Part shown: piece by piece, positions 1 through 64,000 of the stretch
How positions within the stretch are numbered: the first letter of the stretch is position 1
Layout: every line of letters begins with the position of its first letter
Virus record (IMG/VR): IMGVR_UViG_3300045988_171964
From: a virus
Length of the DNA: 64,000 nt
Strand: one strand, 5' to 3'
Translations under genes and position numbers: made by a program
The notes under the pieces: generated by a model
Told to the model about the DNA's origin: nothing
The model's input: only the letters and a program-made list of their open reading frames with translations
Databases searched by the model: none

Positions 1-2
1 CA

Positions 3-281
3 TCGGAAGTAATCAAGAAAACATACAAGATTACGGACGAGATACGCATCGGTGCTCAATCTCCTATCAAGAAAGATAGATATGATCCCAACGAGTTTGT
101 CGGTTTTATTGTTGCGGTTAAAACCCTGGCACGCGGTCTTGATTGCCGTTTTATGGTAAAGGACAGCATGTATAAGCAGGCAGAAACTTTTGAAGGTGCT
201 TATCGAGATTTGTGTGTCAGAAATCTTGATGAAATAAAAAAGATTTATGAATCAAAACAAAAAGAAAATGATGAAAAGTAA
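3..281 (+). CDS. hypothetical protein, 5'-truncated by window edge
   Basis: Frame 3 is open from the window start to TAA at 279-281. No recognisable motif. Confidence 0.35.
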   Translation, partial: SEVIKKTYKITDEIRIGAQSPIKKDRYDPNEFVGFIVAVKTLARGLDCRFMVKDSMYKQAETFEGAYRDLCVRNLDEIKKIYESKQKENDEK

Positions 282-933
282 ATTGAAGTATTACGCCCAG
301 GTTGTCGGTGTTAACCTGTTGGCGATTTTGGTACCCATCCTTGCTGTTGTCCTTATTTACGCTCTCGGCAAGCTGAAGAATATCTATACCCATCCTTGCA
401 TCCTATCGCAGGAGATATACGATTGCTGTCTGGAGGCAGTCATCGTTGTAATGGCTGGCTTCTTTGTTGGTTTCTGGCTTCTTTCTTGGGCTGATAATTG
501 GAGAAAGTCATGGCTCACTGGCCTAAGAATTAAAAATGAGTTCGATGAATTAGGAATACGTGTTGTCGTAAAGAAAATTTATCCTAACGAGGAGAGGACG
601 GAGCAGAAGAATATACCTACGTCTGATGATTCCGAGTTTGAGGATATTTCCGGATTGACAGTTAAGGAGATTTATCATCTTTATCAAGGTCGGGAAGTTC
701 TGATTACGACAGGCATTCAGGCGAAAAAAGGAGGAAGATATTGCGGCCGTCTTGCTGGTTATGACAATGAAGGTTCTATCCTTTATATAGGCTTTCCTTC
801 GTGCTACGTAGGTCCTTACTCTTTGGATGATATAAATGCTATGCGTGATACAAATCCCGAAGTCAGCTATGTAGAGCCAGGATATAAAAACTACGGTTGC
901 TATATTCCTAGACTTATCCGCATTTATAAATAA
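247..933 (+). CDS. hypothetical membrane protein
   Basis: 228-aa ORF with two N-terminal hydrophobic helices (AQVVGVNLLAILVPILAVVLIYAL; VIVVMAGFFVGFWLLSW). The start may instead be the ATG at 268/271. Confidence 0.5.
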   Translation: MNQNKKKMMKSKLKYYAQVVGVNLLAILVPILAVVLIYALGKLKNIYTHPCILSQEIYDCCLEAVIVVMAGFFVGFWLLSWADNWRKSWLTGLRIKNEFDELGIRVVVKKIYPNEERTEQKNIPTSDDSEFEDISGLTVKEIYHLYQGREVLITTGIQAKKGGRYCGRLAGYDNEGSILYIGFPSCYVGPYSLDDINAMRDTNPEVSYVEPGYKNYGCYIPRLIRIYK

Positions 934-942
934 AAAATAGTT

Positions 943-1524
943 ATGAAGAAGAATTATTTGTTTGATGTTGATGGCTTGCTGCAGGTGCTGCAAGCCATCA
1001 AGGATGGGAATCCCGTGGAGTATCGCCCATTGGAGGAACCTAATTGGCGAGATTTCAACCCAGAGGAATATGATATTGATACGGAAAACTGTAAGTATCG
1101 TGTCAAGCCTTGTGAATATAGTGAATACGTGGAAGATGTTAATGTACCTCCTGCGCTTATGCAGGAAGGTGTGATTTATTTCCTGAAAAGCAAAGACCAT
1201 CGGAGTACTAAACAGAGTTTTGCTTGCGTAAAGGCTAACCTTTGGCATATAGATAAAAAGATATTGCTTCATTTCTTTTGGAGTGAAGACGGTGATTCAA
1301 AAAAGCTTTATGTTAGCGATCCGGATAGAAGAATTAGCCGTAGCGAGAAAACAGATAATTTTGCTAATGAAATTATTCCTGATATAAATCTTTGCGATCC
1401 TGATAAAGCCGAAATTTATGTAGCTTCCATATCACAAGTCAAGATGTTGAAGTCAAGACTTCGAGATGTGGGTTATGAATTAAAGGACGGACAAATGAAA
1501 AAGATAGATGGGAACAAAGAGTAA
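943..1524 (+). CDS. hypothetical protein
   Basis: 193-aa ORF packed tightly against its neighbours. No motif recognised. Confidence 0.5.
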   Translation: MKKNYLFDVDGLLQVLQAIKDGNPVEYRPLEEPNWRDFNPEEYDIDTENCKYRVKPCEYSEYVEDVNVPPALMQEGVIYFLKSKDHRSTKQSFACVKANLWHIDKKILLHFFWSEDGDSKKLYVSDPDRRISRSEKTDNFANEIIPDINLCDPDKAEIYVASISQVKMLKSRLRDVGYELKDGQMKKIDGNKE

Positions 1525-2104
1525 ACAAGCACCGCTCCTTACTAAGGAGCAGGTATCAGAGCAGCTTCTTCAGCAGCATTTGCGCGGCTGGAAATCGAAC
1601 CATAAGTTTATCGTAGAAAACCTTTATGTGTTCGACTGGGAGAGTGATATGCTCATCAAGACCCGAAGCGGATATTGGTATGAGGTGGAATGCAAAATAT
1701 CCCTTGCTGATTTCAAGAACGATTTCACCCATAAGCGGCAGAAGCATGAATTGCTGAAGAATGGAGATGAGAAACGTCGCCGCCCGAATTTCTTTTATTA
1801 TTGCGTACCATGGTACCTTAGTGCGAAAGTATATCCTCTCCTTCCTGATTATGCCGGGCTGATTGTACTTAAAGTGGATGGTAAACTGAATGAGATAAAA
1901 CAGGCTCACTGCCTGCATCTGCATAAGTATACCGATGAGGAACTGAAGCTATGCGATAAGTTTTATTATGCCTACCGCAACTGGAAAAAGTGTGTAGAGC
2001 GTAATCAGCCTACCGCAGAAATCAAGCGCCTGAAGGATGAGATTGCTTTCCTCAAGGCAGAATATAAGGCAGTAGCCGGGTGCGATATTAAAGACGCATT
2101 TTAA
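1508..2104 (+). CDS. putative PD-(D/E)XK-fold nuclease (MmcB-like)
   Basis: The pattern FDWESD...YWYEVECK fits a D...E-x-K nuclease core. Overlaps the upstream ORF by 17 nt. Confidence 0.4.
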   Translation: MGTKSKQAPLLTKEQVSEQLLQQHLRGWKSNHKFIVENLYVFDWESDMLIKTRSGYWYEVECKISLADFKNDFTHKRQKHELLKNGDEKRRRPNFFYYCVPWYLSAKVYPLLPDYAGLIVLKVDGKLNEIKQAHCLHLHKYTDEELKLCDKFYYAYRNWKKCVERNQPTAEIKRLKDEIAFLKAEYKAVAGCDIKDAF

Positions 2105-2125
2105 TGATTAAAAGATTTATAGATT

Positions 2126-2779
2126 ATGGAAAAGATTGAATTTACAAAGGAACAGATAGAGAAGATAGCTGAAGGCATCAGCGTCATCTGCTTCCGTTCT
2201 AACTCGAAGGCAAAAAAGTTTTTGCTTATGGAATATCCGAAGGTTAAAGACGTGCTCAGTAACTCCTGTATCTGGGATGAGCCTGCATATAATGAGGAAC
2301 ACCCCCAGGAAGTAAAAAGTGTGCTGCCTAGTTTTGAGGCAGTGCATACTTTCGGATCGTCGGCTTTATTCAAACCCACTCTTGCTGAGATTATCCAGGC
2401 TTGCCCTATCAACCTTCTTGGAAACTTTAACGCTGTCACCATTCATTATAATGGTTTTATAGAGGACGCTTCCAAGCATAAGAGTATCGTGACTCCTTAT
2501 GTGATTTGTGAGAAGAAGAAGCCATTCGTTCCTTTTTTCAGCGATAAAGAGGAGAAGAAGTTGCATCCTTCACAATTAAAGATAGGCGACCTTGTAGGCA
2601 CTATCATTGACGAGTTCTGCCAGGTAAGCATTGATACTATCCAGCCTGATACCCGCAACCTTCAGACCTTATTTGAGGGTCCACTGAATGAAGTTCCCGA
2701 GAAGTACCTGGATAAACATTTCCGTCCGATAGAGATTATCAAGGACTACGAAGATGAGATACATTTAATCATTAACTAA
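2126..2779 (+). CDS. hypothetical protein
   Basis: 217-aa ORF. The start is preceded by AAGATTTATAGATT. Confidence 0.5.
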   Translation: MEKIEFTKEQIEKIAEGISVICFRSNSKAKKFLLMEYPKVKDVLSNSCIWDEPAYNEEHPQEVKSVLPSFEAVHTFGSSALFKPTLAEIIQACPINLLGNFNAVTIHYNGFIEDASKHKSIVTPYVICEKKKPFVPFFSDKEEKKLHPSQLKIGDLVGTIIDEFCQVSIDTIQPDTRNLQTLFEGPLNEVPEKYLDKHFRPIEIIKDYEDEIHLIIN

Positions 2780-2787
2780 GCTTTATC

Positions 2788-3384
2788 ATGTTTGAGATAT
2801 ACGTTAAAATGAAGAAAAGGAAGTGCTGGAAACTCGCTATAGAGGTTCCCAATGCTTGGGGTGGAATGCCTCACCTCTGGATGTATCTGGAAAAGAAATA
2901 CCTTCCATCTTACGTACCGGTAGGAGCTGATGGAAAACCGCTGGATTTGGAATGGGTGAAGGAAGCACAGGCAAAAGGTGAATATGCAAGCCGCTGGATC
3001 TATGCTTCATCCAGAAAGGAGATCGAGGATCTACAGAAAGATTTCCGCTTAACTTATGAGGAAATGATGGTGTTCAGATCTACCTTTGATTTCGCAAAGG
3101 TTCTAGGCGAAGATATACCAGTTTATCTTGATTGTTTAAAGGTTGTCGCTGATGAGTGTGGAGGTATCTATCCACAACAATACAAGGAACTGAGTGACTT
3201 TATTAAGGTCCACAGCATAGATGATATTGAGGCGATCGCTTTCAACCAGACTAGCGTAAACTGCGCCTATGATTTCTTTGGCAACAGATACAATGAGCCA
3301 GCAGATAACTTCTGGGACTGCATGTGTCCAAAGGATTTTTATGACAACCTCAGAAAAGATTGTGATACTAAAGACGAATTTTAA
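2788..3384 (+). CDS. hypothetical protein
   Basis: 198-aa ORF in a compact same-strand array. Confidence 0.5.
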   Translation: MFEIYVKMKKRKCWKLAIEVPNAWGGMPHLWMYLEKKYLPSYVPVGADGKPLDLEWVKEAQAKGEYASRWIYASSRKEIEDLQKDFRLTYEEMMVFRSTFDFAKVLGEDIPVYLDCLKVVADECGGIYPQQYKELSDFIKVHSIDDIEAIAFNQTSVNCAYDFFGNRYNEPADNFWDCMCPKDFYDNLRKDCDTKDEF

Positions 3385-3395
3385 ATAATAAGATT

Positions 3396-3947
3396 ATGAG
3401 TTTATACACAAAAGAAGAAAAGAAAAAATCCCTTTGGCATCCTATTACCGATGAGGATTTCACTATTGACTTCAGTAAGCCGTTTATTGTTTGTTGCGAT
3501 GATGCTTCTCTCTTCATCGTGGAAGATTTTGCAGATATGTTTAACTATCTGGATGAAGATCGATTCTACGATGTCAAGGCGCAAACCTTGTCTGAAGAAG
3601 GCAAGGAGGAATTTCGAGAAGACTATTGTGGATATATGTATCTCGACGAGGATTTTTACCATGCGATAGATTGGGCGAAGGGCAAGTATATCGAGGACGT
3701 GAAAGGCGATCGAGAGAGACCTGACTTGTTCGTAATGTACGAATCGGGTCCAAAGGTGTTTGACCATTTCGATTTCGGTCAGAGCGGTACTCTGGTATAC
3801 GACGGGACACCGTTACTGCGCAGAGAGTTCGCTGCAAGATACCCCGAATTATACCACGTAGAGTATATCGTTAATCTGAACAGGGTTTCAGAAACCCAGC
3901 TCAGTGCTTTGTTCAGAGCGCCTCTCGATGAGTCTCTTAGCAAGTGA
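3396..3947 (+). CDS. hypothetical protein
   Basis: 183-aa acidic ORF. Confidence 0.5.
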   Translation: MSLYTKEEKKKSLWHPITDEDFTIDFSKPFIVCCDDASLFIVEDFADMFNYLDEDRFYDVKAQTLSEEGKEEFREDYCGYMYLDEDFYHAIDWAKGKYIEDVKGDRERPDLFVMYESGPKVFDHFDFGQSGTLVYDGTPLLRREFAARYPELYHVEYIVNLNRVSETQLSALFRAPLDESLSK

Positions 3948-3976
3948 CTTTAAGGATTTATAAAAAAGAATATATT

Positions 3977-4342
3977 ATGATACAGATTCAAGATTGGGAG
4001 TCATCCAAAAAGATTGTTGTCGTGGATGAAAATCATCACGGCACCGTACAGGTGGAGGTACCGAAGCCTGGACCTTATAAAGACGAGTATTATCAGTATG
4101 CCGATTGCGCTATCTACAACCTTTGGGTAGATGAGAAGTACCGCAAGCAGGGAACGGCTCGCCTCCTGATGGAGACCGCAGAGCGGGAAGCTAAGAAACT
4201 GGGCTGCAAGTCGGCACAGCTGGAATGGGATGATAAAGGCAGTAAGCTTTTCGTTCTCGAATGGTATAAACGCCTTGGCTATCGTGTAATGGCAAGGAAT
4301 GAAAACGATCGTCTGCTGCTGGTGAAGAAACTTCAATGTTGA
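3977..4342 (+). CDS. GNAT-family N-acetyltransferase
   Basis: GNAT motif A: LWVDEKYRKQGTARLLMETAEREAKKLG, followed by EWYKRLGY. The track ORF starts at GTG 3944; ATG 3977 is preferred. The last codons (LQC*) lie in the heptamer hairpin. Confidence 0.75.
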   Translation: MIQIQDWESSKKIVVVDENHHGTVQVEVPKPGPYKDEYYQYADCAIYNLWVDEKYRKQGTARLLMETAEREAKKLGCKSAQLEWDDKGSKLFVLEWYKRLGYRVMARNENDRLLLVKKLQC

Positions 4343-4425
4343 GTGTTGAATGTTGAGTGTTGATTTAGTCTAGCGCCCTTGAGCCCGTCAGGCAATTCAA
4401 CATTCAACACTCAACATTCAACATT
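4334..4425. repeat. Motif-B heptamer hairpin, full copy (B1)
   Basis: Left arm is (TTGA[AG]TG)n and the right arm is its complement (TTCAACA/CTCAACA)n. The 32-nt loop reads TTTAGTCTAGCGCCCTTGAGCCCGTCAGGCAA. Confidence 0.9.
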
Positions 4426-4435
4426 AAAAAGGTTT

Positions 4436-4471
4436 TTGTCCCAGACATAAAAACCTTTTTTCTTACCTTTG
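4436..4471 (+). promoter_or_regulatory. phage promoter, TTGTCCCA-N20-TACCTTTG
   Basis: TTG at 4436 and a TAnnTTTG -7 box at 4464-4471. This 28-nt register is shared by 8 other sites in the window. ORF start is at 4500. Confidence 0.6.
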
Positions 4472-4499
4472 CAAACAGAAAATAAGATTTATAGAGAAT

Positions 4500-4961
4500 A
4501 TGACAGAAAAGGAACAATACGAACTCCTTTTGGAGTTGAAAGACCTTGCAGAATGGATGCAAAATAGCGCACCTGGTTTTGATGTAGAGGAGTATAGATC
4601 GCTCGAAGAGCAGATAAAGAGTCTGAATCAGGAATCGGGTGATTTCTATGAGGTCATTATTGAAATCCATTTTAATAATGGCAGATACATCACTCTCCAC
4701 AATCAAGCCTTTGAGACTTTGGTGCAGGATTCATATATAGGCGATGAGATTGATGCTACGTCGAAGGATACGGTGATAGGAGTTACATACATAGACTCAG
4801 AGACAGACTATACGCAGATGGTGATTCCTATCAGTTCCATCTGCTACATTTCTGCCTACACCCAAGAAATCAAGTGGCAGGAGCGATGGGATGCACTGAG
4901 CAAAGATAAGAAAGATGACTACATTGCAGCCTTCGATGAACAGTACGAAAATCGCCATTAA
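4500..4961 (+). CDS. hypothetical protein
   Basis: 153-aa ORF. AAGATTTATAGAG lies 4 nt upstream of the ATG. Confidence 0.5.
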   Translation: MTEKEQYELLLELKDLAEWMQNSAPGFDVEEYRSLEEQIKSLNQESGDFYEVIIEIHFNNGRYITLHNQAFETLVQDSYIGDEIDATSKDTVIGVTYIDSETDYTQMVIPISSICYISAYTQEIKWQERWDALSKDKKDDYIAAFDEQYENRH

Positions 4962-4966
4962 GGTAA

Positions 4967-5260
4967 ATAGAATTTTTATTCTTCTAATGTTTTGTCAGAT
5001 ATATTTTATAAGTTAAACGATTATTTTTTACTTATCGAAAATCGCTTAGTTTCCTTCGTTGTGAAACGCGGGGTTCTAATTTCTTCATTAATTCTAATGT
5101 GTGTGTAAAGAATAGATTCTTCTAATGTTTTATCACAATATGCTAAACGTATTTAGTTACAATTATTTTATTCAAAATTATGAGTTGTTAAAGTTTATCT
5201 TGGTTCCTTCGTTGTGAAACGCGGGAGCTTTTTATTCTTCGTTAATTAGTTCTCATATTT
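4967..5260. repeat. two ~145-bp direct repeat units in the non-coding region next to the terminase 3' end
   Basis: AATAGA..TTCTTCTAATGTTTT occurs at 4967 and 5111. TTCCTTCGTTGTGAAACGCGGG occurs at 5051 and 5204. Confidence 0.75.
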
Positions 5261-5325
5261 GAACTTAGTTTATGGTTATAGTAAGAGGGGCGGCTGTCGC
5301 GTTGACATCCGCCCCTCATTCCTAA

Positions 5326-5355
5326 TTCAACATTCAACATTCAGCATTCAACATT
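5326..5355. repeat. Motif-B right arm only (B2)
   Basis: TTCAACATTCAACATTCAGCATTCAACATT, preceded by a GC hairpin GAGGGGCGG...CCGCCCCTC at 5284-5317. Confidence 0.8.
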
Positions 5356-5358
5356 TAG

Positions 5359-7362
5359 TTAAACGTTTCTTCCGTCCGGCAGTACGAACCAGCCGATATT
5401 ACCTCGCCAGAATTTGCAGCCCAGATATAGCGAGTCGAAGGCATCGGTGAAGTCTGTTCTCTGCTGCAACGGCAGGTTGTCTTCCGTTTCCGGCTTCTTC
5501 TCCTGGCTCTTATCCTTTCGGAATCCCTGATAACCGATGCTTACCTCACAAAGTTGCAGGGCAATAATCAGGTCGGGGTTGTTAGGCTGATTGATACGAA
5601 TAGCAGGATATTCTATGCCGGCAAGACCATTATTGATGATACGGTGCTTCACCTCATGCTTTTCCGGCACACCCATATCTATTGCCGTAACATTCCAGCC
5701 ATTGCGCTCCAACTCCTTAATCACTGCCTGGTAGAATCGCTCATCGGTCAAGGCATACGATGCACCTTGCTTTGCGGTAGCATCATAGTAGTAAACCACA
5801 TCTCTGTTCACGGCTCTCTTCGGAGCATAGTAATGCGAGAAATCATCTACCAACTCTCTCAGCTTGCGCTCGTTCTTCACGTAGAAACTCTTGATAACAT
5901 TCACTGCCTCTACTCCGTCACGCTGATATACCTGACCTACCACCAGGGTATTGATATTGGCGTTATAGTCAAATGCGAGATAAAGAGGAAGGTCGTTTAT
6001 GCAGTCGCTATCCATACGGCAGTCGTTTCTCTCGGACAGCTCTTTTAAGTCGGGCTGATAACTCTCTGATGTAATCTTCTTGCCGCCGATGATGCCCGTA
6101 GCCTTTTTTGTTTCCCACTTCGCCACTGAGAGCGGATCTATCTCGTTGTCGGGGATATAACCGTGTACCCTATCTATATCCAGGTTAGAGTAAAAACCGT
6201 CATTTGATTTCTTGATTTTGATGTTCAATATTGAAACGGCGAAGGTATAGGCAGGGAGATCTCGCTTTAACTGCCTGATGTAATCCTCACCGAGAATGTC
6301 CACATTCTCGAGAGTAGATGCCCTGCGTACTACGAAAGCTGAACGCCTCAATTCTCTCAGATATTTATCTTGGAATTTCTTAGAACGTAAAAACATCTGC
6401 ATCTCGAAATCCTCTTCTGGTGTAATCAGATATTCGTAATCATAGATGAGTTCGGCATCTTCTGCAGTAACCAGTTTGTAGTTTACCGCCATATCTACCA
6501 TGTTTTTGGTAAGATGATTTCCGTGTTTAGGTAGAATACGAAACATGCCCTCATGCTTCAGCATTTTCAATGCTATTGCACGAATCATCGTTCTTACTTC
6601 CGCAGGAACCACATGGGGTGTGTGTCTTGATTTTTGGGCATTATAGAGCAGGTCATTGTAAAAGATAACTTTATTGGCATATTCTTCCAACTGCTCCTGC
6701 ACCCATCGGTAGGTTTTACCTTTAAAAATTCCGTTCTCTATCACTAGGTCTAACTTCTCATCTTCTCTTTCCAGCCAACTGCCTTTTGCGGTCAGAGCAG
6801 CATCGGAAACGAAAAGCCTACCTCTATAGTAAGGGTTATATTCAGAAAACTCTATATTGCCTAATGGATGAGTCTGTCCTGATAGAGAAGGCATAAACTC
6901 CTCGTCGATTTTCTTTTTGTTTGCAAATCTACCTTCATCCAAAATGGCGTGTGAAAACGTATAAGAGTTTGCTGATGCAGTTTGTGCAAGGGATATGGAA
7001 GCCCATTGTGCGCCGTTGGCGAACCATATAATATTATCATAATTTTTTGGCTTAAAAATGGCAGGGCGGGCATGTTTCGGTGGCCTTCCCCATCCCATGT
7101 GAATACCTATTGTGAAGCCAAACATTCGTTCCATGGCTGCCATGGTACCAGGAATAGTTTTAGAAAATGCTTGCTGTCTTGAAATAGCAAGCCAAGCTCC
7201 CAACATGCCGGGCATAGAGTTTGATACCGCCCATACGCGTGGCGCTACCAATCCGTCTGTTTTACCGGTACGTCGTCCAGCTATGACGATTTCGTCTTTT
7301 GCCCCCATATAAAAGAGTTCCTGCTGGAATCTGTTTAAATATATCTGATGTGGTTGCTGCAT
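5359..7362 (-). CDS. terL: terminase large subunit
   Basis: 667 aa. Walker A-like AGRRTGKTDG, Walker B-like HAILDEGRF, and a C-terminal nuclease-like LAFDYNANINTLVVGQ. Size and phage context fit. Confidence 0.85.
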   Translation of the reverse strand: MQQPHQIYLNRFQQELFYMGAKDEIVIAGRRTGKTDGLVAPRVWAVSNSMPGMLGAWLAISRQQAFSKTIPGTMAAMERMFGFTIGIHMGWGRPPKHARPAIFKPKNYDNIIWFANGAQWASISLAQTASANSYTFSHAILDEGRFANKKKIDEEFMPSLSGQTHPLGNIEFSEYNPYYRGRLFVSDAALTAKGSWLEREDEKLDLVIENGIFKGKTYRWVQEQLEEYANKVIFYNDLLYNAQKSRHTPHVVPAEVRTMIRAIALKMLKHEGMFRILPKHGNHLTKNMVDMAVNYKLVTAEDAELIYDYEYLITPEEDFEMQMFLRSKKFQDKYLRELRRSAFVVRRASTLENVDILGEDYIRQLKRDLPAYTFAVSILNIKIKKSNDGFYSNLDIDRVHGYIPDNEIDPLSVAKWETKKATGIIGGKKITSESYQPDLKELSERNDCRMDSDCINDLPLYLAFDYNANINTLVVGQVYQRDGVEAVNVIKSFYVKNERKLRELVDDFSHYYAPKRAVNRDVVYYYDATAKQGASYALTDERFYQAVIKELERNGWNVTAIDMGVPEKHEVKHRIINNGLAGIEYPAIRINQPNNPDLIIALQLCEVSIGYQGFRKDKSQEKKPETEDNLPLQQRTDFTDAFDSLYLGCKFWRGNIGWFVLPDGRNV

Positions 7363-7468
7363 AAAAATGAAAATGTTATCCTGAATGTATGTTTTTTAGC
7401 CGCATCCTTGCGTCCGTTAGGCGTTCCTGCGGATTTAAAATCCGTAGATAAGTCAGTTTTTTACAATC

Positions 7469-7750
7469 TTAGAGCAATTTTGCTGGCTGGCAATCATCGA
7501 TTAACTTGCGTGTCTCTTTGGCACACTCAGCCACGCATCTCTCGACTGCCTCGGTGATGTCTTGAATTTGATCCTCACGCATATTGCCGTATTTATCGCA
7601 AGTGTCGTTTATTATTTTGTAGAGAACCTGATTTTGTAAAGCCTCCATATAATCTACGTACTCCTTGCAAGTATTGCGCCGAGGTGCTTGCACCCATTTA
7701 AGAAAGCCCTGCTTCCAGTCTTTCCATGTTTTGATTTTTATTACTATCAT
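7469..7750 (-). CDS. hypothetical protein
   Basis: 93-aa ORF co-directional with the terminase. Confidence 0.45.
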   Translation of the reverse strand: MIVIKIKTWKDWKQGFLKWVQAPRRNTCKEYVDYMEALQNQVLYKIINDTCDKYGNMREDQIQDITEAVERCVAECAKETRKLIDDCQPAKLL

Positions 7751-7756
7751 TGTTGC

Positions 7757-8080
7757 TTACATTTTAAATTGTCGTTTCAAAAACTGGTTGCTCTTTATGA
7801 GTTCTATCATTTCTTCTTCTGAGTGTACTCCTCCCCAGAAGAGTTCGGTATGGTCTCCGACTCTATCTTCATCTACAGAGAAAGGTACACCGTAGTTGGT
7901 GTAGGTTTCACCATGGTGTTGAACCAGGTGGCGACCTGGGTTTTTCCGGATGTTTTCTATCCAGACTTCATTATCACACTCGCACCATTTATTATACTCC
8001 TCTCCTGTCAGTGTCATATCAATACCGATAGGGTAGTGTCCGGAGCATCCATTGGTTCCGAAATAAATAATCTTTGCCAT
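7757..8080 (-). CDS. hypothetical protein
   Basis: 107-aa ORF, 6 nt from its neighbour. Confidence 0.45.
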   Translation of the reverse strand: MAKIIYFGTNGCSGHYPIGIDMTLTGEEYNKWCECDNEVWIENIRKNPGRHLVQHHGETYTNYGVPFSVDEDRVGDHTELFWGGVHSEEEMIELIKSNQFLKRQFKM

Positions 8081-8092
8081 AATTTCGCAGAT

Positions 8093-8863
8093 TTAAAATA
8101 GACTAGGCTGCATCATTTCTAATTTGATGCGCTTACAAGCCTTGTCGTAATATTCTTTGTTTAATTCAAATCCGATGAAGTTTCTCTTTTCTCTGATGCA
8201 GGCGATTGCGGTAGTGCCGCTGCCCATGCAATTATCGAGAACGCACCCCCCCACATTGGTATAAGTACATATAAGATACTGGATAAGGGCGACTGGCTTT
8301 TGCGTAGGGTGGAAGGTATCGGCAGAATGTTCTTTATCAAAGCAGATAATGCTCTTTGGGAATTTTTCATCTGATACGATAGTAGGCACTTCTTTATGGT
8401 CGCCATAACAACCTCGCTTCAAACTATGAGAGCCATCTCCCCTTCGATGATTCCTTTGATGTGGCGCACATTTTACCATTTGAGGATTGTAGACAGGTTG
8501 TTTTCGATAAAATACTGCAATATCCTCATGTGAGCGCAGAGGCATCTTGTTGGCATTCAGAAAGCCTGTTACCCGCTGCTTGCTCCAAATAAGATTATAT
8601 TTCCAGAGTTTCGACTGCGACATCATAAGCTGTGCGGTAAACATGCCCTGGCAGAAAAGAATAATGGCTGCATTTGGTTTGGTTATGCGCAGATATTCTT
8701 TCCATAATGGCTCAAGCGGGATAATGCTATCCCAGCCACCGCCTTCACTCTGTTTGTTGAGAACGCCATAAGGCAAATCGCAGATAATGCAATCCACGCT
8801 TGCGTCCGGAATCTTTTTCATTCCTACCAGACAATCCTCATTATATATCTTATTTAATTCCAT
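8093..8863 (-). CDS. DNA methyltransferase, amino-MTase (N6A/N4C) beta-class
   Basis: Motif IV variant CDLPYG lies near the N-terminus and motif I DNCMGSGTT near the C-terminus. Start set at the MELNKIYNEDC ATG (8863); the track ORF runs into the upstream gene. Contains a sense G7 at 8246-8252. Confidence 0.85.
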   Translation of the reverse strand: MELNKIYNEDCLVGMKKIPDASVDCIICDLPYGVLNKQSEGGGWDSIIPLEPLWKEYLRITKPNAAIILFCQGMFTAQLMMSQSKLWKYNLIWSKQRVTGFLNANKMPLRSHEDIAVFYRKQPVYNPQMVKCAPHQRNHRRGDGSHSLKRGCYGDHKEVPTIVSDEKFPKSIICFDKEHSADTFHPTQKPVALIQYLICTYTNVGGCVLDNCMGSGTTAIACIREKRNFIGFELNKEYYDKACKRIKLEMMQPSLF

Positions 8864-8877
8864 TATAATTATATGTT

Positions 8878-9576
8878 TTAGAATAGGCTCGGCTGCATCA
8901 TTTCTAACTGAATGCGCTTGCAAGCCTTGTCGTAATATTCTTTATTCAGTTCAAAGCCGATGAAGTTCCGCTTTTCCTTGATGCAGGCGATAGCGGTAGT
9001 ACCGCTGCCCATAAAAGGATCGAGGACGGTATCACCTTTCAGACTCGAATTGATGATATGTTTTTGAAAGAATGGTGTTGGCTTTATGGTTGGATGATTC
9101 CAAAGATTTTTCTCTGAAGTGTTGAGTGGAGTAATGAAATACGTTCCTTTGGTACTCGTATCACCATAAATACGAACTCCTTTTTCTCGGAAGAACAAAC
9201 AATACTCAGTATCAGTAATATATTTATTGCCGCACGCAGGTATCGGGTTTGTCTTGTGCCAAGTAATCAGATTCCAGTTACAGCCTTTCTCTTTTACAAA
9301 GTAATCAAGATATAGAGGAATCTGTTTTTGGCTACACCAAAGATAGATATTTATCTTTTTCATAACCCTGCAGCATTCATCTAAAATCTTTAAATCGAAT
9401 CCGCTCTTTATCTCATCCAGCTCTTTTACATAGCCTTTATCGTCATGGGCGTAAATACCCCCCCCAGAATTGTCTATAATATAAGGAGGATCACTAACTA
9501 TTAAGTCGATAGCCTTGGAAGGAATCTTTTTCATTCCTGCCAGGCAATCCTCATTATAAATCTTATTTAATTCCAT
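8878..9576 (-). CDS. DNA methyltransferase, amino-MTase (N6A/N4C) beta-class, paralog
   Basis: SDPPY motif IV and DPFMGSGTT motif I. The first ~20 and last ~50 aa nearly match the downstream MTase. Contains a sense G8 at 9458-9465. Confidence 0.85.
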   Translation of the reverse strand: MELNKIYNEDCLAGMKKIPSKAIDLIVSDPPYIIDNSGGGIYAHDDKGYVKELDEIKSGFDLKILDECCRVMKKINIYLWCSQKQIPLYLDYFVKEKGCNWNLITWHKTNPIPACGNKYITDTEYCLFFREKGVRIYGDTSTKGTYFITPLNTSEKNLWNHPTIKPTPFFQKHIINSSLKGDTVLDPFMGSGTTAIACIKEKRNFIGFELNKEYYDKACKRIQLEMMQPSLF

Positions 9577-9603
9577 TCTCTATAAACTATTAACTGTAAA
9601 CTA

Positions 9604-9837
9604 TTAACTCTTTACTCTCCCCACATGCCATTTCTGGCAAGTCTTGCATTGGTACGCCACATACCCTTGCGCCTTCAGCTCCGGTCTTTGGTTCAGAAAC
9701 TCCCAGGCAGCATCCTCTGTTTCGTATGCCACCTTCGCCTTCCAGGTATGCTGTTTTCGGGTGTAATGTTCGGGGTCCGGTGTAAAGGGAGGAACCTTAT
9801 TGTGATAATGATGATCACCTTTGCGCTTACTCATCAT
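9604..9837 (-). CDS. hypothetical small protein
   Basis: 77 aa counted from MMSKRKG. The ATGATGAGTAA overlap with the upstream stop suggests coupling. C-terminal CKTCQKWH is half of a zinc knuckle. Confidence 0.4.
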   Translation of the reverse strand: MMSKRKGDHHYHNKVPPFTPDPEHYTRKQHTWKAKVAYETEDAAWEFLNQRPELKAQGYVAYQCKTCQKWHVGRVKS

Positions 9838-10639
9838 CGCCTCCTTCCTTTTCGGTATCACCTTCCTCTTCCGGAATATCCATTTCGGCTTCCTTCTTCT
9901 CAGCATGTTCATCCAGCACCTCTTCCATATACTCCATATAGTCAGGTACCTTTTCATTATGCTCCTGCAGACTTTCCTCCTCGGCAATATCCTGCATATC
10001 CTTAGCAGTAAGACCATACTTGCGAGCCATTTTTTTCTTGTACTCGTCAGTATAGTTCACCCTATCACGCTTCACGATGCTTACATCCTGCGTGATGGCA
10101 ATGCGGCTCATATCCGGCATTTCCTCGGTAGCATCCTTCTCTTCTAGGAAGTTGCCATAAACGGTAGCCAATGCCTGCATACCCTTATCCACCGCACGGT
10201 CGTTGTTCTGCTGCTTGCCCGTACGGATAAGCCACTCAGCAGAATTGAGATACATCGCCTTGTGACGAGGGCTTTCATCGGTCATAAAAAAGCGAATAAT
10301 GTGGTTGCAGACCGCCACATCGTTTGTCAGCTCGGTAATGGTACGGGGTTTGATATTTCCTTCGTCGTCAATATCAATATGCAGCGCCATCACCATTTCC
10401 TGCGCCTCCCTGTTGCCCTGTCCTGCCTGTTTCATAAACAGCGCGTAGTCGCGTCTTGCTATGTTGCGGCAGGTAGTCTTGGGGTCTATATCGTTGTTTT
10501 GTACCCAGCGCTTGTAGAACTCGTAGCAGAGCTGCATCCTATACTTCTGTTCCAGTTTTGGAAACATCGTGTCGATACTCAGTCCATTTGATAGCCATTT
10601 GTCTATACGTTGCAGGGTATTCTGCGTAAGTTGACTCAT
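9827..10639 (-). CDS. hypothetical protein with acidic C-terminus
   Basis: 270-aa ORF. A terminase small-subunit role is possible by position only and is not supported by motifs. Confidence 0.5.
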   Translation of the reverse strand: MSQLTQNTLQRIDKWLSNGLSIDTMFPKLEQKYRMQLCYEFYKRWVQNNDIDPKTTCRNIARRDYALFMKQAGQGNREAQEMVMALHIDIDDEGNIKPRTITELTNDVAVCNHIIRFFMTDESPRHKAMYLNSAEWLIRTGKQQNNDRAVDKGMQALATVYGNFLEEKDATEEMPDMSRIAITQDVSIVKRDRVNYTDEYKKKMARKYGLTAKDMQDIAEEESLQEHNEKVPDYMEYMEEVLDEHAEKKEAEMDIPEEEGDTEKEGGDDE

Positions 10640-10693
10640 CTCTTATTAATGTTTAATGTTTAATGTTAACCTGGTGGGGCATCGAAAACCGAA

Positions 10694-10720
10694 ATTCGTG
10701 CTATTCGTGTCATTCGTGTT
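10694..10720. repeat. 3 x 9-bp tandem repeat ATTCGTGYY
   Basis: ATTCGTGCT ATTCGTGTC ATTCGTGTT, upstream of the minus-strand gene that starts at 10639. Confidence 0.8.
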
Positions 10721-10744
10721 CAAACTCCCCGAACCCCCGAAACG

Positions 10745-11065
10745 CTATATGGTAAGGTCGATACCAAACTGACCTTCCAGGAACTTCTTGTAATCGGGCT
10801 TACCGAATAGCGGTCCGTTCACCTTATTCCACTCCTTATTATTAGAATAGAACACATCACGTGTGAACCATTCATATACGCTATCGTAGCGTTTCAGCGC
10901 CGTGCAGTTAGGATGCGTATTTAAGTACTTCTGTCCGGCACGCAGATAAGCCTTCGCTATGCGGGGATGCTTCTGAAACTCGATAAGGCGCTTGCGTCTG
11001 GAAGCCAGAGGACAGCACATGCAGCCGAGTCTTCGAGTAACGTTGATTTGCCCCCCCCGTATCAT
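10745..11065 (-). CDS. PAPS-reductase-family protein, C-terminal fragment (frame-shifted)
   Basis: GCMCCPLASRRKRLIEFQKHP continues the upstream fragment. The frames switch at the G8 tract (11051-11058). Confidence 0.6.
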   Translation of the reverse strand: MIRGGQINVTRRLGCMCCPLASRRKRLIEFQKHPRIAKAYLRAGQKYLNTHPNCTALKRYDSVYEWFTRDVFYSNNKEWNKVNGPLFGKPDYKKFLEGQFGIDLTI

Positions 11066-11597
11066 AGTAGAGTGGAGCCAGCTTCAAGTCTCTATCAAGA
11101 ATGAAATCCCTTACGTCTTCATCAGTCCACTCTAAGATAGGGTAAATCTGCTCCACATGGTTCTCTTCTTTCTTTGCACCAAAATATCGGCACTCGGTAG
11201 GCTCGTTATATCTTTCTTTTCTCGCTCTGCTTTCCGCTTTGCGCACACCGATAATGGTTTTATCGAGTACCTTATACTCTTTCAGAGCCTCACAGCAGAA
11301 ACGGGAGAAGCGAGAAGGAAATCCCTTCTTGGCGATAAGCTGAAAGAAATTCTCTTTAGGTCTGAGAATTTCCACGCCCATCTCCTTCACGTGGGCGATA
11401 GTGCCAGGTGGGTCGATGGTGGTGTTCTTGTATATCGCCCTGTATCTGATACCGGCTTCCTTTGCAAGTTGAAGGATCACGTCGCTATCTTTGCCGCCCG
11501 AATAAGCCAGTTCTATCTCTCCATCGTACCTTTTCTGTACGCTTTGCAGGAGTCGGATAGACTGATCTATCTTTTTCTGTAATTGCTCGTTTATCAT
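10908..11597 (-). CDS. PAPS-reductase-family PP-loop protein, N-terminal fragment
   Basis: PP-loop SGGKDS, then IGVRKAESRARK. A meaningful sequence ends at ..LYYDTGG at the G8 tract; the ORF tail past 11051 is out of frame. Confidence 0.7.
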   Translation of the reverse strand: MINEQLQKKIDQSIRLLQSVQKRYDGEIELAYSGGKDSDVILQLAKEAGIRYRAIYKNTTIDPPGTIAHVKEMGVEILRPKENFFQLIAKKGFPSRFSRFCCEALKEYKVLDKTIIGVRKAESRARKERYNEPTECRYFGAKKEENHVEQIYPILEWTDEDVRDFILDRDLKLAPLYYDTGGANQRYSKTRLHVLSSGFQTQAPYRVSEASPHSEGLSACRTEVLKYAS

Positions 11598-11628
11598 TTT
11601 GCGCCTTTTTAATTTCTTTATTTGCCCA

Positions 11629-11664
11629 CAAAATTACGAAATCGCCCCTAAATGATTGGGACAA
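11629..11664 (-). promoter_or_regulatory. phage promoter (minus strand), TTGTCCCA-N20-TAATTTTG
   Basis: The reverse complement gives TTGTCCCAATCATTTAGGGGCGATTTCG followed by TAATTTTG, in the same 28-nt register as the plus-strand promoters. Gene start is at 11597. Confidence 0.55.
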
Positions 11665-11696
11665 CCCCCGAACCCCCTTATCTCGAAATAACACCC

Positions 11697-11733
11697 CTCT
11701 CGCCCCGTCCCCAGCGATTCCATCGCAGGTCCC
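11697..11733 (+). repeat. Motif-A hairpin copy A1
   Basis: CTCTCGCCCCGTCCCCAGCGATTCCATCGCAGGTCCC. Confidence 0.85.
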
Positions 11734-11742
11734 TCAATCCTT

Positions 11743-11778
11743 TTGTCCCCATCTCTCAATAAAAAACCGATACCTTTG
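11743..11778 (+). promoter_or_regulatory. phage promoter, TTGTCCCCA-N19-TACCTTTG
   Basis: TTG at 11743 and the -7 box at 11771-11778. Gene start is at 11823. Confidence 0.6.
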
Positions 11779-11822
11779 TATCGTATTAAAAAACATAGGA
11801 TAACATTAAAAAGAAAAAAGAA

Positions 11823-12428
11823 ATGCAAAGTTTAATTCCAACCCTTACCAGGTTTCTTGCAGCCATCATCGGCTTGGTGTGGTGCACACTGGAACCATCC
11901 CTTAACTACATCGCCGTATGCTTCTTCGCCCTTGTCTGCGACTGCTACACGGCATGGCGCTGCAACTGTCGCATCTATTCCCGCTATCGGGAGGCTATCA
12001 AGAAAGACCCTCGATGCAAAATCGACGGCAAACTGAAATCTAAGAAAATGGCAAAGATGGTGAAGGATTTCTCCGTCCTCATCCTTGCGATATTCTTGGC
12101 CACGATGGTAGATACCGTCATACTCGATTTCCAAAACCCTCTCCATCTTGCTAACTATCTCGCTGCCATCTATTGTGGCGTGCAACTCGTGAGCATCCTC
12201 GAAAACGAGAGTACCTGCAATGGTGCACCCTGGGCAAGAGTGATGCAGAAGATTGTGGCCGATAAAACCGAAAGGCACTTTAATGTAAAGCTGAAAGACT
12301 TGATGAAGGAAGCAACAGAAGAAGAGGGCAACAAGGAAGAGGCTACTCCGGAAGAGGATAAGAAGAAAGAAGATGATAATGACGACTGGATTCCGCAGAA
12401 ACCTGCAGACCCAGTAATGGGCATGTAA
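11823..12428 (+). CDS. holin (holin family 4_1 / TcdE-like)
   Basis: Three hydrophobic helices. The motif QLVSILENESTCNGAPW resembles the E-x-VSIL-x-N....G-x-P signature of TcdE-type holins. Charged C-terminal tail. Confidence 0.6.
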   Translation: MQSLIPTLTRFLAAIIGLVWCTLEPSLNYIAVCFFALVCDCYTAWRCNCRIYSRYREAIKKDPRCKIDGKLKSKKMAKMVKDFSVLILAIFLATMVDTVILDFQNPLHLANYLAAIYCGVQLVSILENESTCNGAPWARVMQKIVADKTERHFNVKLKDLMKEATEEEGNKEEATPEEDKKKEDDNDDWIPQKPADPVMGM

Positions 12429-12492
12429 TGTGCCAATATCTCTTAATTTCCGTACGCTATCAGTTAATAATGTGTTAAAATCTCTTTGAATT

Positions 12493-13095
12493 ATGACAAT
12501 ATCAAATGTTTTGGAACACTGGGCAACCATCTACAAGCCCTTGTCTCATAACCCGACAAGCAAGAAGCTGGAGGATCAGAGTTTCTTCCGCATTCGTGAT
12601 ATTGATGAGGAAAATATCTTTTCCCGAAACGCCAATATCATCCACTCTCCCTGTATGCTCTATCGTGTCGTTAACTCCGGAGAACTGAAATCGGATAAGC
12701 AAGCCCTGATTACTTATCAGGTCTGTTTCCTTACCCGACTGAAAGATTCCTCTGCTACATTGGGCAGATATGATGGCAGCAAATTGCAGGCTGCATCGGA
12801 TGATCTGATGGAGTATTGCGAAGACCTTGCCTCTTATCTCACTCAGCTTCGCCGCACGGGTATCTGTCCTATCACGGGCAGAAACTTCAAGACGGAAGAG
12901 CCTAAGCTGGGCATAGAGTTATCATCCGTCGATATAGAGAGTTTTGCCTATGGTGTAAACCCTCTTTTTCGTGGACCGAGCTGGCTCCTTGCTGATTGTT
13001 ATTGGCAGACTATCCGTCCGCTCTATAACTTCCAATGCGGAAAGGAGCAGAAATATATCATTCCTGCATCAACAGAAGACGGAAAGGAGGGATAA
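12493..13095 (+). CDS. hypothetical protein
   Basis: 200-aa ORF upstream of the tape measure gene. Confidence 0.5.
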   Translation: MTISNVLEHWATIYKPLSHNPTSKKLEDQSFFRIRDIDEENIFSRNANIIHSPCMLYRVVNSGELKSDKQALITYQVCFLTRLKDSSATLGRYDGSKLQAASDDLMEYCEDLASYLTQLRRTGICPITGRNFKTEEPKLGIELSSVDIESFAYGVNPLFRGPSWLLADCYWQTIRPLYNFQCGKEQKYIIPASTEDGKEG

Positions 13096-13098
13096 GCC

Positions 13099-13653
13099 AT
13101 GCCTATCAGAACCCAACCTATCAAGTCGCCTTTTGCACCCTTAAAAGAGGTGGCAGGTGTATATCTGAAGCAAGCTCTTCTTGATATAGAAGTTAACTTC
13201 AATACCCAGAAGATTTATCCGGTAGAAGTATATCGTGGCTACGAGAAGGTGAACAAATATCGCGAGGAACACGGCATGTGGTACTCTACGGGTGAAGGTA
13301 AGAAATCCTTTGAGGGTACGGTATATCAGGCTGATGAAAAGACGGGTAATCTGATGGTAGGAATCCGTTATAACGACTATCTCCGCTATGTGGATATTGG
13401 TGTAGGTTTGACGGGTGATCCTCGTGACCCTGCAGCCCATATCACTGCCGATAAGGTGGACCGCTCGAAGAAAGCTAAGTTTAAAACACGATATATCGGC
13501 AAGTGGGATAGAAGGGCAGGTAAATCTCATCGTCCTGCCATCATGCGCACGGTGAGAAGACTGAAAACGAGATACGAAAACCATCTTGCAGATTACTATG
13601 GCTACCAGGGCTTGTTGCAGATAATGAACGCCCTGGAGGGCAAAGATGAGTAA
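13099..13653 (+). CDS. hypothetical protein
   Basis: 184-aa basic ORF directly upstream of the tape measure gene. A tail-assembly role is suggested by position only. Confidence 0.5.
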   Translation: MPIRTQPIKSPFAPLKEVAGVYLKQALLDIEVNFNTQKIYPVEVYRGYEKVNKYREEHGMWYSTGEGKKSFEGTVYQADEKTGNLMVGIRYNDYLRYVDIGVGLTGDPRDPAAHITADKVDRSKKAKFKTRYIGKWDRRAGKSHRPAIMRTVRRLKTRYENHLADYYGYQGLLQIMNALEGKDE

Positions 13654-13688
13654 CTTTATAAGTATTCATATTTAAAAACAGAAACAAA

Positions 13689-16600
13689 ATGGCAAAGAAT
13701 AAAACAGAGGCTATCATCACGCTCAATGGCCAGCAGCCGCTCCAGGTACTGAAGCAGTTGCAGGAGGCAGCAGCGGGTATATCCGAGCAGATAGATGCGG
13801 CTCAGGCGAAGCTGAAAAACCTGAAGCCGAACACTGACCCATATAAAGCCCTCGATGCGACCATCAAGGATCTGAAGAAGCAGTACGATTTGCTGGCTTC
13901 TGCACAGATTAAGGATATTTCTGCCAATGAGCGTTTGCAGAGCGTAGTGGACCAGCTCAGTAATACTTCACTTCGCAACCTGCGCCGTGCATTGGGCGAC
14001 GGCAAGCGTCAGCTTGAAGGCTTGTCAGAGGCAGAACTGGATCAGGCAAACGCTATCCGCTCAATGATGAAGGAAGTAGGCGACCAGGTGCGCTTGCTCG
14101 AAGGGAAGTATGTAAAGATTGAAAAAGGACTGAAGAATATAAGCATTCAGTCTGACCAATGGCTGAGTAAGGCCATAACGCAGCAGAGAGACCTTGTGGC
14201 TTCACTCGAAAAGACAGATGCCAGCTATCTCAAGAATCACGCCACATTGAAGCAGTTGGAGAGAGAGGAGGATAGACGTAATGGCAAGCTGACTACACCG
14301 GAGGCTATGACTGTGGTGCAAGACCGAACATCTACTGCCTCCGAACTTCGCCGCGCCAAGACATCAATCACTCAGGCGAGGGATAATGTAGATACATCTG
14401 ATACTGCTCAGATAAAAGCCTATAATGAAGCCCTTGCTAAGATTGAGGAACGCCTTGATGCCGTATCGGGGAAAGCCCAGAAAACAGCCATCGGTTGGCA
14501 GAAAATGCGCCAGGTATTATCTAACCCTGGCAAGGCTTCGGGCGAGGACATTAAGCAAACCATGGACGCTATTCAGCAGAAAATACAGCAACTCCCTGCT
14601 GGAAGTAAGGCTGTATCAGATTTGCGCAGACAATACGCCCAGTTGGAACAAACTATGAAAGGTACCCGCCTCTCGCAAGCGCAGCTCAATGATATTGTCG
14701 CCCGCAGTAAGACCGGCAAGGCAAATATCAATGAGCTGAGACAGGCTTATAAGCAACTTGAGGAGGAACTGAATCAGTTAAACACCAAAAGCAAGGAATT
14801 TAACGAGAAGCAGAAGGAACTGAAGGATTTAAAGAAGAATATCGACAATGCTACTGGAGCCATAAGCCAGCAAAGTAAATCCTGGCAGACGGCATTAAAG
14901 AACCTGACCGCATACGTAGGTCTCTTTCAGGTCTTCAATGCTATCAAAGATACAGTTACTTCTGCTATCAAGAAAAACTTTGAATATTCTTCGTCTTTGA
15001 CGGATATTCGCAAGGTGTCCGGACTCACGATGCAGGATGTCAATAAACTGTCTGAGGAATTGGCTAAGATTGATACTCGTACTTCTGTTGATGGCTTGGC
15101 CCAACTTGCCTATCAGGGTGCAAAACTTGGTATGGGTAAGTATGGCGTGGAAGGTATGAAACAGTTCGTAGCTGCTGCCGACCAGATCAATGTAGCCATT
15201 GGTGAGGAAATGGGCGAGGAAGCGCTGCCGGCTCTTTCTAAAATGGTGGAGACGATGGGTCTTATCCCGAAGATGGGTATCGAAAAAGCGATGCTTGCTA
15301 CGGGTTCGGCTATGTTCAAACTGTCTTCTACCTCTACCTCTACATCTACCAATATAGTGGAGTTCGCCAAGCGATTAACCGGTGTGAGCCGTACTGCAGG
15401 TATCACTACCGACCAGTTGTTGGCTCTCGGTTCTGCATCTGATTCCCTCTTCCTGATGCCGGAGGTGAGTGCCACGGCGATGTCTAAGTTCATCGTAGCT
15501 TTGCAGAAGAACCATAACCTTATCGAGAAGGATTTGGGCATTCCGGATGGTACCATCAAAAGAATGTATGCAGCAGGCAACGCAATGGATGCCATCGTGA
15601 TGGTACTTGAAAAGATGCGAGACAAGGGTAATATGAATGCCCTTGGCGGCATCTTCAAAGACCTTGGTTCTAATGGTCAGCGACTCGTTACCGCCATGGT
15701 AACTATGTCTAAGAACGTAGATGTACTGAAGGATCATCTCTACGAGTCTAAGGAGGCATTCGAGGAGGCAACTGCTGTAACCAGCGAGTACACGATGCAG
15801 CAGCAGTCTGCCGCAGGTATATTGGATAGAGCCAATAACCTTTGGGAGAAGGCTTTTATCAATCCAGATGGTGTGGAAAGTGTAAAGTCTATGGCGCAGG
15901 CTTGGTACGATATGTCGCAGATGATCTTGCAAAGCCCGATATTCAAGAATACACTTCAGGCAGCCATGTGGAGTGTGATTACTGCTTGCAAGGTATTTGT
16001 AACTCTCCTTCCTCTCATCGCTAACTATGTTGCTGCTCTAGGTATCTATAAAGCCGTTTCGTTTCTTTGGGAATTAGGTAAGGCGATAAAAGCTGCGGCA
16101 GCTGCGCAAACGTTGTTTAATTCAGCAGCCAAGGTAAATCCTTATGTAGCTATTGCAAGTGCGATTGTCACCGCCGTAGGTGTGGTATGGTCTTTTGTGG
16201 AAGCGGATAGAGAAGCTGCTGCTGCGGAGGCAGAGGCAGCACGCAAAGCTAATGCCTGGAAAGATAAGTTGAAAGAAGCGCAGTCTCAAACTGATACGCT
16301 TACCCGAAAACTCCATTCTTATAAAACTACACTCGAAGCCCTGAACGTATCGCAGAATGCCCGAAATACGCAGATAGCCCGATTTAATCGTGATTTTCGC
16401 CAGTATATCTCTAAGTTGGGTATCGAAATCAAGAGCGTGAGCGATTTGAAGAAGCATTATTCGGAGTTAGCACAGGAAATTCAGCGTGCTACCTATTATC
16501 GCCTTCGTGAGGAAGCCAAGCAGAGCGTAATGCCTTCCTATCAGATGGATCGTCTGAATGCGGCTAACCGTATCAAGAAGGAACTTAATAATCTCGGCTT

Positions 16601-19600
16601 GTTTGCAGGCGGTTTTACCCAAAAGAACGTGATGGATATGTTCAATAAGGGTGCAGGTGCAGGTTGGATATGGCAGAAGATTATCGAGGCAAACACAAAA
16701 GATGCCAAGCAGGGTAGTTTCCGTTTCAATATGAAAACAGGAAACTATACTTATACTGATAATAGCGGTAAAACCGTCAAGGGTAATCCTACAGGCTATA
16801 AAGGTCTGTTATCTTCACTCGTTCATTTCCAGAACGCAACCAAGCGCGAAACAAGTAAGGATAAGGAAATCAATGATTACTTCAATCAGGTAGTTAATCT
16901 TGATGGCTATACTCCTTGGGTAGAAGATGAACCTGGTACGCTTGAAAATGAAGCACCCGATAATGATGCCATCCGTGCTGCGAAGCAGGAGGCACGCGAT
17001 CAGCAGCGTTCCTGGCGTGAGGAGTTGAAGCAGAAGCAGGATGAAGCAAACGCTATCATGGATAACGTGCGCAACTTCTATGAGCGACAAATCAACGAAA
17101 AACTGTCACAGGCAGTAAGCCTCGGTATGGATAAGACGGAGCAGGATTTGTTCGTAGAGCCAGTGAAGAAGCGTATGGATGAAGCCCTTTCGCAGGTGCG
17201 CCTTGCTATCGCTGGTCAGGCTAACACCTGGGAGGACTTCAAAAAGACGATGGATAATGATCTTATCGAGAAGACCGATGAGACCGGAGTTAATCTTTCC
17301 AAGAACCTCCTCACCTCCATTACGCAGAATAATATCGCAGCCCTGCGCACGAAGATGGCTCAGTTGGGTAATAGTCTGAACCGTCCGATGAACTCCATCA
17401 CGGCTGAAATATTTGCCAAGGCTACCAAGAACCAGCAGGATCGTGTAAAGCTGGAAGCGCAGCAGGCAGAAGCCCGTAGAAAGGTGGCTCAGGAGCATAA
17501 CTACATGGGTGCCGTGCAGCAGAATATGTATGACGATTTCAACCAAATGGGCTATGCTACCCCAACCGATTTTGAAGCGCAGGACAAGGAAGCCTTTGAC
17601 AGACGCAAGGCACACATCATTTCCATGTACGAGCAAGCAAGAAAGCAAATCGCCAACCTTTATACAGTTGATGTCAGCAATAAAGAAGGTAGGGGATTGC
17701 TGATGCAGGTACTCTTTGGCGATGATCCTTATGCGCTGGGTGCCCGCATTCAGAGTGTATTGGGCGACAATGCGGAAGACTGGAGGGTGTTCTATAACAA
17801 ACTTATTCAGTATTCTGATGAATATACTGAGGCTCAGAAGAAGACCTACGACCAGGCAAAAAAGATTGCCGAGCAGATGTGGAAGGTCAACCAGCGCAAT
17901 CTTGCCAACCAGGAAACCCTTCGCAAGATGCAGCAGGAAAGCGCCCTCTTCGGTAAGCGAACCAATATGTGGTCGAATCTTGGTCTCGGCGATCTTACCG
18001 CCGACCCAGAGGTGGAGCTGATGAAGATGAAGATGCAGATGGCGGAAGATTATTATGCTTTCGTTTTCAAAAATTCGAGAAATCAGCAACTTATCGATGA
18101 AGCTGACAAGGCTCGTCAGGAGGCAGAACTTGCCTATGTCAACCAAATGGCTACGGCGATGAAGAACCGCCTCTCACAGATGCAGCAGCTTGTGCAGCCT
18201 ATCGAGACCTTCGGTGCAGAAGTAGGCAAGGCATTTGCTGAAATGCGCAATGATGTAAGCAGCGCACAGGAAGCTATCAAGAACGCTCTGAAGTCTATGC
18301 TCGAATCGTGGGGTAATATGGCGCTCAACGATGTGAATACGCAGATGTGGAAGGCTATCAATGATGCAGGTGCCAAGCGAGCCAAGAAGAAAGCGCAGCC
18401 TGGTATCGATGCAGCAAGAGCCAACGCTAACGCCAATGCCGTGAAGGAAGACTTCTCTCATCTCGGCACAAAGGCGAACCCGATGTATGTGCGACTGGTA
18501 GATGAGGGAGCATCTTATCTTACTCAACAGCCGCAGTCTAACTTCGAGAATATGACTCCTCAGCAGCCGGCTCTCGGTTGGAATCCTGACGGCTCGCCTA
18601 TCAATCCTAACAGTCCGGCTATTGTGCCTCCATACGCGCCCCCTGCAACCCCCGAGCAGGCGAATAAGCAAGCAGAGGGCAATGGTGCTCCTCATGCGTG
18701 GGCACATCGCAATCGAGACAATGCCAATGCGTTTTACCAGGATGCCGCAACGCAAACGGGTGCGGCAGCAGCCGATGCTATCGCAGGTGGCGGTTCCTGG
18801 TCCGATGTCGCAGCCGGTATCGGCGGTTCTTTCATCGGTGGCGTAATGAATACCGAGTTCAAGACTGGCGGCGGCAAATCAAAGGAGGATAAGGAGAAAG
18901 CCGAGCAGTTGAAGAAGGAGAAGAAACACCAGAAGGAACTGAGCAAGGAGGTAAAGAAGGGCAATAAGGAACGTGAGAAGGTTACCACGCAGGGTGTCAA
19001 GAACATCACAGACGTAACTGATGCCGGAAACAAGGAGCAGACCGAGGGTACAAAGATAGCTTTGAATACAGGTATGGCTATGACGGAAACGGCGCTCACT
19101 ACCAACCTTGCGAAAACGCAAGCCAATAACGAAGCTGTTATCGAGTCGGATGCTGACCGCACGCGAGCAGGAATGACCTTCTCTATCGCTGGTGCCATCG
19201 GTAAGTGCTTCGACTTCCTAGGTCCTATCGCGGGTCCTATTGCTGCTGCTGGTGTGATGGCTACCCTGATGGGCTTGCTCCAGTGGGCACTCAATTCAGC
19301 CTTCAGCGGCGGCAAAAAGAAGAGTAATACCAATACTACCAATACCAAGCTTGTTACTGGTATGCTTACCTATGATTCCGGAAACGTTCAAGACTTGAAG
19401 CCATTTGTGGCTGATAATGGCGAGGTGTATTGGGCGAAGGAGGATGACGGCAAGCAGATGCAGGGCGTGAAGATGCTTACATCTCCAACCGCCACCACCG
19501 TTAATGGTCAGCCGTCTCTCGTAGCCGAGAAAGGACCGGAAATCGTGATTGGCCGTGAAACCACTCATGCCATGATGATGAATAACCCTGCCCTGCTGAA

Positions 19601-19907
19601 GGCGCTGGTCAATTACGACAGCAACTATTCGGGAGGAAACTCAGCAAGAAGGGCATTTGATAGCGGCAACGTGGGTGATGTTCTTGCAGCAGGCACGCAA
19701 GCAGGCAATGGTAATCTTTCGTCTGGCGCGTCAGCGGCAGGCGACCTGATTGCAGCCAGCGCAGCAAGCAATGCGGCGCTCCTGCAAGCTGTGAATGCGC
19801 TCATTCAGCGCCTCAATCAGCCTATCAACGCCCAGATTAACATGTATGGTCGTGACGGACTGCATGATAGCCTGAATAAGGCTAATCGGTTTATGAAGAA
19901 TAAATAG
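13689..19907 (+). CDS. tail tape measure protein
   Basis: 2072 aa with long coiled-coil stretches. A TP901-type core-like region (YQGAKLGMGKYGVEGMKQFVAAADQINVAIGEEMGEEALPALSKMVETMGL) and central hydrophobic segments. Confidence 0.85.
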   Translation: MAKNKTEAIITLNGQQPLQVLKQLQEAAAGISEQIDAAQAKLKNLKPNTDPYKALDATIKDLKKQYDLLASAQIKDISANERLQSVVDQLSNTSLRNLRRALGDGKRQLEGLSEAELDQANAIRSMMKEVGDQVRLLEGKYVKIEKGLKNISIQSDQWLSKAITQQRDLVASLEKTDASYLKNHATLKQLEREEDRRNGKLTTPEAMTVVQDRTSTASELRRAKTSITQARDNVDTSDTAQIKAYNEALAKIEERLDAVSGKAQKTAIGWQKMRQVLSNPGKASGEDIKQTMDAIQQKIQQLPAGSKAVSDLRRQYAQLEQTMKGTRLSQAQLNDIVARSKTGKANINELRQAYKQLEEELNQLNTKSKEFNEKQKELKDLKKNIDNATGAISQQSKSWQTALKNLTAYVGLFQVFNAIKDTVTSAIKKNFEYSSSLTDIRKVSGLTMQDVNKLSEELAKIDTRTSVDGLAQLAYQGAKLGMGKYGVEGMKQFVAAADQINVAIGEEMGEEALPALSKMVETMGLIPKMGIEKAMLATGSAMFKLSSTSTSTSTNIVEFAKRLTGVSRTAGITTDQLLALGSASDSLFLMPEVSATAMSKFIVALQKNHNLIEKDLGIPDGTIKRMYAAGNAMDAIVMVLEKMRDKGNMNALGGIFKDLGSNGQRLVTAMVTMSKNVDVLKDHLYESKEAFEEATAVTSEYTMQQQSAAGILDRANNLWEKAFINPDGVESVKSMAQAWYDMSQMILQSPIFKNTLQAAMWSVITACKVFVTLLPLIANYVAALGIYKAVSFLWELGKAIKAAAAAQTLFNSAAKVNPYVAIASAIVTAVGVVWSFVEADREAAAAEAEAARKANAWKDKLKEAQSQTDTLTRKLHSYKTTLEALNVSQNARNTQIARFNRDFRQYISKLGIEIKSVSDLKKHYSELAQEIQRATYYRLREEAKQSVMPSYQMDRLNAANRIKKELNNLGLFAGGFTQKNVMDMFNKGAGAGWIWQKIIEANTKDAKQGSFRFNMKTGNYTYTDNSGKTVKGNPTGYKGLLSSLVHFQNATKRETSKDKEINDYFNQVVNLDGYTPWVEDEPGTLENEAPDNDAIRAAKQEARDQQRSWREELKQKQDEANAIMDNVRNFYERQINEKLSQAVSLGMDKTEQDLFVEPVKKRMDEALSQVRLAIAGQANTWEDFKKTMDNDLIEKTDETGVNLSKNLLTSITQNNIAALRTKMAQLGNSLNRPMNSITAEIFAKATKNQQDRVKLEAQQAEARRKVAQEHNYMGAVQQNMYDDFNQMGYATPTDFEAQDKEAFDRRKAHIISMYEQARKQIANLYTVDVSNKEGRGLLMQVLFGDDPYALGARIQSVLGDNAEDWRVFYNKLIQYSDEYTEAQKKTYDQAKKIAEQMWKVNQRNLANQETLRKMQQESALFGKRTNMWSNLGLGDLTADPEVELMKMKMQMAEDYYAFVFKNSRNQQLIDEADKARQEAELAYVNQMATAMKNRLSQMQQLVQPIETFGAEVGKAFAEMRNDVSSAQEAIKNALKSMLESWGNMALNDVNTQMWKAINDAGAKRAKKKAQPGIDAARANANANAVKEDFSHLGTKANPMYVRLVDEGASYLTQQPQSNFENMTPQQPALGWNPDGSPINPNSPAIVPPYAPPATPEQANKQAEGNGAPHAWAHRNRDNANAFYQDAATQTGAAAADAIAGGGSWSDVAAGIGGSFIGGVMNTEFKTGGGKSKEDKEKAEQLKKEKKHQKELSKEVKKGNKEREKVTTQGVKNITDVTDAGNKEQTEGTKIALNTGMAMTETALTTNLAKTQANNEAVIESDADRTRAGMTFSIAGAIGKCFDFLGPIAGPIAAAGVMATLMGLLQWALNSAFSGGKKKSNTNTTNTKLVTGMLTYDSGNVQDLKPFVADNGEVYWAKEDDGKQMQGVKMLTSPTATTVNGQPSLVAEKGPEIVIGRETTHAMMMNNPALLKALVNYDSNYSGGNSARRAFDSGNVGDVLAAGTQAGNGNLSSGASAAGDLIAASAASNAALLQAVNALIQRLNQPINAQINMYGRDGLHDSLNKANRFMKNK

Positions 19908-19968
19908 AAGAAGGTTTTGTTGATTATTAGTTGTTAGTTTTTAAGTTTATTAGTTATTTGTTTTTCGA

Positions 19969-20002
19969 GGCTGTTTCGCTGTGAAGCGAGGCAGCTTTTT
20001 TT
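19969..20002 (+). terminator. intrinsic terminator after the tape measure gene
   Basis: A ~12-bp stem GGCTGTTTCGCT / AGCGAGGCAGCT with a GTGA tetraloop, followed by T7. Confidence 0.8.
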
Positions 20003-20050
20003 AGTGTTGAACGTTGAGTGTTAAATGTTGAATTAGGCTATCGCCTTTGG
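20003..20050. repeat. Motif-B left arm plus loop start (B3)
   Basis: AGTGTTGAACGTTGAGTGTTAAATGTTGAATTAGGCTATCGCC, fused directly to Motif-A copy A2. Confidence 0.8.
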
Positions 20051-20083
20051 GTCTCCGTTCCCAGCGAATTTTTCGCTGGTCCC
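20051..20083 (+). repeat. Motif-A hairpin copy A2 (variant loop)
   Basis: GTCTCCGTTCCCAGCGAATTTTTCGCTGGTCCC. Confidence 0.85.
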
Positions 20084-20140
20084 ATTTTGTAATAAAGCTA
20101 ATATTTTTCCGTACCAACGTTAACCCTTTGATTTAGTGGG

Positions 20141-20640
20141 CATTTTGGTCTCAAAAGCATATCTTGGTCTCATTTTTCGTCGGTTTTACTACCTATATAT
20201 AAAATTTTCCGTGTATTTTTTCTTTTCCCTAAAATCAAAATCCCCTAACCTCAAACTAGGAGTTAGTAGCATTAACGGCTATGCCGTAAACTTCAGACAA
20301 TAAGGTAGTTATGGGGATATAGGGGAGTGGCAGCTAGCGAGAGAAATGCGTGATTTTCTACATATATTCTACATATTTCTGAAATATTTTGTATCTCCTG
20401 CGTACATCTGTTTATAGAAAATTATATAAAAATGAGACCAAGATATAGTAAGTTGCTGAAAAATAAGCAGATAGTAAAAAATCAGTGTGGGCTAGCAGTG
20501 GGACAATGGTGTGGCAGCAGGGGGACAATATACGCCGTTTTAGCAATTAGGGGACTTTAACATTTCTGCTAATAAAATTAAAATGAGACCAGAATCGGCA
20601 AAATGGGACCAGATTTCGCTTCCTGGTCTCATTTTTGAAA
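20141..20640. other. putative replication origin / iteron region
   Basis: Six copies of TGGTCTCA(TTTT): forward at 20146, 20165 and 20624; reverse at 20433 and 20584, plus the variant TGGGACCA at 20604. A perfect 19-bp inverted repeat ATATCTTGGTCTCATTTTT (20159-20177 / 20429-20447) flanks ~250 bp of AT-rich DNA. No ORF. Lies just upstream of the primase-like gene. Confidence 0.5.
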
Positions 20641-20652
20641 AAACAACCTTTG

Positions 20653-20686
20653 CGTCTCCGTTCCCAGCGATTCCATCGTTGGTTCC
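20653..20686 (+). repeat. Motif-A hairpin copy A3
   Basis: CGTCTCCGTTCCCAGCGATTCCATCGTTGGTTCC, followed by C8 at 20685-20692. Confidence 0.85.
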
Positions 20687-20775
20687 CCCCCCTCTCAAAC
20701 CTATATTAAATGTTAAAAATATAACTTATTTCAAATATAATATAGCTTACCTATACTTTATTCGATTTATTTTTG

Positions 20776-20783
20776 TATCTTTG
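20776..20783 (+). promoter_or_regulatory. -7 box TATCTTTG
   Basis: Bacteroidota-type TAnnTTTG 35 nt upstream of the ORF start at 20818. Confidence 0.45.
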
Positions 20784-20817
20784 CAGCGAAAAATGAACAA
20801 TATAATATATGTAAGGT

Positions 20818-21945
20818 ATGTTTGAGGAGATATGTTCCATCTATCGGGATGCGAAAGATGCACTCGGAAGATACGTCGATATGGAGACGGGCGAGTGCAT
20901 CACGCAGATGTCTATCCGTGAGTTCTGTCTTACGGATAGATGGAAGCCGTATGTAGAGAAGCTGAGAGCCATGCGGCAGCAGTATGGTAGCAAGGCGAAG
21001 AAGATGCCGGAGTATATCGAAACCAAGAAGATGCTTCCAGGTGCCACACTGAGCGGTCTCTTCGCTACCTACGAGGACGATAGCCTTACCCATCCCGGCC
21101 AGCGTGTGATGGTTTCCAGAAGAGAAAGCCACCTTCAGCAGCATACCGGATGGCTGGCGATAGATATTGACCTTCAGGACAACGAGGGTATTGCCGATTT
21201 CGAGAATATCCGCAGGGTGTTGGCATTTCGCCCCGAAGTAGCCCTGCTGATGCGCTCCTGCTCCGGAACTGGACTGTTTGGCTTGGTCCGTCTGGCTTAT
21301 CCAGACCATCATAAAGAGCAGTTCAAGGCATTATTGCATGAATATGCTGCAATGGGTATCATGCTCGATGGCTCCTGCGGAAACATCGGACGCGTGCGCT
21401 TTGCCTCATGGGATGATCCTGCGCATATATATATTAATGAACGCGCGATTCCATATACCAAACTGCCCGATAACGTACCTACACCAATGCCCGTGATGAA
21501 CTATGCCAACACATATTTCAGTGGCAGCCATCCGACTGGTGTTGGCTATGGAGGCAGCTATCCGCATAGCGGACAGGGCACCTACAGACGGGACACACCG
21601 GAAATCATCTATCGCAAAGCTTTGCGCCTTGTTGAGAAGATAGAGGCTCAAGGCATTGATATTTGTGCCGGAAAGGATGCTAATAGCGGTTATCTGGGTT
21701 GGGTGAAATGCGGCATGTCGCTTTACCATGTGGATAGAACGGCGGGTTATGACCTATGGAGAAGAGTTTCCCGCTTCCGTCCTGCTGACTCTACCTGCGG
21801 CCACAATGAAATGGATTTCCGCAAGCGATGGAACCAGTTCGCTAATTACAACAAGATTTCTGAGGCAACTTTCTTCGACTACTGCAAGCGGTCGGGCATC
21901 TTCCTCACCAGGGAAGACTGGAAAGAGATATATCAGAATACTTAG
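20818..21945 (+). CDS. primase / replication-initiator-like protein
   Basis: WLAIDIDLQDNEG...LLMRSCSGTGLFGLVRL resembles BT4734/VirE N-terminal-type domains. GYLGWVKCGMSLYHV..GYDLWRRVSRF resembles a PriCT-type helical domain. Sits beside the iteron region. Confidence 0.5.
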   Translation: MFEEICSIYRDAKDALGRYVDMETGECITQMSIREFCLTDRWKPYVEKLRAMRQQYGSKAKKMPEYIETKKMLPGATLSGLFATYEDDSLTHPGQRVMVSRRESHLQQHTGWLAIDIDLQDNEGIADFENIRRVLAFRPEVALLMRSCSGTGLFGLVRLAYPDHHKEQFKALLHEYAAMGIMLDGSCGNIGRVRFASWDDPAHIYINERAIPYTKLPDNVPTPMPVMNYANTYFSGSHPTGVGYGGSYPHSGQGTYRRDTPEIIYRKALRLVEKIEAQGIDICAGKDANSGYLGWVKCGMSLYHVDRTAGYDLWRRVSRFRPADSTCGHNEMDFRKRWNQFANYNKISEATFFDYCKRSGIFLTREDWKEIYQNT

Positions 21946-21948
21946 AAA

Positions 21949-21983
21949 GCGCCTCCGTTCCCAGCGATTCTACCGCTGGTCCA
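21949..21983 (+). repeat. Motif-A hairpin copy A4
   Basis: GCGCCTCCGTTCCCAGCGATTCTACCGCTGGTCCA. Confidence 0.85.
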
Positions 21984-22025
21984 CAAGCAAGGAAAAATAT
22001 TTTAATACATAAAAGATTAAAGATT

Positions 22026-22307
22026 ATGGCAAAAAGAAAAGTAAAAATCCCGAAGGGGTCATGGCTCGACCAGAATGGTCAGCGATGGATGAAAGTAGTG
22101 TTCGATGTAATGTCCGGTTTCGGGGGGGGTGAAAAGTTCATCCGTCAGATCAATTTGGAATTCACCTGCAACTTCGATTTTGGACTGAAAAGATATATAG
22201 TTAATATGGGTGATTATGGTAATCTGCGAAACGTTGTTTTGCAGAAATACCCATCGCTGGCGAGATATGGAGATTTTCACTTGGCGATGACTACTCATAA
22301 AATATAA
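22026..22307 (+). CDS. hypothetical protein
   Basis: 93-aa ORF. Contains a G8 tract at 22122-22129, read as GFGGGE. Confidence 0.4.
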   Translation: MAKRKVKIPKGSWLDQNGQRWMKVVFDVMSGFGGGEKFIRQINLEFTCNFDFGLKRYIVNMGDYGNLRNVVLQKYPSLARYGDFHLAMTTHKI

Positions 22308-22317
22308 AGATAAGATT

Positions 22318-22818
22318 ATGAAATTGATAACGATTATTGGTCCCTCTGGGGCTGGCAAGGACACGGTAGCAAAAATGCTGTCTGATATTCTGGGATATGA
22401 TGTGCTCTGTTCCTACACCACCCGTCCGATGCGGGAAGGTGAAGTTGACGGCAAGGAGCATCATTTTGTCAAGGAATGCAACGTTCCCAAAAGCGAAATG
22501 CTTGCTTATACCCGATACGGAAACTATGAGTATTGGACGGAGAAGAAACAGGTAGATGGTGCCGCCATTTACGTCATCGACGAGAAAGGACTGATGGAGC
22601 TGATGGAGCGCTGTCCGAAAGCCAAGATCATCACCGTCTATGTTTCGGCAAAGCCGGAAACTTTGAAGAAGCGTGGTATCTCTGAGGAACGTACCGACAG
22701 AGACCAGTATCGTGTTCAGATTGATTTCAACAGCTATGATTATGTGATACCAAACAACCGAACGATGCTTCATCTTTGGGACTACGTTGCGTTCGTAGCC
22801 AAGAAGATAAAAGAGTAG
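22318..22818 (+). CDS. guanylate-kinase-like (d)NMP kinase
   Basis: P-loop GPSGAGKDT and the guanylate-kinase signature SYTTRPMREGEVDGKEHHFV. Confidence 0.8.
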   Translation: MKLITIIGPSGAGKDTVAKMLSDILGYDVLCSYTTRPMREGEVDGKEHHFVKECNVPKSEMLAYTRYGNYEYWTEKKQVDGAAIYVIDEKGLMELMERCPKAKIITVYVSAKPETLKKRGISEERTDRDQYRVQIDFNSYDYVIPNNRTMLHLWDYVAFVAKKIKE

Positions 22819-23053
22819 GATTTTTGCATTGCCAACTTTACTGTAAAGTAAGTTCAAAGTGAACATCCTGTACCGTTTCAGTACAGACTGAGTATAGACT
22901 GGGCACAAATAAAATAATGGCAAAAATAACTACCCATTCACCCATCGCTGGTATATCAGGCAAGCTGCATAAGATAGGTAACATCTTTGCCTTTGTCTCC
23001 AATCGGTATGGCGTGATAGATTTTTAATATATAAACATCAAATAAGAAACAAT

Positions 23054-23950
23054 ATGAAAATGATAATTCCTGGTGTTGAGTGGTGGCCTCAGAAGACCGG
23101 CACTCAACAGGTTGCACGAGTAGGAAGAATCTGCTACAAGAGCAAAGCCAAACAGCCTGATGAGAAACTTTCTGAAGAAAAGAAAGAGGAGTTTCGGGAA
23201 GTACAGGCTGCAAAGTTGGTTAACCATTTCTGGAAGAGCGGTCATCGCTCTATGCTCCGTCATGGTACCATCTATTTCTTCGTCAAGAATGACAACAAGC
23301 TGCCGAGGTCTCTCTGGTCTCTCCTCGTGGCTTCACCTTACATCAATTATGCGGTGAAGGATAAGAAGGTATGGATCAGCAGCAACATGCAGTTCCTTGC
23401 CGAGCATGACGAAATCCTCGACATCCTCGACTCATACGATGTGAAGGAAGATGAGTTCATCGAGAAGGCGCTGAAGTATGATTGCAAAAAGGCTCTCTAT
23501 CTCCTCCGCATGACCATGGTTGTTACCACGCAAATCAGTACCAGCCGTGAGCTGAACCGCACATCGCCTAATAGCATCAGCGAACAGAGCACTCGCTATG
23601 TGAACCTGGAGAAGAAAGGTGGCGTACAGATTGCCCGTCCGCACTGGTTGCATGAAGGAACCCGCTGGCAGAAGTTCCTCTATCTTGCCGGATGCAAGAT
23701 AGCTGACTGGCTCTATCGCCGTTTGCTGAAATCGGGCATGAAGCCGCAGGATGCCCGCGGCATTCTTCCTCTCGATACCTATACGGTGGTAGCTTATACC
23801 TATACCCTCAAGGAGTGGAAACATATCCTGGACCTCCGCTTCCATGAAAGTACCGGCAAGGCGCATCCTAACGCCAAGGAAATAGGCTATCTGATTCATC
23901 GCATCATTACCGAGAGAATGATGGAATATGATAAGGACTTCGAGATTTAA
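23054..23950 (+). CDS. thyX: ThyX-like flavin-dependent thymidylate synthase family protein
   Basis: ARVGRICYKS, GHRSMLRHGTIYF, and the ThyX signature region SRELNRTSPNSISEQSTRY, which aligns to SxQLVRHRxxSxSxxSxRY. Canonical RHR reads RTS here. Confidence 0.75.
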   Translation: MKMIIPGVEWWPQKTGTQQVARVGRICYKSKAKQPDEKLSEEKKEEFREVQAAKLVNHFWKSGHRSMLRHGTIYFFVKNDNKLPRSLWSLLVASPYINYAVKDKKVWISSNMQFLAEHDEILDILDSYDVKEDEFIEKALKYDCKKALYLLRMTMVVTTQISTSRELNRTSPNSISEQSTRYVNLEKKGGVQIARPHWLHEGTRWQKFLYLAGCKIADWLYRRLLKSGMKPQDARGILPLDTYTVVAYTYTLKEWKHILDLRFHESTGKAHPNAKEIGYLIHRIITERMMEYDKDFEI

Positions 23951-23986
23951 AGGTAAAATCACTACTCGCTATCTCTAACGCTCATT

Positions 23987-25018
23987 ATGGTAAATAGAGT
24001 ATTTTGCCAATTAATGCTTGGCAATAAAAAGCAAAAAATAGCAATGGGAAATAAAAACAAGAAAAAACAACAGCAGCAACACCAGATGGAGGCTATGGCA
24101 AGGCGGGATGCTAAAATCCGTCAGCTCCCTACCATCTACACCTTCAACTTCAAGGATGTGCCATCTGAAGTATACGCCAAAACCCTGGAGGCAATCTTCT
24201 CTGATCCTCAGTTTGCCGATGCCGTGCGCAACCGCAACGAACTGGTACGTGCTGCCAACCGCATACCGCAGGGCGCACCTCAGATGGCACCCCTCATCAA
24301 GGCTATCCAGGAAAAAGATGCAAAGTTGGCCAATGCCATCTATGCCCTGCTTGTGCAGGTAAATCTGCACAGTGAGATAACTTACGATTTCCTCAGTTTC
24401 GGTCATCTGTCACGCTACTACGTAGACTACAGCCAGCCGGGTATGCAGGAAAAGGTAGACCATCTGAACATTAATCTTGATAAGATCACGTTCCTCTCCG
24501 AAATGCTCGAAAACCTTCTTACCCAGGTGAAGGGCGATATGCTGGAAATCTTCAAAGGTGCCAGCGAGTTCCAGCAGTTTGATGGTGTAATGGCGAGCCT
24601 CCGTCAGTTGAGCGGTTTCTTCGATTTCGCCCGCAAGAAAGACGAGAAATCGAAAGATTACGCCCTCTACTATGAGTATGCCGACAGCATCAATAACTAT
24701 ATGGATAAGCGTATGCAGACCTATTCGCAGAAGTACCGCAAGCTGCATCCTACCCTTCCTGGTTTCACTCAGGAACAGATGGTAGAGGCCATCAATCTCT
24801 TCTTCGGTGAGAAAGATAAGTTCAATGAGAGCTTCATCGCCAAGACGGAATCAGGTGGCCGCTATATCGACGGCATGAAACTCATCCCTAATCTCAACGA
24901 GGAGCAGACTGCCAAGCTCGATAAACTGGTACCGCGCCCGAAGGAAGGAAACAGCATGCAGAAATACTTCCTCTACATCACCGATGCCATCATGTTAAAT
25001 TACCACCTTCGGCGGTAA
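23987..25018 (+). CDS. hypothetical protein
   Basis: 343-aa ORF. The true start may be an internal ATG (MGNKNKKKQQ). Confidence 0.5.
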   Translation: MVNRVFCQLMLGNKKQKIAMGNKNKKKQQQQHQMEAMARRDAKIRQLPTIYTFNFKDVPSEVYAKTLEAIFSDPQFADAVRNRNELVRAANRIPQGAPQMAPLIKAIQEKDAKLANAIYALLVQVNLHSEITYDFLSFGHLSRYYVDYSQPGMQEKVDHLNINLDKITFLSEMLENLLTQVKGDMLEIFKGASEFQQFDGVMASLRQLSGFFDFARKKDEKSKDYALYYEYADSINNYMDKRMQTYSQKYRKLHPTLPGFTQEQMVEAINLFFGEKDKFNESFIAKTESGGRYIDGMKLIPNLNEEQTAKLDKLVPRPKEGNSMQKYFLYITDAIMLNYHLRR

Positions 25019-25020
25019 TT

Positions 25021-25096
25021 TTGAGTGTTGAATGTTGAGTTACCTCACGGACTCAAGGGCGCTAGCCTAATTCAACATTCAACACTCAACATTCAT
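25021..25096. repeat. Motif-B heptamer hairpin, full copy in inverted orientation (B4)
   Basis: The loop TTACCTCACGGACTCAAGGGCGCTAGCCTAA is the reverse complement of the B6 loop. Confidence 0.9.
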
Positions 25097-25110
25097 CAAA
25101 CCATTCAACA

Positions 25111-25851
25111 TTGTTTAAAATGCCAAATATCTATCTTCGTCTCCCCATCTCCCGCTGCCAGTTCTTCCGGCACCGCGACCCTAAGTTCACCCTGGCCAAG
25201 GATGAGCCGGTGGTGTTCAGCAACTACTCACATGAGCAGTTCATTATGCGCAATTCGCTTATCAGCGCCCCTGCGAAAAGCAGCTGTATCGACCTCGGCT
25301 GTTTCTCGCAGCAGCAGTGGTGCAATATGCTGTCGGGCAAGCACCCTGCAGGAGGCAAGGTAGTGATGCGCCGTGATGCCGGAAGCTGGCTCACTTTCCA
25401 GGAGGTGCAGCAGCTCAATGGTCGCCTTACCGATGGTAAGGGCGCACATGATGATTACCTCTGCATCAGACTGCCCCGCGAAGTAGAGATTGTCGATACC
25501 GTTTATCCCGTAAAGCCTACCTTTACGCTTGATACCCATGGTATCCGTGCCCTGGTAGTCTCGCTCAACAACGATTTTAAGCGCAGTCTGGTAGAATGGG
25601 CACTATCCACCTTCGACTTCTGCACCTCCAAAGGCAGGGTTATCGCCCGCTCCCATAATGCCATGCTGGAGCGGTACTTAATGCGATACGGCATAGAAGC
25701 CAGCGAGGAAGAGAAAGACGTGTTGCGCCGCATTATCGGCAGGTGGTTCCGCACGGAGCACTGTTTCTTTAAGAGCTATTCCTGCGTGGATATGCAGTAT
25801 AAAGATAGCCGTGATAAGCCTAACCGCATCGACGAAGTGCAGTGGCTATGA
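25111..25851 (+). CDS. hypothetical protein
   Basis: 246-aa ORF. Confidence 0.5.
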   Translation: MFKMPNIYLRLPISRCQFFRHRDPKFTLAKDEPVVFSNYSHEQFIMRNSLISAPAKSSCIDLGCFSQQQWCNMLSGKHPAGGKVVMRRDAGSWLTFQEVQQLNGRLTDGKGAHDDYLCIRLPREVEIVDTVYPVKPTFTLDTHGIRALVVSLNNDFKRSLVEWALSTFDFCTSKGRVIARSHNAMLERYLMRYGIEASEEEKDVLRRIIGRWFRTEHCFFKSYSCVDMQYKDSRDKPNRIDEVQWL

Positions 25852-25925
25852 TTTTACACCTTATATAATAGATGTTAATTCATATCTAAACAAAAGTTAA
25901 ATAATAGTTAAATCAAGGAAAAGTT

Positions 25926-26414
25926 ATGAAATTACCTGATAGTTGCAGAGAGTTATTTCTTGACGGAGTAACCGATGCTTATTTTTATGCTGTACGGGAA
26001 AGCTCCGTTCCTATTCCCTTCAGCATACCGATGATATTGCAGATAACCGGCTGCCACTTTGCCGGCGAAGCACTCCATGTTGCCCTCAGCGAAGGTGACA
26101 ATTACATCATATCCGATAGCATCACCGCCAAGCAGACTTCTTCAGAGGGTGGCAATGGTACCGTCTTCAAGTTCGAGATTACAGCCAATATTAGTGACGG
26201 AAAGGCGAATATACCCGAAATCATCAAAAAAATGCACGGAAAGGACTATTATATAGTCTTGCGTAAGCAGGATGACACGATTTATCTCTGCCATACGCTG
26301 TCTGGTACCTTCAGTATCACTGATTCCGTGACTGCTCAGAAAGATGCTGAGACCCGTAGCATTACGGCTATCTGTCAGGCGATGTCGGAGTTTATTCCGA
26401 TAACGATTGCTTAA
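25926..26414 (+). CDS. hypothetical protein
   Basis: 162-aa ORF. Confidence 0.5.
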   Translation: MKLPDSCRELFLDGVTDAYFYAVRESSVPIPFSIPMILQITGCHFAGEALHVALSEGDNYIISDSITAKQTSSEGGNGTVFKFEITANISDGKANIPEIIKKMHGKDYYIVLRKQDDTIYLCHTLSGTFSITDSVTAQKDAETRSITAICQAMSEFIPITIA

Positions 26415-26498
26415 TCAATCATAAATTTATAGTACTTAATTATCTTCTAGTTTTAGTAAACATATATTTCATAGTATCGAAATTTTATATTAATTTTA

Positions 26499-26532
26499 GC
26501 CCTGCTGTCCGTGAGGATCGCAGGGTTTTTTG
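26499..26532 (+). terminator. intrinsic terminator
   Basis: CCCTGC / GCAGGG stem followed by T6. Confidence 0.6.
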
Positions 26533-26540
26533 TTTTATCC

Positions 26541-26580
26541 GCTAGGCTAATTCAACATTCAACACTCAACATTCAACATT
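26541..26580. repeat. Motif-B right arm only (B5)
   Basis: GCTAGGCTAATTCAACATTCAACACTCAACATTCAACATT. Confidence 0.8.
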
Positions 26581-26584
26581 TTTT

Positions 26585-26620
26585 TTGTCCCTATCTGTCC
26601 ACGTTTTCCCATTACCTTTG
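26585..26620 (+). promoter_or_regulatory. phage promoter, TTGTCCCTA-N19-TACCTTTG
   Basis: TTG at 26585 and the -7 box at 26613-26620, in the same 28-nt register. Confidence 0.55.
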
Positions 26621-26723
26621 CCGTCAGAAAATATATAAGAGTCTTCTTTTGCAATCAAGGTAAGGAGATTTGTATTCAGGATAACGATAACATACATTTA
26701 TTTTTAAAAATTTATTACCCACA

Positions 26724-28355
26724 ATGAAAGGTCTATACGAAATTCTGACCGAAAAGAAGTGGATGGTGAACCCCGATTTTGTGCATGGCATTCGCAAATC
26801 GATTGAGCAGAACCTAAATACTCATACAGTGTTTACCAAACCGGAAAAGACTTGTGGATTCGTCACTGCAGAGGATGAAAAAGGCAACACCTACTATCCG
26901 GAGGAATATCAGATTTCTGAGGATGGCAAGCAGGTGAAGGGTAACTATCAGCTCGACTATCCGGAAGAGGATGAGCGGGCGCAGAACTTCCCGTTCGTTT
27001 CGGTTCTCACTGTAGATGGTCCTATCACCCGGAATGGTGGATATTGCTCTTATGGTTCTATCGACCATCGTGATATGATGATGCGTGCAGCTGACCATCC
27101 GCTTTGTCGAGGTCATCTTTTTATCATTAATACTCCTGGCGGTTCGGCTTGGGCTAAGAACGATTACGCACTTGCCATCGACTATGCCCACTCCAAGGGT
27201 CAGAAGGTTATTGCTCTGGTAGATGGTATGTGTGCCAGTGCAGGTATGTATCTCGCTTCTCTTTGCGATGAGCGATATTACCTGAATCCGAAAGACCAGG
27301 TTGGTTGCATCGGCGTGATGGCTGCATTCTATACTTTGGCTAATGGCTCAAAGGATAAATACACGGATGAGACTTATCACGAGGAGTATGACCCAGAGTC
27401 ATTCGACAAGAATAAGGCTTACCGCGACATCGCCAACAAGAACGATAACAAGGAACTCGTAAAAGAGCTTGCCGAGTTGGGTGTGGAGTTCAGAGCTGAT
27501 GTAAAGAAAGCCTGTCCTAACGCTATTGAGGATGTTCACCTGAAAGGTAAGGTCTTCAATGCTGAAGACGTGAAGGGAATCCTTATGGACGACCAGAGTA
27601 CCTTTATGGTTTGCGTTCAGCGTTGTTTCGCTCTCTACAACGGCACAGCCGAGCCTATCAAACGAGAGGCTTCTATCCAAAAGCCGGAACCGGAAGACAA
27701 CGAGCCGGAGCAGGCATCAGCATCCACTGCACAAGAGAATCATCAACATACAAACACCAAAAATCAAATCAATATGGCAAATTATCCAAAGATCAACGCC
27801 GCTTGCGGTATGCAGGCTGGTCAGCAGATTGAGGTAAAGGAGGAAGGCGCATTTATGAATGCCCCATTGCTCGATACCCTCGAAGCTCATCTTACATCGC
27901 AGGAGCAGGCTGTGGCTGATGCCAAGCAGAAAGCCACCACAGTAGAGCAGAGTCTTGCTGACCTTCAGGCAAAGCACGACGCACTCGCTGAGACCATCGC
28001 CCAGAAGGACGAGGAAATCAAGAACCTGAAAGAGGCAAAGGCTAAGGCAGATGAGGACATCAAGGCCCTCAACGATGCCAAGGCAAAGGCTGATGAGGAG
28101 AAGGCAAAGGTAGATGAGGAGTTGAAGACCGCCCAGGCTTCACTCGCTACTGCCCAGCAGACCATCGCCGACAAAGATGCTCAGATTGCTGAGTTGAACG
28201 AGAACCCAGGTGAGGAGCCAGCACAGGGTGCTGCACCTCAGAACAACGGTGAAGGTGCAAAGGCTCAGAATCTCCGTGAGTTCGACCCATCGAAGTACAA
28301 AACCAATGCTGAGCGCAAGGCAGCTTACGAGCGCTTTATGCGTGGCGAGGAGTAA
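26724..28355 (+). CDS. prohead protease (S49/SppA-ClpP fold) fused to a coiled-coil scaffold region
   Basis: IINTPGGSAW...ALVDGMCASAGMYLASLCDERYYLNPKDQVGCIGVMA matches the S49 peptidase pattern. The C-terminal ~170 aa is a K/A/E/D-rich coiled coil. Confidence 0.8.
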   Translation: MKGLYEILTEKKWMVNPDFVHGIRKSIEQNLNTHTVFTKPEKTCGFVTAEDEKGNTYYPEEYQISEDGKQVKGNYQLDYPEEDERAQNFPFVSVLTVDGPITRNGGYCSYGSIDHRDMMMRAADHPLCRGHLFIINTPGGSAWAKNDYALAIDYAHSKGQKVIALVDGMCASAGMYLASLCDERYYLNPKDQVGCIGVMAAFYTLANGSKDKYTDETYHEEYDPESFDKNKAYRDIANKNDNKELVKELAELGVEFRADVKKACPNAIEDVHLKGKVFNAEDVKGILMDDQSTFMVCVQRCFALYNGTAEPIKREASIQKPEPEDNEPEQASASTAQENHQHTNTKNQINMANYPKINAACGMQAGQQIEVKEEGAFMNAPLLDTLEAHLTSQEQAVADAKQKATTVEQSLADLQAKHDALAETIAQKDEEIKNLKEAKAKADEDIKALNDAKAKADEEKAKVDEELKTAQASLATAQQTIADKDAQIAELNENPGEEPAQGAAPQNNGEGAKAQNLREFDPSKYKTNAERKAAYERFMRGEE

Positions 28356-28431
28356 GCCCTTCATCATCAGGATAACACTAAGTATTCAGGTTAAAACATT
28401 CTTATTCATTTTTTAATTAGTAATTGAAATT

Positions 28432-29733
28432 ATGGTAACACTTCCTAAAGATTTTATTGGCACTACTGCCTTGCAGCATGTAGCCGAGCAGGTAACTAAG
28501 GAAATCCTTATGGGTCCAGGTTACACCGATGCAGAGGAGATGGACCGCTTGGCTATCGACATCGTTTCTGGTGTTCAGTACAAGCGTACTATCCACATTC
28601 TGCTCCGTAAGGGCGGTACTACCCGCCGTAAGGACGTTCACACTAAGGTGAACAGCGAGGTAGGTTTCTTGAAGGAGCGCACAATTACAGTGAAACTCGC
28701 TTGGGACCATTATACAGATAACATCGACAAGTACTGCGAGACAGTATTTGGTACAGACGCACAGGGTCAGTACCCTCTCGCTACCGAGGCTGCTACTGCT
28801 ATCCTCGCCAACTATGCCGACAACTTGACCGCTTGCTTGTGGAATGGTGACATCGCTCTTGATAAGGGTGATGAGAGCACACCAGCTTCAGAGCAGGCTA
28901 TGGCTCTCTATGATGGTTTCCATACCTGTATCAAGCACGACATCGAGGACGGTCTTATCAGCGAGGCTAACGGCAACTTGATTCATTGTGAGTCAATTGA
29001 CAAGCCTTCTAGCAACGAGGACTCTACTCCTTACGATAACTTCTTGGATTGGCACCTGAAGTGGGATGCCCGTCTGCGCAAGCAGAACGTTCTCGTTTAC
29101 ATGAGCGAGTTGACAGCTCAGTACATCGCTGCAGGTTACGCTAACAAGTTCCACGGCAACTTCAAGGTTGAGTACGAGAACGGCGGTAACTTCAAGCTTC
29201 CAGGTCTTTCTCGTGTAACTCTCTGCCCTATCGCAGATTTCGGTGAGGGTGATCGTATGTACGTTACCATCCCTAAGAACTTCGTTTACGCAGTTGACTC
29301 TGAGGGTAACAAGACTTACGTAGGCGTTAAGGTAGGCACTGACGACGATATGCGCGACATCCAGTTCCAGATTCAGTCAATCCAGGGTGCAGGTGTCCGC
29401 AATCCGTTCAAGTACGCCTTTGCGATGTCAGATGGTGACCTTGCAGCTGCCGAGTATGTAGCTGGTGACTATACCAACTCTAACCTCGTAGTAACAACCG
29501 CAATGGAGGATGCTTCTACGGTTACAGATGGTAAGGTAAAGGTAAACGGCGCAGCTTATACTGCCCCAGTAGCTACAACCGCTAACCAGGTTATCACCTT
29601 GGAGGCAGAGGACGGCACAACCGATACCTTCTCTTACTGGAGCTTCGGCAACAAGAAGATTACGGATAAGAAGATTCAGCTTGCTGCCACCGGCACAAGC
29701 ATGGGTGTCACCGCCTTCTTCAAGAAGGGTTAG
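28432..29733 (+). CDS. major capsid protein (putative)
   Basis: 433 aa, directly downstream of the protease-scaffold gene, with strongly biased codon usage. Called by position only; no diagnostic motif. Confidence 0.6.
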   Translation: MVTLPKDFIGTTALQHVAEQVTKEILMGPGYTDAEEMDRLAIDIVSGVQYKRTIHILLRKGGTTRRKDVHTKVNSEVGFLKERTITVKLAWDHYTDNIDKYCETVFGTDAQGQYPLATEAATAILANYADNLTACLWNGDIALDKGDESTPASEQAMALYDGFHTCIKHDIEDGLISEANGNLIHCESIDKPSSNEDSTPYDNFLDWHLKWDARLRKQNVLVYMSELTAQYIAAGYANKFHGNFKVEYENGGNFKLPGLSRVTLCPIADFGEGDRMYVTIPKNFVYAVDSEGNKTYVGVKVGTDDDMRDIQFQIQSIQGAGVRNPFKYAFAMSDGDLAAAEYVAGDYTNSNLVVTTAMEDASTVTDGKVKVNGAAYTAPVATTANQVITLEAEDGTTDTFSYWSFGNKKITDKKIQLAATGTSMGVTAFFKKG

Positions 29734-29735
29734 CC

Positions 29736-29775
29736 CTCTCCTGCCCCCGTCCCCAGTGATTCCATCGCTGGTCCA
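29736..29775 (+). repeat. Motif-A hairpin copy A5
   Basis: CTCTCCTGCCCCCGTCCCCAGTGATTCCATCGCTGGTCCA. Confidence 0.85.
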
Positions 29776-29878
29776 ACCGGGAAAAGGCAGTCCTCTATAA
29801 ATCCTCGGCGGCGGTCGCCTGACCTGGCGGAATATGGCTTCCGCCGCCATTTCGTTTAATCATTAAAAAGATACAATT

Positions 29879-30457
29879 ATGATAGAAACTGTAACATGCC
29901 CAGAGATCAAGGATATTCTCTCCGAGAACGAATGTTTGGAGAACTACGGCGGTCTTGGCGTAAACGTATATGTCTTTATCAAGAGTGACCTTGCTGCTCC
30001 TCTTGCGCCAGAGGCAGGTAAGAATTCTTATGCAGCGTTGACGGCTGCATCCTTCAAGAAGGGTAAGGGTCTTTTCAAGTTCGAGTGTCAGGATGGCGGT
30101 CAGGGTCATACCTGGGAAAACTTGGGCTACAGAAAGGGCTTTAAGCAGACTTTGGACTACATTCTTGAGAGCGTAAATTCTGCTTCTGCGTATGTGGCTC
30201 GTGCTCTCAATAACCTCAAGTGTGGTTACATCATCGAGGATGGTGATAAATCAATCATCATTTACGACAAGCAGCACGATTTCAAGTACGACTCCGGTAA
30301 TATTAAGGGAGACACGGGCAAAAAACCAGAGGATGATCGTACAGTGACACTGAGCGGTTCCCTCAGTCCGACCATGTATGGCCGCTATGAGATTGCCACA
30401 CCAGAAGGTGGCTGGGATTCTCTCTGCAACGGTGTAGGCACATCGGGGGAAGTGTAA
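29879..30457 (+). CDS. hypothetical virion-module protein
   Basis: 192-aa ORF after the capsid gene. Confidence 0.45.
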   Translation: MIETVTCPEIKDILSENECLENYGGLGVNVYVFIKSDLAAPLAPEAGKNSYAALTAASFKKGKGLFKFECQDGGQGHTWENLGYRKGFKQTLDYILESVNSASAYVARALNNLKCGYIIEDGDKSIIIYDKQHDFKYDSGNIKGDTGKKPEDDRTVTLSGSLSPTMYGRYEIATPEGGWDSLCNGVGTSGEV

Positions 30458-30620
30458 GCGGAACTGACAAGAGCGATACCAATTCCGCTTCACAGCAGTC
30501 ATCTAAGCGGAGCAAGCAGGTATCATCTATCAATGATGAAACCTCTACGCCCGGCGAAAACGATGAATAATCGCTCCCCTATCCAATGATTTCCATTGGC
30601 AATTTACTCTATAAATCAAA

Positions 30621-30669
30621 GCCTCGGTATTAATCCTTAGTAAAATAAGGCAAGATACCGGGGCTTTTT
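30621..30669 (+). terminator. intrinsic terminator closing the capsid block
   Basis: GCCTCGGTAT...ATACCGGGGC stem followed by T5. Confidence 0.65.
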
Positions 30670-30764
30670 GCATTTAAAACTGCACATATCTTTCAGTTTT
30701 TAATATCTTATCCCATAATTAGATTTTTTTATGCAAAATGCGTTTACGCATAGAATATTTTTCT

Positions 30765-30772
30765 TATTTTTG
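30765..30772 (+). promoter_or_regulatory. -7 box TATTTTTG
   Basis: TAnnTTTG in an AT-rich spacer 49 nt upstream of the LysR start. Confidence 0.4.
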
Positions 30773-30820
30773 CAGCATAAAATTTTAATATATATAATGT
30801 ATTTTAAAGAGTAAGAGCTT

Positions 30821-31726
30821 ATGGAACTAAGACATTTACGTTCGTTTGCGTATGTGGCAGAGACGCTTTCTTTCAGCATCGCCGCCACCCGATGCTTTGT
30901 CACCCAATCCGCCATCAGTCAGCACATCAAGGCTCTGGAGGATGAACTGGGATGCAAGCTACTGATACGCACATCGCACAGCATCATGCTCACCGAGAAC
31001 GGAGAGGCACTTCTGCCACGTGCCAAGGAAATACTGAAGTTGGCGGAAGACTGCAAGGAGCATATCAATGCACTCAACAACTGCATGACCGGAGAACTGC
31101 GCATCGGTGTAGGTTCCTTTATCGCACCCTATATCCGTGTGGCTGCACTTATATTCATGGAGCGATACCCTAACGTAAGAGTGAATGCCGAATTTTCCAA
31201 GGCAACGAGCCTGAACCGCCTGTTGCGAGACCACATGCTGGATCTCGCTTTTACGATGAACGAAGCCTATACCAACGAGGGCATCGATAGCCAGCCTTGC
31301 ATCCCATTCAGTCTTTGTGCCATCATGAGAAACACACACCCTCTTGCCAGGAAAGATAAGGTAACATACTATGACCTGCTGAAGCACGGCATCATCATGC
31401 CCGATGTAGGCGAACGTGTTTTCAACACTTTTCAGCAATATTTGCAGAACGATCTCACCAAATTAAGCGTAAAGTGTATCGTCAGTGACCCAGACGAAGA
31501 CCTTGCCATCATAGAAGATACTCACCTGGTTACTTTTATGCCGAAGCTGTATCTGAAGAACCACCCTACCCTTATAGCTCGTCCTATCCATGGCATAGGA
31601 GAAGAACTGATGAGCAATGCCCACTGTATGAAGGATGTACCTATGAAGCGTTCTGCACAACTCTTCCTCGACATTATCAGGGACGAAGCCATCCCGTATA
31701 TCAAGGCTTTGGAAGAAACTATGTAG
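30821..31726 (+). CDS. LysR-family transcriptional regulator
   Basis: N-terminal HTH (LRHLRSFAYVAETLSFSIAATRCFVTQSAISQHIKALEDELGCKLLIR) and a C-terminal substrate-binding-type domain. 301 aa. Confidence 0.9.
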   Translation: MELRHLRSFAYVAETLSFSIAATRCFVTQSAISQHIKALEDELGCKLLIRTSHSIMLTENGEALLPRAKEILKLAEDCKEHINALNNCMTGELRIGVGSFIAPYIRVAALIFMERYPNVRVNAEFSKATSLNRLLRDHMLDLAFTMNEAYTNEGIDSQPCIPFSLCAIMRNTHPLARKDKVTYYDLLKHGIIMPDVGERVFNTFQQYLQNDLTKLSVKCIVSDPDEDLAIIEDTHLVTFMPKLYLKNHPTLIARPIHGIGEELMSNAHCMKDVPMKRSAQLFLDIIRDEAIPYIKALEETM

Positions 31727-31737
31727 TTTAGTACCAA

Positions 31738-31776
31738 AGTACATTTGTACTTATGTACTTCTGCACGTTTGTACTT
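31738..31776. promoter_or_regulatory. operator-like repeats TGTACTT x3 with palindrome AGTACA-TT-TGTACT
   Basis: Palindrome at 31738-31751. TGTACTT at 31746, 31754 and 31770. Lies between the LysR gene and the next promoter. Confidence 0.4.
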
Positions 31777-31865
31777 TTTCTTATCTGTCTATTAGTGTTC
31801 CTGCTTCATGATTTATCCGCAAGAACATCTAATGAAAATCACTTTTCTGTTTACTTCATTCATGT

Positions 31866-31873
31866 TACCTTTG
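31866..31873 (+). promoter_or_regulatory. -7 box TACCTTTG
   Basis: 42 nt upstream of the ORF start at 31915. Confidence 0.45.
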
Positions 31874-31914
31874 CATACGATTCCGATATTGGAAGAATTT
31901 AAACACAAAAAACT

Positions 31915-32427
31915 ATGCAGGTAAAAACGAATGATGGCAACTATGATGTTGCCAGCAAGGGATTGGGTAATACCGCCCTTGGACTTGGTATCGCAGGTTT
32001 GGCTACCAGTTTGCTGGGTGGCGGTGCATCCTTGTTTAACCTCGGTAGAGGTAACAATGGCATGACTGCCAATCCGAGTGATCCGGATGCACGCTTTGTA
32101 ACCAAGAGTGAGACCAACCTTATTCAGGAGAACTCTACATTGAAGACGGAACTTGCTATCCAGAAGAGTGAGAACTATACCGACAAGAAGATGATAGATG
32201 TTACTCAGTATCTTGACGGTAAGATTCGTCAGCTCGAAAACAAGGTAGATGCCAACAAGGATGCACAGCAGGCGGTCAACGCACAGCAGATGGCATATAA
32301 TGCCGCTGCCAACGCCAACATCGACGTGCTGAAATCGCAGGTGGCTTCACTCACGAGTGTTACCAAGCTGATGATTCCATCGGGCAATGTTTGTCAGATG
32401 GGATGCGGATGCGCTTGTAATCAGTAA
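31915..32427 (+). CDS. hypothetical membrane-anchored coiled-coil protein
   Basis: Gly-rich hydrophobic segment LGNTALGLGIAGLATSLLGGGASLF, then a coiled coil, then a Cys-rich tail CQMGCGCACNQ. Confidence 0.45.
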   Translation: MQVKTNDGNYDVASKGLGNTALGLGIAGLATSLLGGGASLFNLGRGNNGMTANPSDPDARFVTKSETNLIQENSTLKTELAIQKSENYTDKKMIDVTQYLDGKIRQLENKVDANKDAQQAVNAQQMAYNAAANANIDVLKSQVASLTSVTKLMIPSGNVCQMGCGCACNQ

Positions 32428-32457
32428 CCGTATTTTCGGATAAAAGGAAGAAACGAT

Positions 32458-32880
32458 ATGGATTACAAGAACTCGCAAATCCTGGCAGCGGTGGTGTCCG
32501 AATGGGCACGCCCTGCCATCTCTCAGATAGCGGCTGGCAATCTGATGCACTTGCCTATGCTCCAGTCTCTCCAGGCTACCATCGGCAGCATGGGACTGGT
32601 GAGTGGCAACTATTCTCTGCAAGCCGATATAGAACCGATGATTCAGCCTGTGGTCAATGCGCTTGTCACTCCGATGCTCGCCAAGTATTTCGGGAACATT
32701 CCCGAAGAGAGCATTCCGCAGATGGCGCACGATGTGGTAGAGCAGCTTCGCTACAAAGGACCGCTCTCTATCCTGGAGGGTGTGATAACCTTTGACGAGG
32801 AAGATCTTGACGAACTCGCCGACCTTCTTCAGAAGAACCTTCCGGTAGAGAAGACCCAGGGCTATCAGGTGAAACATTAA
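32458..32880 (+). CDS. hypothetical protein
   Basis: 140-aa ORF. Confidence 0.45.
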   Translation: MDYKNSQILAAVVSEWARPAISQIAAGNLMHLPMLQSLQATIGSMGLVSGNYSLQADIEPMIQPVVNALVTPMLAKYFGNIPEESIPQMAHDVVEQLRYKGPLSILEGVITFDEEDLDELADLLQKNLPVEKTQGYQVKH

Positions 32881-32921
32881 TGCGGCGGTGAAGTCGTCGC
32901 TCTATTAAAACAGAAAAGACT

Positions 32922-33344
32922 ATGAATAAAAGAACAATTCCAGCCTGCATCATGGCTACGCTTGCAGTAGGTGCAACCGCCACTGCTCCCTATTATGATG
33001 TAAATATCACGCAGCAGCTCTGTGCTCCTTCATGCGTGGACGAGACTCCGGTTTTCAACCCTCAGTTCTCTGTAAAGAGTATTGACAACGTGGGTACTTC
33101 GCAATATCTCATAACCATTCACGTAGAGGGTGTTATCAGTTACGTGCCTTGCAACTGTGGCTCCTGCTGCACCCGCTCGCAGGTAGTAAGTCAGGATTTC
33201 ACCATTCCTGTTTTCTCTGCTACGGCAATCACGAACGTTACCACATCTCTTGGCAGCGTGAAAAACCGTCTTGTCAAGGTAGCCTGCTGCTCCTGCAGCA
33301 AGACTTTCGTGTGCGATGCTCCGTTAACACTCACCATCGCATGA
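32922..33344 (+). CDS. hypothetical secreted Cys-rich protein
   Basis: Signal-peptide-like N-terminus MNKRTIPACIMATLAVGATATA, followed by 10 Cys after the predicted signal peptide. Confidence 0.45.
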   Translation: MNKRTIPACIMATLAVGATATAPYYDVNITQQLCAPSCVDETPVFNPQFSVKSIDNVGTSQYLITIHVEGVISYVPCNCGSCCTRSQVVSQDFTIPVFSATAITNVTTSLGSVKNRLVKVACCSCSKTFVCDAPLTLTIA

Positions 33345-33376
33345 CTATCCACCAACAAAAGGAAAGGTAAGAGACG

Positions 33377-33877
33377 ATGAAGTATATTCAGTTAATAGAT
33401 CAGGCCCGCGCTCACGGCGTGGCTACCGAGAAGAAGATGATGGAGGCGATGGAGCAGTTGAGCTGCGACCTCGCCTCCCTGGAGGAAACAAATCCGGAAT
33501 TGTACTGGTGCATCCTCCGTCACCAGCACGCAGTGTTCTATGATCGTCATTACAGCGAGAAAATGGCCAACCATGATGTCTGCCATCTTGTGTATAGCAA
33601 GAAAGGCGAGAATGGCGAATTGGTAGGAACCGGGGCACACTGGACCAAATCGCAGATAGTGAATGCCACCAAGGGCATGAAGTTCCATGATAAGGTGAAC
33701 GATTGGGATAAGTATGTTGCCTTCAATGCCATGTACGCTGACCTGTGCAGCGATATGACAGAAGATGAAATCATCAAGGCAGCTTATCTCTTCTACTTCC
33801 AGGATGCAGACTGGCAACCCGAAGAAGACGATTGTACCAAGATATGGGATTATATGTCTGCTCACGCTATGATGTAG
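33377..33877 (+). CDS. hypothetical protein
   Basis: 166-aa ORF. Confidence 0.45.
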   Translation: MKYIQLIDQARAHGVATEKKMMEAMEQLSCDLASLEETNPELYWCILRHQHAVFYDRHYSEKMANHDVCHLVYSKKGENGELVGTGAHWTKSQIVNATKGMKFHDKVNDWDKYVAFNAMYADLCSDMTEDEIIKAAYLFYFQDADWQPEEDDCTKIWDYMSAHAMM

Positions 33878-33998
33878 TTTGTTTTGAAATAGGTGATATG
33901 GATTTCGCACTAGCGAGTGCAAGTATTTAAAGTAAAAAGATTGGGATAACATTTTTTGAAGCCTCTTTGCGCCTACAAAAGCCGCAGGGAGGCTTTCT

Positions 33999-34034
33999 TT
34001 GTCCCCATCATCTTTTTAGCATTTGCTATCTTTG
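33999..34034 (+). promoter_or_regulatory. phage promoter, TTGTCCCCA-N19-TATCTTTG
   Basis: TTG at 33999 and the -7 box at 34027-34034. Gene start is at 34072. Confidence 0.6.
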
Positions 34035-34071
34035 CCATCAGAAGAAATAAAAACGATAAAACAGAAAAGAT

Positions 34072-34626
34072 ATGGCAAAGATTCAACCTCTTGCAGATTT
34101 CATCCTCTCCTTCGAGGGAGGTTACGTCAACCACCCCAATGACAAGGGCGGTCCTACCAACATGGGCGTAACATTGAAAACCTGGCAAACCCAAGGTTAC
34201 GACAAGAACAACGATGGCCGCATAGACGCAAAGGACGTGAAGCTTATCACCAAAGCCGATGCTATCTCCATCCTTCGCCGCTGTTACTGGAACCGATGGA
34301 AAGCCGATGACATCAAAGACCAAAGCATCGCCAACATCCTGGTAGATTGGGTCTGGTCTAGCGGCACACCAGGCGTAACCCTCGTGCAAGCCATGCTTGG
34401 CGTAAGAGCCGATGGTATCGTGGGCAACAAAACCCTCAAGGCGCTCAACGCCCAGTCCCCTAAGCAGTTCTTCGACCGCATCAAGGCTCGCCGCAAGCAA
34501 TATATAGCCGGCATCATCGCCAAGCACCCTAGCCAGCAAGTCTTCGAGGCAGGTTGGCTCCGTCGCCTCAATGCGATCAATTACGGCAGTCTCATCGCCA
34601 ATGGCGGCAAGAAAATAAGTTTTTAA
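34072..34626 (+). CDS. endolysin, GH108 lysozyme domain plus PG_binding_3-type domain
   Basis: ILSFEGGYVNHPNDKGGPTNMGVT is the GH108 N-terminal signature with the catalytic Glu. ILVDWVWSSG..GIVGNKTLKAL fits the peptidoglycan-binding region. Confidence 0.9.
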   Translation: MAKIQPLADFILSFEGGYVNHPNDKGGPTNMGVTLKTWQTQGYDKNNDGRIDAKDVKLITKADAISILRRCYWNRWKADDIKDQSIANILVDWVWSSGTPGVTLVQAMLGVRADGIVGNKTLKALNAQSPKQFFDRIKARRKQYIAGIIAKHPSQQVFEAGWLRRLNAINYGSLIANGGKKISF

Positions 34627-34647
34627 CAAATAAATAAAGTAAAAAAA

Positions 34648-35262
34648 ATGGCTTCTTACAATGGAAATGTTGACCTTTTGTCTCTGAATGGAGCAAAGGT
34701 CTTAGTAGGTATCGATGAGAAGAATGTAAAGCGTCCTTATGTTTGCATTCCTCTGGATGTAAACGAAATTCGAATAGAGACATATCAAAAAGATAATGTT
34801 AACAGACAGGTGGCTAAGTTGAGAGTTCACATCGAACCTTTTAAAGATTCGTACAAGAATAAGATTCGACAGAGTAATATCGAGCGTGGCGACACCGACA
34901 AAAGTGTGCCTACCCACGAAATGCAAATATCATTCTCCACCGAGTACGTCAAGGCAGTAGCCAAAGCATTCCCGAAACTCGTAGAACAGGTAAAGGAGTA
35001 TAGTAAGGAGAAAGACCCTGACATCGTAAATCAGGATTTCAACGACGAGAACTCTCACCTCTTCAAGGCAATCCGTACTCGCATGAATAAGCGCATCGCC
35101 AGCCTCTATCAGCCACAGACCGCTACCCAGCAGCAGACGTACCCACAGCAAGCCTACGGAGCCGCTGGCAACGCTACCGCCTATGTACCGCCAGCAGATG
35201 GAGGCAATGATTACTCTTCAATGCCAGGTTACGATGATCCGAACAGCGACCTGCCATTCTAA
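34648..35262 (+). CDS. putative single-stranded DNA-binding protein
   Basis: Q/P/G-rich flexible tail ending in the acidic tip DDPNSDLPF, like the bacterial SSB C-terminal D-D-D-(I/L)-P-F. The N-terminal fold was not recognised. Confidence 0.4.
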   Translation: MASYNGNVDLLSLNGAKVLVGIDEKNVKRPYVCIPLDVNEIRIETYQKDNVNRQVAKLRVHIEPFKDSYKNKIRQSNIERGDTDKSVPTHEMQISFSTEYVKAVAKAFPKLVEQVKEYSKEKDPDIVNQDFNDENSHLFKAIRTRMNKRIASLYQPQTATQQQTYPQQAYGAAGNATAYVPPADGGNDYSSMPGYDDPNSDLPF

Positions 35263-35270
35263 AGGTTTTA

Positions 35271-35364
35271 TTGAATGTTGAATGTTGAGTGTTGAATGTT
35301 GATTTAGGCTAGCGCCCTTGAGTCCGTGAGGCAACTCAACATTCAACATTCAACAATCAACATT
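35271..35364. repeat. Motif-B heptamer hairpin, full copy (B6)
   Basis: Arms of ~30 nt. Loop reads TTTAGGCTAGCGCCCTTGAGTCCGTGAGGCAA. Confidence 0.9.
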
Positions 35365-35377
35365 AAATTTAACGCTT

Positions 35378-36478
35378 ATGCAAGAACAAATAAATCTTAC
35401 AATTCCGAAGGGTTGGAACCAATGTACTCCCTCCCAGTTGGAAGCCCTCGCTGCCATCATGCAGGAGCAGATAGCCAAAGTAGACCGCTATCACCCCTTC
35501 GATATGCAGAAGGTGAAGATAGCCGTCTTCTTCCTTTTTGCGGGGATAAGCATCAATGCCTATCCCGACCCTCGTCTGCCCCTCAATGAGCAACATTACC
35601 TGGTAAGCATAGAGCCGCAGAAGAAGAGCCTCCTGAAGAAGCTACTCTCCCTCTGCGCCCCCGTCCCCAGCGATTCTATCGCTGGTCACCCCCAGAGTAG
35701 CCATTTCCCCCTCTACCTCTGGCAGCTCAACTATTGGCTCTCCCCGAAAGCCAAGACCGATAATAAGACCTCCCCTGAGTATATCGCTCAGGGCGCAGGT
35801 CTTCTCGATTGGCTGGATGCAGATAGCGGTAATTTTCTCACCCGCTTTCCCTATCCGATTATCGGACAGAAAGCCAAGTGGTATCGTCGTGCAAAAGCCT
35901 TTCGTGGTCCGAACCCAGACCTCGATGGTTTCTCCTGGCAGCAATACCGTTTTGCCAGTGATATGATGCAGACCTACACCAAGTTAAGCAATAACCTGGT
36001 AAAGATGAAGCAGATGAATAAGTTCACCGAGGAGCAACTCCAGACGCAAGCTCAGAGTGTCGCAAGTGCAAGAAACATGTTCCTTGCTACCATCTTTAAC
36101 ACCACCACCCAGTACGTCGATCCGACAACAGGCATCACGAAATACGATTTTCATTATGAGTCCAAGCAGTTCACCGAGAACGCAGGTTATTTCGTCAAAT
36201 ATCCGGAAGCCAACTGGCAGGTGATATTATTCTGGTGGAGTGGCATCATGCACACCCTAGCCCATCGCTATCCTCACGTATTTAAGGTGCAGAAGGTAGA
36301 TAATAAAAAGCCGCAAACCCCGATGGAAATCTACACCGCCACCACCGCCACGATGCAGAAGTATGCTGGCCTAACGGAAGATCAGGTCAATACTCAGTCC
36401 TATTCCCTCGTTCTCGAACACCTCGAAAGGTTGTCGAAAGAGAATGAGGAAATGGAAAAAATGAGGAGAAACAAATGA
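35378..36478 (+). CDS. hypothetical protein (Motif-A copy embedded in frame)
   Basis: 366-aa ORF. Its stop overlaps the ATG of the first TRD-like mini-ORF (ATGA). Confidence 0.5.
   Translation: MQEQINLTIPKGWNQCTPSQLEALAAIMQEQIAKVDRYHPFDMQKVKIAVFFLFAGISINAYPDPRLPLNEQHYLVSIEPQKKSLLKKLLSLCAPVPSDSIAGHPQSSHFPLYLWQLNYWLSPKAKTDNKTSPEYIAQGAGLLDWLDADSGNFLTRFPYPIIGQKAKWYRRAKAFRGPNPDLDGFSWQQYRFASDMMQTYTKLSNNLVKMKQMNKFTEEQLQTQAQSVASARNMFLATIFNTTTQYVDPTTGITKYDFHYESKQFTENAGYFVKYPEANWQVILFWWSGIMHTLAHRYPHVFKVQKVDNKKPQTPMEIYTATTATMQKYAGLTEDQVNTQSYSLVLEHLERLSKENEEMEKMRRNK
35651..35687 (+). repeat. Motif-A hairpin copy A6, inside a CDS
   Basis: CTCTGCGCCCCCGTCCCCAGCGATTCTATCGCTGGTC, translated as LCAPVPSDSIAGH. 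Confidence 0.85.
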
Positions 36479-36606
36479 TAGATGTAAAGGCATCTGTACA
36501 CCCTTTGAGTCATAAACAGAAATGGAAGAAATGGGCGGGGCTTTCTCCTGCACTCAGAGCCACCGATTACAAATGCCCACACTGCATAAGGATAGAGTAT
36601 GAATAA
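36475..36606 (+). CDS. C5-MTase TRD-like mini-ORF a (43 aa)
   Basis: MIDVKASVHPLSHKQKWKKWAGLSPALRATDYKCPHCIRIEYE. SPALRATDYK resembles the (S/T)PTLRAxDYK TRD block. Ends in the TATGAATAA junction. Confidence 0.5.
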   Translation: MIDVKASVHPLSHKQKWKKWAGLSPALRATDYKCPHCIRIEYE

Positions 36607-36730
36607 CCATCGTTTTTATCAATATCCACGAGGCGAGAATAAGGGCGGTATTCTAAATACGGATCTCTGCCCTACCATTACCATCAATGCGTGGGAGTCG
36701 AACGTTTTTCTGATAAAGAAATATGAATAA
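36599..36730 (+). CDS. C5-MTase TRD-like mini-ORF b (43 aa)
   Basis: MNNHRFYQYPRGENKGGILNTDLCPTITINAWESNVFLIKKYE, with a CPTIT...W..N TRD-type block. TATGAATAA junctions at both ends. Confidence 0.5.
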   Translation: MNNHRFYQYPRGENKGGILNTDLCPTITINAWESNVFLIKKYE

Positions 36731-37049
36731 TAACACCCAACCTCAATACAAGCGAGGAACGATTATCAAGAACGGAAAGAGATATGGCTTTTATCCTGAT
36801 GGTTCTCTCTATCGGATATACTCCACCTCCGACCGTCCGTTTCTTGAAATCGTGGATATAGAAGGTAAGACCTTCCTACGCATTCGTCAGGCAACAGAGC
36901 AAGGTTATACCGATTGTCCTGCACCAGGTGCAGCCGATTTAAGCTACCCCTCTTCTGCCCTAAGACGTAGCCGCACCGTTGGAGGGGGTAAATTGGTAAA
37001 TGCACTCACGGCTGCCAGTAGCAATCCGTTTGTGTTTGTAGAATTATAA
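36723..37049 (+). CDS. C5-MTase TRD-like ORF c (108 aa)
   Basis: IRQATEQGYTDCPAPGAADLSYPSSALRRSRTVGGGKLVNALTAASSNPFVF resembles the ATKxGY..GD..L.P.S.TRRGRVG...TLT TRD type. Confidence 0.55.
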   Translation: MNNNTQPQYKRGTIIKNGKRYGFYPDGSLYRIYSTSDRPFLEIVDIEGKTFLRIRQATEQGYTDCPAPGAADLSYPSSALRRSRTVGGGKLVNALTAASSNPFVFVEL

Positions 37050-37078
37050 ACAAAAAAAGATTTATAGAGCAAAACAAA

Positions 37079-38380
37079 ATGATAACAAAGTTTAATTTCA
37101 AGGATAAGACTATTAAGTCTTATGCCATCCGAAAGCTGACACCCTTCGAGTGTTTCCGACTGATGGGTGTTCGTGATAACGTGATACAAACCATGCAGAG
37201 TACCAATGCCCAGGCAGCCGAACGCATCGCCAACTACAAGGGCAAGGGCAAACCTGAAGATATGGCAGTATCAGCCAGTCAGCAATACAAGCAGGCAGGT
37301 AACTCCATCGTGGTAGATGTGCTCGCAGCCATCTATCAGCAACTCTGGTATCCGAAAGAGCCAAAGCGTGAGGCACAGACCTCATTCTTTGCCGATTTCT
37401 TCCCAGAAGACCAACTCCCTACCTATCCAGTAGATAAGAACCATGGTGAGAAACTTATCCTCACCACCTTTTCCGGTTACGACTCGCAGTTGATGGCAGC
37501 CGATGTTCTCGCCCAGCAGCACCCTGATTTCCGCTGGACGTGCGTAGGCTGGAGCGATATAGATAAGTATGCCTGTCAGATGCACAACCTCATCTTTCCG
37601 CAGTTTGCTGACAAAGCCTTGGGCGATATAACCAAAATCGACTGGCAACAGGTAAAGAATAATGTGGGGGGGCAAGAAATCGACCTTTTTACCTATTCTT
37701 CACCTTGTCAGGATATATCGCAAGCCGGCAAGCAGATGGGGTTGAAGGAAGGTTCCGATACCCGCTCGGCATTATTGTGGCGAGTAGCCGATGCCGTGGA
37801 AGTGTTGCGCCCGAAGTATCTGCTTCAGGAGAACGTGGCAGCCCTGGTAAGCGAGAAGTTTCTGCCCGATTTTCAGAAGTGGCTTGATAAGCTCTCATCT
37901 CTCGGTTACGTAAGCCGATGGGCAAGACTCAATGCCAAAGACTATGGTGTTCCGCAGAACCGCGACCGAGTTTTCTGCCTCTCAATGAGAAAAGATGTAG
38001 CCTTCGATTACCAGTTTCCCGACCCTATTCCGCTGAAGAGAAAGTTGGAAGATGTGTTGCAGGAGGAAGTAGATACAAGGTTCTTCTTGAAAGATGAAGC
38101 CGTCAGCAAGTTCCTCCAGGCAAACGATAAAGACACCTGCGTCTTCCATCAGTTCGATATAGAGCCGAGCCACGAGAACGCCATGGCATTGAAAGCCATC
38201 CTCACCCTTTATCTGGAAGAGACGCATCTTTGGCATTGCACTCCCCAAGAACTGCAGGAACAGCTTTCTTCCGCTCACGAGGACATCATTATGCCGCTGT
38301 TCAATGACTGGAAAGAGAACGGCAAGTTCGCAAATCCTAAGTTGGAAAGTATGTATCATCATTTTTTGGAGAAGAAATGA
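37079..38380 (+). CDS. DNA (cytosine-5) methyltransferase catalytic core, circularly permuted (IX-X then I-VIII), no recognisable TRD
   Basis: Motifs in order: IX AIRKLTPFECFRLMGV; X YKQAGNSIVVDV; I TTFSGYDSQ; IV YSSPCQDISQAGK; VI LLQENV; VIII PQNRDRVF. Contains G7 at 37666-37672. Confidence 0.9.
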   Translation: MITKFNFKDKTIKSYAIRKLTPFECFRLMGVRDNVIQTMQSTNAQAAERIANYKGKGKPEDMAVSASQQYKQAGNSIVVDVLAAIYQQLWYPKEPKREAQTSFFADFFPEDQLPTYPVDKNHGEKLILTTFSGYDSQLMAADVLAQQHPDFRWTCVGWSDIDKYACQMHNLIFPQFADKALGDITKIDWQQVKNNVGGQEIDLFTYSSPCQDISQAGKQMGLKEGSDTRSALLWRVADAVEVLRPKYLLQENVAALVSEKFLPDFQKWLDKLSSLGYVSRWARLNAKDYGVPQNRDRVFCLSMRKDVAFDYQFPDPIPLKRKLEDVLQEEVDTRFFLKDEAVSKFLQANDKDTCVFHQFDIEPSHENAMALKAILTLYLEETHLWHCTPQELQEQLSSAHEDIIMPLFNDWKENGKFANPKLESMYHHFLEKK

Positions 38381-38568
38381 GCAAGAAAAAGATTCGCAAT
38401 AAGATACCGAAATGCACTCAGTGCTCTGCATCTCTTAATTTCGTTGGTAATGAAGAGTATGGAGATAATGGTTATAAGTATCTTTATCATTGTCCGAACT
38501 GCAGTGCAGACTTAGAGGTTTTTGAACCTTTGGAAGAAGATAAACCCCAATATCCATTTTGGCAATGA
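38377..38568 (+). CDS. zinc-ribbon protein (63 aa)
   Basis: CTQC...CPNC. ATGA overlaps with both neighbours. Confidence 0.5.
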   Translation: MSKKKIRNKIPKCTQCSASLNFVGNEEYGDNGYKYLYHCPNCSADLEVFEPLEEDKPQYPFWQ

Positions 38569-38714
38569 TAAAGGTAAGTTCTTTAAACCCGGACCCTATC
38601 TATCTTGTAGTAAGCAGATGTTTGAAATCACAGTATCAGCGAAACTCGATAGTAAACTTTCTGAAGGCTACAGGCGGTAGGGCTGCAACGGCTGTAATAG
38701 TAAGATATGATTAA
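38565..38714 (+). CDS. TRD-like mini-ORF j (49 aa)
   Basis: MIKVSSLNPDPIYLVVSRCLKSQYQRNSIVNFLKATGGRAATAVIVRYD. Weak TRD likeness. Ends in the TATGATTAA junction. Confidence 0.4.
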   Translation: MIKVSSLNPDPIYLVVSRCLKSQYQRNSIVNFLKATGGRAATAVIVRYD

Positions 38715-38880
38715 AGGTTTATTTTCATTAAGCATACATCATAAAATGCCGATAAACGTAGATAACGATTGCTTTCACTGTCCGGTCTGCACTCATTATC
38801 ATAAGCTGGCATTATCCGATATTCTTCCTGGTTTAAAACGTAGGTGTAATCGTGAGGGTGCTGTAATTGTAGAAATATAG
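38707..38880 (+). CDS. mini-ORF k (57 aa), Cys/His-rich
   Basis: ..DNDCFHCPVCTHYHKL..KRRCNREG... Starts in the junction motif. Confidence 0.35.
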   Translation: MIKGLFSLSIHHKMPINVDNDCFHCPVCTHYHKLALSDILPGLKRRCNREGAVIVEI

Positions 38881-38884
38881 AACT

Positions 38885-39034
38885 ATGAATAGTAATCGCC
38901 CTATCATCCTCGGCTCGTATAGCCCATCTCAAAACGGCATAATCGTGCATCCTAAAGGTATTGCCCTATGCCTTTGTGGAGGGGGCAAAGGGCACGACGT
39001 AGATAAACCGAAAATATTATTAGAGTATGAATAA
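38885..39034 (+). CDS. C5-MTase TRD-like mini-ORF d (49 aa)
   Basis: MNSNRPIILGSYSPSQNGIIVHPKGIALCLCGGGKGHDVDKPKILLEYE, of the SQ..RVY..GI.PTL.A.GGG type. Confidence 0.5.
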   Translation: MNSNRPIILGSYSPSQNGIIVHPKGIALCLCGGGKGHDVDKPKILLEYE

Positions 39035-39128
39035 GGTTATAATAGATAAAGGCAGCATTCCTCCTTCTGAAGAGAAAGAGGATGATCCTAATGATATGCC
39101 ACCCCTCGTATTGATAGAATATGATTAA
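39027..39128 (+). CDS. mini-ORF e (33 aa), acidic linker-like
   Basis: MNKVIIDKGSIPPSEEKEDDPNDMPPLVLIEYD. Junction motifs at both ends. Confidence 0.3.
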   Translation: MNKVIIDKGSIPPSEEKEDDPNDMPPLVLIEYD

Positions 39129-39297
39129 GATATTAGCCATTCACGAGGCGAGAACAGAGCACGCAAAGGAAGTACGCAAGCAGACTGGCACCAACGATTA
39201 TCGGGATAAAGCCATCTTCTTTCGTGACAGCTTCCTGATGCAGTGCATCGGTACCTTCCACACGAAGGATAATCTCCTTGCCTTCAGATATGAATAA
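39121..39297 (+). CDS. C5-MTase TRD-like mini-ORF f (58 aa)
   Basis: ..RTEHAKEVRKQTG..FRDSFLMQCIGTFHTKDNLLAFRYE. Paralog of mini-ORF h. Confidence 0.5.
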   Translation: MIKILAIHEARTEHAKEVRKQTGTNDYRDKAIFFRDSFLMQCIGTFHTKDNLLAFRYE

Positions 39298-39306
39298 AGA
39301 AAAGTT

Positions 39307-39471
39307 ATGAAAGAAATACATCCGATAGTAGTAGGCTTGCTGAATATGCCTCCGTTTGATAAGCGTTTTCAGCTGGCAAAACGAGTGTATGCAGTAAAAG
39401 GCATAGCCCCTGCTTGTAATACATGTGGAGGGGGTGGACTTCAGCCCAAAATATTTGTGGAATATGATTAG
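39307..39471 (+). CDS. C5-MTase TRD-like mini-ORF g (54 aa)
   Basis: ..FQLAKRVYAVKGIAPACNTCGGGGLQPKIFVEYD. Paralog of mini-ORF d. Confidence 0.5.
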   Translation: MKEIHPIVVGLLNMPPFDKRFQLAKRVYAVKGIAPACNTCGGGGLQPKIFVEYD

Positions 39472-39646
39472 GCAAGCCATCATTACTCACTATCGAACCG
39501 AGGAAGCGAAGGCATATCGCAAGATACACGGCGACAGAGGCGGTTGCCGTTATAAGGATAAATACCATCGTCCAAGCCCATCACCCTGGAGTAACTGCAT
39601 TTCCACCGTAACAAAAGATAATCTTTTATGGCAGCAATACGAATAA
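39464..39646 (+). CDS. C5-MTase TRD-like mini-ORF h (60 aa)
   Basis: ..RTEEAKAYRKIHGDRGG...SNCISTVTKDNLLWQQYE. Confidence 0.5.
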   Translation: MIRQAIITHYRTEEAKAYRKIHGDRGGCRYKDKYHRPSPSPWSNCISTVTKDNLLWQQYE

Positions 39647-39786
39647 GAACCTGCGCAAGCAGAGGCAGAGCAGATGGAGATTGGTATTCCAATCCTCACT
39701 CCCAAAGGTTAGAAATCGGGGGGGGTATCAGTAACGCCATCTCCTCCATCGCCAAGGATTTCATGATCATTATCAATTATGAATAA
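39628..39786 (+). pseudogene. degenerate C5-MTase motif IX-X remnant (52-aa ORF i)
   Basis: MAAIRIRTCASRGRADGDWYSNPHSQRLEIGGGISNAISSIAKDF. IRIR and SQR..IG.GIS...IAK echo motifs IX and X, but motif IX is only legible (SRWRLVF) in another frame. Contains G8 at 39718-39725. Confidence 0.35.
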
Positions 39787-39795
39787 AAAGAGGAG

Positions 39796-39826
39796 CCACC
39801 GTTCCCAGCGATTCTATCGCTGGTCC
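39796..39826 (+). repeat. Motif-A hairpin copy A7
   Basis: CCACCGTTCCCAGCGATTCTATCGCTGGTCC. Confidence 0.85.
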
Positions 39827-39836
39827 CCTCCCCTCT

Positions 39837-39872
39837 TTGTCCCCACCAAAACCACAAAAACCCCTAACTTTA
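39837..39872 (+). promoter_or_regulatory. phage promoter, TTGTCCCCA-N19-TAACTTTA
   Basis: TTG at 39837 and a variant -7 box at 39865-39872, in the same register. Confidence 0.5.
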
Positions 39873-39966
39873 CACTCAGAAATAGAGAAAAAAGCGGGCG
39901 CGCGTATATCGCCACCCTTCTCTCTTTCCATCACATTCAGGATAACATAAAAAAAGAAACGCAAAA

Positions 39967-41784
39967 ATGGCAAGCAAAAACAAAAACAGAGTAACCAACC
40001 TGCAGCAGCTCCTAAATCGTAGTGAGGAACTGAAAGATGCAGGCTATGTAGCCGTTCGCCCGGATGCCTTTACGCCGCTTAAAAATGGCGGCGGTAAAGT
40101 CTTTTCCTGGAACGACTACGTTCACGGCATGCTCCTAACCACAGCCGGTATGTCGGCAAGCGGTGGCGACACAGGCGGTTCTGCAGCACGTCAGCAAGTC
40201 TCCACTATCTTTGCATCGAGTGGCGGCGAGAACCTGGGTAAACCGAAGGACGTAGGTACCGAAGGCTTAGGCTTTATGGAATGGGGTATGGCCAACCGAC
40301 TGCCAAATCTTATCTGGATGCTTTCCCGTATGTCGCCTTTTACAGCAGCAGGAGTAGATTACATCAAGAAGATACTGGTAGGTCGCGGTCCCGCAGCCAA
40401 GTATCATTACACCCAGTACGTTGGCGGTAACATCACGGAGAAGTATATCCCCTACGAGAGCGCAGGAGTTCTTCTCCGAGGTCAGATAGCTGACCTCAAA
40501 GCCAAGGAAGAGGCAGCCGCCGAAGCCAAGCGCCAGAACGAGCAGCAGAACCAGAACGGGCAGTCTCAACAGGAGGAGTCTCCGTTCTCTGCGGTTCAAT
40601 CGCAGGTCTTATCCACCGATGAAGAGGAAAGCGAGGAGATGAAATCCCTGAAAGAAGCACTCCACAAATGGGAAGAAACCAATGCCCAGCTTCGTGATTT
40701 CTTAGAAAACAACGACCTGATGCAGACCTTCCTCGATTTGGCAGGAGATATGGCTTTGATGTCACAATGCTTTGTAGAACTTCAGCTTAATCAGCGTTCC
40801 CTCGACGAGAACGGCAAAGCTGTTCCCACCGCTCAATGGACTCCGAAGGTGATCGGTCTGAAGCATCGCAGTATCTTCACTACCCGACTGGAGCGCATGG
40901 ACGAGAACTACCGCATCAACTATGCCTACGTCAGCAATCAGTGGCTCGACCCTACCCAATACGTCGGTGTGCAGAAAGAGGAAGACCGCAAGATAGCGGC
41001 TATCCCTTATCTCCCTACCCCATCAGCCGTGAAGGATTTGCAGCGCAAGATACGCGAGGCACGTCAGAAGAACGTAAGCCGCAAGAAACGCCCTACTCGC
41101 TTCATCATGTCGCCAAGAGATTTCGGCGGTCCATACTATGCCGATGCCCTTTGGCACTCCATCTTTGCCGGCAGCATTTTTGAGTATGCCTTCACCATCG
41201 TAGATGACCGCCTTACCCGAAAGCGCAACAGTAACATCATCGGTAGAGTTATCTATATCCATCAGGACTATATCAGCAGGCTCTATCAGCAGCAGGGTGA
41301 GAAGAAAAAGAAGACCCAGGGCGAGATTCAGAACGAAATCTTTACCTCTATCAATACCTGGCTCTCTAACCCCGATAATGCTGGTCAGGCGCTCATTTCC
41401 TCTGCCTTCACGGGCAGCGATGGGAATGAGCACAAAGCTTGGGAAATCGTAGAAATCGAAACCAAGGCAAATGATCAGGCGAATGCCGACAAAACCGAGT
41501 TGCAGGAAATAAGCAGCATCATCTTCTTTGCCATGGGACTTGATGCAAAGCTCATTGGTAATACCCCTGGCGATACGGCATCATCGGGCGGTACAGACCT
41601 GAGAGAGCGCTTCCTTGTCAAGCAAATCCAGTTTGCTCCTTTACAGCAGTTAATGATACGCCCGTTGGAAGTTTTGAGCCGATTCAACGATTGGGATGAG
41701 CACCTGGTATGGCAGATAGACCGAGAGGTATTGACCACCCTCGATAACTCGAAGACCGGAGTGGCGAAACAAGAGGCCTCTTAA
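39967..41784 (+). CDS. portal protein (putative)
   Basis: 605 aa. It opens the long plus-strand virion block behind a phage promoter. Size and overall character fit a portal, but there is no diagnostic motif. Confidence 0.5.
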   Translation: MASKNKNRVTNLQQLLNRSEELKDAGYVAVRPDAFTPLKNGGGKVFSWNDYVHGMLLTTAGMSASGGDTGGSAARQQVSTIFASSGGENLGKPKDVGTEGLGFMEWGMANRLPNLIWMLSRMSPFTAAGVDYIKKILVGRGPAAKYHYTQYVGGNITEKYIPYESAGVLLRGQIADLKAKEEAAAEAKRQNEQQNQNGQSQQEESPFSAVQSQVLSTDEEESEEMKSLKEALHKWEETNAQLRDFLENNDLMQTFLDLAGDMALMSQCFVELQLNQRSLDENGKAVPTAQWTPKVIGLKHRSIFTTRLERMDENYRINYAYVSNQWLDPTQYVGVQKEEDRKIAAIPYLPTPSAVKDLQRKIREARQKNVSRKKRPTRFIMSPRDFGGPYYADALWHSIFAGSIFEYAFTIVDDRLTRKRNSNIIGRVIYIHQDYISRLYQQQGEKKKKTQGEIQNEIFTSINTWLSNPDNAGQALISSAFTGSDGNEHKAWEIVEIETKANDQANADKTELQEISSIIFFAMGLDAKLIGNTPGDTASSGGTDLRERFLVKQIQFAPLQQLMIRPLEVLSRFNDWDEHLVWQIDREVLTTLDNSKTGVAKQEAS

Positions 41785-41785
41785 A

Positions 41786-41818
41786 GGTAAAAAAGTAAAA
41801 AAGTAAAAAGGTAAAAAA
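41786..41818. repeat. (G)GTAAAAA(A) x4 A-tract repeat
   Basis: GGTAAAAAAGTAAAAAAGTAAAAAGGTAAAAAA, preceded by CTCTTAAA. A second copy lies at 59686-59711. Confidence 0.8.
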
Positions 41819-41826
41819 TAAGAAAT

Positions 41827-42978
41827 ATGATACTCTCTACAAATCAAGAACTCCGGCTACAGATCCCGAGCAATGCCGTGGACGATGTGGCCAACTTGCA
41901 AGGTATGCTTGATAATAGCGAGAAGGACTTTTTGAAACCTCGCTTAGGGGCATCACTCTATGACCGACTTTGCAAGTATTATGCAAGCATTGAGCCTTCT
42001 GATTTCTGTGATACAGTCATCAATGGCAATTATACTGATAATCCTTGGAGCGAACTTCTGGTTTATGCACAGCGCATGGTTGCAAATGATGCAATGGCGC
42101 AGAATGTAGAAAAACAGGTTCTCTCTATCAATGGCTCCGGTATTAACGTGGCTTCCAGCAGTGACTTTGCCGCGGCTACCAAAGACCAGATAGCACAGGG
42201 CAAAGGAAGTTTCCGAGAGACCGCCATGACTTCTCTTAATAATATGCTTTCCCTCTTAGAGGGATGGGCAAGGAAGGTGAATACTCCTATGCTTATCGAG
42301 GCAGCGGGCGATGGTACAGAAGGCAGTACTCCTTCTGATGGCAGCAATCAAGGTCCCTCATCAGAAGGAACGGATAGCGGTAATGATACCGCAACCGAAG
42401 CCGAGACCAAACGGCATGAAGCAATAGAGGAAATTGTAACCCTGTGGCAGGAAAGTAAGTACTATTACTATCATAAAAACTTGCTTTTCCCTACCTGTGA
42501 GTCCTTATATCCGTTTCTCGATATTCGCGATAACAGAGATAAGTTCATTCGCCTTATTCCCGATATGCGCTTTATTCAGAGTGAATACCTGGAAGAAGCA
42601 TTTGGCGAAGATTTCATCCCTCGCCTCTTACAGGCGAGCGAAGATGACAAGATGTTGGATAAGGCACGTCAGCTTGTAGCCGCCTATCTCAAGGAACGTA
42701 CATCAGTTATCAGTTTTGATAAGCTGACCCGCTCTACGGCGCATAATGATGCCATTACCGTAAGGGAAAGCATTCATCGGTTACTGAAGAAAGAGGAAGC
42801 CGAGAAGCAAGCCAAACTCGATGCAGCCAAAGCGGAAAACGCATCAGAAGGCAGCACTCCTTCCTCATCTACGAGTAACGCCTCTAGCACTTCATCATCG
42901 GGCAGCAAGGATAGCAGCGAAGGCTACGAGAACAACCAAAAGGGTTCGCGTATCTTCGTAACGCCTATCCTGTGCTAA
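41827..42978 (+). CDS. hypothetical virion-module protein
   Basis: 383 aa with Ser/acidic-rich patches. Confidence 0.45.
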   Translation: MILSTNQELRLQIPSNAVDDVANLQGMLDNSEKDFLKPRLGASLYDRLCKYYASIEPSDFCDTVINGNYTDNPWSELLVYAQRMVANDAMAQNVEKQVLSINGSGINVASSSDFAAATKDQIAQGKGSFRETAMTSLNNMLSLLEGWARKVNTPMLIEAAGDGTEGSTPSDGSNQGPSSEGTDSGNDTATEAETKRHEAIEEIVTLWQESKYYYYHKNLLFPTCESLYPFLDIRDNRDKFIRLIPDMRFIQSEYLEEAFGEDFIPRLLQASEDDKMLDKARQLVAAYLKERTSVISFDKLTRSTAHNDAITVRESIHRLLKKEEAEKQAKLDAAKAENASEGSTPSSSTSNASSTSSSGSKDSSEGYENNQKGSRIFVTPILC

Positions 42979-43112
42979 AAAAGGCTTATTTTCGGTTTAA
43001 TGTCGTATTAAGCGTCTTCAAAACCGCTTAATTTGACGTTTAATCGGGGATCAAGCCAAAAACAGGTAAAAAATATTCTTAATTTTCAAATAAACATCAG
43101 AAACAAGGATTT

Positions 43113-44225
43113 ATGGAAAATTTATCTTTACAGGAAATCATCAGCATCTTGGAGCCAGCTATCGGCGCAAGAATGCTTACCCAGGAACAGAAGGATGCTT
43201 ATGAGCAGGGATTGTCTCTCCTGGAAGGTGCAAGTAATGCACGCTCGTTTATCGAGAACTCTCGTAAGTTTAAAGACTACCATCGCCGTACCCGACAGAT
43301 GATCGCCTATCTCAACAGCTACAACAACTCTCAAGCTAACGCTGCATCATCTGCTACCGACAAGCGACGTGTTGGCCGACCTACCAAGCAGGAACAGGCT
43401 GAGTATGCCGAACTTCAGAAAAAGAAAGCCATGGAAGAGGCGAAGCAGTCTCTCTTCCCTAGCCTGAAACCGGACACCACCCTGCAGCCGCTTACCTATA
43501 ATGGTATCGTAGCCAACCCTAACGGCGAAAGTATCGCTGCCACCATGCCCAACCTAATGCAGTTGCGTCCGTTCCTCTCTACCGCCCTGCAGGAGCAGGT
43601 GAACACCGTGCGTGACCTCCGCAGCGAGATGGCAAGCAAGGCAGAACAGGCTAAGACCAGGGCTGAAGCCAACGAGAAAGCCATCTCTCAAGGCAAAAGT
43701 GCCGTCTACACCGAGGATGAGATTGCCGAACTCGCCACAAGAGCCGTAGAAATCGAAAGCGATATTCTTCCGGAAATCTTCAAGGCTGTAGATAGAGAAA
43801 TGGGCGAGTGTTATCTGCGACTGAGCGAGAAGACCGGAGACCCTGAATATATCGCCTATGTAAAGAAAACCTTTACCGTGGACCCTCAGACCCTCCGTAC
43901 CCAGTTTAAGCCATTCTACGAGAAGGCGCAATCCCGTGACCCTCGATTTGCCGAGCAGGTAGCCGAAAAGATTGCCAACGACCGTCCGGAAGTAAAGGCA
44001 GCACGCGATGCAGCCGCCAAGCACAAAGCAGAAGCCGATGCTCGCATCAAGTATATCCTTCGCAAGGATAAGCCATCTACTCAGACGAGAGTGAAAGGCA
44101 TCAAGGAGCGCATAGACCAACTTCGCCAGGATTTCTCTGACATCGTGACCGAAGAGGAGATTTCCGGCTATGAAGCTATTCTCACCAAAACTATAGAAGA
44201 AGCCAAAGAGGATCCCGAAGCATAA
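43113..44225 (+). CDS. hypothetical coiled-coil protein
   Basis: 370 aa, K/E/A-rich. Confidence 0.45.
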   Translation: MENLSLQEIISILEPAIGARMLTQEQKDAYEQGLSLLEGASNARSFIENSRKFKDYHRRTRQMIAYLNSYNNSQANAASSATDKRRVGRPTKQEQAEYAELQKKKAMEEAKQSLFPSLKPDTTLQPLTYNGIVANPNGESIAATMPNLMQLRPFLSTALQEQVNTVRDLRSEMASKAEQAKTRAEANEKAISQGKSAVYTEDEIAELATRAVEIESDILPEIFKAVDREMGECYLRLSEKTGDPEYIAYVKKTFTVDPQTLRTQFKPFYEKAQSRDPRFAEQVAEKIANDRPEVKAARDAAAKHKAEADARIKYILRKDKPSTQTRVKGIKERIDQLRQDFSDIVTEEEISGYEAILTKTIEEAKEDPEA

Positions 44226-44230
44226 TTCCC

Positions 44231-44266
44231 CTCTCGCCCCCGTTCCCAGCGATTTCATCGCTGGGT
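44231..44266 (+). repeat. Motif-A hairpin copy A8
   Basis: CTCTCGCCCCCGTTCCCAGCGATTTCATCGCTGGGT. Confidence 0.85.
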
Positions 44267-44274
44267 TCTTTTTT

Positions 44275-44310
44275 ATGTCCCCCCTAATAAGAAAAAACCT
44301 CCTATCTTTG
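44275..44310 (+). promoter_or_regulatory. phage promoter variant, ATGTCCCCC-N19-TATCTTTG
   Basis: -7 box at 44303-44310 in the same register. Gene start is at 44337. Confidence 0.5.
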
Positions 44311-44336
44311 CCCTATAAACAAAGAAGAAAAGCAAT

Positions 44337-44990
44337 ATGGCAAAGAATAAAGAAACCCCAGAACAGCGCACGCAGCGTTTCAAGACCCTTTGCGTCCATA
44401 TCCTCGCCCAGAGCGGCAACTGCCAGGAATCGCAGCATGCCTTCAAAAGCACGCAGAGCATTCCCGATATGTGCGAGGCATGGCGCAAATACTGGCACGG
44501 CTTAATCACCGAGGTACCGCAGCAGGTAATCGATGCTTTCAAGGCGGTATATCCGGAATTTAAGGCTGATATAAACCAGGGTGGTATCTTCTATAACGAG
44601 GATTCGCCCACCGGTACCGTCCTCGTAGGCGATACAGACGAGGAAATCCACCTCTACTCCTCCCGAAAGATATACGTCTTAGGCAAGGCACACGTTATCC
44701 TCCATAATGCGGCTACCGCCCTCGTGATGAATGAAGGCTGCAAAGTAGAGCTATTGGATGGCAGCAAGGCAACCATCAAGGCAGGTTACGGCATCGCCCG
44801 AAACTATGCCCACCTGGTAACTGGCAGCGAGGCAGAAAGCTACGACCAGAGTGTAGTCTTCATCACCGATGGCACTCTTCACGACCATGGGCATCAGAAA
44901 ATCAATGCTTTTGGTACGGCAACCATTGATACCTTCACCGATCGCCTCATAGATTTATACGATAACGCAAAAATAGAAATCAGAAAATGA
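44337..44990 (+). CDS. hypothetical protein
   Basis: 217 aa. ATGA overlap with the next gene. Confidence 0.45.
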   Translation: MAKNKETPEQRTQRFKTLCVHILAQSGNCQESQHAFKSTQSIPDMCEAWRKYWHGLITEVPQQVIDAFKAVYPEFKADINQGGIFYNEDSPTGTVLVGDTDEEIHLYSSRKIYVLGKAHVILHNAATALVMNEGCKVELLDGSKATIKAGYGIARNYAHLVTGSEAESYDQSVVFITDGTLHDHGHQKINAFGTATIDTFTDRLIDLYDNAKIEIRK

Positions 44991-47836
44991 ACTCACATCT
45001 TACGATATTGATAAACGACAAGCCGGTAGCTTTGCCCGATGATTTCTCAATAGATATTGAGGATCAGAACCCAGTGTTCAACGATACGGAAATGTTCTCC
45101 TATCCTTTCTCTATTCCGCTGGACGGCAACCGATGGCTGGTAAAGAACATCGAAGATATTCATGCCGCCATGAAAGCCGTGAATATGGAGCACCTGCCTA
45201 CTCGCATTCATGCCGACGGACTGCCATTCCGAAGCGGTACCTTGGTCATGCAGGACGATGAGGAAATAACCGATTCACTCTCTATGAACATCGATGCCAG
45301 CACGCAGAGTTTCAGCGAGCTAATCAGCGACCTGCAATGCCGTGATATTCCTGTAAAGGACCAGATTATCATCGGTGAGAAAATCGGTAATGTGAGGGTG
45401 GATATAGAGAGCGACCCTGTGGTAAAGGTAAATGTTTTTGTTACCGGAGGTAAGCATAAGGATGATAAGACGGAAAACCACGAAATCAGAGCCGCCCACG
45501 TAAGCGTAAGCAAGGTTCTCGAACCGCAAGCACTCGGTTTCTCTTATCCTGCCAGTTGTAAGGAATATACAAGCACATCTACCCAGCATTATAAAGGTGA
45601 TGCGTATAAGCTCTCAGAGCGTTCCTATCCGCAGAACCATACAGTAAATGAGCCTACCATCGCAAATAACGGTAACTATATAAACACCGCTGCTGCCTAT
45701 GGCGAAACCGATGGCGCGGGCAGGGCAGCCGCTTACTGCAACGCCCGTATCTGTTACAAACATCATGGTCTTGATGATGACAAGAAGACGGCGAGCGGTG
45801 TTATTAGTACGAAAGACTGTACCTGGACGAACGAAGACCTTTATCCTTATTGGGTATTGGATGCCAAACGTCCGCAGTCGGGTATCTGCTTCTATGTGCT
45901 TTATTTCCTCGATTGCCTCTTTGACTATCTGGGTGTAACTTTCGATAAGCGAGCCTTAATGCAGATAGAGGATTTGAAGCATCTCTGCTTCTTCACGACC
46001 GTATGCAGCTACGATACCGTCAGCTACCAGTATGACGAGGACGATCCTACAGGCGCAAAACAACCTAATCTTCACCCTCATCATGGTACTTATTATCGAA
46101 AAAACGATGCCGACGTAATCGCCAAGAAGAAGAAAGCTGGTGAAATCAAGACGGGTTATTTCCAAAGCCAGGAGCATATCAATTCATGGCTGGAAAGCCG
46201 TGGATGCGGTGGAAAGATTAATATCGTGAAAGCTGAGAATAAGGATGTGCAGGAATTGACTCTTCGCACACCAGAAGGTACAACCGAGCATGTGCAGGTA
46301 GGCGAGGTTCGCGATGATGGCGGCAAGGTTACTAGTATCAGCATCGAGGCAAAAATCAGCAAGTTCAAGGTACAGGCAAACGTGCTTAATATGGTAGCCA
46401 ACAGCGGCAATTTCCCTGATGAGAGCGTAAGCACCGTAATCTCATCTCTTGAAAGTGCCTTTGGTATCAAGTTCTCGTATGATTACGAGCAGAAGAAGGT
46501 AACAGCTTATCTTACCCGTGATGTGTTGCGCAAGAGCGGTAATGAGGCAAGAACGTTTCATGCCAACATCCACTCCATGGTCCCGATGACCGAGAAGATT
46601 ACAGGTGTGCGTATGCGCTATTCTGCAGAGAGTGATGCAAAAGATCAGCGTCAGAATGTACTCGATAGCCGTAGAAACAAGAACATGGGTTATTCTACCG
46701 ATTATGATTACATCGATTACCCTGCGCCAGATAGTGGCGATAACTCCACCGTCTATAATCTCGACTACATCGATTTCTTCCATAATCTGAGTAGTGGAGA
46801 TAAGCATTGTTATATCGACCGCAAGACTGGCAACGCTTATCGCGTAAAGGTGAATAGTGATGCACCCACGACAGCCGACTTGAAACCGGTACTCTTTGAG
46901 GTAGGTCAGTTTAAGGGTGTAGAATATGGAGATTGCAGCGATGAGAACGAAGATTTCATTCACGATATTTCGGTAGATTTTACTCCTGTTCCGTTCAATG
47001 ATGTGAACTATTTCAAGGAGATAGAAGCTGCCTATGGCTCTCACGAGGCAATCGACTCCTACAACGGCAAGAAATATGGTGTAACCATCGCCGATAGTCA
47101 GCCTATCCTCTGTGCTTATGTAGATGAGGATATGGAGCATGAGTTTGTGGAGCAGATTATCAATCAGACTATCTCTACTGCTTTCTGTGATTTCTACATG
47201 CAGCAGACACTATCACTCGTAGAAAGCTACGACCCGTCGAGCACCGATGATGGCAATTCTCCGTTGCAGGATGATTCACGCTGGGGATATGCGGTTGCTT
47301 TGATGCGAGGTGGTGGTAGCGATGCTACCCGCCAGTCTTACGATTATAATTACGACCACTTCGGAACGTCCAAATGGCGTACCGTATCTGGTAAGTATGC
47401 CCTGGCATGTGATTCACTGGATATGATGGGCAACGTGTTTGATTACAACGGTGTGCAGGAAGGTGTAGGCGATGGTGAACGTTTCTCGCTCAAGATACGA
47501 GCTTTCAAGGAACCATCGTGGTTAAGTGATCCGAAGTATCAAAATGTAGTACTTTGTGATAAAGATGAGGTAGATAAAAATGGTAAGGTGGTTAAGAAGG
47601 TTCGCTCCCGTGGCCTCTTTGATACCTTCATTCTCCCATACGCCTATTTCCTCTTAAATAGAAAGAAGTTTATGGTAAGATGTACCACCACCGTAGCGCA
47701 GGTGGCCGATATACCTAACCACTGGCAGGAATGGTGGAATATAGGCGGTATGAAATGCCTTATCGACAAGGTAAATACTACCATCGATGCCAAGACGGGC
47801 ATGGGCGAAGTAGAGTTAACAGTGTACGCCCTCTAA
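44987..47836 (+). CDS. large tail/baseplate-associated protein (putative)
   Basis: 949 aa, between the portal block and the tail fibre. Called by size and position only. Confidence 0.45.
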   Translation: MNSHLTILINDKPVALPDDFSIDIEDQNPVFNDTEMFSYPFSIPLDGNRWLVKNIEDIHAAMKAVNMEHLPTRIHADGLPFRSGTLVMQDDEEITDSLSMNIDASTQSFSELISDLQCRDIPVKDQIIIGEKIGNVRVDIESDPVVKVNVFVTGGKHKDDKTENHEIRAAHVSVSKVLEPQALGFSYPASCKEYTSTSTQHYKGDAYKLSERSYPQNHTVNEPTIANNGNYINTAAAYGETDGAGRAAAYCNARICYKHHGLDDDKKTASGVISTKDCTWTNEDLYPYWVLDAKRPQSGICFYVLYFLDCLFDYLGVTFDKRALMQIEDLKHLCFFTTVCSYDTVSYQYDEDDPTGAKQPNLHPHHGTYYRKNDADVIAKKKKAGEIKTGYFQSQEHINSWLESRGCGGKINIVKAENKDVQELTLRTPEGTTEHVQVGEVRDDGGKVTSISIEAKISKFKVQANVLNMVANSGNFPDESVSTVISSLESAFGIKFSYDYEQKKVTAYLTRDVLRKSGNEARTFHANIHSMVPMTEKITGVRMRYSAESDAKDQRQNVLDSRRNKNMGYSTDYDYIDYPAPDSGDNSTVYNLDYIDFFHNLSSGDKHCYIDRKTGNAYRVKVNSDAPTTADLKPVLFEVGQFKGVEYGDCSDENEDFIHDISVDFTPVPFNDVNYFKEIEAAYGSHEAIDSYNGKKYGVTIADSQPILCAYVDEDMEHEFVEQIINQTISTAFCDFYMQQTLSLVESYDPSSTDDGNSPLQDDSRWGYAVALMRGGGSDATRQSYDYNYDHFGTSKWRTVSGKYALACDSLDMMGNVFDYNGVQEGVGDGERFSLKIRAFKEPSWLSDPKYQNVVLCDKDEVDKNGKVVKKVRSRGLFDTFILPYAYFLLNRKKFMVRCTTTVAQVADIPNHWQEWWNIGGMKCLIDKVNTTIDAKTGMGEVELTVYAL

Positions 47837-47840
47837 CTCC

Positions 47841-47876
47841 CTCTCGCCCCCGTTCCCAGCGATTCTATCGCTGGTC
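47841..47876 (+). repeat. Motif-A hairpin copy A9
   Basis: CTCTCGCCCCCGTTCCCAGCGATTCTATCGCTGGTC. Confidence 0.9.
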
Positions 47877-47908
47877 TCACAATAAGAAACATAAAAAATG
47901 AAATAAAA

Positions 47909-49117
47909 ATGGATAAAAAGATATTGATTACCGGAACCGGTATTCATTCTGCCCTAGGCAGAAGTACAAGAGAAGTAGCCATGAACCTCTATAAGGGTAA
48001 ATGCGGATTGCATCACGACGAATGCCGCGATAAATACAATTCCGATTTATGTGGCAATGTACCTAGTTGGAAAGCAGAGTGTCTGGATATACTTACCCAC
48101 GCGCAATACGAATGTATGCCTGCACATGGTTTTTATGTGCTCGATGCGGTATTCGAGGCGCTGAAGAAAGCAAAGGTCAGTAAGGAGTTTCTTGAAAACC
48201 ATAATGTTTCACTTATCGTAAGTAACGACTCAGAATGTTATGAAAGCAAAGTTGTGGTCTCTCACGTAAAAAAGAACATCTCTAATCGTAGACTTCCGGT
48301 AACAACCCTATTCCGTTCACTTAATTCCACTATCAGCATGAACCTGGCCACTATCCTCGGCATTCATGGTTTATCGCTCACCGTTAGCGCAGCCTGTGCA
48401 GGAGGTGGCCACGCCATCGGACTAGCAAAGATGTTGCTCGATAGCAAACAGACTGAAATGGTAATTGTGATTGGTGCGCAGGAATGCGGATCTCAATATT
48501 GCATGGAAGCTTTCGATGCCCTCGGTGTCTTCTCACCTGATAAAGTACAGCCGTTTGGTAAAGGCAGAAACGGATTGGCACCATCTGGTGGCGCAGCCTG
48601 CATCATCCTCGAACCATCGGATAGTCTTCGATTGAAAGAAGAGAAGGTGCATTCATTCGCTTCCCTTTCCGGCTATGGCTTCTCTACCAATGGAAAAGCT
48701 ATCACTACCCCTGATAGTTATCAGGAAGAAGTATCTATGCTGAATGCTATCGAGAATGCAGGTTTGGATGAAGGCATGATAGACGTAGTACTTGCTCATG
48801 CTACCGGCACACCGATGGGCGATGAAGCCGAGGCAAAGGCAATAGAGAGGATCTTCCCTATCTGTCCGAACGTAGTAGCTACAAAAGGTATGACGGGTCA
48901 CGAGTGTTGGATGGCAGGTGTATCGCAAGCCATACAAGCTACCATCATGCTTACATACGGTCGTCTGTTCCATGCAGCCACTACCGAGGAGAACGCCTTC
49001 CCGAAATTGAACCTGGTGATGCGCCCTAAGTATTATTCCCCTCATCATATCCTCTGTAATGCCTTTGGCTTTGGAGGTACAAACTCCTCATTCGTTATTT
49101 CGAATGTTGAATGTTGA
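47909..49117 (+). CDS. beta-ketoacyl-ACP synthase (FabF/FabB-type, Cys-His-His)
   Basis: ILITGTGIHSALG; active-site Cys in LTVSAACAGGGHAIG; first His in VLAHATGTPMGDEAE; second His in ATKGMTGHECWMAG; NAFGFGGTNSSFVI. The last codons lie in the Motif-B left arm. Confidence 0.9.
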   Translation: MDKKILITGTGIHSALGRSTREVAMNLYKGKCGLHHDECRDKYNSDLCGNVPSWKAECLDILTHAQYECMPAHGFYVLDAVFEALKKAKVSKEFLENHNVSLIVSNDSECYESKVVVSHVKKNISNRRLPVTTLFRSLNSTISMNLATILGIHGLSLTVSAACAGGGHAIGLAKMLLDSKQTEMVIVIGAQECGSQYCMEAFDALGVFSPDKVQPFGKGRNGLAPSGGAACIILEPSDSLRLKEEKVHSFASLSGYGFSTNGKAITTPDSYQEEVSMLNAIENAGLDEGMIDVVLAHATGTPMGDEAEAKAIERIFPICPNVVATKGMTGHECWMAGVSQAIQATIMLTYGRLFHAATTEENAFPKLNLVMRPKYYSPHHILCNAFGFGGTNSSFVISNVEC

Positions 49118-49138
49118 GTGTTGATTTAGGCTAGTGCC
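49102..49138. repeat. Motif-B left arm plus loop start (B7)
   Basis: GAATGTTGAATGTTGAGTGTTGATTTAGGCTAGTGCC, fused to Motif-A copy A10 as at B3/A2. Confidence 0.85.
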
Positions 49139-49140
49139 TT

Positions 49141-49175
49141 CGCGCCTCCGTTCCCAGCGATTCTATCGCTGGTCA
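49141..49175 (+). repeat. Motif-A hairpin copy A10
   Basis: CGCGCCTCCGTTCCCAGCGATTCTATCGCTGGTCA. Confidence 0.9.
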
Positions 49176-49200
49176 GTTACTAATAAAAAGCAAAAAAAAT

Positions 49201-49473
49201 ATGAAAAAAGAAGAAATAACCTCTCGCATTATCACCATCGTGAACAGCCTGAAAACATCATGGGTAAAGCACGAAGTAACACCTGCATCTAACCTTCGTG
49301 ACGAGGTAGAACTGGAGTCTCTTGATTTCCTCGATATGATCCAGCAGGTGGAAATGATGTTCCATATCAAGATTACCCCGGAAGAGGCGAAAGATTGCAA
49401 GCTCGTTTCCGATGTAATTGCGCTCGCCGAGCGCAAAGTCAACATTCAACATTCAACACTCAACACTAAATAA
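49201..49473 (+). CDS. acyl carrier protein
   Basis: LRDEVELESLDFLDMIQQVEMMFHIKITPEEA aligns with the ACP helix II region ([20 protein letters not shown]), with the phosphopantetheine Ser in ESLD. The C-terminal NIQHSTLNTK is encoded by the Motif-B right arm. Confidence 0.85.
   Translation: MKKEEITSRIITIVNSLKTSWVKHEVTPASNLRDEVELESLDFLDMIQQVEMMFHIKITPEEAKDCKLVSDVIALAERKVNIQHSTLNTK
49439..49468. repeat. Motif-B right arm only (B8)
   Basis: TCAACATTCAACATTCAACACTCAACACTA. Confidence 0.85.
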
Positions 49474-49475
49474 CT

Positions 49476-50531
49476 ATGGCACAGAAAATCAATCTCACAT
49501 CTGGTTCTGTCTTTGCCGGAAACCCGATAACCTTTACCATCACCCCCTCCGTGGCTACGAATCCATCCTTCCATCGGGTTATCGTAGAAGTGAACTTTGA
49601 TGATGGTACGGGCAGTTACGAAACCAATAAGCTCACTATTCCTGTTACCACCGAGAGAAGTGATGTATCGCTCGATATATCCTCTGCTCTCCGTATTACG
49701 CTGGATAGCTACAAGTATACTGCCATTCCATCCACCTACCCCGTGGTAAGCTGGTACATCAAAGCCTACGATGAGTATATGGATAACAACGGAGAGGTGC
49801 ATACCGGTGTAGGCGAGGTCTATTATCCAGCTGATGGCTCGAAGAATAAAGGTGAAACCAACCTTCGCTGCATAGCCGGAGCCTTCAGCGATATAGAACG
49901 ATTGAAATCGGGCGTAACGAAGGCTGTCACCCTTCTCTCCTGCAAACCGACTGATACCCCCGAAATAGCCGTTGTAGGCGCGAGCTTTGTTTATCCTGTC
50001 TCCTATAGCGCAGGGCAGAACTTAGCTACCAGCAGCTCACTGACCGCCCCTGTATCTAGGGAGCAGGAAATCACGAAGGAAGGTGCGCAGAGCATTCAGG
50101 GGCACCCTATCTATGCTCTACCGTCCTCTGAAGCTGAAGACCGTACCACCTTCCGTTTCATTAACCGCTTCGGTTGTCTAGAGAGTATCAGCGTGCCGAA
50201 ATCCTACTCTCAGAAGATGAATGTCGAGAGCACGCAATATACGAAAGCTATTCAGGAAACCTTCAATCAATTCTCCCGTGCCGCTATCAAGAAGCAGAAT
50301 AATCGTGAAAGCTGGCTCTATCAGAGCGACCCGCTTACCAAGGCATGGCAGCAGTGGTATCTCCATGAGTTCCTGATGTCTGAGCACGTATGGCTGAAAG
50401 CCAATGATGCCTGGCTTCCTTGCACCATCAATCTCGAAGATGAAATAACCATCAAGGACGAAACCAACAAAAATATGTATTCCGTTTCCTTTACTGCAAA
50501 GCTAGGTATCAACGGCAACCCGCTTATTTAG
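49476..50531 (+). CDS. hypothetical tail-module protein
   Basis: 351 aa. Starts 3 nt after the ACP stop. Confidence 0.45.
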   Translation: MAQKINLTSGSVFAGNPITFTITPSVATNPSFHRVIVEVNFDDGTGSYETNKLTIPVTTERSDVSLDISSALRITLDSYKYTAIPSTYPVVSWYIKAYDEYMDNNGEVHTGVGEVYYPADGSKNKGETNLRCIAGAFSDIERLKSGVTKAVTLLSCKPTDTPEIAVVGASFVYPVSYSAGQNLATSSSLTAPVSREQEITKEGAQSIQGHPIYALPSSEAEDRTTFRFINRFGCLESISVPKSYSQKMNVESTQYTKAIQETFNQFSRAAIKKQNNRESWLYQSDPLTKAWQQWYLHEFLMSEHVWLKANDAWLPCTINLEDEITIKDETNKNMYSVSFTAKLGINGNPLI

Positions 50532-50659
50532 TGTTGAATGCTTTTATTAATGTTGAGTGTTGAATGTTGAATGTTGATTTAGGCTAGCGCCGTTGAGTCC
50601 GTTAGGCAATTCAACATTCAACATTCAACACTCAACATTTAAAAATCCCATTCAACATT
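50531..50659. repeat. Motif-B heptamer hairpin, extended full copy (B9)
   Basis: Main arms at 50549-50577 / 50610-50639. Loop reads TTTAGGCTAGCGCCGTTGAGTCCGTTAGGCAA. An extra outer arm pair lies at 50531-50540 / 50651-50659. Confidence 0.9.
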
Positions 50660-50661
50660 TT

Positions 50662-50697
50662 TTGTCCCCACTAAAAAAGCGAAAACCTTTATCTTTG
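50662..50697 (+). promoter_or_regulatory. phage promoter, TTGTCCCCA-N19-TATCTTTG
   Basis: TTG at 50662 and the -7 box at 50690-50697. Gene start is at 50730. Confidence 0.6.
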
Positions 50698-50729
50698 CCT
50701 TATAAATAAATAAAAATCCAAACAAAAAA

Positions 50730-53700
50730 ATGGCAACAGAAGCAAAAAATACAAATTATTGGATCTCGAGCACTGCGCTCTCTATCCAGCTAAATTCGAT
50801 GGGAGAGCCTGACTACATCCAGTGTAGTGTAGTATCGGGCGCTTCGGTCCTCTGCTATATGAGCGATGTGCCAGGCTTGGGCTATGATGCCGGTCACAAC
50901 TATCAGCGCTGGACGCTTGCTGCCTATCCTTCTATCTTCCCCGATAGCAAACGGAAGTATGTGTATATCGCCATTCCACGACAGTCTACCACCGATAATA
51001 ACCAGGCTACCGTCGTGTTCCCTGGTGAGAAGATAGATATATATGGTAAGACTATTCCATCTTCCGGAACTGAAGGTGTGCAGATAGGTAACGAGGCTTA
51101 TTACTATATCTTTACAGGCGGTATCATATCTGCTGTAAAGACCGATGCCGACAATACCAGAAAGCGAGAATGGGAACAGCATTTTGATTGCGGTAAACTG
51201 GCTACCGACGAGGCGATAGCCAGCGGCGGTGAAGGCGAATGGTGGCGGTATAATTCCGTATCAGATACCATCACCTTCCTCAAGGAGATTCTGAAGGCAA
51301 ACTTTAATGAATTGTCGGCAAAGGTAGCTCGCGTAACCAGTCTTTTCCTGGGTGGGCATGAACTGAGGGGCGTTGCTGACAGTAACGGCACCCTGGAAAT
51401 AAGCGATGATACCGTAGTTACCCCTCAGTATCTCGGTCAGTTTGGGGTGAAGCATTTCCTTGCCAAGGATAAGGATGATACGGCCCATGGCACTATCACT
51501 TGGGAGAAGGTTCAGAAGTTCTTGCAGGGGTTGCATGTCGGTAACCGCAACAATGAGAACGGAGGTTCCTGGACTCCCGATGCAGAAGGTCGTTCACACC
51601 TCATAACAGATTACTTGGAGGTAAGAATGAAGGCTATCTTCGAGGAGCTGGTCATCAATAAAACATCCACCATCGGTGGTAAGGAGATAATCTCTCCTGC
51701 TGGCGGTGTGGTGGCTCATAAGGTAGAAGAGGTTACTGTGACATATAATAATGTGTCACAGAAGGCTTATCGTTGCTACTTCCTCGCAGAGCAGGAAGGC
51801 GATTCTGTAGATAATGATTTCGCTGTTAACGATCAGGTGCGCTCGGAATCATTCAATGTACGCAAGGGCACTTACCACAAAGTTGGCAATCACTTTTACT
51901 GGCGATTGGTAATCGGTCGTGATGAAGACCCTGTAGAGCTGGAAGGAAAGAAATATCATTATATCGACCTCTCTGATACCGATTGCGCTACGGCAAGCGA
52001 TGTTCCTGCTAAAGGTGATGTGCTCAACCAGTGCGGTAATAGAACCGATGTAGAACGTCAGAACTGCCTTATCTTCTCGGCGGTAGATACCTATTCGCCA
52101 TCCATCAGCCTCTATCACGGCATCAATAGCTATTCCTTTGCCAATAGGGAGTATGTGGAATATGGTGTGAATAAGCAGACTAACAGGGCTTTCTTCCATG
52201 TCTACGGAGATATGTACTTCGGAGACCGACCTACTAGTGCCAATAACTACGAGGGTGATTCCTATGTCAAGTTTGATAGCGAGACGAAGAAAGTAACCAT
52301 CAAGGGAGACTTGGATATTAAGTCCACCTATGATGGCAAAACCTTGGATAAGTACATCACCGAGAAGAGCTTGGATAAGAATGCCGTTGAGACCATTATC
52401 AATAAATCGCAGACGATTATCGACCTTCAAAACCAGATAGACGGAGCTATTGAGACTTGGTTCTATGACGGCGTTCCTACTTTGAAGAATGCTCCAGCCA
52501 TCAGTTGGAAGACCGACAATGATAAGAAAACCCACTTGGGAGACCTCTACTATGACAACAAGACGGGCAAGGCATACCGCTTTGCCAAGGATGGCTCTAC
52601 CTATGAGTGGATTATCATCACAGATACGGAGCTGACCAAGGCACTCAAAGATTCAAGCCAAGCACTCAAAGATGCAGCCGCTGCGGATAAGAAGGCTAAT
52701 GGAGCGCAAGCTACCGCCAACACCAAGAGACGCATCTTCGGCTCTCAGCCAGTTCCACCATACGATGTGAACGATATGTGGGTGAACGCAACCTATCCGA
52801 ACGATGGTAGCACTTACAAGAACGAAATCTTGAAGTGTTCCACCGCCAAGGCAGAAGGCGAAAAGTTCGATATTGCCGATTGGAAATTGGCTAGCAAGTA
52901 TACCGATGACACGAAGGCAGAGGAAGCCAAGAAAGCTGCTGAGAAGGCGCAAGAAGAGATTAAGACGACACAGAGCAACTTGAACGCCCTCGGAACGACT
53001 GTTACCGAAAACAAAAAGACGTTCGACAGCTACGTCAAAGATGGCTACCTAGAGCCTTCTGAGATTGCTGCAATGTCGCAGGATTCCAAGCGACTTGAAG
53101 ATGCTTTCGCAGCTGCCGAGAAGTCGTACAATGAAGTGAAGGGAGCAGAGGTGTTAAAGAGTACAAAAGAACTCACCGACCTTAATACTGCTTTCACTAC
53201 TCTCTCTACTGCCAAGACGGAACTCGTTACGTATCTCTCAGATATATCTACAAATTACAATAAGGCTGATACTACCGGCAAGGCTGCCATCGTATCTGCT
53301 GTCGGAACGAAGTTTACCAACTTCCAAAGCGCATATTCTGCCTTCTATGACAAGCTGGGTTTGGCAAACGCATATATCACTAGCAAGATATATGGTGACT
53401 TGAAGCAGAATATCACAGACCTCGCAGGTTACAAGTATCTCAAGGATGCGCTCGGTCAGACTACATATGTTGACGGTGGTCTTGTAATGACAACGCTCCT
53501 TGCGCTGAGAGACGGAGACGGAAACGTTCAGAGCGGTATCAACGGAGCAATAGACCCGAATAGAGGAAAGAAGAGTATCGCAACATGGTGGGGCGGTCAG
53601 ATGGTGGATAAGGACTATAATAGCGGAAATCTTACCCCTGCAACCTCCCTCATCCGCTTCGATGGCTCGGGTTATCTTGCCAATGGTGCTATCTGGTGGG

Positions 53701-56700
53701 ATGTGAGCGGAAAGGTTCACGCAGACCCGACATCGTTTATCATCAGTGAGAAGAATCTTGGCGCATACCTCACCTTCTTCGAGCCGACTTGGAAGGAAGG
53801 AAGTGCAGGAACGAGCGTTGCTGACCTTGTGTCTTTGAAGCCAAACGCTCCATTCTCCAAACTTGGCGTATCGGGCGATGCTACATTCGAAGGCGCAATC
53901 TCCTTCCATGGCATTAAGCTCACGTATGATTCCAAAAACAAGGCTATCAAAATTGATGGCAATCTCTATACCACAGGTGGTATCACGGCATACGGAGCAG
54001 GAGCATCTACCACGGGTGGTGGCGGCTTGAACGGCAGTGTGAAGAGTTATTCAAATGCCTTGAAGCTTACATCAGAATCGCTGTCTGAGATAGCTTCTGC
54101 CTACTCCATCAAGGCTCTTGATTCTCGTATCTCCAGCTTGGAAGGTGGTAGTGCTACTGCTATTTCTGTCAGCGGTAGCGGTAATGCGGTTACGTCTGTC
54201 ACCAAGGATGGTACTACTATCAGCGTAGTTAAAGGTAGTACGTTCTTAACTAGTCATCAGTCACTTGATGGTTACGTTAATGCAATATCTGTAAGTGGAA
54301 GTGGGAATGCTATCACGTCTGTATCTAAAAGCGGAAAGGGTATTACATTTACTAAAGGTGCTACATTTTTAACTTCTCACCAAAGTCTTGCTAACTATTA
54401 TACCAAAAGTAGTGTAGATTCACTTCTTAGTGGTAAGTCGGCAACTAGTCATACACATAGTGTTAAGATTAACGGTGTTACTAAAACTATTGCAGCTACT
54501 GGTGGAACTGCTGTAGATTTAGGAACTTATCTTACTAGTCATCAATCTCTTAATGGGTATGCTACGCAATCTTGGGTTAAAAGTCAAGGTTATCTTACTA
54601 CCCATCAAGATGTTAGTATTCTTAACATGGCTAATGATAGATATTATTATAAAGATAATTATGGTATAAATATGCGAAATTCTGATATTATTGGAGTTAA
54701 TAGTATTTATACTAAAGATTTATCTGATGACCCTTCAGAAGCTATTCTATTTTGTAGAAGTAACGGTAACTATGATGGTATTCGTGCAGCAAATGGAGTA
54801 TTATATTTTAGCAATAATGTAGTTAGAACTACTAGAAAATATGATGCTGAATATGAAGTTTATCATAAAGGTAATCTTACTAAACTTAGTCAACTTACTA
54901 ATGACAAGAACTTTGTTACTGGTTCTGTAAGTGGTCAAACTATTACTATCAATGGTGTTTCTACTACTTGGCAAAATACTTGGAGAGGAATTACTGATAG
55001 TTATAGTGGAACTTCTACTGGTACTAGTCTTAGTCAAAAAGGTGCAAATAGTTTATATAATGCTTTGCATAATGGATATGCTAGCAGCGCAGGTAATGCA
55101 GATACTGTAGATGGTTATCATGCTAATGGTAGCAATGTTGCACCCTATGGGCATATACCTACTATAGAAAGCGATGGAGTAATGGAAGTAGGTAAATATA
55201 TTGACTTTCATAATGATAATAGCGGTAAACATGATTTTTCTACTAGATTACTAACTACTGGTAATTATGGAAATTCAGTTAATCTTCCATCAGTAGGTGG
55301 TACATTAGCGTTAACTTCTGACAATGTAGCTTCTGCAACAAAACTTGCGGCAGCAAGAACGATATGGGGTCAAAGTTTTGATGGTACTGGAAATGTTAAT
55401 GGAACTATATACATAAATAATAGTGATTCTGAAAACGGAGCTATAATATTAAATAATAATGTAAATGCTAATGCTCGTATATCAGCTATAAAAGACCAAG
55501 TAGTATTTAATACTGGTGCTGCTATTCGTTTTGGAGCAACCAACTGGGAGTATAGTGATTGGGCTGGTCTTAAATATGATACTGTTGCTAATGCTATATA
55601 TTTAGGTATAGCCGATGGAACTGTATTTAATTATTATTCTAATAAAAGAAGTAATGGTACACTTAAATTTCCAGGTATTACAACTATAACTCCTGATAGT
55701 GGAGCTAGAATTGGAGGTAGCGGTGGTGATTTATATTTAGGTAATGGTAATAATACTAATTGGGTGAAAGTTCAAGACATGTGTAGTCAAGTAAATAGTA
55801 GTTATTGGAACATAACACAATTCGGTAGTGCTACGTTTAAAAGTCTTACTGTTAATGATGTTATTAGTTGTGATAGTATTAGTGTTAGTAAAAATGCCGT
55901 TATTGCTGGTAATTTATCAGTTAACGGTTTAATAAATAATAAAGGTATATTACCTACAAATTATGAAGTTAATAATAAAGGAATGGGTTGTTATGTTTCA
56001 GCTGATGCTTTATGTTCTGGAATTACTGCTATTACTGATAGTATACCAGTTGATAATCTTTCTATAGTTTATAGTAATGATAATGGTACTAATTGGACTA
56101 ATTATAATATATCAAATGATACTAAATTTAAGGCGTATGCGAATGTTGCAGGTGTTGATGGTTTTACCTTAGGTGGCAATGTTATCACTGGTAATACTGA
56201 TGCTGAAAAGTTAGCTCAAATAAAAAAGAACGAATTAATGTTTTCGTTTGAAATTCCTAATTCTTGTTATTCTCAAGTATATTTTGCTTGTGTTGATATG
56301 GGACAAGGTGTTGGTGTTACTTGTACTGTAGAATATTTAAATAGTAAAGGTGTTATAGTCAATACTTATATTAAATATATGACCGGACGGAATCAGTTTA
56401 ATTATATAAATTTATCTAATGGTAATACGGCTTTTGGTGTAGGAAATGATGATAGAAGATATATTCGTTTTAAATTTAAACATGACCAAAATACTACTGC
56501 ATTACGAAATGCTTCAATAAATAGAATACGAATATTTGCTTTTACTAAGTATTCATTTCCTACTGATAGATTTATGGGGCATACAGGTCATATATATAAC
56601 TTTGATTATAATTTGAATACTTACTTCCCTAATGGCATTCTTGCTAAAGGTGGAGTTACAGCTTATCAATCTTCAGACATCCGCCTGAAGCAGGATTTGC

Positions 56701-57047
56701 GGAAGCTGGACTACTTGGGTATCATCAAGGCAATGGGTGGCACTTATGGCTTTGCCTGGAAGAAGGACAACACAAGGTCTATCGGTTGGATTGCCCAACA
56801 CGTCTTGTGCAACCCTCACTTAAAGGACATCGTGGAGACTGACGAGAAGGGCTACTACAAGATTAACTACTGGTCTCCGAAGCTGATTGCAACGGCATTC
56901 GGTGCTATCGAGCAGGTGGGCGATGAGGTCAGCAGGTTGAAGGCTCGGGTGGTCTTCCTTGAATCAGAGGTTCTGCGATTGAGTGGAGATAAGGAAGACT
57001 GCAACAAGAAGAGATTAGATAACAAGAATATTAATTCATTAAATTAG
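50730..57047 (+). CDS. tail fibre / tail spike protein with C-terminal S74-type intramolecular chaperone domain
   Basis: 2105 aa with repetitive beta-rich sequence and (F/Y)LT(S/T)HQ repeats. The C-terminus SSDIRLKQDL...IGWIAQHV...YYKINY...AIEQV..LKARVVFLESEV matches the SDxRxK auto-cleaving chaperone domain. Confidence 0.85.
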   Translation: MATEAKNTNYWISSTALSIQLNSMGEPDYIQCSVVSGASVLCYMSDVPGLGYDAGHNYQRWTLAAYPSIFPDSKRKYVYIAIPRQSTTDNNQATVVFPGEKIDIYGKTIPSSGTEGVQIGNEAYYYIFTGGIISAVKTDADNTRKREWEQHFDCGKLATDEAIASGGEGEWWRYNSVSDTITFLKEILKANFNELSAKVARVTSLFLGGHELRGVADSNGTLEISDDTVVTPQYLGQFGVKHFLAKDKDDTAHGTITWEKVQKFLQGLHVGNRNNENGGSWTPDAEGRSHLITDYLEVRMKAIFEELVINKTSTIGGKEIISPAGGVVAHKVEEVTVTYNNVSQKAYRCYFLAEQEGDSVDNDFAVNDQVRSESFNVRKGTYHKVGNHFYWRLVIGRDEDPVELEGKKYHYIDLSDTDCATASDVPAKGDVLNQCGNRTDVERQNCLIFSAVDTYSPSISLYHGINSYSFANREYVEYGVNKQTNRAFFHVYGDMYFGDRPTSANNYEGDSYVKFDSETKKVTIKGDLDIKSTYDGKTLDKYITEKSLDKNAVETIINKSQTIIDLQNQIDGAIETWFYDGVPTLKNAPAISWKTDNDKKTHLGDLYYDNKTGKAYRFAKDGSTYEWIIITDTELTKALKDSSQALKDAAAADKKANGAQATANTKRRIFGSQPVPPYDVNDMWVNATYPNDGSTYKNEILKCSTAKAEGEKFDIADWKLASKYTDDTKAEEAKKAAEKAQEEIKTTQSNLNALGTTVTENKKTFDSYVKDGYLEPSEIAAMSQDSKRLEDAFAAAEKSYNEVKGAEVLKSTKELTDLNTAFTTLSTAKTELVTYLSDISTNYNKADTTGKAAIVSAVGTKFTNFQSAYSAFYDKLGLANAYITSKIYGDLKQNITDLAGYKYLKDALGQTTYVDGGLVMTTLLALRDGDGNVQSGINGAIDPNRGKKSIATWWGGQMVDKDYNSGNLTPATSLIRFDGSGYLANGAIWWDVSGKVHADPTSFIISEKNLGAYLTFFEPTWKEGSAGTSVADLVSLKPNAPFSKLGVSGDATFEGAISFHGIKLTYDSKNKAIKIDGNLYTTGGITAYGAGASTTGGGGLNGSVKSYSNALKLTSESLSEIASAYSIKALDSRISSLEGGSATAISVSGSGNAVTSVTKDGTTISVVKGSTFLTSHQSLDGYVNAISVSGSGNAITSVSKSGKGITFTKGATFLTSHQSLANYYTKSSVDSLLSGKSATSHTHSVKINGVTKTIAATGGTAVDLGTYLTSHQSLNGYATQSWVKSQGYLTTHQDVSILNMANDRYYYKDNYGINMRNSDIIGVNSIYTKDLSDDPSEAILFCRSNGNYDGIRAANGVLYFSNNVVRTTRKYDAEYEVYHKGNLTKLSQLTNDKNFVTGSVSGQTITINGVSTTWQNTWRGITDSYSGTSTGTSLSQKGANSLYNALHNGYASSAGNADTVDGYHANGSNVAPYGHIPTIESDGVMEVGKYIDFHNDNSGKHDFSTRLLTTGNYGNSVNLPSVGGTLALTSDNVASATKLAAARTIWGQSFDGTGNVNGTIYINNSDSENGAIILNNNVNANARISAIKDQVVFNTGAAIRFGATNWEYSDWAGLKYDTVANAIYLGIADGTVFNYYSNKRSNGTLKFPGITTITPDSGARIGGSGGDLYLGNGNNTNWVKVQDMCSQVNSSYWNITQFGSATFKSLTVNDVISCDSISVSKNAVIAGNLSVNGLINNKGILPTNYEVNNKGMGCYVSADALCSGITAITDSIPVDNLSIVYSNDNGTNWTNYNISNDTKFKAYANVAGVDGFTLGGNVITGNTDAEKLAQIKKNELMFSFEIPNSCYSQVYFACVDMGQGVGVTCTVEYLNSKGVIVNTYIKYMTGRNQFNYINLSNGNTAFGVGNDDRRYIRFKFKHDQNTTALRNASINRIRIFAFTKYSFPTDRFMGHTGHIYNFDYNLNTYFPNGILAKGGVTAYQSSDIRLKQDLRKLDYLGIIKAMGGTYGFAWKKDNTRSIGWIAQHVLCNPHLKDIVETDEKGYYKINYWSPKLIATAFGAIEQVGDEVSRLKARVVFLESEVLRLSGDKEDCNKKRLDNKNINSLN
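54159..54404 (+). repeat. 2 x 123-nt (41-aa) tandem repeat inside the tail fibre
   Basis: AISVSGSGNAVTSVTKDGTTISVVKGSTFLTSHQSLDGYVN / AISVSGSGNAITSVSKSGKGITFTKGATFLTSHQSLANYYT. Shorter LTSHQSLNGY and LTTHQD copies follow. Confidence 0.85.
54230..56670 (+). other. AT-rich mosaic block inside the tail fibre gene
   Basis: Abrupt shift by eye from ~50% GC to clearly AT-rich codons (ggt/act/aat/tta). Composition returns to normal exactly at the start of the chaperone domain. Confidence 0.7.
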
Positions 57048-57055
57048 ATTAGAAA

Positions 57056-57361
57056 ATGGAGAATTTAAAGATTAACAAGAAGAGTGAACAGACAACCGCC
57101 ACTTACACCAAGGGTGGCTATCGAGTAGAAATCACCTACAATGTTGACAAGACTGGTGGCAACATCGAGAGCATCAATATGAGTATCTATGGTGACCCAA
57201 ATGGTAATTATCTCGGCAATGCCAACGCAAGCTTCAACGGCAGCGAGCTGACCTACAACATCAGCGGTGTTCCGCAGAGCAAGCTCAGTGAGGTATCAGC
57301 ATTGATCAAGGAGGTTAATTCCGCTATCGCCGCTAATATGGCAAGCGAGGCAGCAGAGTAA
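57056..57361 (+). CDS. hypothetical protein
   Basis: 101 aa with normal phage composition. Confidence 0.45.
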   Translation: MENLKINKKSEQTTATYTKGGYRVEITYNVDKTGGNIESINMSIYGDPNGNYLGNANASFNGSELTYNISGVPQSKLSEVSALIKEVNSAIAANMASEAAE

Positions 57362-57546
57362 GTATTAACGCAGGGTGGCTCTTATAGAGCTGCCTTGCCT
57401 AGTGTTTTAAGTTCTAAAGATTAGCGTATGGAACGCTTTATATTATAGCTTGCGAAAGTGTTCAATGTAACAGTAGAGCGAGTTGTTACTAAAGAAGTTG
57501 TAACAGAATTAGAAACTAAAGTTGAATATTTAAAAAAATAAAGATT

Positions 57547-58824
57547 ATGTCTTATGCAAATAATGAAATATCAGCTCCAGTATCAATAGATGATATTAAA
57601 ACTGTGTTAGGTGAATCTAGTAATGATGTTGCTACTTTATGTAGAAGTAGCAACATCAATATGTGGAGTAAGAAAAAACCAGTTCGATTATCTGAATCTT
57701 TTCCTGATATAAATGGAACTTGGTATAGAGCAGATGATGATGATTTAGGTATTCAAATTAATAAAGGTGCTAAAACTAATCTAGGAACATTATATGCTGG
57801 AGCTAGTTTTGTATATAAGAAACCTGGAGGTGGAAGTAGTCAACCTTATAGAATGACTGATTTTATTGGTTATAAACATGACGCTAAACCTTTTTTATAT
57901 TGTGAAAGTTTAGGTAGTGTTGCAACTGTTGACGCTTTTACTGGTGAAGTATCTACAAATATACTTAATATTAAAAAAGGAGATATATCTCTTTATGATT
58001 TTAGTGAAAATAATGTAATGCGCCGTGGCTGGTTATATATGGAATATTTAACTTGTAATAGTTCTACTTATGACCCAAATAATTTAAATCATATAGCTCG
58101 TCAATCTAATGATGCTACTCATCAAATTGGCGCAGGATATACTTATATTGTAAATCCTAATGAAAATGAAGAATTGAAAGTAAAACAACATTTAATGGAT
58201 TATAGTAAATTCGGAAATGATATTAGACATGCAGTATTAGTATTTATGGCTATACAATATAATACAGAAGTGTTTCCTATTTATTTTGATAAGAATAAAG
58301 CTCCTTATATTACATTATATAAAGAATATAAATTGTTTGCTAATGCTAAAGTTAGTAATCTAATGTATAGAATTGATAGTATAGGCTTTAGTGGTGATCC
58401 ACTTCTATATACAATAAAAATAACTAGTAATAAACATAATTCTTTTTGTGTTAGTATATCATTTAATGTCGACAAAACTAATAATGGTTCATTTCCATTT
58501 TATAGTGCTACAAGTTTTAATACATTAGCTGGTTTACATAGATTTAGATTAATACAATATTATGGTACTGGAGGAGCTTATTATACTTGGTATCCTACTT
58601 TATATAATAGTAATGGTGTAAAGCAAAATTCTATAACTATAGATTTTAAAACTCATATTAGTGTTAGTTTAATTATTGCATTTGAATATGGAGACATTGC
58701 TACAAATAAAAAAGTATTTAGTTTTATAAATTATGGACAAACTGTTGCTATGGCTTTACAATATAGTGGAGATAATGGTAACAATTGGATGGATATTAAA
58801 AGTTTTAATGTACAATATTATTAA
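57547..58824 (+). CDS. hypothetical protein, AT-rich (possible second receptor-binding or fibre accessory protein)
   Basis: 425 aa with the same AT-rich codon style as the tail fibre block. The function is inferred from position only. Confidence 0.45.
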   Translation: MSYANNEISAPVSIDDIKTVLGESSNDVATLCRSSNINMWSKKKPVRLSESFPDINGTWYRADDDDLGIQINKGAKTNLGTLYAGASFVYKKPGGGSSQPYRMTDFIGYKHDAKPFLYCESLGSVATVDAFTGEVSTNILNIKKGDISLYDFSENNVMRRGWLYMEYLTCNSSTYDPNNLNHIARQSNDATHQIGAGYTYIVNPNENEELKVKQHLMDYSKFGNDIRHAVLVFMAIQYNTEVFPIYFDKNKAPYITLYKEYKLFANAKVSNLMYRIDSIGFSGDPLLYTIKITSNKHNSFCVSISFNVDKTNNGSFPFYSATSFNTLAGLHRFRLIQYYGTGGAYYTWYPTLYNSNGVKQNSITIDFKTHISVSLIIAFEYGDIATNKKVFSFINYGQTVAMALQYSGDNGNNWMDIKSFNVQYY

Positions 58825-58862
58825 TATTTATTTATTAATTAAATAAAAATAAAGAAACAATT

Positions 58863-59327
58863 ATGAAAAAGATTAAGACAATCGAGGCTGTTGTAGCCTA
58901 CAGAACATTGAAGGCATTGAAGACATCATCAATGAGCGATGATGCCGCTATGCGAGTTTGGAAGAATATGAAGGCACTGCGCCAAGTAGCCGATACCTAC
59001 GACAAGGATGTGGAGGAAGCGCAGCAGAGCTTGAAGGACGATAAGTTCGAGGAGATGCAGTGCAAGCTTCAGGAGTGCCAGCAGTTGGAGCAGAAGCACG
59101 CCAATGAGGGCTACGAATACACCAAGGACGATTCAGCCAAGTTCGCTGAGGTCAATGAGTACTTCTTCAATCAGAAGCAGAAGACCGAGAAGTATTTCAA
59201 GGAACTTGCCGACAAGGAGGTAGAGGTAGCCATCGAGGCAGTTGACGAGAAGGAGTTGTTCAAGGCAGCGAAAGATTGCGGCTTGAAGTTCGCTGATATG
59301 GAGACCCTTGATGTTGTGATAGGATAA
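58863..59327 (+). CDS. hypothetical acidic coiled-coil protein
   Basis: 154 aa. Confidence 0.45.
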   Translation: MKKIKTIEAVVAYRTLKALKTSSMSDDAAMRVWKNMKALRQVADTYDKDVEEAQQSLKDDKFEEMQCKLQECQQLEQKHANEGYEYTKDDSAKFAEVNEYFFNQKQKTEKYFKELADKEVEVAIEAVDEKELFKAAKDCGLKFADMETLDVVIG

Positions 59328-59349
59328 ACACTGATAAGTAGATATAGAA

Positions 59350-59396
59350 ATAGCGTTAGAATTTGGCAAGAAAGCCGTTCTAACGCTATTTTTTTT
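59350..59396 (+). terminator. intrinsic terminator ending the virion block
   Basis: 12-bp stem ATAGCGTTAGAA / TTCTAACGCTAT followed by T8. Confidence 0.85.
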
Positions 59397-59685
59397 GTGT
59401 GAATGCGTCTCATATCGTGGAATGGAGTTGGTATACAACTAAAGATATGATTGATTCTTGCTTTACCGTAATGATAGTAACAGCAATGTTTTATATATAC
59501 GGATTTTTTGACATGTTTATCAGTCGCCTCAAGTTAGGACGTAAAATCTGTGCATGATTATGGGAAAGATACTAAATTATGAGAGAAGATTTGGCAATAT
59601 AAGGTATATCCCCTGCCATGTTTCGAGTGGGAAGATGTGGTGAGATGTTTCCTCGTTATCCTTCTCGGCTGGCTCATCTCTTAAA

Positions 59686-59711
59686 AGTAAAAAGGTAAAA
59701 AGGTAAAAAAA
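59686..59711. repeat. GTAAAAAG x3 A-tract repeat (second copy)
   Basis: CTCTTAAAAGTAAAAAGGTAAAAAGGTAAAAAAAG. Compare 41786-41818. Confidence 0.75.
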
Positions 59712-59724
59712 GCCTTAACCCCTT

Positions 59725-59758
59725 TGCGCCCCCGTTCCCAGCGATTCCATCGCTGGTC
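59725..59758 (+). repeat. Motif-A hairpin copy A11
   Basis: TGCGCCCCCGTTCCCAGCGATTCCATCGCTGGTC. Confidence 0.9.
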
Positions 59759-59764
59759 CGTAAC

Positions 59765-59816
59765 TTTAAAAAAGCCCTGCTATCCATCGCGGACGGCAGG
59801 GCTGCATCGTTTTTTA
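59765..59816. terminator. bidirectional intrinsic terminator
   Basis: AGCCCTGC / GCAGGGCT stem, flanked by A6 upstream and by a T6 run 7 nt downstream (GCATCG spacer). Confidence 0.6.
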
Positions 59817-59904
59817 ATACTTTTTTAAAGATTATAACACCGCCACCTTTTTTACGGGCAGCGGAATTTCGACTGCAAAGATACGAAGAAAAACCGAGAT
59901 ATGT

Positions 59905-59964
59905 AGAGAAATTCAGAGAAAATCGGAGAAATTCAGAGAAAATCAGAGAAAAACTAGAAATCAT
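59905..59964. repeat. 5-6 x 10-bp tandem repeat AGAGAAAWTC
   Basis: AGAGAAATTC AGAGAAAATC GGAGAAATTC AGAGAAAATC AGAGAAAAAC TAGAAATCAT, with helical-turn periodicity. Confidence 0.85.
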
Positions 59965-60007
59965 CTGTAAATCTTTGTTCATATCCGTAAGAATTGTCCG
60001 TTTTTTC

Positions 60008-60036
60008 GTAGTAAAGTGCCCGACCCAAGCGATTCT
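60008..60036 (+). repeat. Motif-A hairpin copy A12 (degenerate)
   Basis: GCCCGACCCAAGCGATTCTTTCGCTGTTC. Confidence 0.5.
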
Positions 60037-60172
60037 TTCGCTGTTCTCTAAAAAAGATGAAGCCTTCCGCTCCTTAATCCGAGGAGCAGAAGGCTTCATC
60101 TTATTCCTAAACACGCATACGCCCTGGGCTAGGATTTTCTGCCCTTTCAGGGCGTGTGGGACTTACTCGGAG

Positions 60173-61018
60173 CTATTGATACGCTTCGTCTCTGTTCTTC
60201 CTCCATATCGATGAGAGGTAGCCGTTTTCGCAGTTATAAAGTTTGATGAGCGAACCGTAAAGGTTCATATAATAGAAGGTAGCCACATGTCCCTCTACCA
60301 GATAACCATTGATCGTAACCTTTCCGTTCTTCGTAGAATAGGTGGTAGTGAAGTCCTTCTCACCCTCTATCACCATGTGCATGGTGCCATCCTCGTTAAA
60401 CGTCATGGAACCCATGCAATTCTTCTTCTTTCCATCTTTTGTCATAGTTATGACGCAATACCAGGTACCCCTTATCGCCGCATCATGGTCCGTCTCATCC
60501 GAAATATCATTCAGCGTTCTGCCGCATCTCATCTGGCATTCATTGCCGTTGGCGAAGGTTCCTACAATCAGCGGGCGCATATCGATGCTCGCCGATGTCC
60601 CGCTGCCCGTAAGCTTGTTGCTCTCCTGCAGATGTACACCCGAGATAGTCTCATTCAGCAGATTCTTGATATTGAAGCTTTTCGGTGTGCCCACCTCGAA
60701 GCGGGTAGTAAGCCTGTCGCCATCCATCTGCCAGTAGCCGAAGGCAGTGTTAGGCTCGATAACATAACCGCCTGGAGTCAAATCGCCACCATCCTCATAA
60801 TAAACCATGTGGTTCTTGTAGTAGAAATAAGTACCCCTGGTGCTGTTGATGGTCCACTCGTTGCCGGCAAGATATTCCTTCACCTTAGCCGCCTCCTTCT
60901 CACTCTCATCCTCGCTGCTGCTGCAAGCCGCCAGCGAAGCCGTAATCATTCCCATGGCTACTACCGAGAAGATAGCCATCATGGAATGTTTCATCATCAT
61001 TAAAAAGTTCTTTTTCAT
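60173..61018 (-). CDS. putative lipoprotein
   Basis: Signal peptide with lipobox ITASLAAC followed by SSSEDES. 281 aa. Confidence 0.65.
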   Translation of the reverse strand: MKKNFLMMMKHSMMAIFSVVAMGMITASLAACSSSEDESEKEAAKVKEYLAGNEWTINSTRGTYFYYKNHMVYYEDGGDLTPGGYVIEPNTAFGYWQMDGDRLTTRFEVGTPKSFNIKNLLNETISGVHLQESNKLTGSGTSASIDMRPLIVGTFANGNECQMRCGRTLNDISDETDHDAAIRGTWYCVITMTKDGKKKNCMGSMTFNEDGTMHMVIEGEKDFTTTYSTKNGKVTINGYLVEGHVATFYYMNLYGSLIKLYNCENGYLSSIWRKNRDEAYQ

Positions 61019-61043
61019 TTCTTATTCTATTATAACTGTTTAA

Positions 61044-61520
61044 TTATTCATTACCAATCAGCACAACACCCACCGTTACTTTCTTGCCACAGTGTGGACA
61101 ATACGCAAATGTTCGCATCATTCCATTATCAGCATGATTTTCGCCATTTTCAGTACGCAATTCGTCGTTTTCCGTACACGCGCCCTCATCCGCTGCGTTC
61201 ATCACGGCCAATTTATCCACAATCTTATCCACATTTTCTTTCTTGATGCTAGGGTAAGCCTTTCTTATAATATCCTGCAGTTCCTTCATGGTAGGATAAG
61301 CCCCCTCTTCTTGTGTCTCTGCCTCTTCCGCTGGGTCGGGATAGAAGAGGTCGGTGATGTCGCAGCCGATGGCTACGGCAATATCCTCTAACTTCTTCAC
61401 GGTAGGATTGCCTTTTATTACCGATGTTAAGCTTTGAGGAGAGAGACCTAATTTCTCGCCAAGTTGAACCTGGGTTATATTATGATCAGACAAAGCTCTT
61501 TTTATATCTAAGTATTTCAT
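61044..61520 (-). CDS. XRE-family HTH transcriptional regulator with C-terminal zinc-ribbon
   Basis: ITQVQLGEKLGLSPQSLTSVIKGNPTVKKLEDIAVAIGCDITDLF is an HTH_3 pattern. The C-terminus has CPHCGKK. Confidence 0.8.
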   Translation of the reverse strand: MKYLDIKRALSDHNITQVQLGEKLGLSPQSLTSVIKGNPTVKKLEDIAVAIGCDITDLFYPDPAEEAETQEEGAYPTMKELQDIIRKAYPSIKKENVDKIVDKLAVMNAADEGACTENDELRTENGENHADNGMMRTFAYCPHCGKKVTVGVVLIGNE

Positions 61521-61557
61521 ATTGCTTTATTTTTATCATATTGTTGTTTACGTGGTA

Positions 61558-61565
61558 CAAAAGTA
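61558..61565 (-). promoter_or_regulatory. -7 box TACTTTTG (minus strand) for the XRE gene
   Basis: The reverse complement of CAAAAGTA lies 38 nt upstream of the ATG at 61520. Confidence 0.45.
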
Positions 61566-61660
61566 TAATATATTTTTATAATATACAAGTTTTTAGCCTA
61601 AAAAATGGTTAAAATAAAGGTTTTTGTTTAAAAACGTTTGGTTGTTTCGATAAATCTCCT

Positions 61661-61668
61661 TATCTTTG
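61661..61668 (+). promoter_or_regulatory. -7 box TATCTTTG, divergent from the XRE promoter
   Basis: TAnnTTTG on the plus strand ~100 nt from the minus-strand box. The layout resembles a divergent switch. Confidence 0.4.
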
Positions 61669-62075
61669 CACCGTCTAAAAAATAAAACATTCGGAATGTA
61701 GAGCATGGAGTATCGAAGCACATGATGTGTCTCTGATACAGAGGCTGCATATAGATATATGGCAGTACGTACTCCCCTGCTTGCGATGTAATGTCGTCAG
61801 CGTGGTTTGCTCTACTATGCTCGAGCGTTTTACCATTAGACAAGGGGTTAAGGACGTACTGCCTCTTTTTATATATAAATATGTGCGTCAATGTCTAACA
61901 AAAATTAGTAGCATAACATGAATGAAACAACAATTACCCTACCGATGGGTAAAGCTGACCTCCAAGAGGCAGCCACGGCAGTAATCGAGCAGCTTGCCAC
62001 TGCACCACCCGATACCGGGAGTATGAGTCAGGAACAGTCCATATCCTATAATATGGGTTTGAGTATCCTTTTTGC

Positions 62076-63629
62076 ATGCTTGCGCTCCACCTTTTAGTAA
62101 ATATCAATGTTTCACCTTTAAAAATCATTTTTATGTGTGATTATAAGTCTTCTTTAAGCAAAAAGGAAATCAATGCGATAAGAAACGTATTAAATGGAAC
62201 TATTTCTATGGAGCATTGTTGTCTTTCGGATTTAAAGCAAAAGCAAATAATACTCGCGGCCAATATTTTCCTTAAATATTCTTCAGAGTTTAATCTTGAT
62301 TCCGATTTGAATAATCTTTTCGTTATTATGATGGATAATAAGCATAAAGAAAGAGATTGGCATCGAATAAAAGCTTACTATGAGTTAATTAAAGATTTAA
62401 TTAATAGTGGCGAAAAACTCAATTTAGTTAAGTTCCGTATTTCTAAAGTCAAAAATGTAATCGGCGATTTAAAGAAAAAGACGGTTATCCAATCCATGGC
62501 AATTTCTGAGAATGTATACAAGGAACGTTATAAAGAATTGGTATTGGGTTTGATTGAACAGCAGGGGAAGGAGGCAAAAGCTTATTTCGATTCCCTCAAG
62601 CCTTATAATGATCATGTTAGAAGGTATAGCTATAGTACAGAAAAACAAAATAGAACGAAAGATATGTTCGTTAGCGAACTGAAAGATATTTATGGAGATT
62701 TGTATGATTATTCTTCTGTAATATATAAAAATAGAAAAACAAAGGTTACTCTATTTTGCAAGAAACATAGTCTTTCTTTCCAACGGACCCCTTCTAATTT
62801 GCTTAAAGGCTACGGCTGCCCATGCTGCAACAAGGAACTGGGGCGAACTTATAAGAACACCGTAGAAGCTGCTTATTTGCCGGAAAGACGCAACCTCCGT
62901 TGGGACACAGATAGATTCATCAAGGAATCTGAGTATATATTCGGAAAGGGAACGTTTGATTATTCTAAATGCCATTATGTAAATAGTAAAACGCCTGTTA
63001 CACTGATACAGGTAAGTACAGGGAAAGAATTTTCTGTTAGACCTACCGAACATCTGCGTCATCCTGCCTACAGAGATACGGACTCAGAGTATTACAAAGG
63101 TACTACAGATAAGCAGAAGATATATTATTATGCTGATTGCGTTCGTCGGGAATTGGCAAGTAAGGTTTATATTCCTATGCAGCACGTAGAATCATATAAA
63201 AGATTTAAGTGTATTTGTCCTGTTCACGGAGAGTTTTTTACCGATTTGATTAATATTCATAAAGGCGTAGGTTGTCCGGATTGTACTTCAAAAAAAGAGA
63301 GTTTGGGAGAACGGGCTGTCAGAAGATATTTGCAGCAAAAAGGTATTGAATATATACAGGAATATACTATTCGAGACAAACGATATTTTGATACTTTTGC
63401 CCGTATTGATTTCTATGTGCCCGATAAGAATATGTTTATAGAGTTTCAAGGCGAGCAGCATTACAATATAGCTGTGTCTAAGATAACTCATAACAGCCGT
63501 GGGTGGCAGAAGCAAAAAAAGCGAGATGATCATCTGCGAGCTTATTCAGAGAGTAAGGGAATATCTTTAGTAGAGGTACCTTATACTTATAGAAATAACG
63601 TTTCAGTTTTTCTTGACAAATACTTTTAA
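62076..63629 (+). CDS. zinc-ribbon repeat protein with C-terminal Vsr/DUF559-like endonuclease domain (homing-endonuclease-like)
   Basis: Repeated C..H....(G)CP.C modules (FCKKHSLSF..GYGCPCC; CICPVHGEFF..GVGCPDC). The C-terminus ESLGERAVRRYLQQKGIEYIQEY...RIDFYVPDKNMFIEFQGEQHY fits a PD-(D/E)XK Vsr-like core. The start may be ATG 62133. Confidence 0.5.
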   Translation: MLALHLLVNINVSPLKIIFMCDYKSSLSKKEINAIRNVLNGTISMEHCCLSDLKQKQIILAANIFLKYSSEFNLDSDLNNLFVIMMDNKHKERDWHRIKAYYELIKDLINSGEKLNLVKFRISKVKNVIGDLKKKTVIQSMAISENVYKERYKELVLGLIEQQGKEAKAYFDSLKPYNDHVRRYSYSTEKQNRTKDMFVSELKDIYGDLYDYSSVIYKNRKTKVTLFCKKHSLSFQRTPSNLLKGYGCPCCNKELGRTYKNTVEAAYLPERRNLRWDTDRFIKESEYIFGKGTFDYSKCHYVNSKTPVTLIQVSTGKEFSVRPTEHLRHPAYRDTDSEYYKGTTDKQKIYYYADCVRRELASKVYIPMQHVESYKRFKCICPVHGEFFTDLINIHKGVGCPDCTSKKESLGERAVRRYLQQKGIEYIQEYTIRDKRYFDTFARIDFYVPDKNMFIEFQGEQHYNIAVSKITHNSRGWQKQKKRDDHLRAYSESKGISLVEVPYTYRNNVSVFLDKYF

Positions 63630-63924
63630 TAAAATGATAGGCTATAATTTCCGAATAAGATTATAGCCTATTTTTTGAATTTATTTTTATCTCCTGTAAA
63701 TCTCTGATAATTAATGCCTTTCTAATGTTTCTCCGTTAGTTTTTCACATCGCTGCCTAATGCCCTCTTGTTTTTTACAGCCCGAGAGGAGAATATAAATA
63801 ATTGAATATCAGAGAAAACCCATAGGTTCCAACACCCTTTCAGCACCTCACTCTCGAGCAGCACTGCGCCACCACACTGGTATTTTGCCCCCCTGCCCCC
63901 CTGCCTGGCTCCGTCTGAAATATG

Positions 63925-63993
63925 CCCACCAACACCAGGAGACACGCCCACCGATGAGCACACACCGCCCACCGTCTGGACTTATCACCCACC
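63925..63993. repeat. CCCACC boxes at ~21-bp spacing, cut by the window edge
   Basis: CCCACC at 63925, 63947, 63968 and 63988. Confidence 0.6.
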
Positions 63994-64000
63994 AACACCA

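Follow-up and report, generated by a model that had tools for sequence, protein, structure and literature searches.

A ketosynthase and acyl carrier protein pair as a probable accessory cassette between virion genes of a human-gut phage family

In one clade of a ∼100-kb human-gut phage family, a β-ketoacyl-acyl carrier protein synthase (KS) gene and an acyl carrier protein (ACP) gene lie between two genes of the virion block. What are a condensing enzyme and a carrier protein doing there: do they contribute to the tail that is encoded around them, or are they cargo that acts on the host? The original prediction, made from the letters of a 64,000-nt stretch of DNA from this clade (hereafter the window), laid weight on the tail/baseplate position and on acylation of a virion protein, and it also considered a boost to host type II fatty-acid synthesis (FAS II) and a decoy of host FAS. 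Here, we address the question by comparing gene order, protein families and the distribution of the pair among phages and bacteria.

Gene map and putative transcription unit

The conserved morphogenesis block of this phage starts with a portal gene (39967..41784, + strand), the 605-aa product of which matches the portal of Polaribacter phage Leef_1 both by tblastn (5e-16) and as a family profile (2e-23). It is followed by the gene of a head–tail adaptor-like protein of 383 aa (41827..42978, + strand), which matches Pfam DUF6712 (9.8e-12) and, as a family profile, the 'adaptor protein' of Leef_1 (3.6e-7). Further along the same strand are the genes of a 217-aa protein (44337..44990), a 949-aa conserved protein (44987..47836), the KS (402 aa; 47909..49117), the ACP (90 aa with an ∼82-aa core; 49201..49473), a 351-aa protein that starts 3 nt past the ACP stop codon (49476..50531) and a 2105-aa tail fibre (50730..57047). 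The 949-, 351- and 2105-aa ORFs are as first described, and the fibre assignment is supported by a C-terminal chaperone domain (Peptidase_S74, Pfam PF13884); only the first ∼550 aa of the fibre are conserved among relatives, while its C-terminal region is variable. For the 'tail-module' label that had been given to the 949-aa protein, no supporting match was found in Pfam, PHROG, PDB or the phage database. No tRNAs were found in the window, and no copy of the phage is present in the GTDB genomes searched. Indirect signals (i.e. the KS relatives in GTDB, the matches to Leef_1 and a promoter motif) point to Bacteroidota as a possible host group.

The motif TAnnTTTG is enriched fivefold in intergenic DNA of the + strand, and within the 39–58 kb block it occurs only 5′ of the 217-aa gene and of the fibre gene. 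A Bacteroidota-type −7 promoter-like box, TATCTTTG, lies 34 nt 5′ of the 217-aa gene (44303..44310, + strand), and a promoter-like TATCTTTG box lies 40 nt 5′ of the fibre gene (50690..50697, + strand). No TAnnTTTG box was found upstream of either KS or ACP. Both genes have a copy of hairpin repeat A (CCAGCGAT-TCT-ATCGCTGG) in front of them, located at 47856..47874 (+ strand; 35 nt before the KS start) and 49154..49172 (+ strand; 29 nt before the ACP start). This intergenic repeat has 11 copies in the window versus 0.03 expected, and every copy is on the + strand. Another element, repeat B, is present as an intact long hairpin at 50543..50645 (38-nt arms, 27-nt loop), where transcription would probably end. 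Because of the placement of the short TAnnTTTG motif, we propose that a single transcription unit may extend from the box in front of the 217-aa gene, its first gene, to the repeat B hairpin, with KS and ACP inside it. A scan for sigma-70 promoters and intrinsic terminators gave no enrichment.

Families of the ketosynthase and the acyl carrier protein

The KS contains both the N- and the C-terminal ketoacyl-synthase domain above the Pfam gathering score of 20.8 (PF00109, 90.8 bits, 1.4e-25; PF02801, 67.4 bits, 1.5e-18), and its whole length can be aligned with FabB/FabF crystal structures (top match 4XOX, 2.7e-40). In E. coli FabB numbering, the protein has Cys163, His298, Lys328, His333 and the gating Phe392. 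A 402-aa KS with a Cys-His-His triad had been predicted, and the alignment of its active site had been singled out beforehand as a point on which that prediction might fail; the residues do align with those of the FabB/FabF structures. The full set C163/H298/K328/H333/F392 is shared by 72 of the 73 distinct phage KS copies, and the remaining copy has Leu in place of Phe. Both genes of the pair are under purifying selection, with dN/dS values of 0.12 (KS) and 0.16 (ACP) next to 0.07–0.16 for the flanking genes. As judged from its residues, the pair appears to be catalytically intact.

The earlier description of the KS as 'FabF/B-type' holds for the fold and the catalytic set, but not for orthology. 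Compared with FabB/FabF and their AcpP, the fold, the length and the Cys-His-His/Lys/Phe set are the same, but the identity to these housekeeping KSs is only ∼24–28%. An orthologue of FabB or FabF was rejected because the scores are far under the NCBIfam equivalog cut-offs (168.6 bits versus 630 for FabB; 167.3 bits versus 493.75 for FabF), and the KS tree places the protein in a separate family. An ApeR orthologue was rejected as well, with 79.4 bits to 4EWG being below the 141.7 bits to V. cholerae FabB, as was the KS-CLF heterodimer of type II PKS, a second KS-like ORF beside KS being absent in the window and in the related loci compared. The PHROGs search returned no family for the KS.

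The segment that follows the second catalytic His reads GHECWM(A/S)G in the window KS, in its phage relatives and in the KSs of Bacteroidota clusters. In the window KS, GHECWMAG stands in place of the GH(S/L)LGAAG of FabB/FabF, which suggests that the substrate pocket differs. In GTDB genomes, a KS relative is encoded in at least 588 matched stretches; in the 80 loci kept, the KSs are 38–42% identical over the full length and nearly all are named Bacteroidota, and GHECWMAG is common to 6/6 bacterial KSs aligned. In a neighbour-joining tree, the GHECWMAG family is split from E. coli FabB/FabF with 97% bootstrap support, and the phage-borne KSs cluster together (78–80%), with moderate support (66–80%) for this clade and for its placement as sister to the pigment KSs of bacteria. 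Motif and tree grouping indicate that the phage KS is of the Bacteroidota flexirubin/aryl-polyene type (i.e. FlxC-like).

Bacterial FlxC-type KS and ACP genes (e.g. in Chitinophaga, Flavobacterium, Chryseobacterium and gut Bacteroidales) resemble the phage pair in the 38–42% KS identity, the GHECWMAG segment and a common KS→ACP order. The Flavobacterium locus consists of lyase, ketoreductase (KR), KS, ACP, LpxL-like acyltransferase, KS III and small dehydratase (DH)-like ORFs, an order that agrees with the published flxA–flxB–flxC order of Chitinophaga (PMC3992019). A gut Bacteroidales-like cousin of the KS belongs to a KS–ACP–ApeP–ApeI–MMPL–oxidase–KR–LolA–thioesterase cluster. By contrast, whereas the bacterial genes sit in full pigment clusters amid lyase, KR, dehydratases, acyltransferase, KS III, thioesterase and exporters, the KS of this phage is accompanied by the ACP only, and the phage KS copies form a clade of their own. 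In bacterial clusters the ACP is followed by an acyltransferase; the 351-aa ORF was considered as its counterpart and was rejected, there being no similarity between the two.

The ACP scores 25.0 bits against PF00550 (gathering score 20.8) and matches phrog_5934 'acyl carrier protein' (1.8e-8). The Ser of its ESLD motif aligns, at the start of helix II, with the Ser of DSLD in solved ACPs, which bears out the predicted 90-aa carrier protein with a phosphopantetheine site; the ACP is present and this Ser is invariant in 57/57 lineage loci. Its best score on the NCBIfam ACP models is 43.3 bits versus a cut-off of 66, its identity is 22–27% to flexirubin ACPs and 26% to E. coli AcpP, and it is less acidic than AcpP (pI 4.4–5.6 versus 4.05). 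By these measures the phage ACP appears to be divergent and specialised. Co-capture of KS and ACP lacks support, as flexirubin ACPs and AcpP are similarly distant from the phage ACP. Its last nine residues (IQHSTLNTK) are encoded by an arm of repeat B and are missing in many relatives, among which ACPs of 82 aa and 90 aa both occur.

Distribution of the pair and its insertion site

An exact TGHECWM scan found the KS motif in 76 of 2.9 million IMG/VR contigs. Among the full-length closer relatives of the phage, the KS–ACP pair is present in 51/51, whereas in 23 loci of a sister clade the 949-aa gene is followed immediately by the 351-aa gene and neither KS nor ACP is present, and the order 217–949–351–fibre is retained there without the pair. 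These two genes accordingly form the left and right borders of the insertion. The same exact scan detected no KS motif in the sister-clade contigs, which may be incomplete. Synteny in relatives, which had been proposed as a check, is found in the closer phages and is absent from the sister clade.

More distant related phages carry the cassette at another site, in the order ACP→KS and beside replication genes, and in an unrelated phage it adjoins lysis-type genes. One unrelated phage with the pair also has a dedicated KR, as pigment clusters do. An ACP adjoins the phage KS in 6/6 contig contexts examined and in nearly every complete locus. These gene orders suggest that the cassette is a host-derived insertion between genes that are adjacent in relatives, with variable presence and position, and its placement within the structural block looks incidental. 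The pair is not found everywhere that the surrounding structural genes occur, as a component of the virion structural module would be.

The neighbouring 949-, 351-, 217- and 370-aa proteins have no match in Pfam, PHROGs, INPHARED (tblastn) or PDB profile searches. PADLOC models gave no match for KS, ACP or the 217-, 949- and 370-aa proteins, and only a chance-level one for the 351-aa protein. Modelled with AF2 from a 24-sequence alignment, the 351-aa protein has a pLDDT of 47, and a BFVD fold search with the model returned only uncharacterised phage proteins; the protein is predicted to be β-rich, and no enzyme signature was found in it. For the 217-aa protein, the AF2 model (single-sequence; pLDDT 44) is unusable, and the relatives returned by the search with the 949-aa protein are all at least 92% identical. 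The 217-aa family is weakly similar to the post-ACP protein of L063, an unrelated KS–ACP phage (hmmsearch 1.3e-6; hhalign, 70% probability, E 4e-5); its match to an L301 protein is unconvincing, and no counterpart was found in other KS-bearing contigs or in bacterial clusters. A role of the 217-aa protein as a required third partner of KS and ACP was rejected because the sister clade, in which KS is absent, also has its gene.

Helper enzymes and probable role

In agreement with the original prediction, Pfam sweeps found no FAS-type acyltransferase, KR, DH or phosphopantetheinyl transferase (PPTase) among the window ORFs, and none in 48 ORFs over ∼34 kb outside the window, which were read on a close relative whose KS and probe proteins are 96–99% identical to those of the window. 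Neither PPTase, KR, DH nor malonyl transferase was found in ∼98 of ∼105 kb, and besides KS and ACP no further lipid-pathway gene was found in the window or ∼34 kb beyond. One small GNAT is encoded 44 kb from the pair. It had been argued that KS and ACP are not a stand-alone pathway; this stands, and the pair has to rely on enzymes of the host. Formation of holo-ACP would require host AcpS because no PPTase gene was found in the ∼98 kb covered, and foreign specialised ACPs are known to become phosphopantetheinylated in E. coli (PMC9386255).

On balance, the KS–ACP pair is probably an accessory cassette (i.e. a moron or auxiliary metabolic gene, AMG) in which a FlxC-type KS and a dedicated ACP redirect host chemistry and have no place in the virion. 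Because the pair is inserted as accessory cargo, rewiring of host lipid or polyketide chemistry is its most likely role and tail building is not; a location between tail genes need not mean a tail function, tempting as that inference was. We propose that an ancestor of the ∼100-kb gut phage family captured the cassette, which would have been kept by purifying selection ever since. KS and ACP would be co-transcribed in a late unit (217–949–KS–ACP–351), and the ACP would be converted to its holo form by host AcpS/PPTase and loaded with malonyl by host FabD, a FAS enzyme that is employed in aryl-polyene (APE) reconstitution (PMC8358021). With both substrate and product purely conjectural, the KS would join malonyl-ACP to a primer, either acyl or aryl-acyl, and each cycle would be completed by a host ketoreductase and dehydratase, from either FAS II or a host aryl-polyene-like cluster. 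In the end, a carrier pool private to the phage and under its control would bear a specialised acyl chain, which may be passed to host enzymes and alter the lipid or pigment chemistry of the infected cell's envelope. The cassette would then act like NodE/NodF or ApeR, outside the virion.

NodE/NodF of rhizobia are a specialised KS and ACP that provide an unusual acyl chain and leave the remaining steps to AcpS and to FAS enzymes of the housekeeping pathway. AcpXL with its FabF-like partners is likewise a specialised ACP with a KS, as is the phage pair (for specialised ACPs, see PMC9386255). NodE/NodF and AcpXL are cellular and have a known downstream acyltransferase (NodA and LpxXL), whereas the phage pair is viral, and the likeness is functional. 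ApeR is a homodimeric FabB-like KS of proteobacterial aryl-polyene clusters that has no chain-length factor and raises the throughput of a type II FAS-like polyene pathway borrowing FabD (PMC8358021). Both ApeR (a 4EWG homologue) and the phage KS are stand-alone FabB-like enzymes, but ApeR lies within a full cluster. Known phage morons and AMGs, including lone ACPs (phrog_5934), resemble the pair in that they are host-derived, non-essential cargo that sits between conserved genes of the phage and is present in one clade but not in its sister. The literature searched has no secondary-metabolite-type condensing enzyme that is paired with its own ACP and forms a clade specific to phages; nor did that literature yield a paper on a KS–ACP pair in a phage structural module, which had been supposed to be uncharacterised.

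Several other readings compete with this one. As a general booster, the pair would add elongation capacity to host FAS II, such that phospholipid synthesis is maintained during infection and host feedback or shut-off is bypassed. This originally proposed role is doubtful: the KS has a FabB fold with all FabB catalytic residues, its best PDB matches are FabB enzymes, a pathway-specific tailoring gene is absent beside the pair in this phage and PHROGs file lone phage ACPs (phrog_5934) under 'moron, auxiliary metabolic gene and host takeover', but the KS family is distinct (∼24–28% identity), its bacterial members are in pigment clusters and not in fab operons, and a recent host fabF copy would be expected instead. 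Furthermore, GHECWMAG near the second catalytic His suggests another substrate pocket, and one unrelated phage has the dedicated KR that pigment clusters have. That the KS is of the flexirubin/aryl-polyene type, and not a FabF/FabB copy, weakens the case for this role. Phage-directed natural-product synthesis, in which the host-plugged pair would yield a specialised polyene or a β-ketoacyl-derived lipid or signal for use in phage biology, seems unlikely; its product might remodel the outer membrane (protecting against superinfection or oxidative stress), serve as a signal read by a LysR-type regulator or acylate adjacent virion proteins. The phage also encodes a regulator of the LysR family (30821..31726), which has a ligand-binding domain and might sense a diffusible β-ketoacyl or polyketide compound. 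Such a phage-encoded circuit of chemical communication or host manipulation is entirely speculative and improbable: KS and ACP without reductive enzymes could release β-keto products, but no thioesterase or other release enzyme was found in sweeps of the window and its ∼34 kb flanks.

Acylation of a tail or baseplate protein, or synthesis of a lipid for adsorption or exit, is highly improbable. The pair is flanked on the same strand by conserved virion-block genes in the window's clade, the 351-aa gene follows almost at once and the transcription unit is probably common to the pair and the virion genes. However, the 217–949–351–fibre order is kept without the pair in the sister clade, the cassette lies beside replication genes in related phages and beside lysis-type genes in an unrelated one, no acyl-to-protein acyltransferase was found and the 351-aa protein, predicted to be β-rich, has no enzyme signature. 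The weight first given to the tail/baseplate position and virion acylation is not sustained, because the sister clade lacks the pair and the cassette occupies other sites in related and unrelated phages. The least probable reading is that of a decoy or inhibitor, in which host FAS would be shut down by non-catalytic titration of host FabD, AcpS or ACP partners. The host ACP, a hub protein, interacts with many partners and could face competition from a foreign ACP that is expressed late. A decoy would, however, need neither the invariant catalytic residues of the KS (73 distinct copies) nor the invariant ACP Ser, and an ACP decoy would need no KS; the idea is disfavoured because all catalytic residues are strictly conserved under purifying selection.

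If the pair is active, phages can divert the carbon–carbon bond-forming step of host lipid or polyketide synthesis to a private carrier pool, which would be a new route by which the envelope chemistry of dominant gut bacteria is manipulated. The cassette is rare in IMG/VR, yet in an abundant phage lineage of the human gut it is fixed and selected. The question is testable because one clade has the cassette, its sister clade lacks it and further relatives carry it elsewhere, which together provide a natural comparison set.

The repeats around the pair have a further peculiarity. The left arm of a repeat B element (TGTTGAR heptamers; 49097..49127, + strand) overlaps the KS stop codon, and the C-terminal tail that only some of the ACPs have is encoded by the complementary right arm (49436..49469, − strand). 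A role of the repeats in cassette shuffling is suggested because the ACP sits between the split arms of one repeat B element. Promoter–terminator stem-loops (PeSLs) flank mobile cassettes in T4-type phages (PMC2839356, PMC4122927). Like repeats A and B, they are intergenic stem-loops around single accessory genes, with positions that vary between close relatives, but their sequences are unrelated to those of the repeats and they belong to a different phage group.

Gene pair and its setting

The window derives from a tailed phage seen in human-gut metagenomes, its genome about 100–105 kb long. It encodes a 2072-aa tape-measure-like protein, a head maturation protease, DNA methylases, ThyX, a LysR-family regulator, a tail fibre with a terminal Peptidase_S74 chaperone domain, a GH108 lysin, a holin, PAPS reductase, GNAT and guanylate kinase. 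The 402-aa ketosynthase (KS) gene (47909..49117, + strand) lies between a 949-aa ORF and the gene for the 90-aa acyl carrier protein (ACP; 49201..49473, + strand), which is followed by a 351-aa ORF and the 2105-aa fibre ORF. The KS is present on 57 IMG/VR contigs (58–99% identity; mostly 50–110 kb long) and matches thousands of metagenomic proteins; INPHARED contains no relative, whether cultured or annotated. Polaribacter phage Leef_1 supplies matches to two upstream ORFs, of 605 aa (portal) and 383 aa (adaptor). The order portal–adaptor–370–217–949–KS–ACP–351–fibre (numbers are ORF lengths in aa) is strictly kept among relatives whose KS identity goes as low as 58% and, because of this conservation, the pair does sit in a morphogenesis block, as the original prediction held. 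Family searches, PDB profiles and structure prediction gave no function for the 370-, 217-, 949- and 351-aa proteins.

The KS contains both ketoacyl-synthase domains (PF00109, 1.4e-25; PF02801, 1.5e-18) and aligns over its full length with FabB/FabF crystal structures (top match 4XOX, 2.7e-40). Alignment anchored on E. coli FabB places Cys163, His298, Thr300/302, Lys328, His333 and the gating Phe392. The ACP is a PP-binding protein scoring above the Pfam threshold, matches the phage ACP family phrog_5934 in PHROGs, and the serine of its ESLD motif falls, on alignment, at the DSLD serine in ACPs of known structure. The four motifs on which the pair was first called are real and had been read correctly. 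The Cys-His-Lys-His set is kept in 73/73 distinct phage KS sequences and the gating Phe in 72/73, while an ACP lies 3' of the KS in all 57 lineage loci, its serine invariant in 57/57. Pairwise dN/dS is 0.12 for KS and 0.16 for ACP, in the same range as the flanking genes (0.07–0.16). With the catalytic residues conserved and dN/dS this low, both genes are under selection, which preserves catalysis, and appear to be functional.

Bacterial and phage relatives

The KS is not a housekeeping FabB or FabF (∼168 bits against NCBIfam cut-offs of 494–630). Orthology to proteobacterial ApeR was also rejected, with the ApeR homologue 4EWG scoring 79 bits versus 142 for FabB (PMC8358021). Searched exhaustively, 1.8 billion representatives yielded only about 20 stand-alone proteins at least 35% identical to the KS. 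Relatives of the KS are encoded in at least 588 matched stretches of GTDB species genomes; the 80 loci retained come, with few exceptions, from Bacteroidota, and their full-length KSs are 38–42% identical to the phage KS.

In Flavobacterium, Pfam annotation gives, upstream to downstream, a FAD halogenase-like enzyme, an aromatic amino-acid lyase, an SDR ketoreductase, KS and ACP, followed 3' by a lipid-A-type acyltransferase, a KS III, small dehydratase-like ORFs and an ABC transporter. The Chryseobacterium and Sphingobacterium loci have the same context by ORF layout. The published flexirubin order is flxA (tyrosine ammonia-lyase), flxB (reductase) and flxC (ketosynthase) (PMC3992019), and the Flavobacterium-type context is this flexirubin cluster. 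A gut Bacteroidales-like cousin KS (37% identity, >180 contigs) belongs to a cluster ordered KS–ACP–ApeP-like–ApeI-like–MMPL–oxidase–KR–LolA–thioesterase. The motif GHECWM(A/S)G is common to the phage KS and the Bacteroidota cluster KSs, whereas FabB/FabF have GH(S/L)LGAAG there, and a neighbour-joining tree splits the family from E. coli FabB/FabF at 97% bootstrap. The homology and phylogeny comparison proposed with the original prediction therefore places the KS in a flexirubin/aryl-polyene-type family, and a pigment-cluster ancestry is shown.

Beyond the lineage, the closest KS relatives again sit on phage-like contigs, and almost every KS available with its full locus has an adjoining ACP. 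Among these IMG/VR loci, L060 and L304 (KS 44% and 40% by phmmer) have ACP->KS among DnaN, methylase, primase-like and ThyX genes; L063 (39%) has KR->KS->ACP next to glucosaminidase, OmpA and Band_7 genes; L302 (35%) has KS->ACP among RNase H, radical SAM, ferritin and helicase genes; and L301 (38%) has KS->ACP. The unannotated ACPs of L302 and L301 are recognised by the ACP profile (9e-17 and 3e-11). In the neighbour-joining tree, which has moderate support, the window lineage groups with the L060 group at 80% and with the wider phage set at 78%, and the phage set adjoins the Bacteroidota pigment KSs. We take the cassette to stem from a type II pigment pathway and to be evolving within phages as a clade of its own. 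L301 also has a second ACP-like ORF near its KS (2267-2527) that lacks the serine (DEFEF for DSLD), and L382 has a second ACP (11990-12229) about 4.6 kb 3' of its KS.

Location across relatives and possible role

Re-searching IMG/VR through the neighbouring 949-aa gene rather than the KS gave 75 loci. The order 949->KS->ACP->351, as far as each locus extends, holds in 51/51 closer relatives reaching far enough. A sister clade of 23 loci (L358–L380; e.g. IMGVR_UViG_3300045988_177209; contigs of 34–100 kb) has a 949-aa homologue at 46–51% identity in the order 217–949–351, the 351-aa homologue starting about 30–90 nt past the 949 stop. KS and ACP profiles found neither gene in these 23 loci, and a back-translated TGHECWM scan of all IMG/VR hit 76 contigs, none from the sister clade; this absence covers 15-kb loci and an exact motif, on contigs that may be incomplete. 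Since the insertion is lacking there, the sister clade can serve as a natural 'minus' control for the cassette. A third, distant group shares the 2072-aa protein (33–37%), the primase-like protein (∼45%) and ThyX (∼39%), and in some members the 366-aa (∼40%) and 217-aa (34%) proteins; its ACP->KS pair follows the 2072-aa or 366-aa homologue and precedes the primase-like gene.

Within one phage family, the two-gene module thus occupies two sites, in opposite internal order, or is absent. Such variation in site, order and presence marks the module as accessory cargo rather than a part of the virion. Synteny, another comparison proposed at the outset, is kept in close relatives, and the pair is absent or relocated in others; the tail-module location once stressed as meaningful is incidental, given 23 sister loci without the pair and another group with it elsewhere.

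Pfam sweeps of the remaining window ORFs found no PPTase, ketoreductase, dehydratase, enoyl reductase, malonyl transferase or thioesterase. The flanks were read on a close relative, IMGVR_UViG_3300045988_157284 (105,406 bp; KS and probe proteins 96–99% identical), where 48 more ORFs over ∼34 kb gave only a methylase, DnaN, an HTH protein and YopX. The lack of ketoreductase, dehydratase and phosphopantetheinyl transferase noted at the outset therefore holds for the window and extends over this ∼34 kb, ∼98 of ∼105 kb in all. The window's one other acyl-transfer-type gene encodes a 121-aa GNAT-family acetyltransferase (3977..4342, + strand), 44 kb from the KS.

In the proposed scheme, host AcpS would produce holo-ACP (specialised ACPs from elsewhere are modified in E. 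coli; PMC9386255) and host FabD would load malonyl, as in APE reconstitution (PMC8358021). The KS would condense a primer with malonyl-ACP, host KR/DH from FAS II or an APE-like cluster like that of the Bacteroidales-like cousin would finish the cycles, and a private carrier pool would end up bearing a specialised acyl chain. By analogy, such a scheme would share its logic with NodE/NodF and with ApeR. Rival explanations are that the pair acts as a general FAS booster, synthesises a signal, acylates the virion or serves as a decoy. We class the pair as an auxiliary metabolic or moron cassette that originates in a type II pigment pathway. Phage ACPs are already catalogued in PHROGs (phrog_5934), which holds no KS family, and we found no literature on phage KS–ACP pairs; the finding is real, rare and testable.

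Expression signals, repeats and variable genes

The −7 box TAnnTTTG, a Bacteroidota consensus, is five-fold enriched in + strand intergenic sequence (11 observed versus 4.4 ± 2.1 in shuffles). Within the 39–58 kb block it occurs only 34 nt 5' of the 217-aa gene and 40 nt 5' of the fibre gene. The 351-aa gene is separated from the putative fibre promoter by a long hairpin, and 3 nt separate the ACP stop from the 351-aa gene start. Because of these boxes and the hairpin after 351, 217–949–KS–ACP–351 may form one transcription unit; the promoter and operon calls rest on short motifs. The 217-aa family (44337..44990, + strand) heading this putative operon weakly resembles the protein directly after the ACP in the unrelated KS–ACP phage L063 (11417-12214; hmmsearch 1.3e-6; hhalign 70%, E 4e-5), with the common motif GT(L/V)D.(R/H)GH..I.A(F/Y)G.A. 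It is not a dependent partner of the cassette, because it is also found in the KS-less sister clade.

Hairpin repeat A is an intergenic 19-nt element, CCAGCGAT-TCY-ATCGCTGG, with a conserved 5' flank CCCTCTCGCCCCCGTTC and 3' TC. Its 11 copies (11711, 20061, 20664, 21961, 29753, 35667, 39805, 44246, 47856, 49154 and 59738; 0.03 expected) are all on the + strand, the clearest 16–37 nt past a stop codon, with one 5' of the KS and another 5' of the ACP. Positions vary between close relatives, and the sequence is lacking in divergent lineage members. It could influence RNA processing or RNA stability, act as an attenuator, or be a site of recombination. Repeat B is built of TGTTGA(A/G) heptamers (arms up to 38 nt, loop ∼30 nt), with long hairpins at ∼4330-4430, 25019-25098, 35269-35362 and 50543-50645, half copies at 5320-5353, 20005-20031 and 26552-26578, and a split copy at 49097-49127 / 49436-49469. 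Between the split arms lie 308 nt that include the complete ACP ORF together with one copy of hairpin A; the optional C-terminal residues of the ACP, NIQHSTLNTK, are encoded by the right arm. Repeat B calls to mind the PeSL elements by which cassettes of T4-type phages are shuffled.

Elsewhere in the window, the 2072-aa protein (13689..19907, + strand) has only weak tape-measure PHROG matches (best 3.9e-19, residues 275-714); its gene lies 25 kb from the portal–fibre block, with primase-like and nucleotide-metabolism genes following it. The LysR-family regulator (30821..31726, + strand; phrog_3736) is complete, with HTH_1 and LysR substrate-binding domains, and is unusual cargo for a phage. 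An HNH/homing-endonuclease gene (62076..63629, + strand; phrog_559, 2.5e-48) occurs in the window and a few near-identical contigs and is probably a mobile insertion, because it is missing from the same site in the close relative 157284. G+C falls from ∼47% to ∼35% in 54001-60000, across the C-terminal fibre part and ORFs 57056..59327, which also differ between relatives; this is consistent with horizontally exchanged receptor-binding modules.
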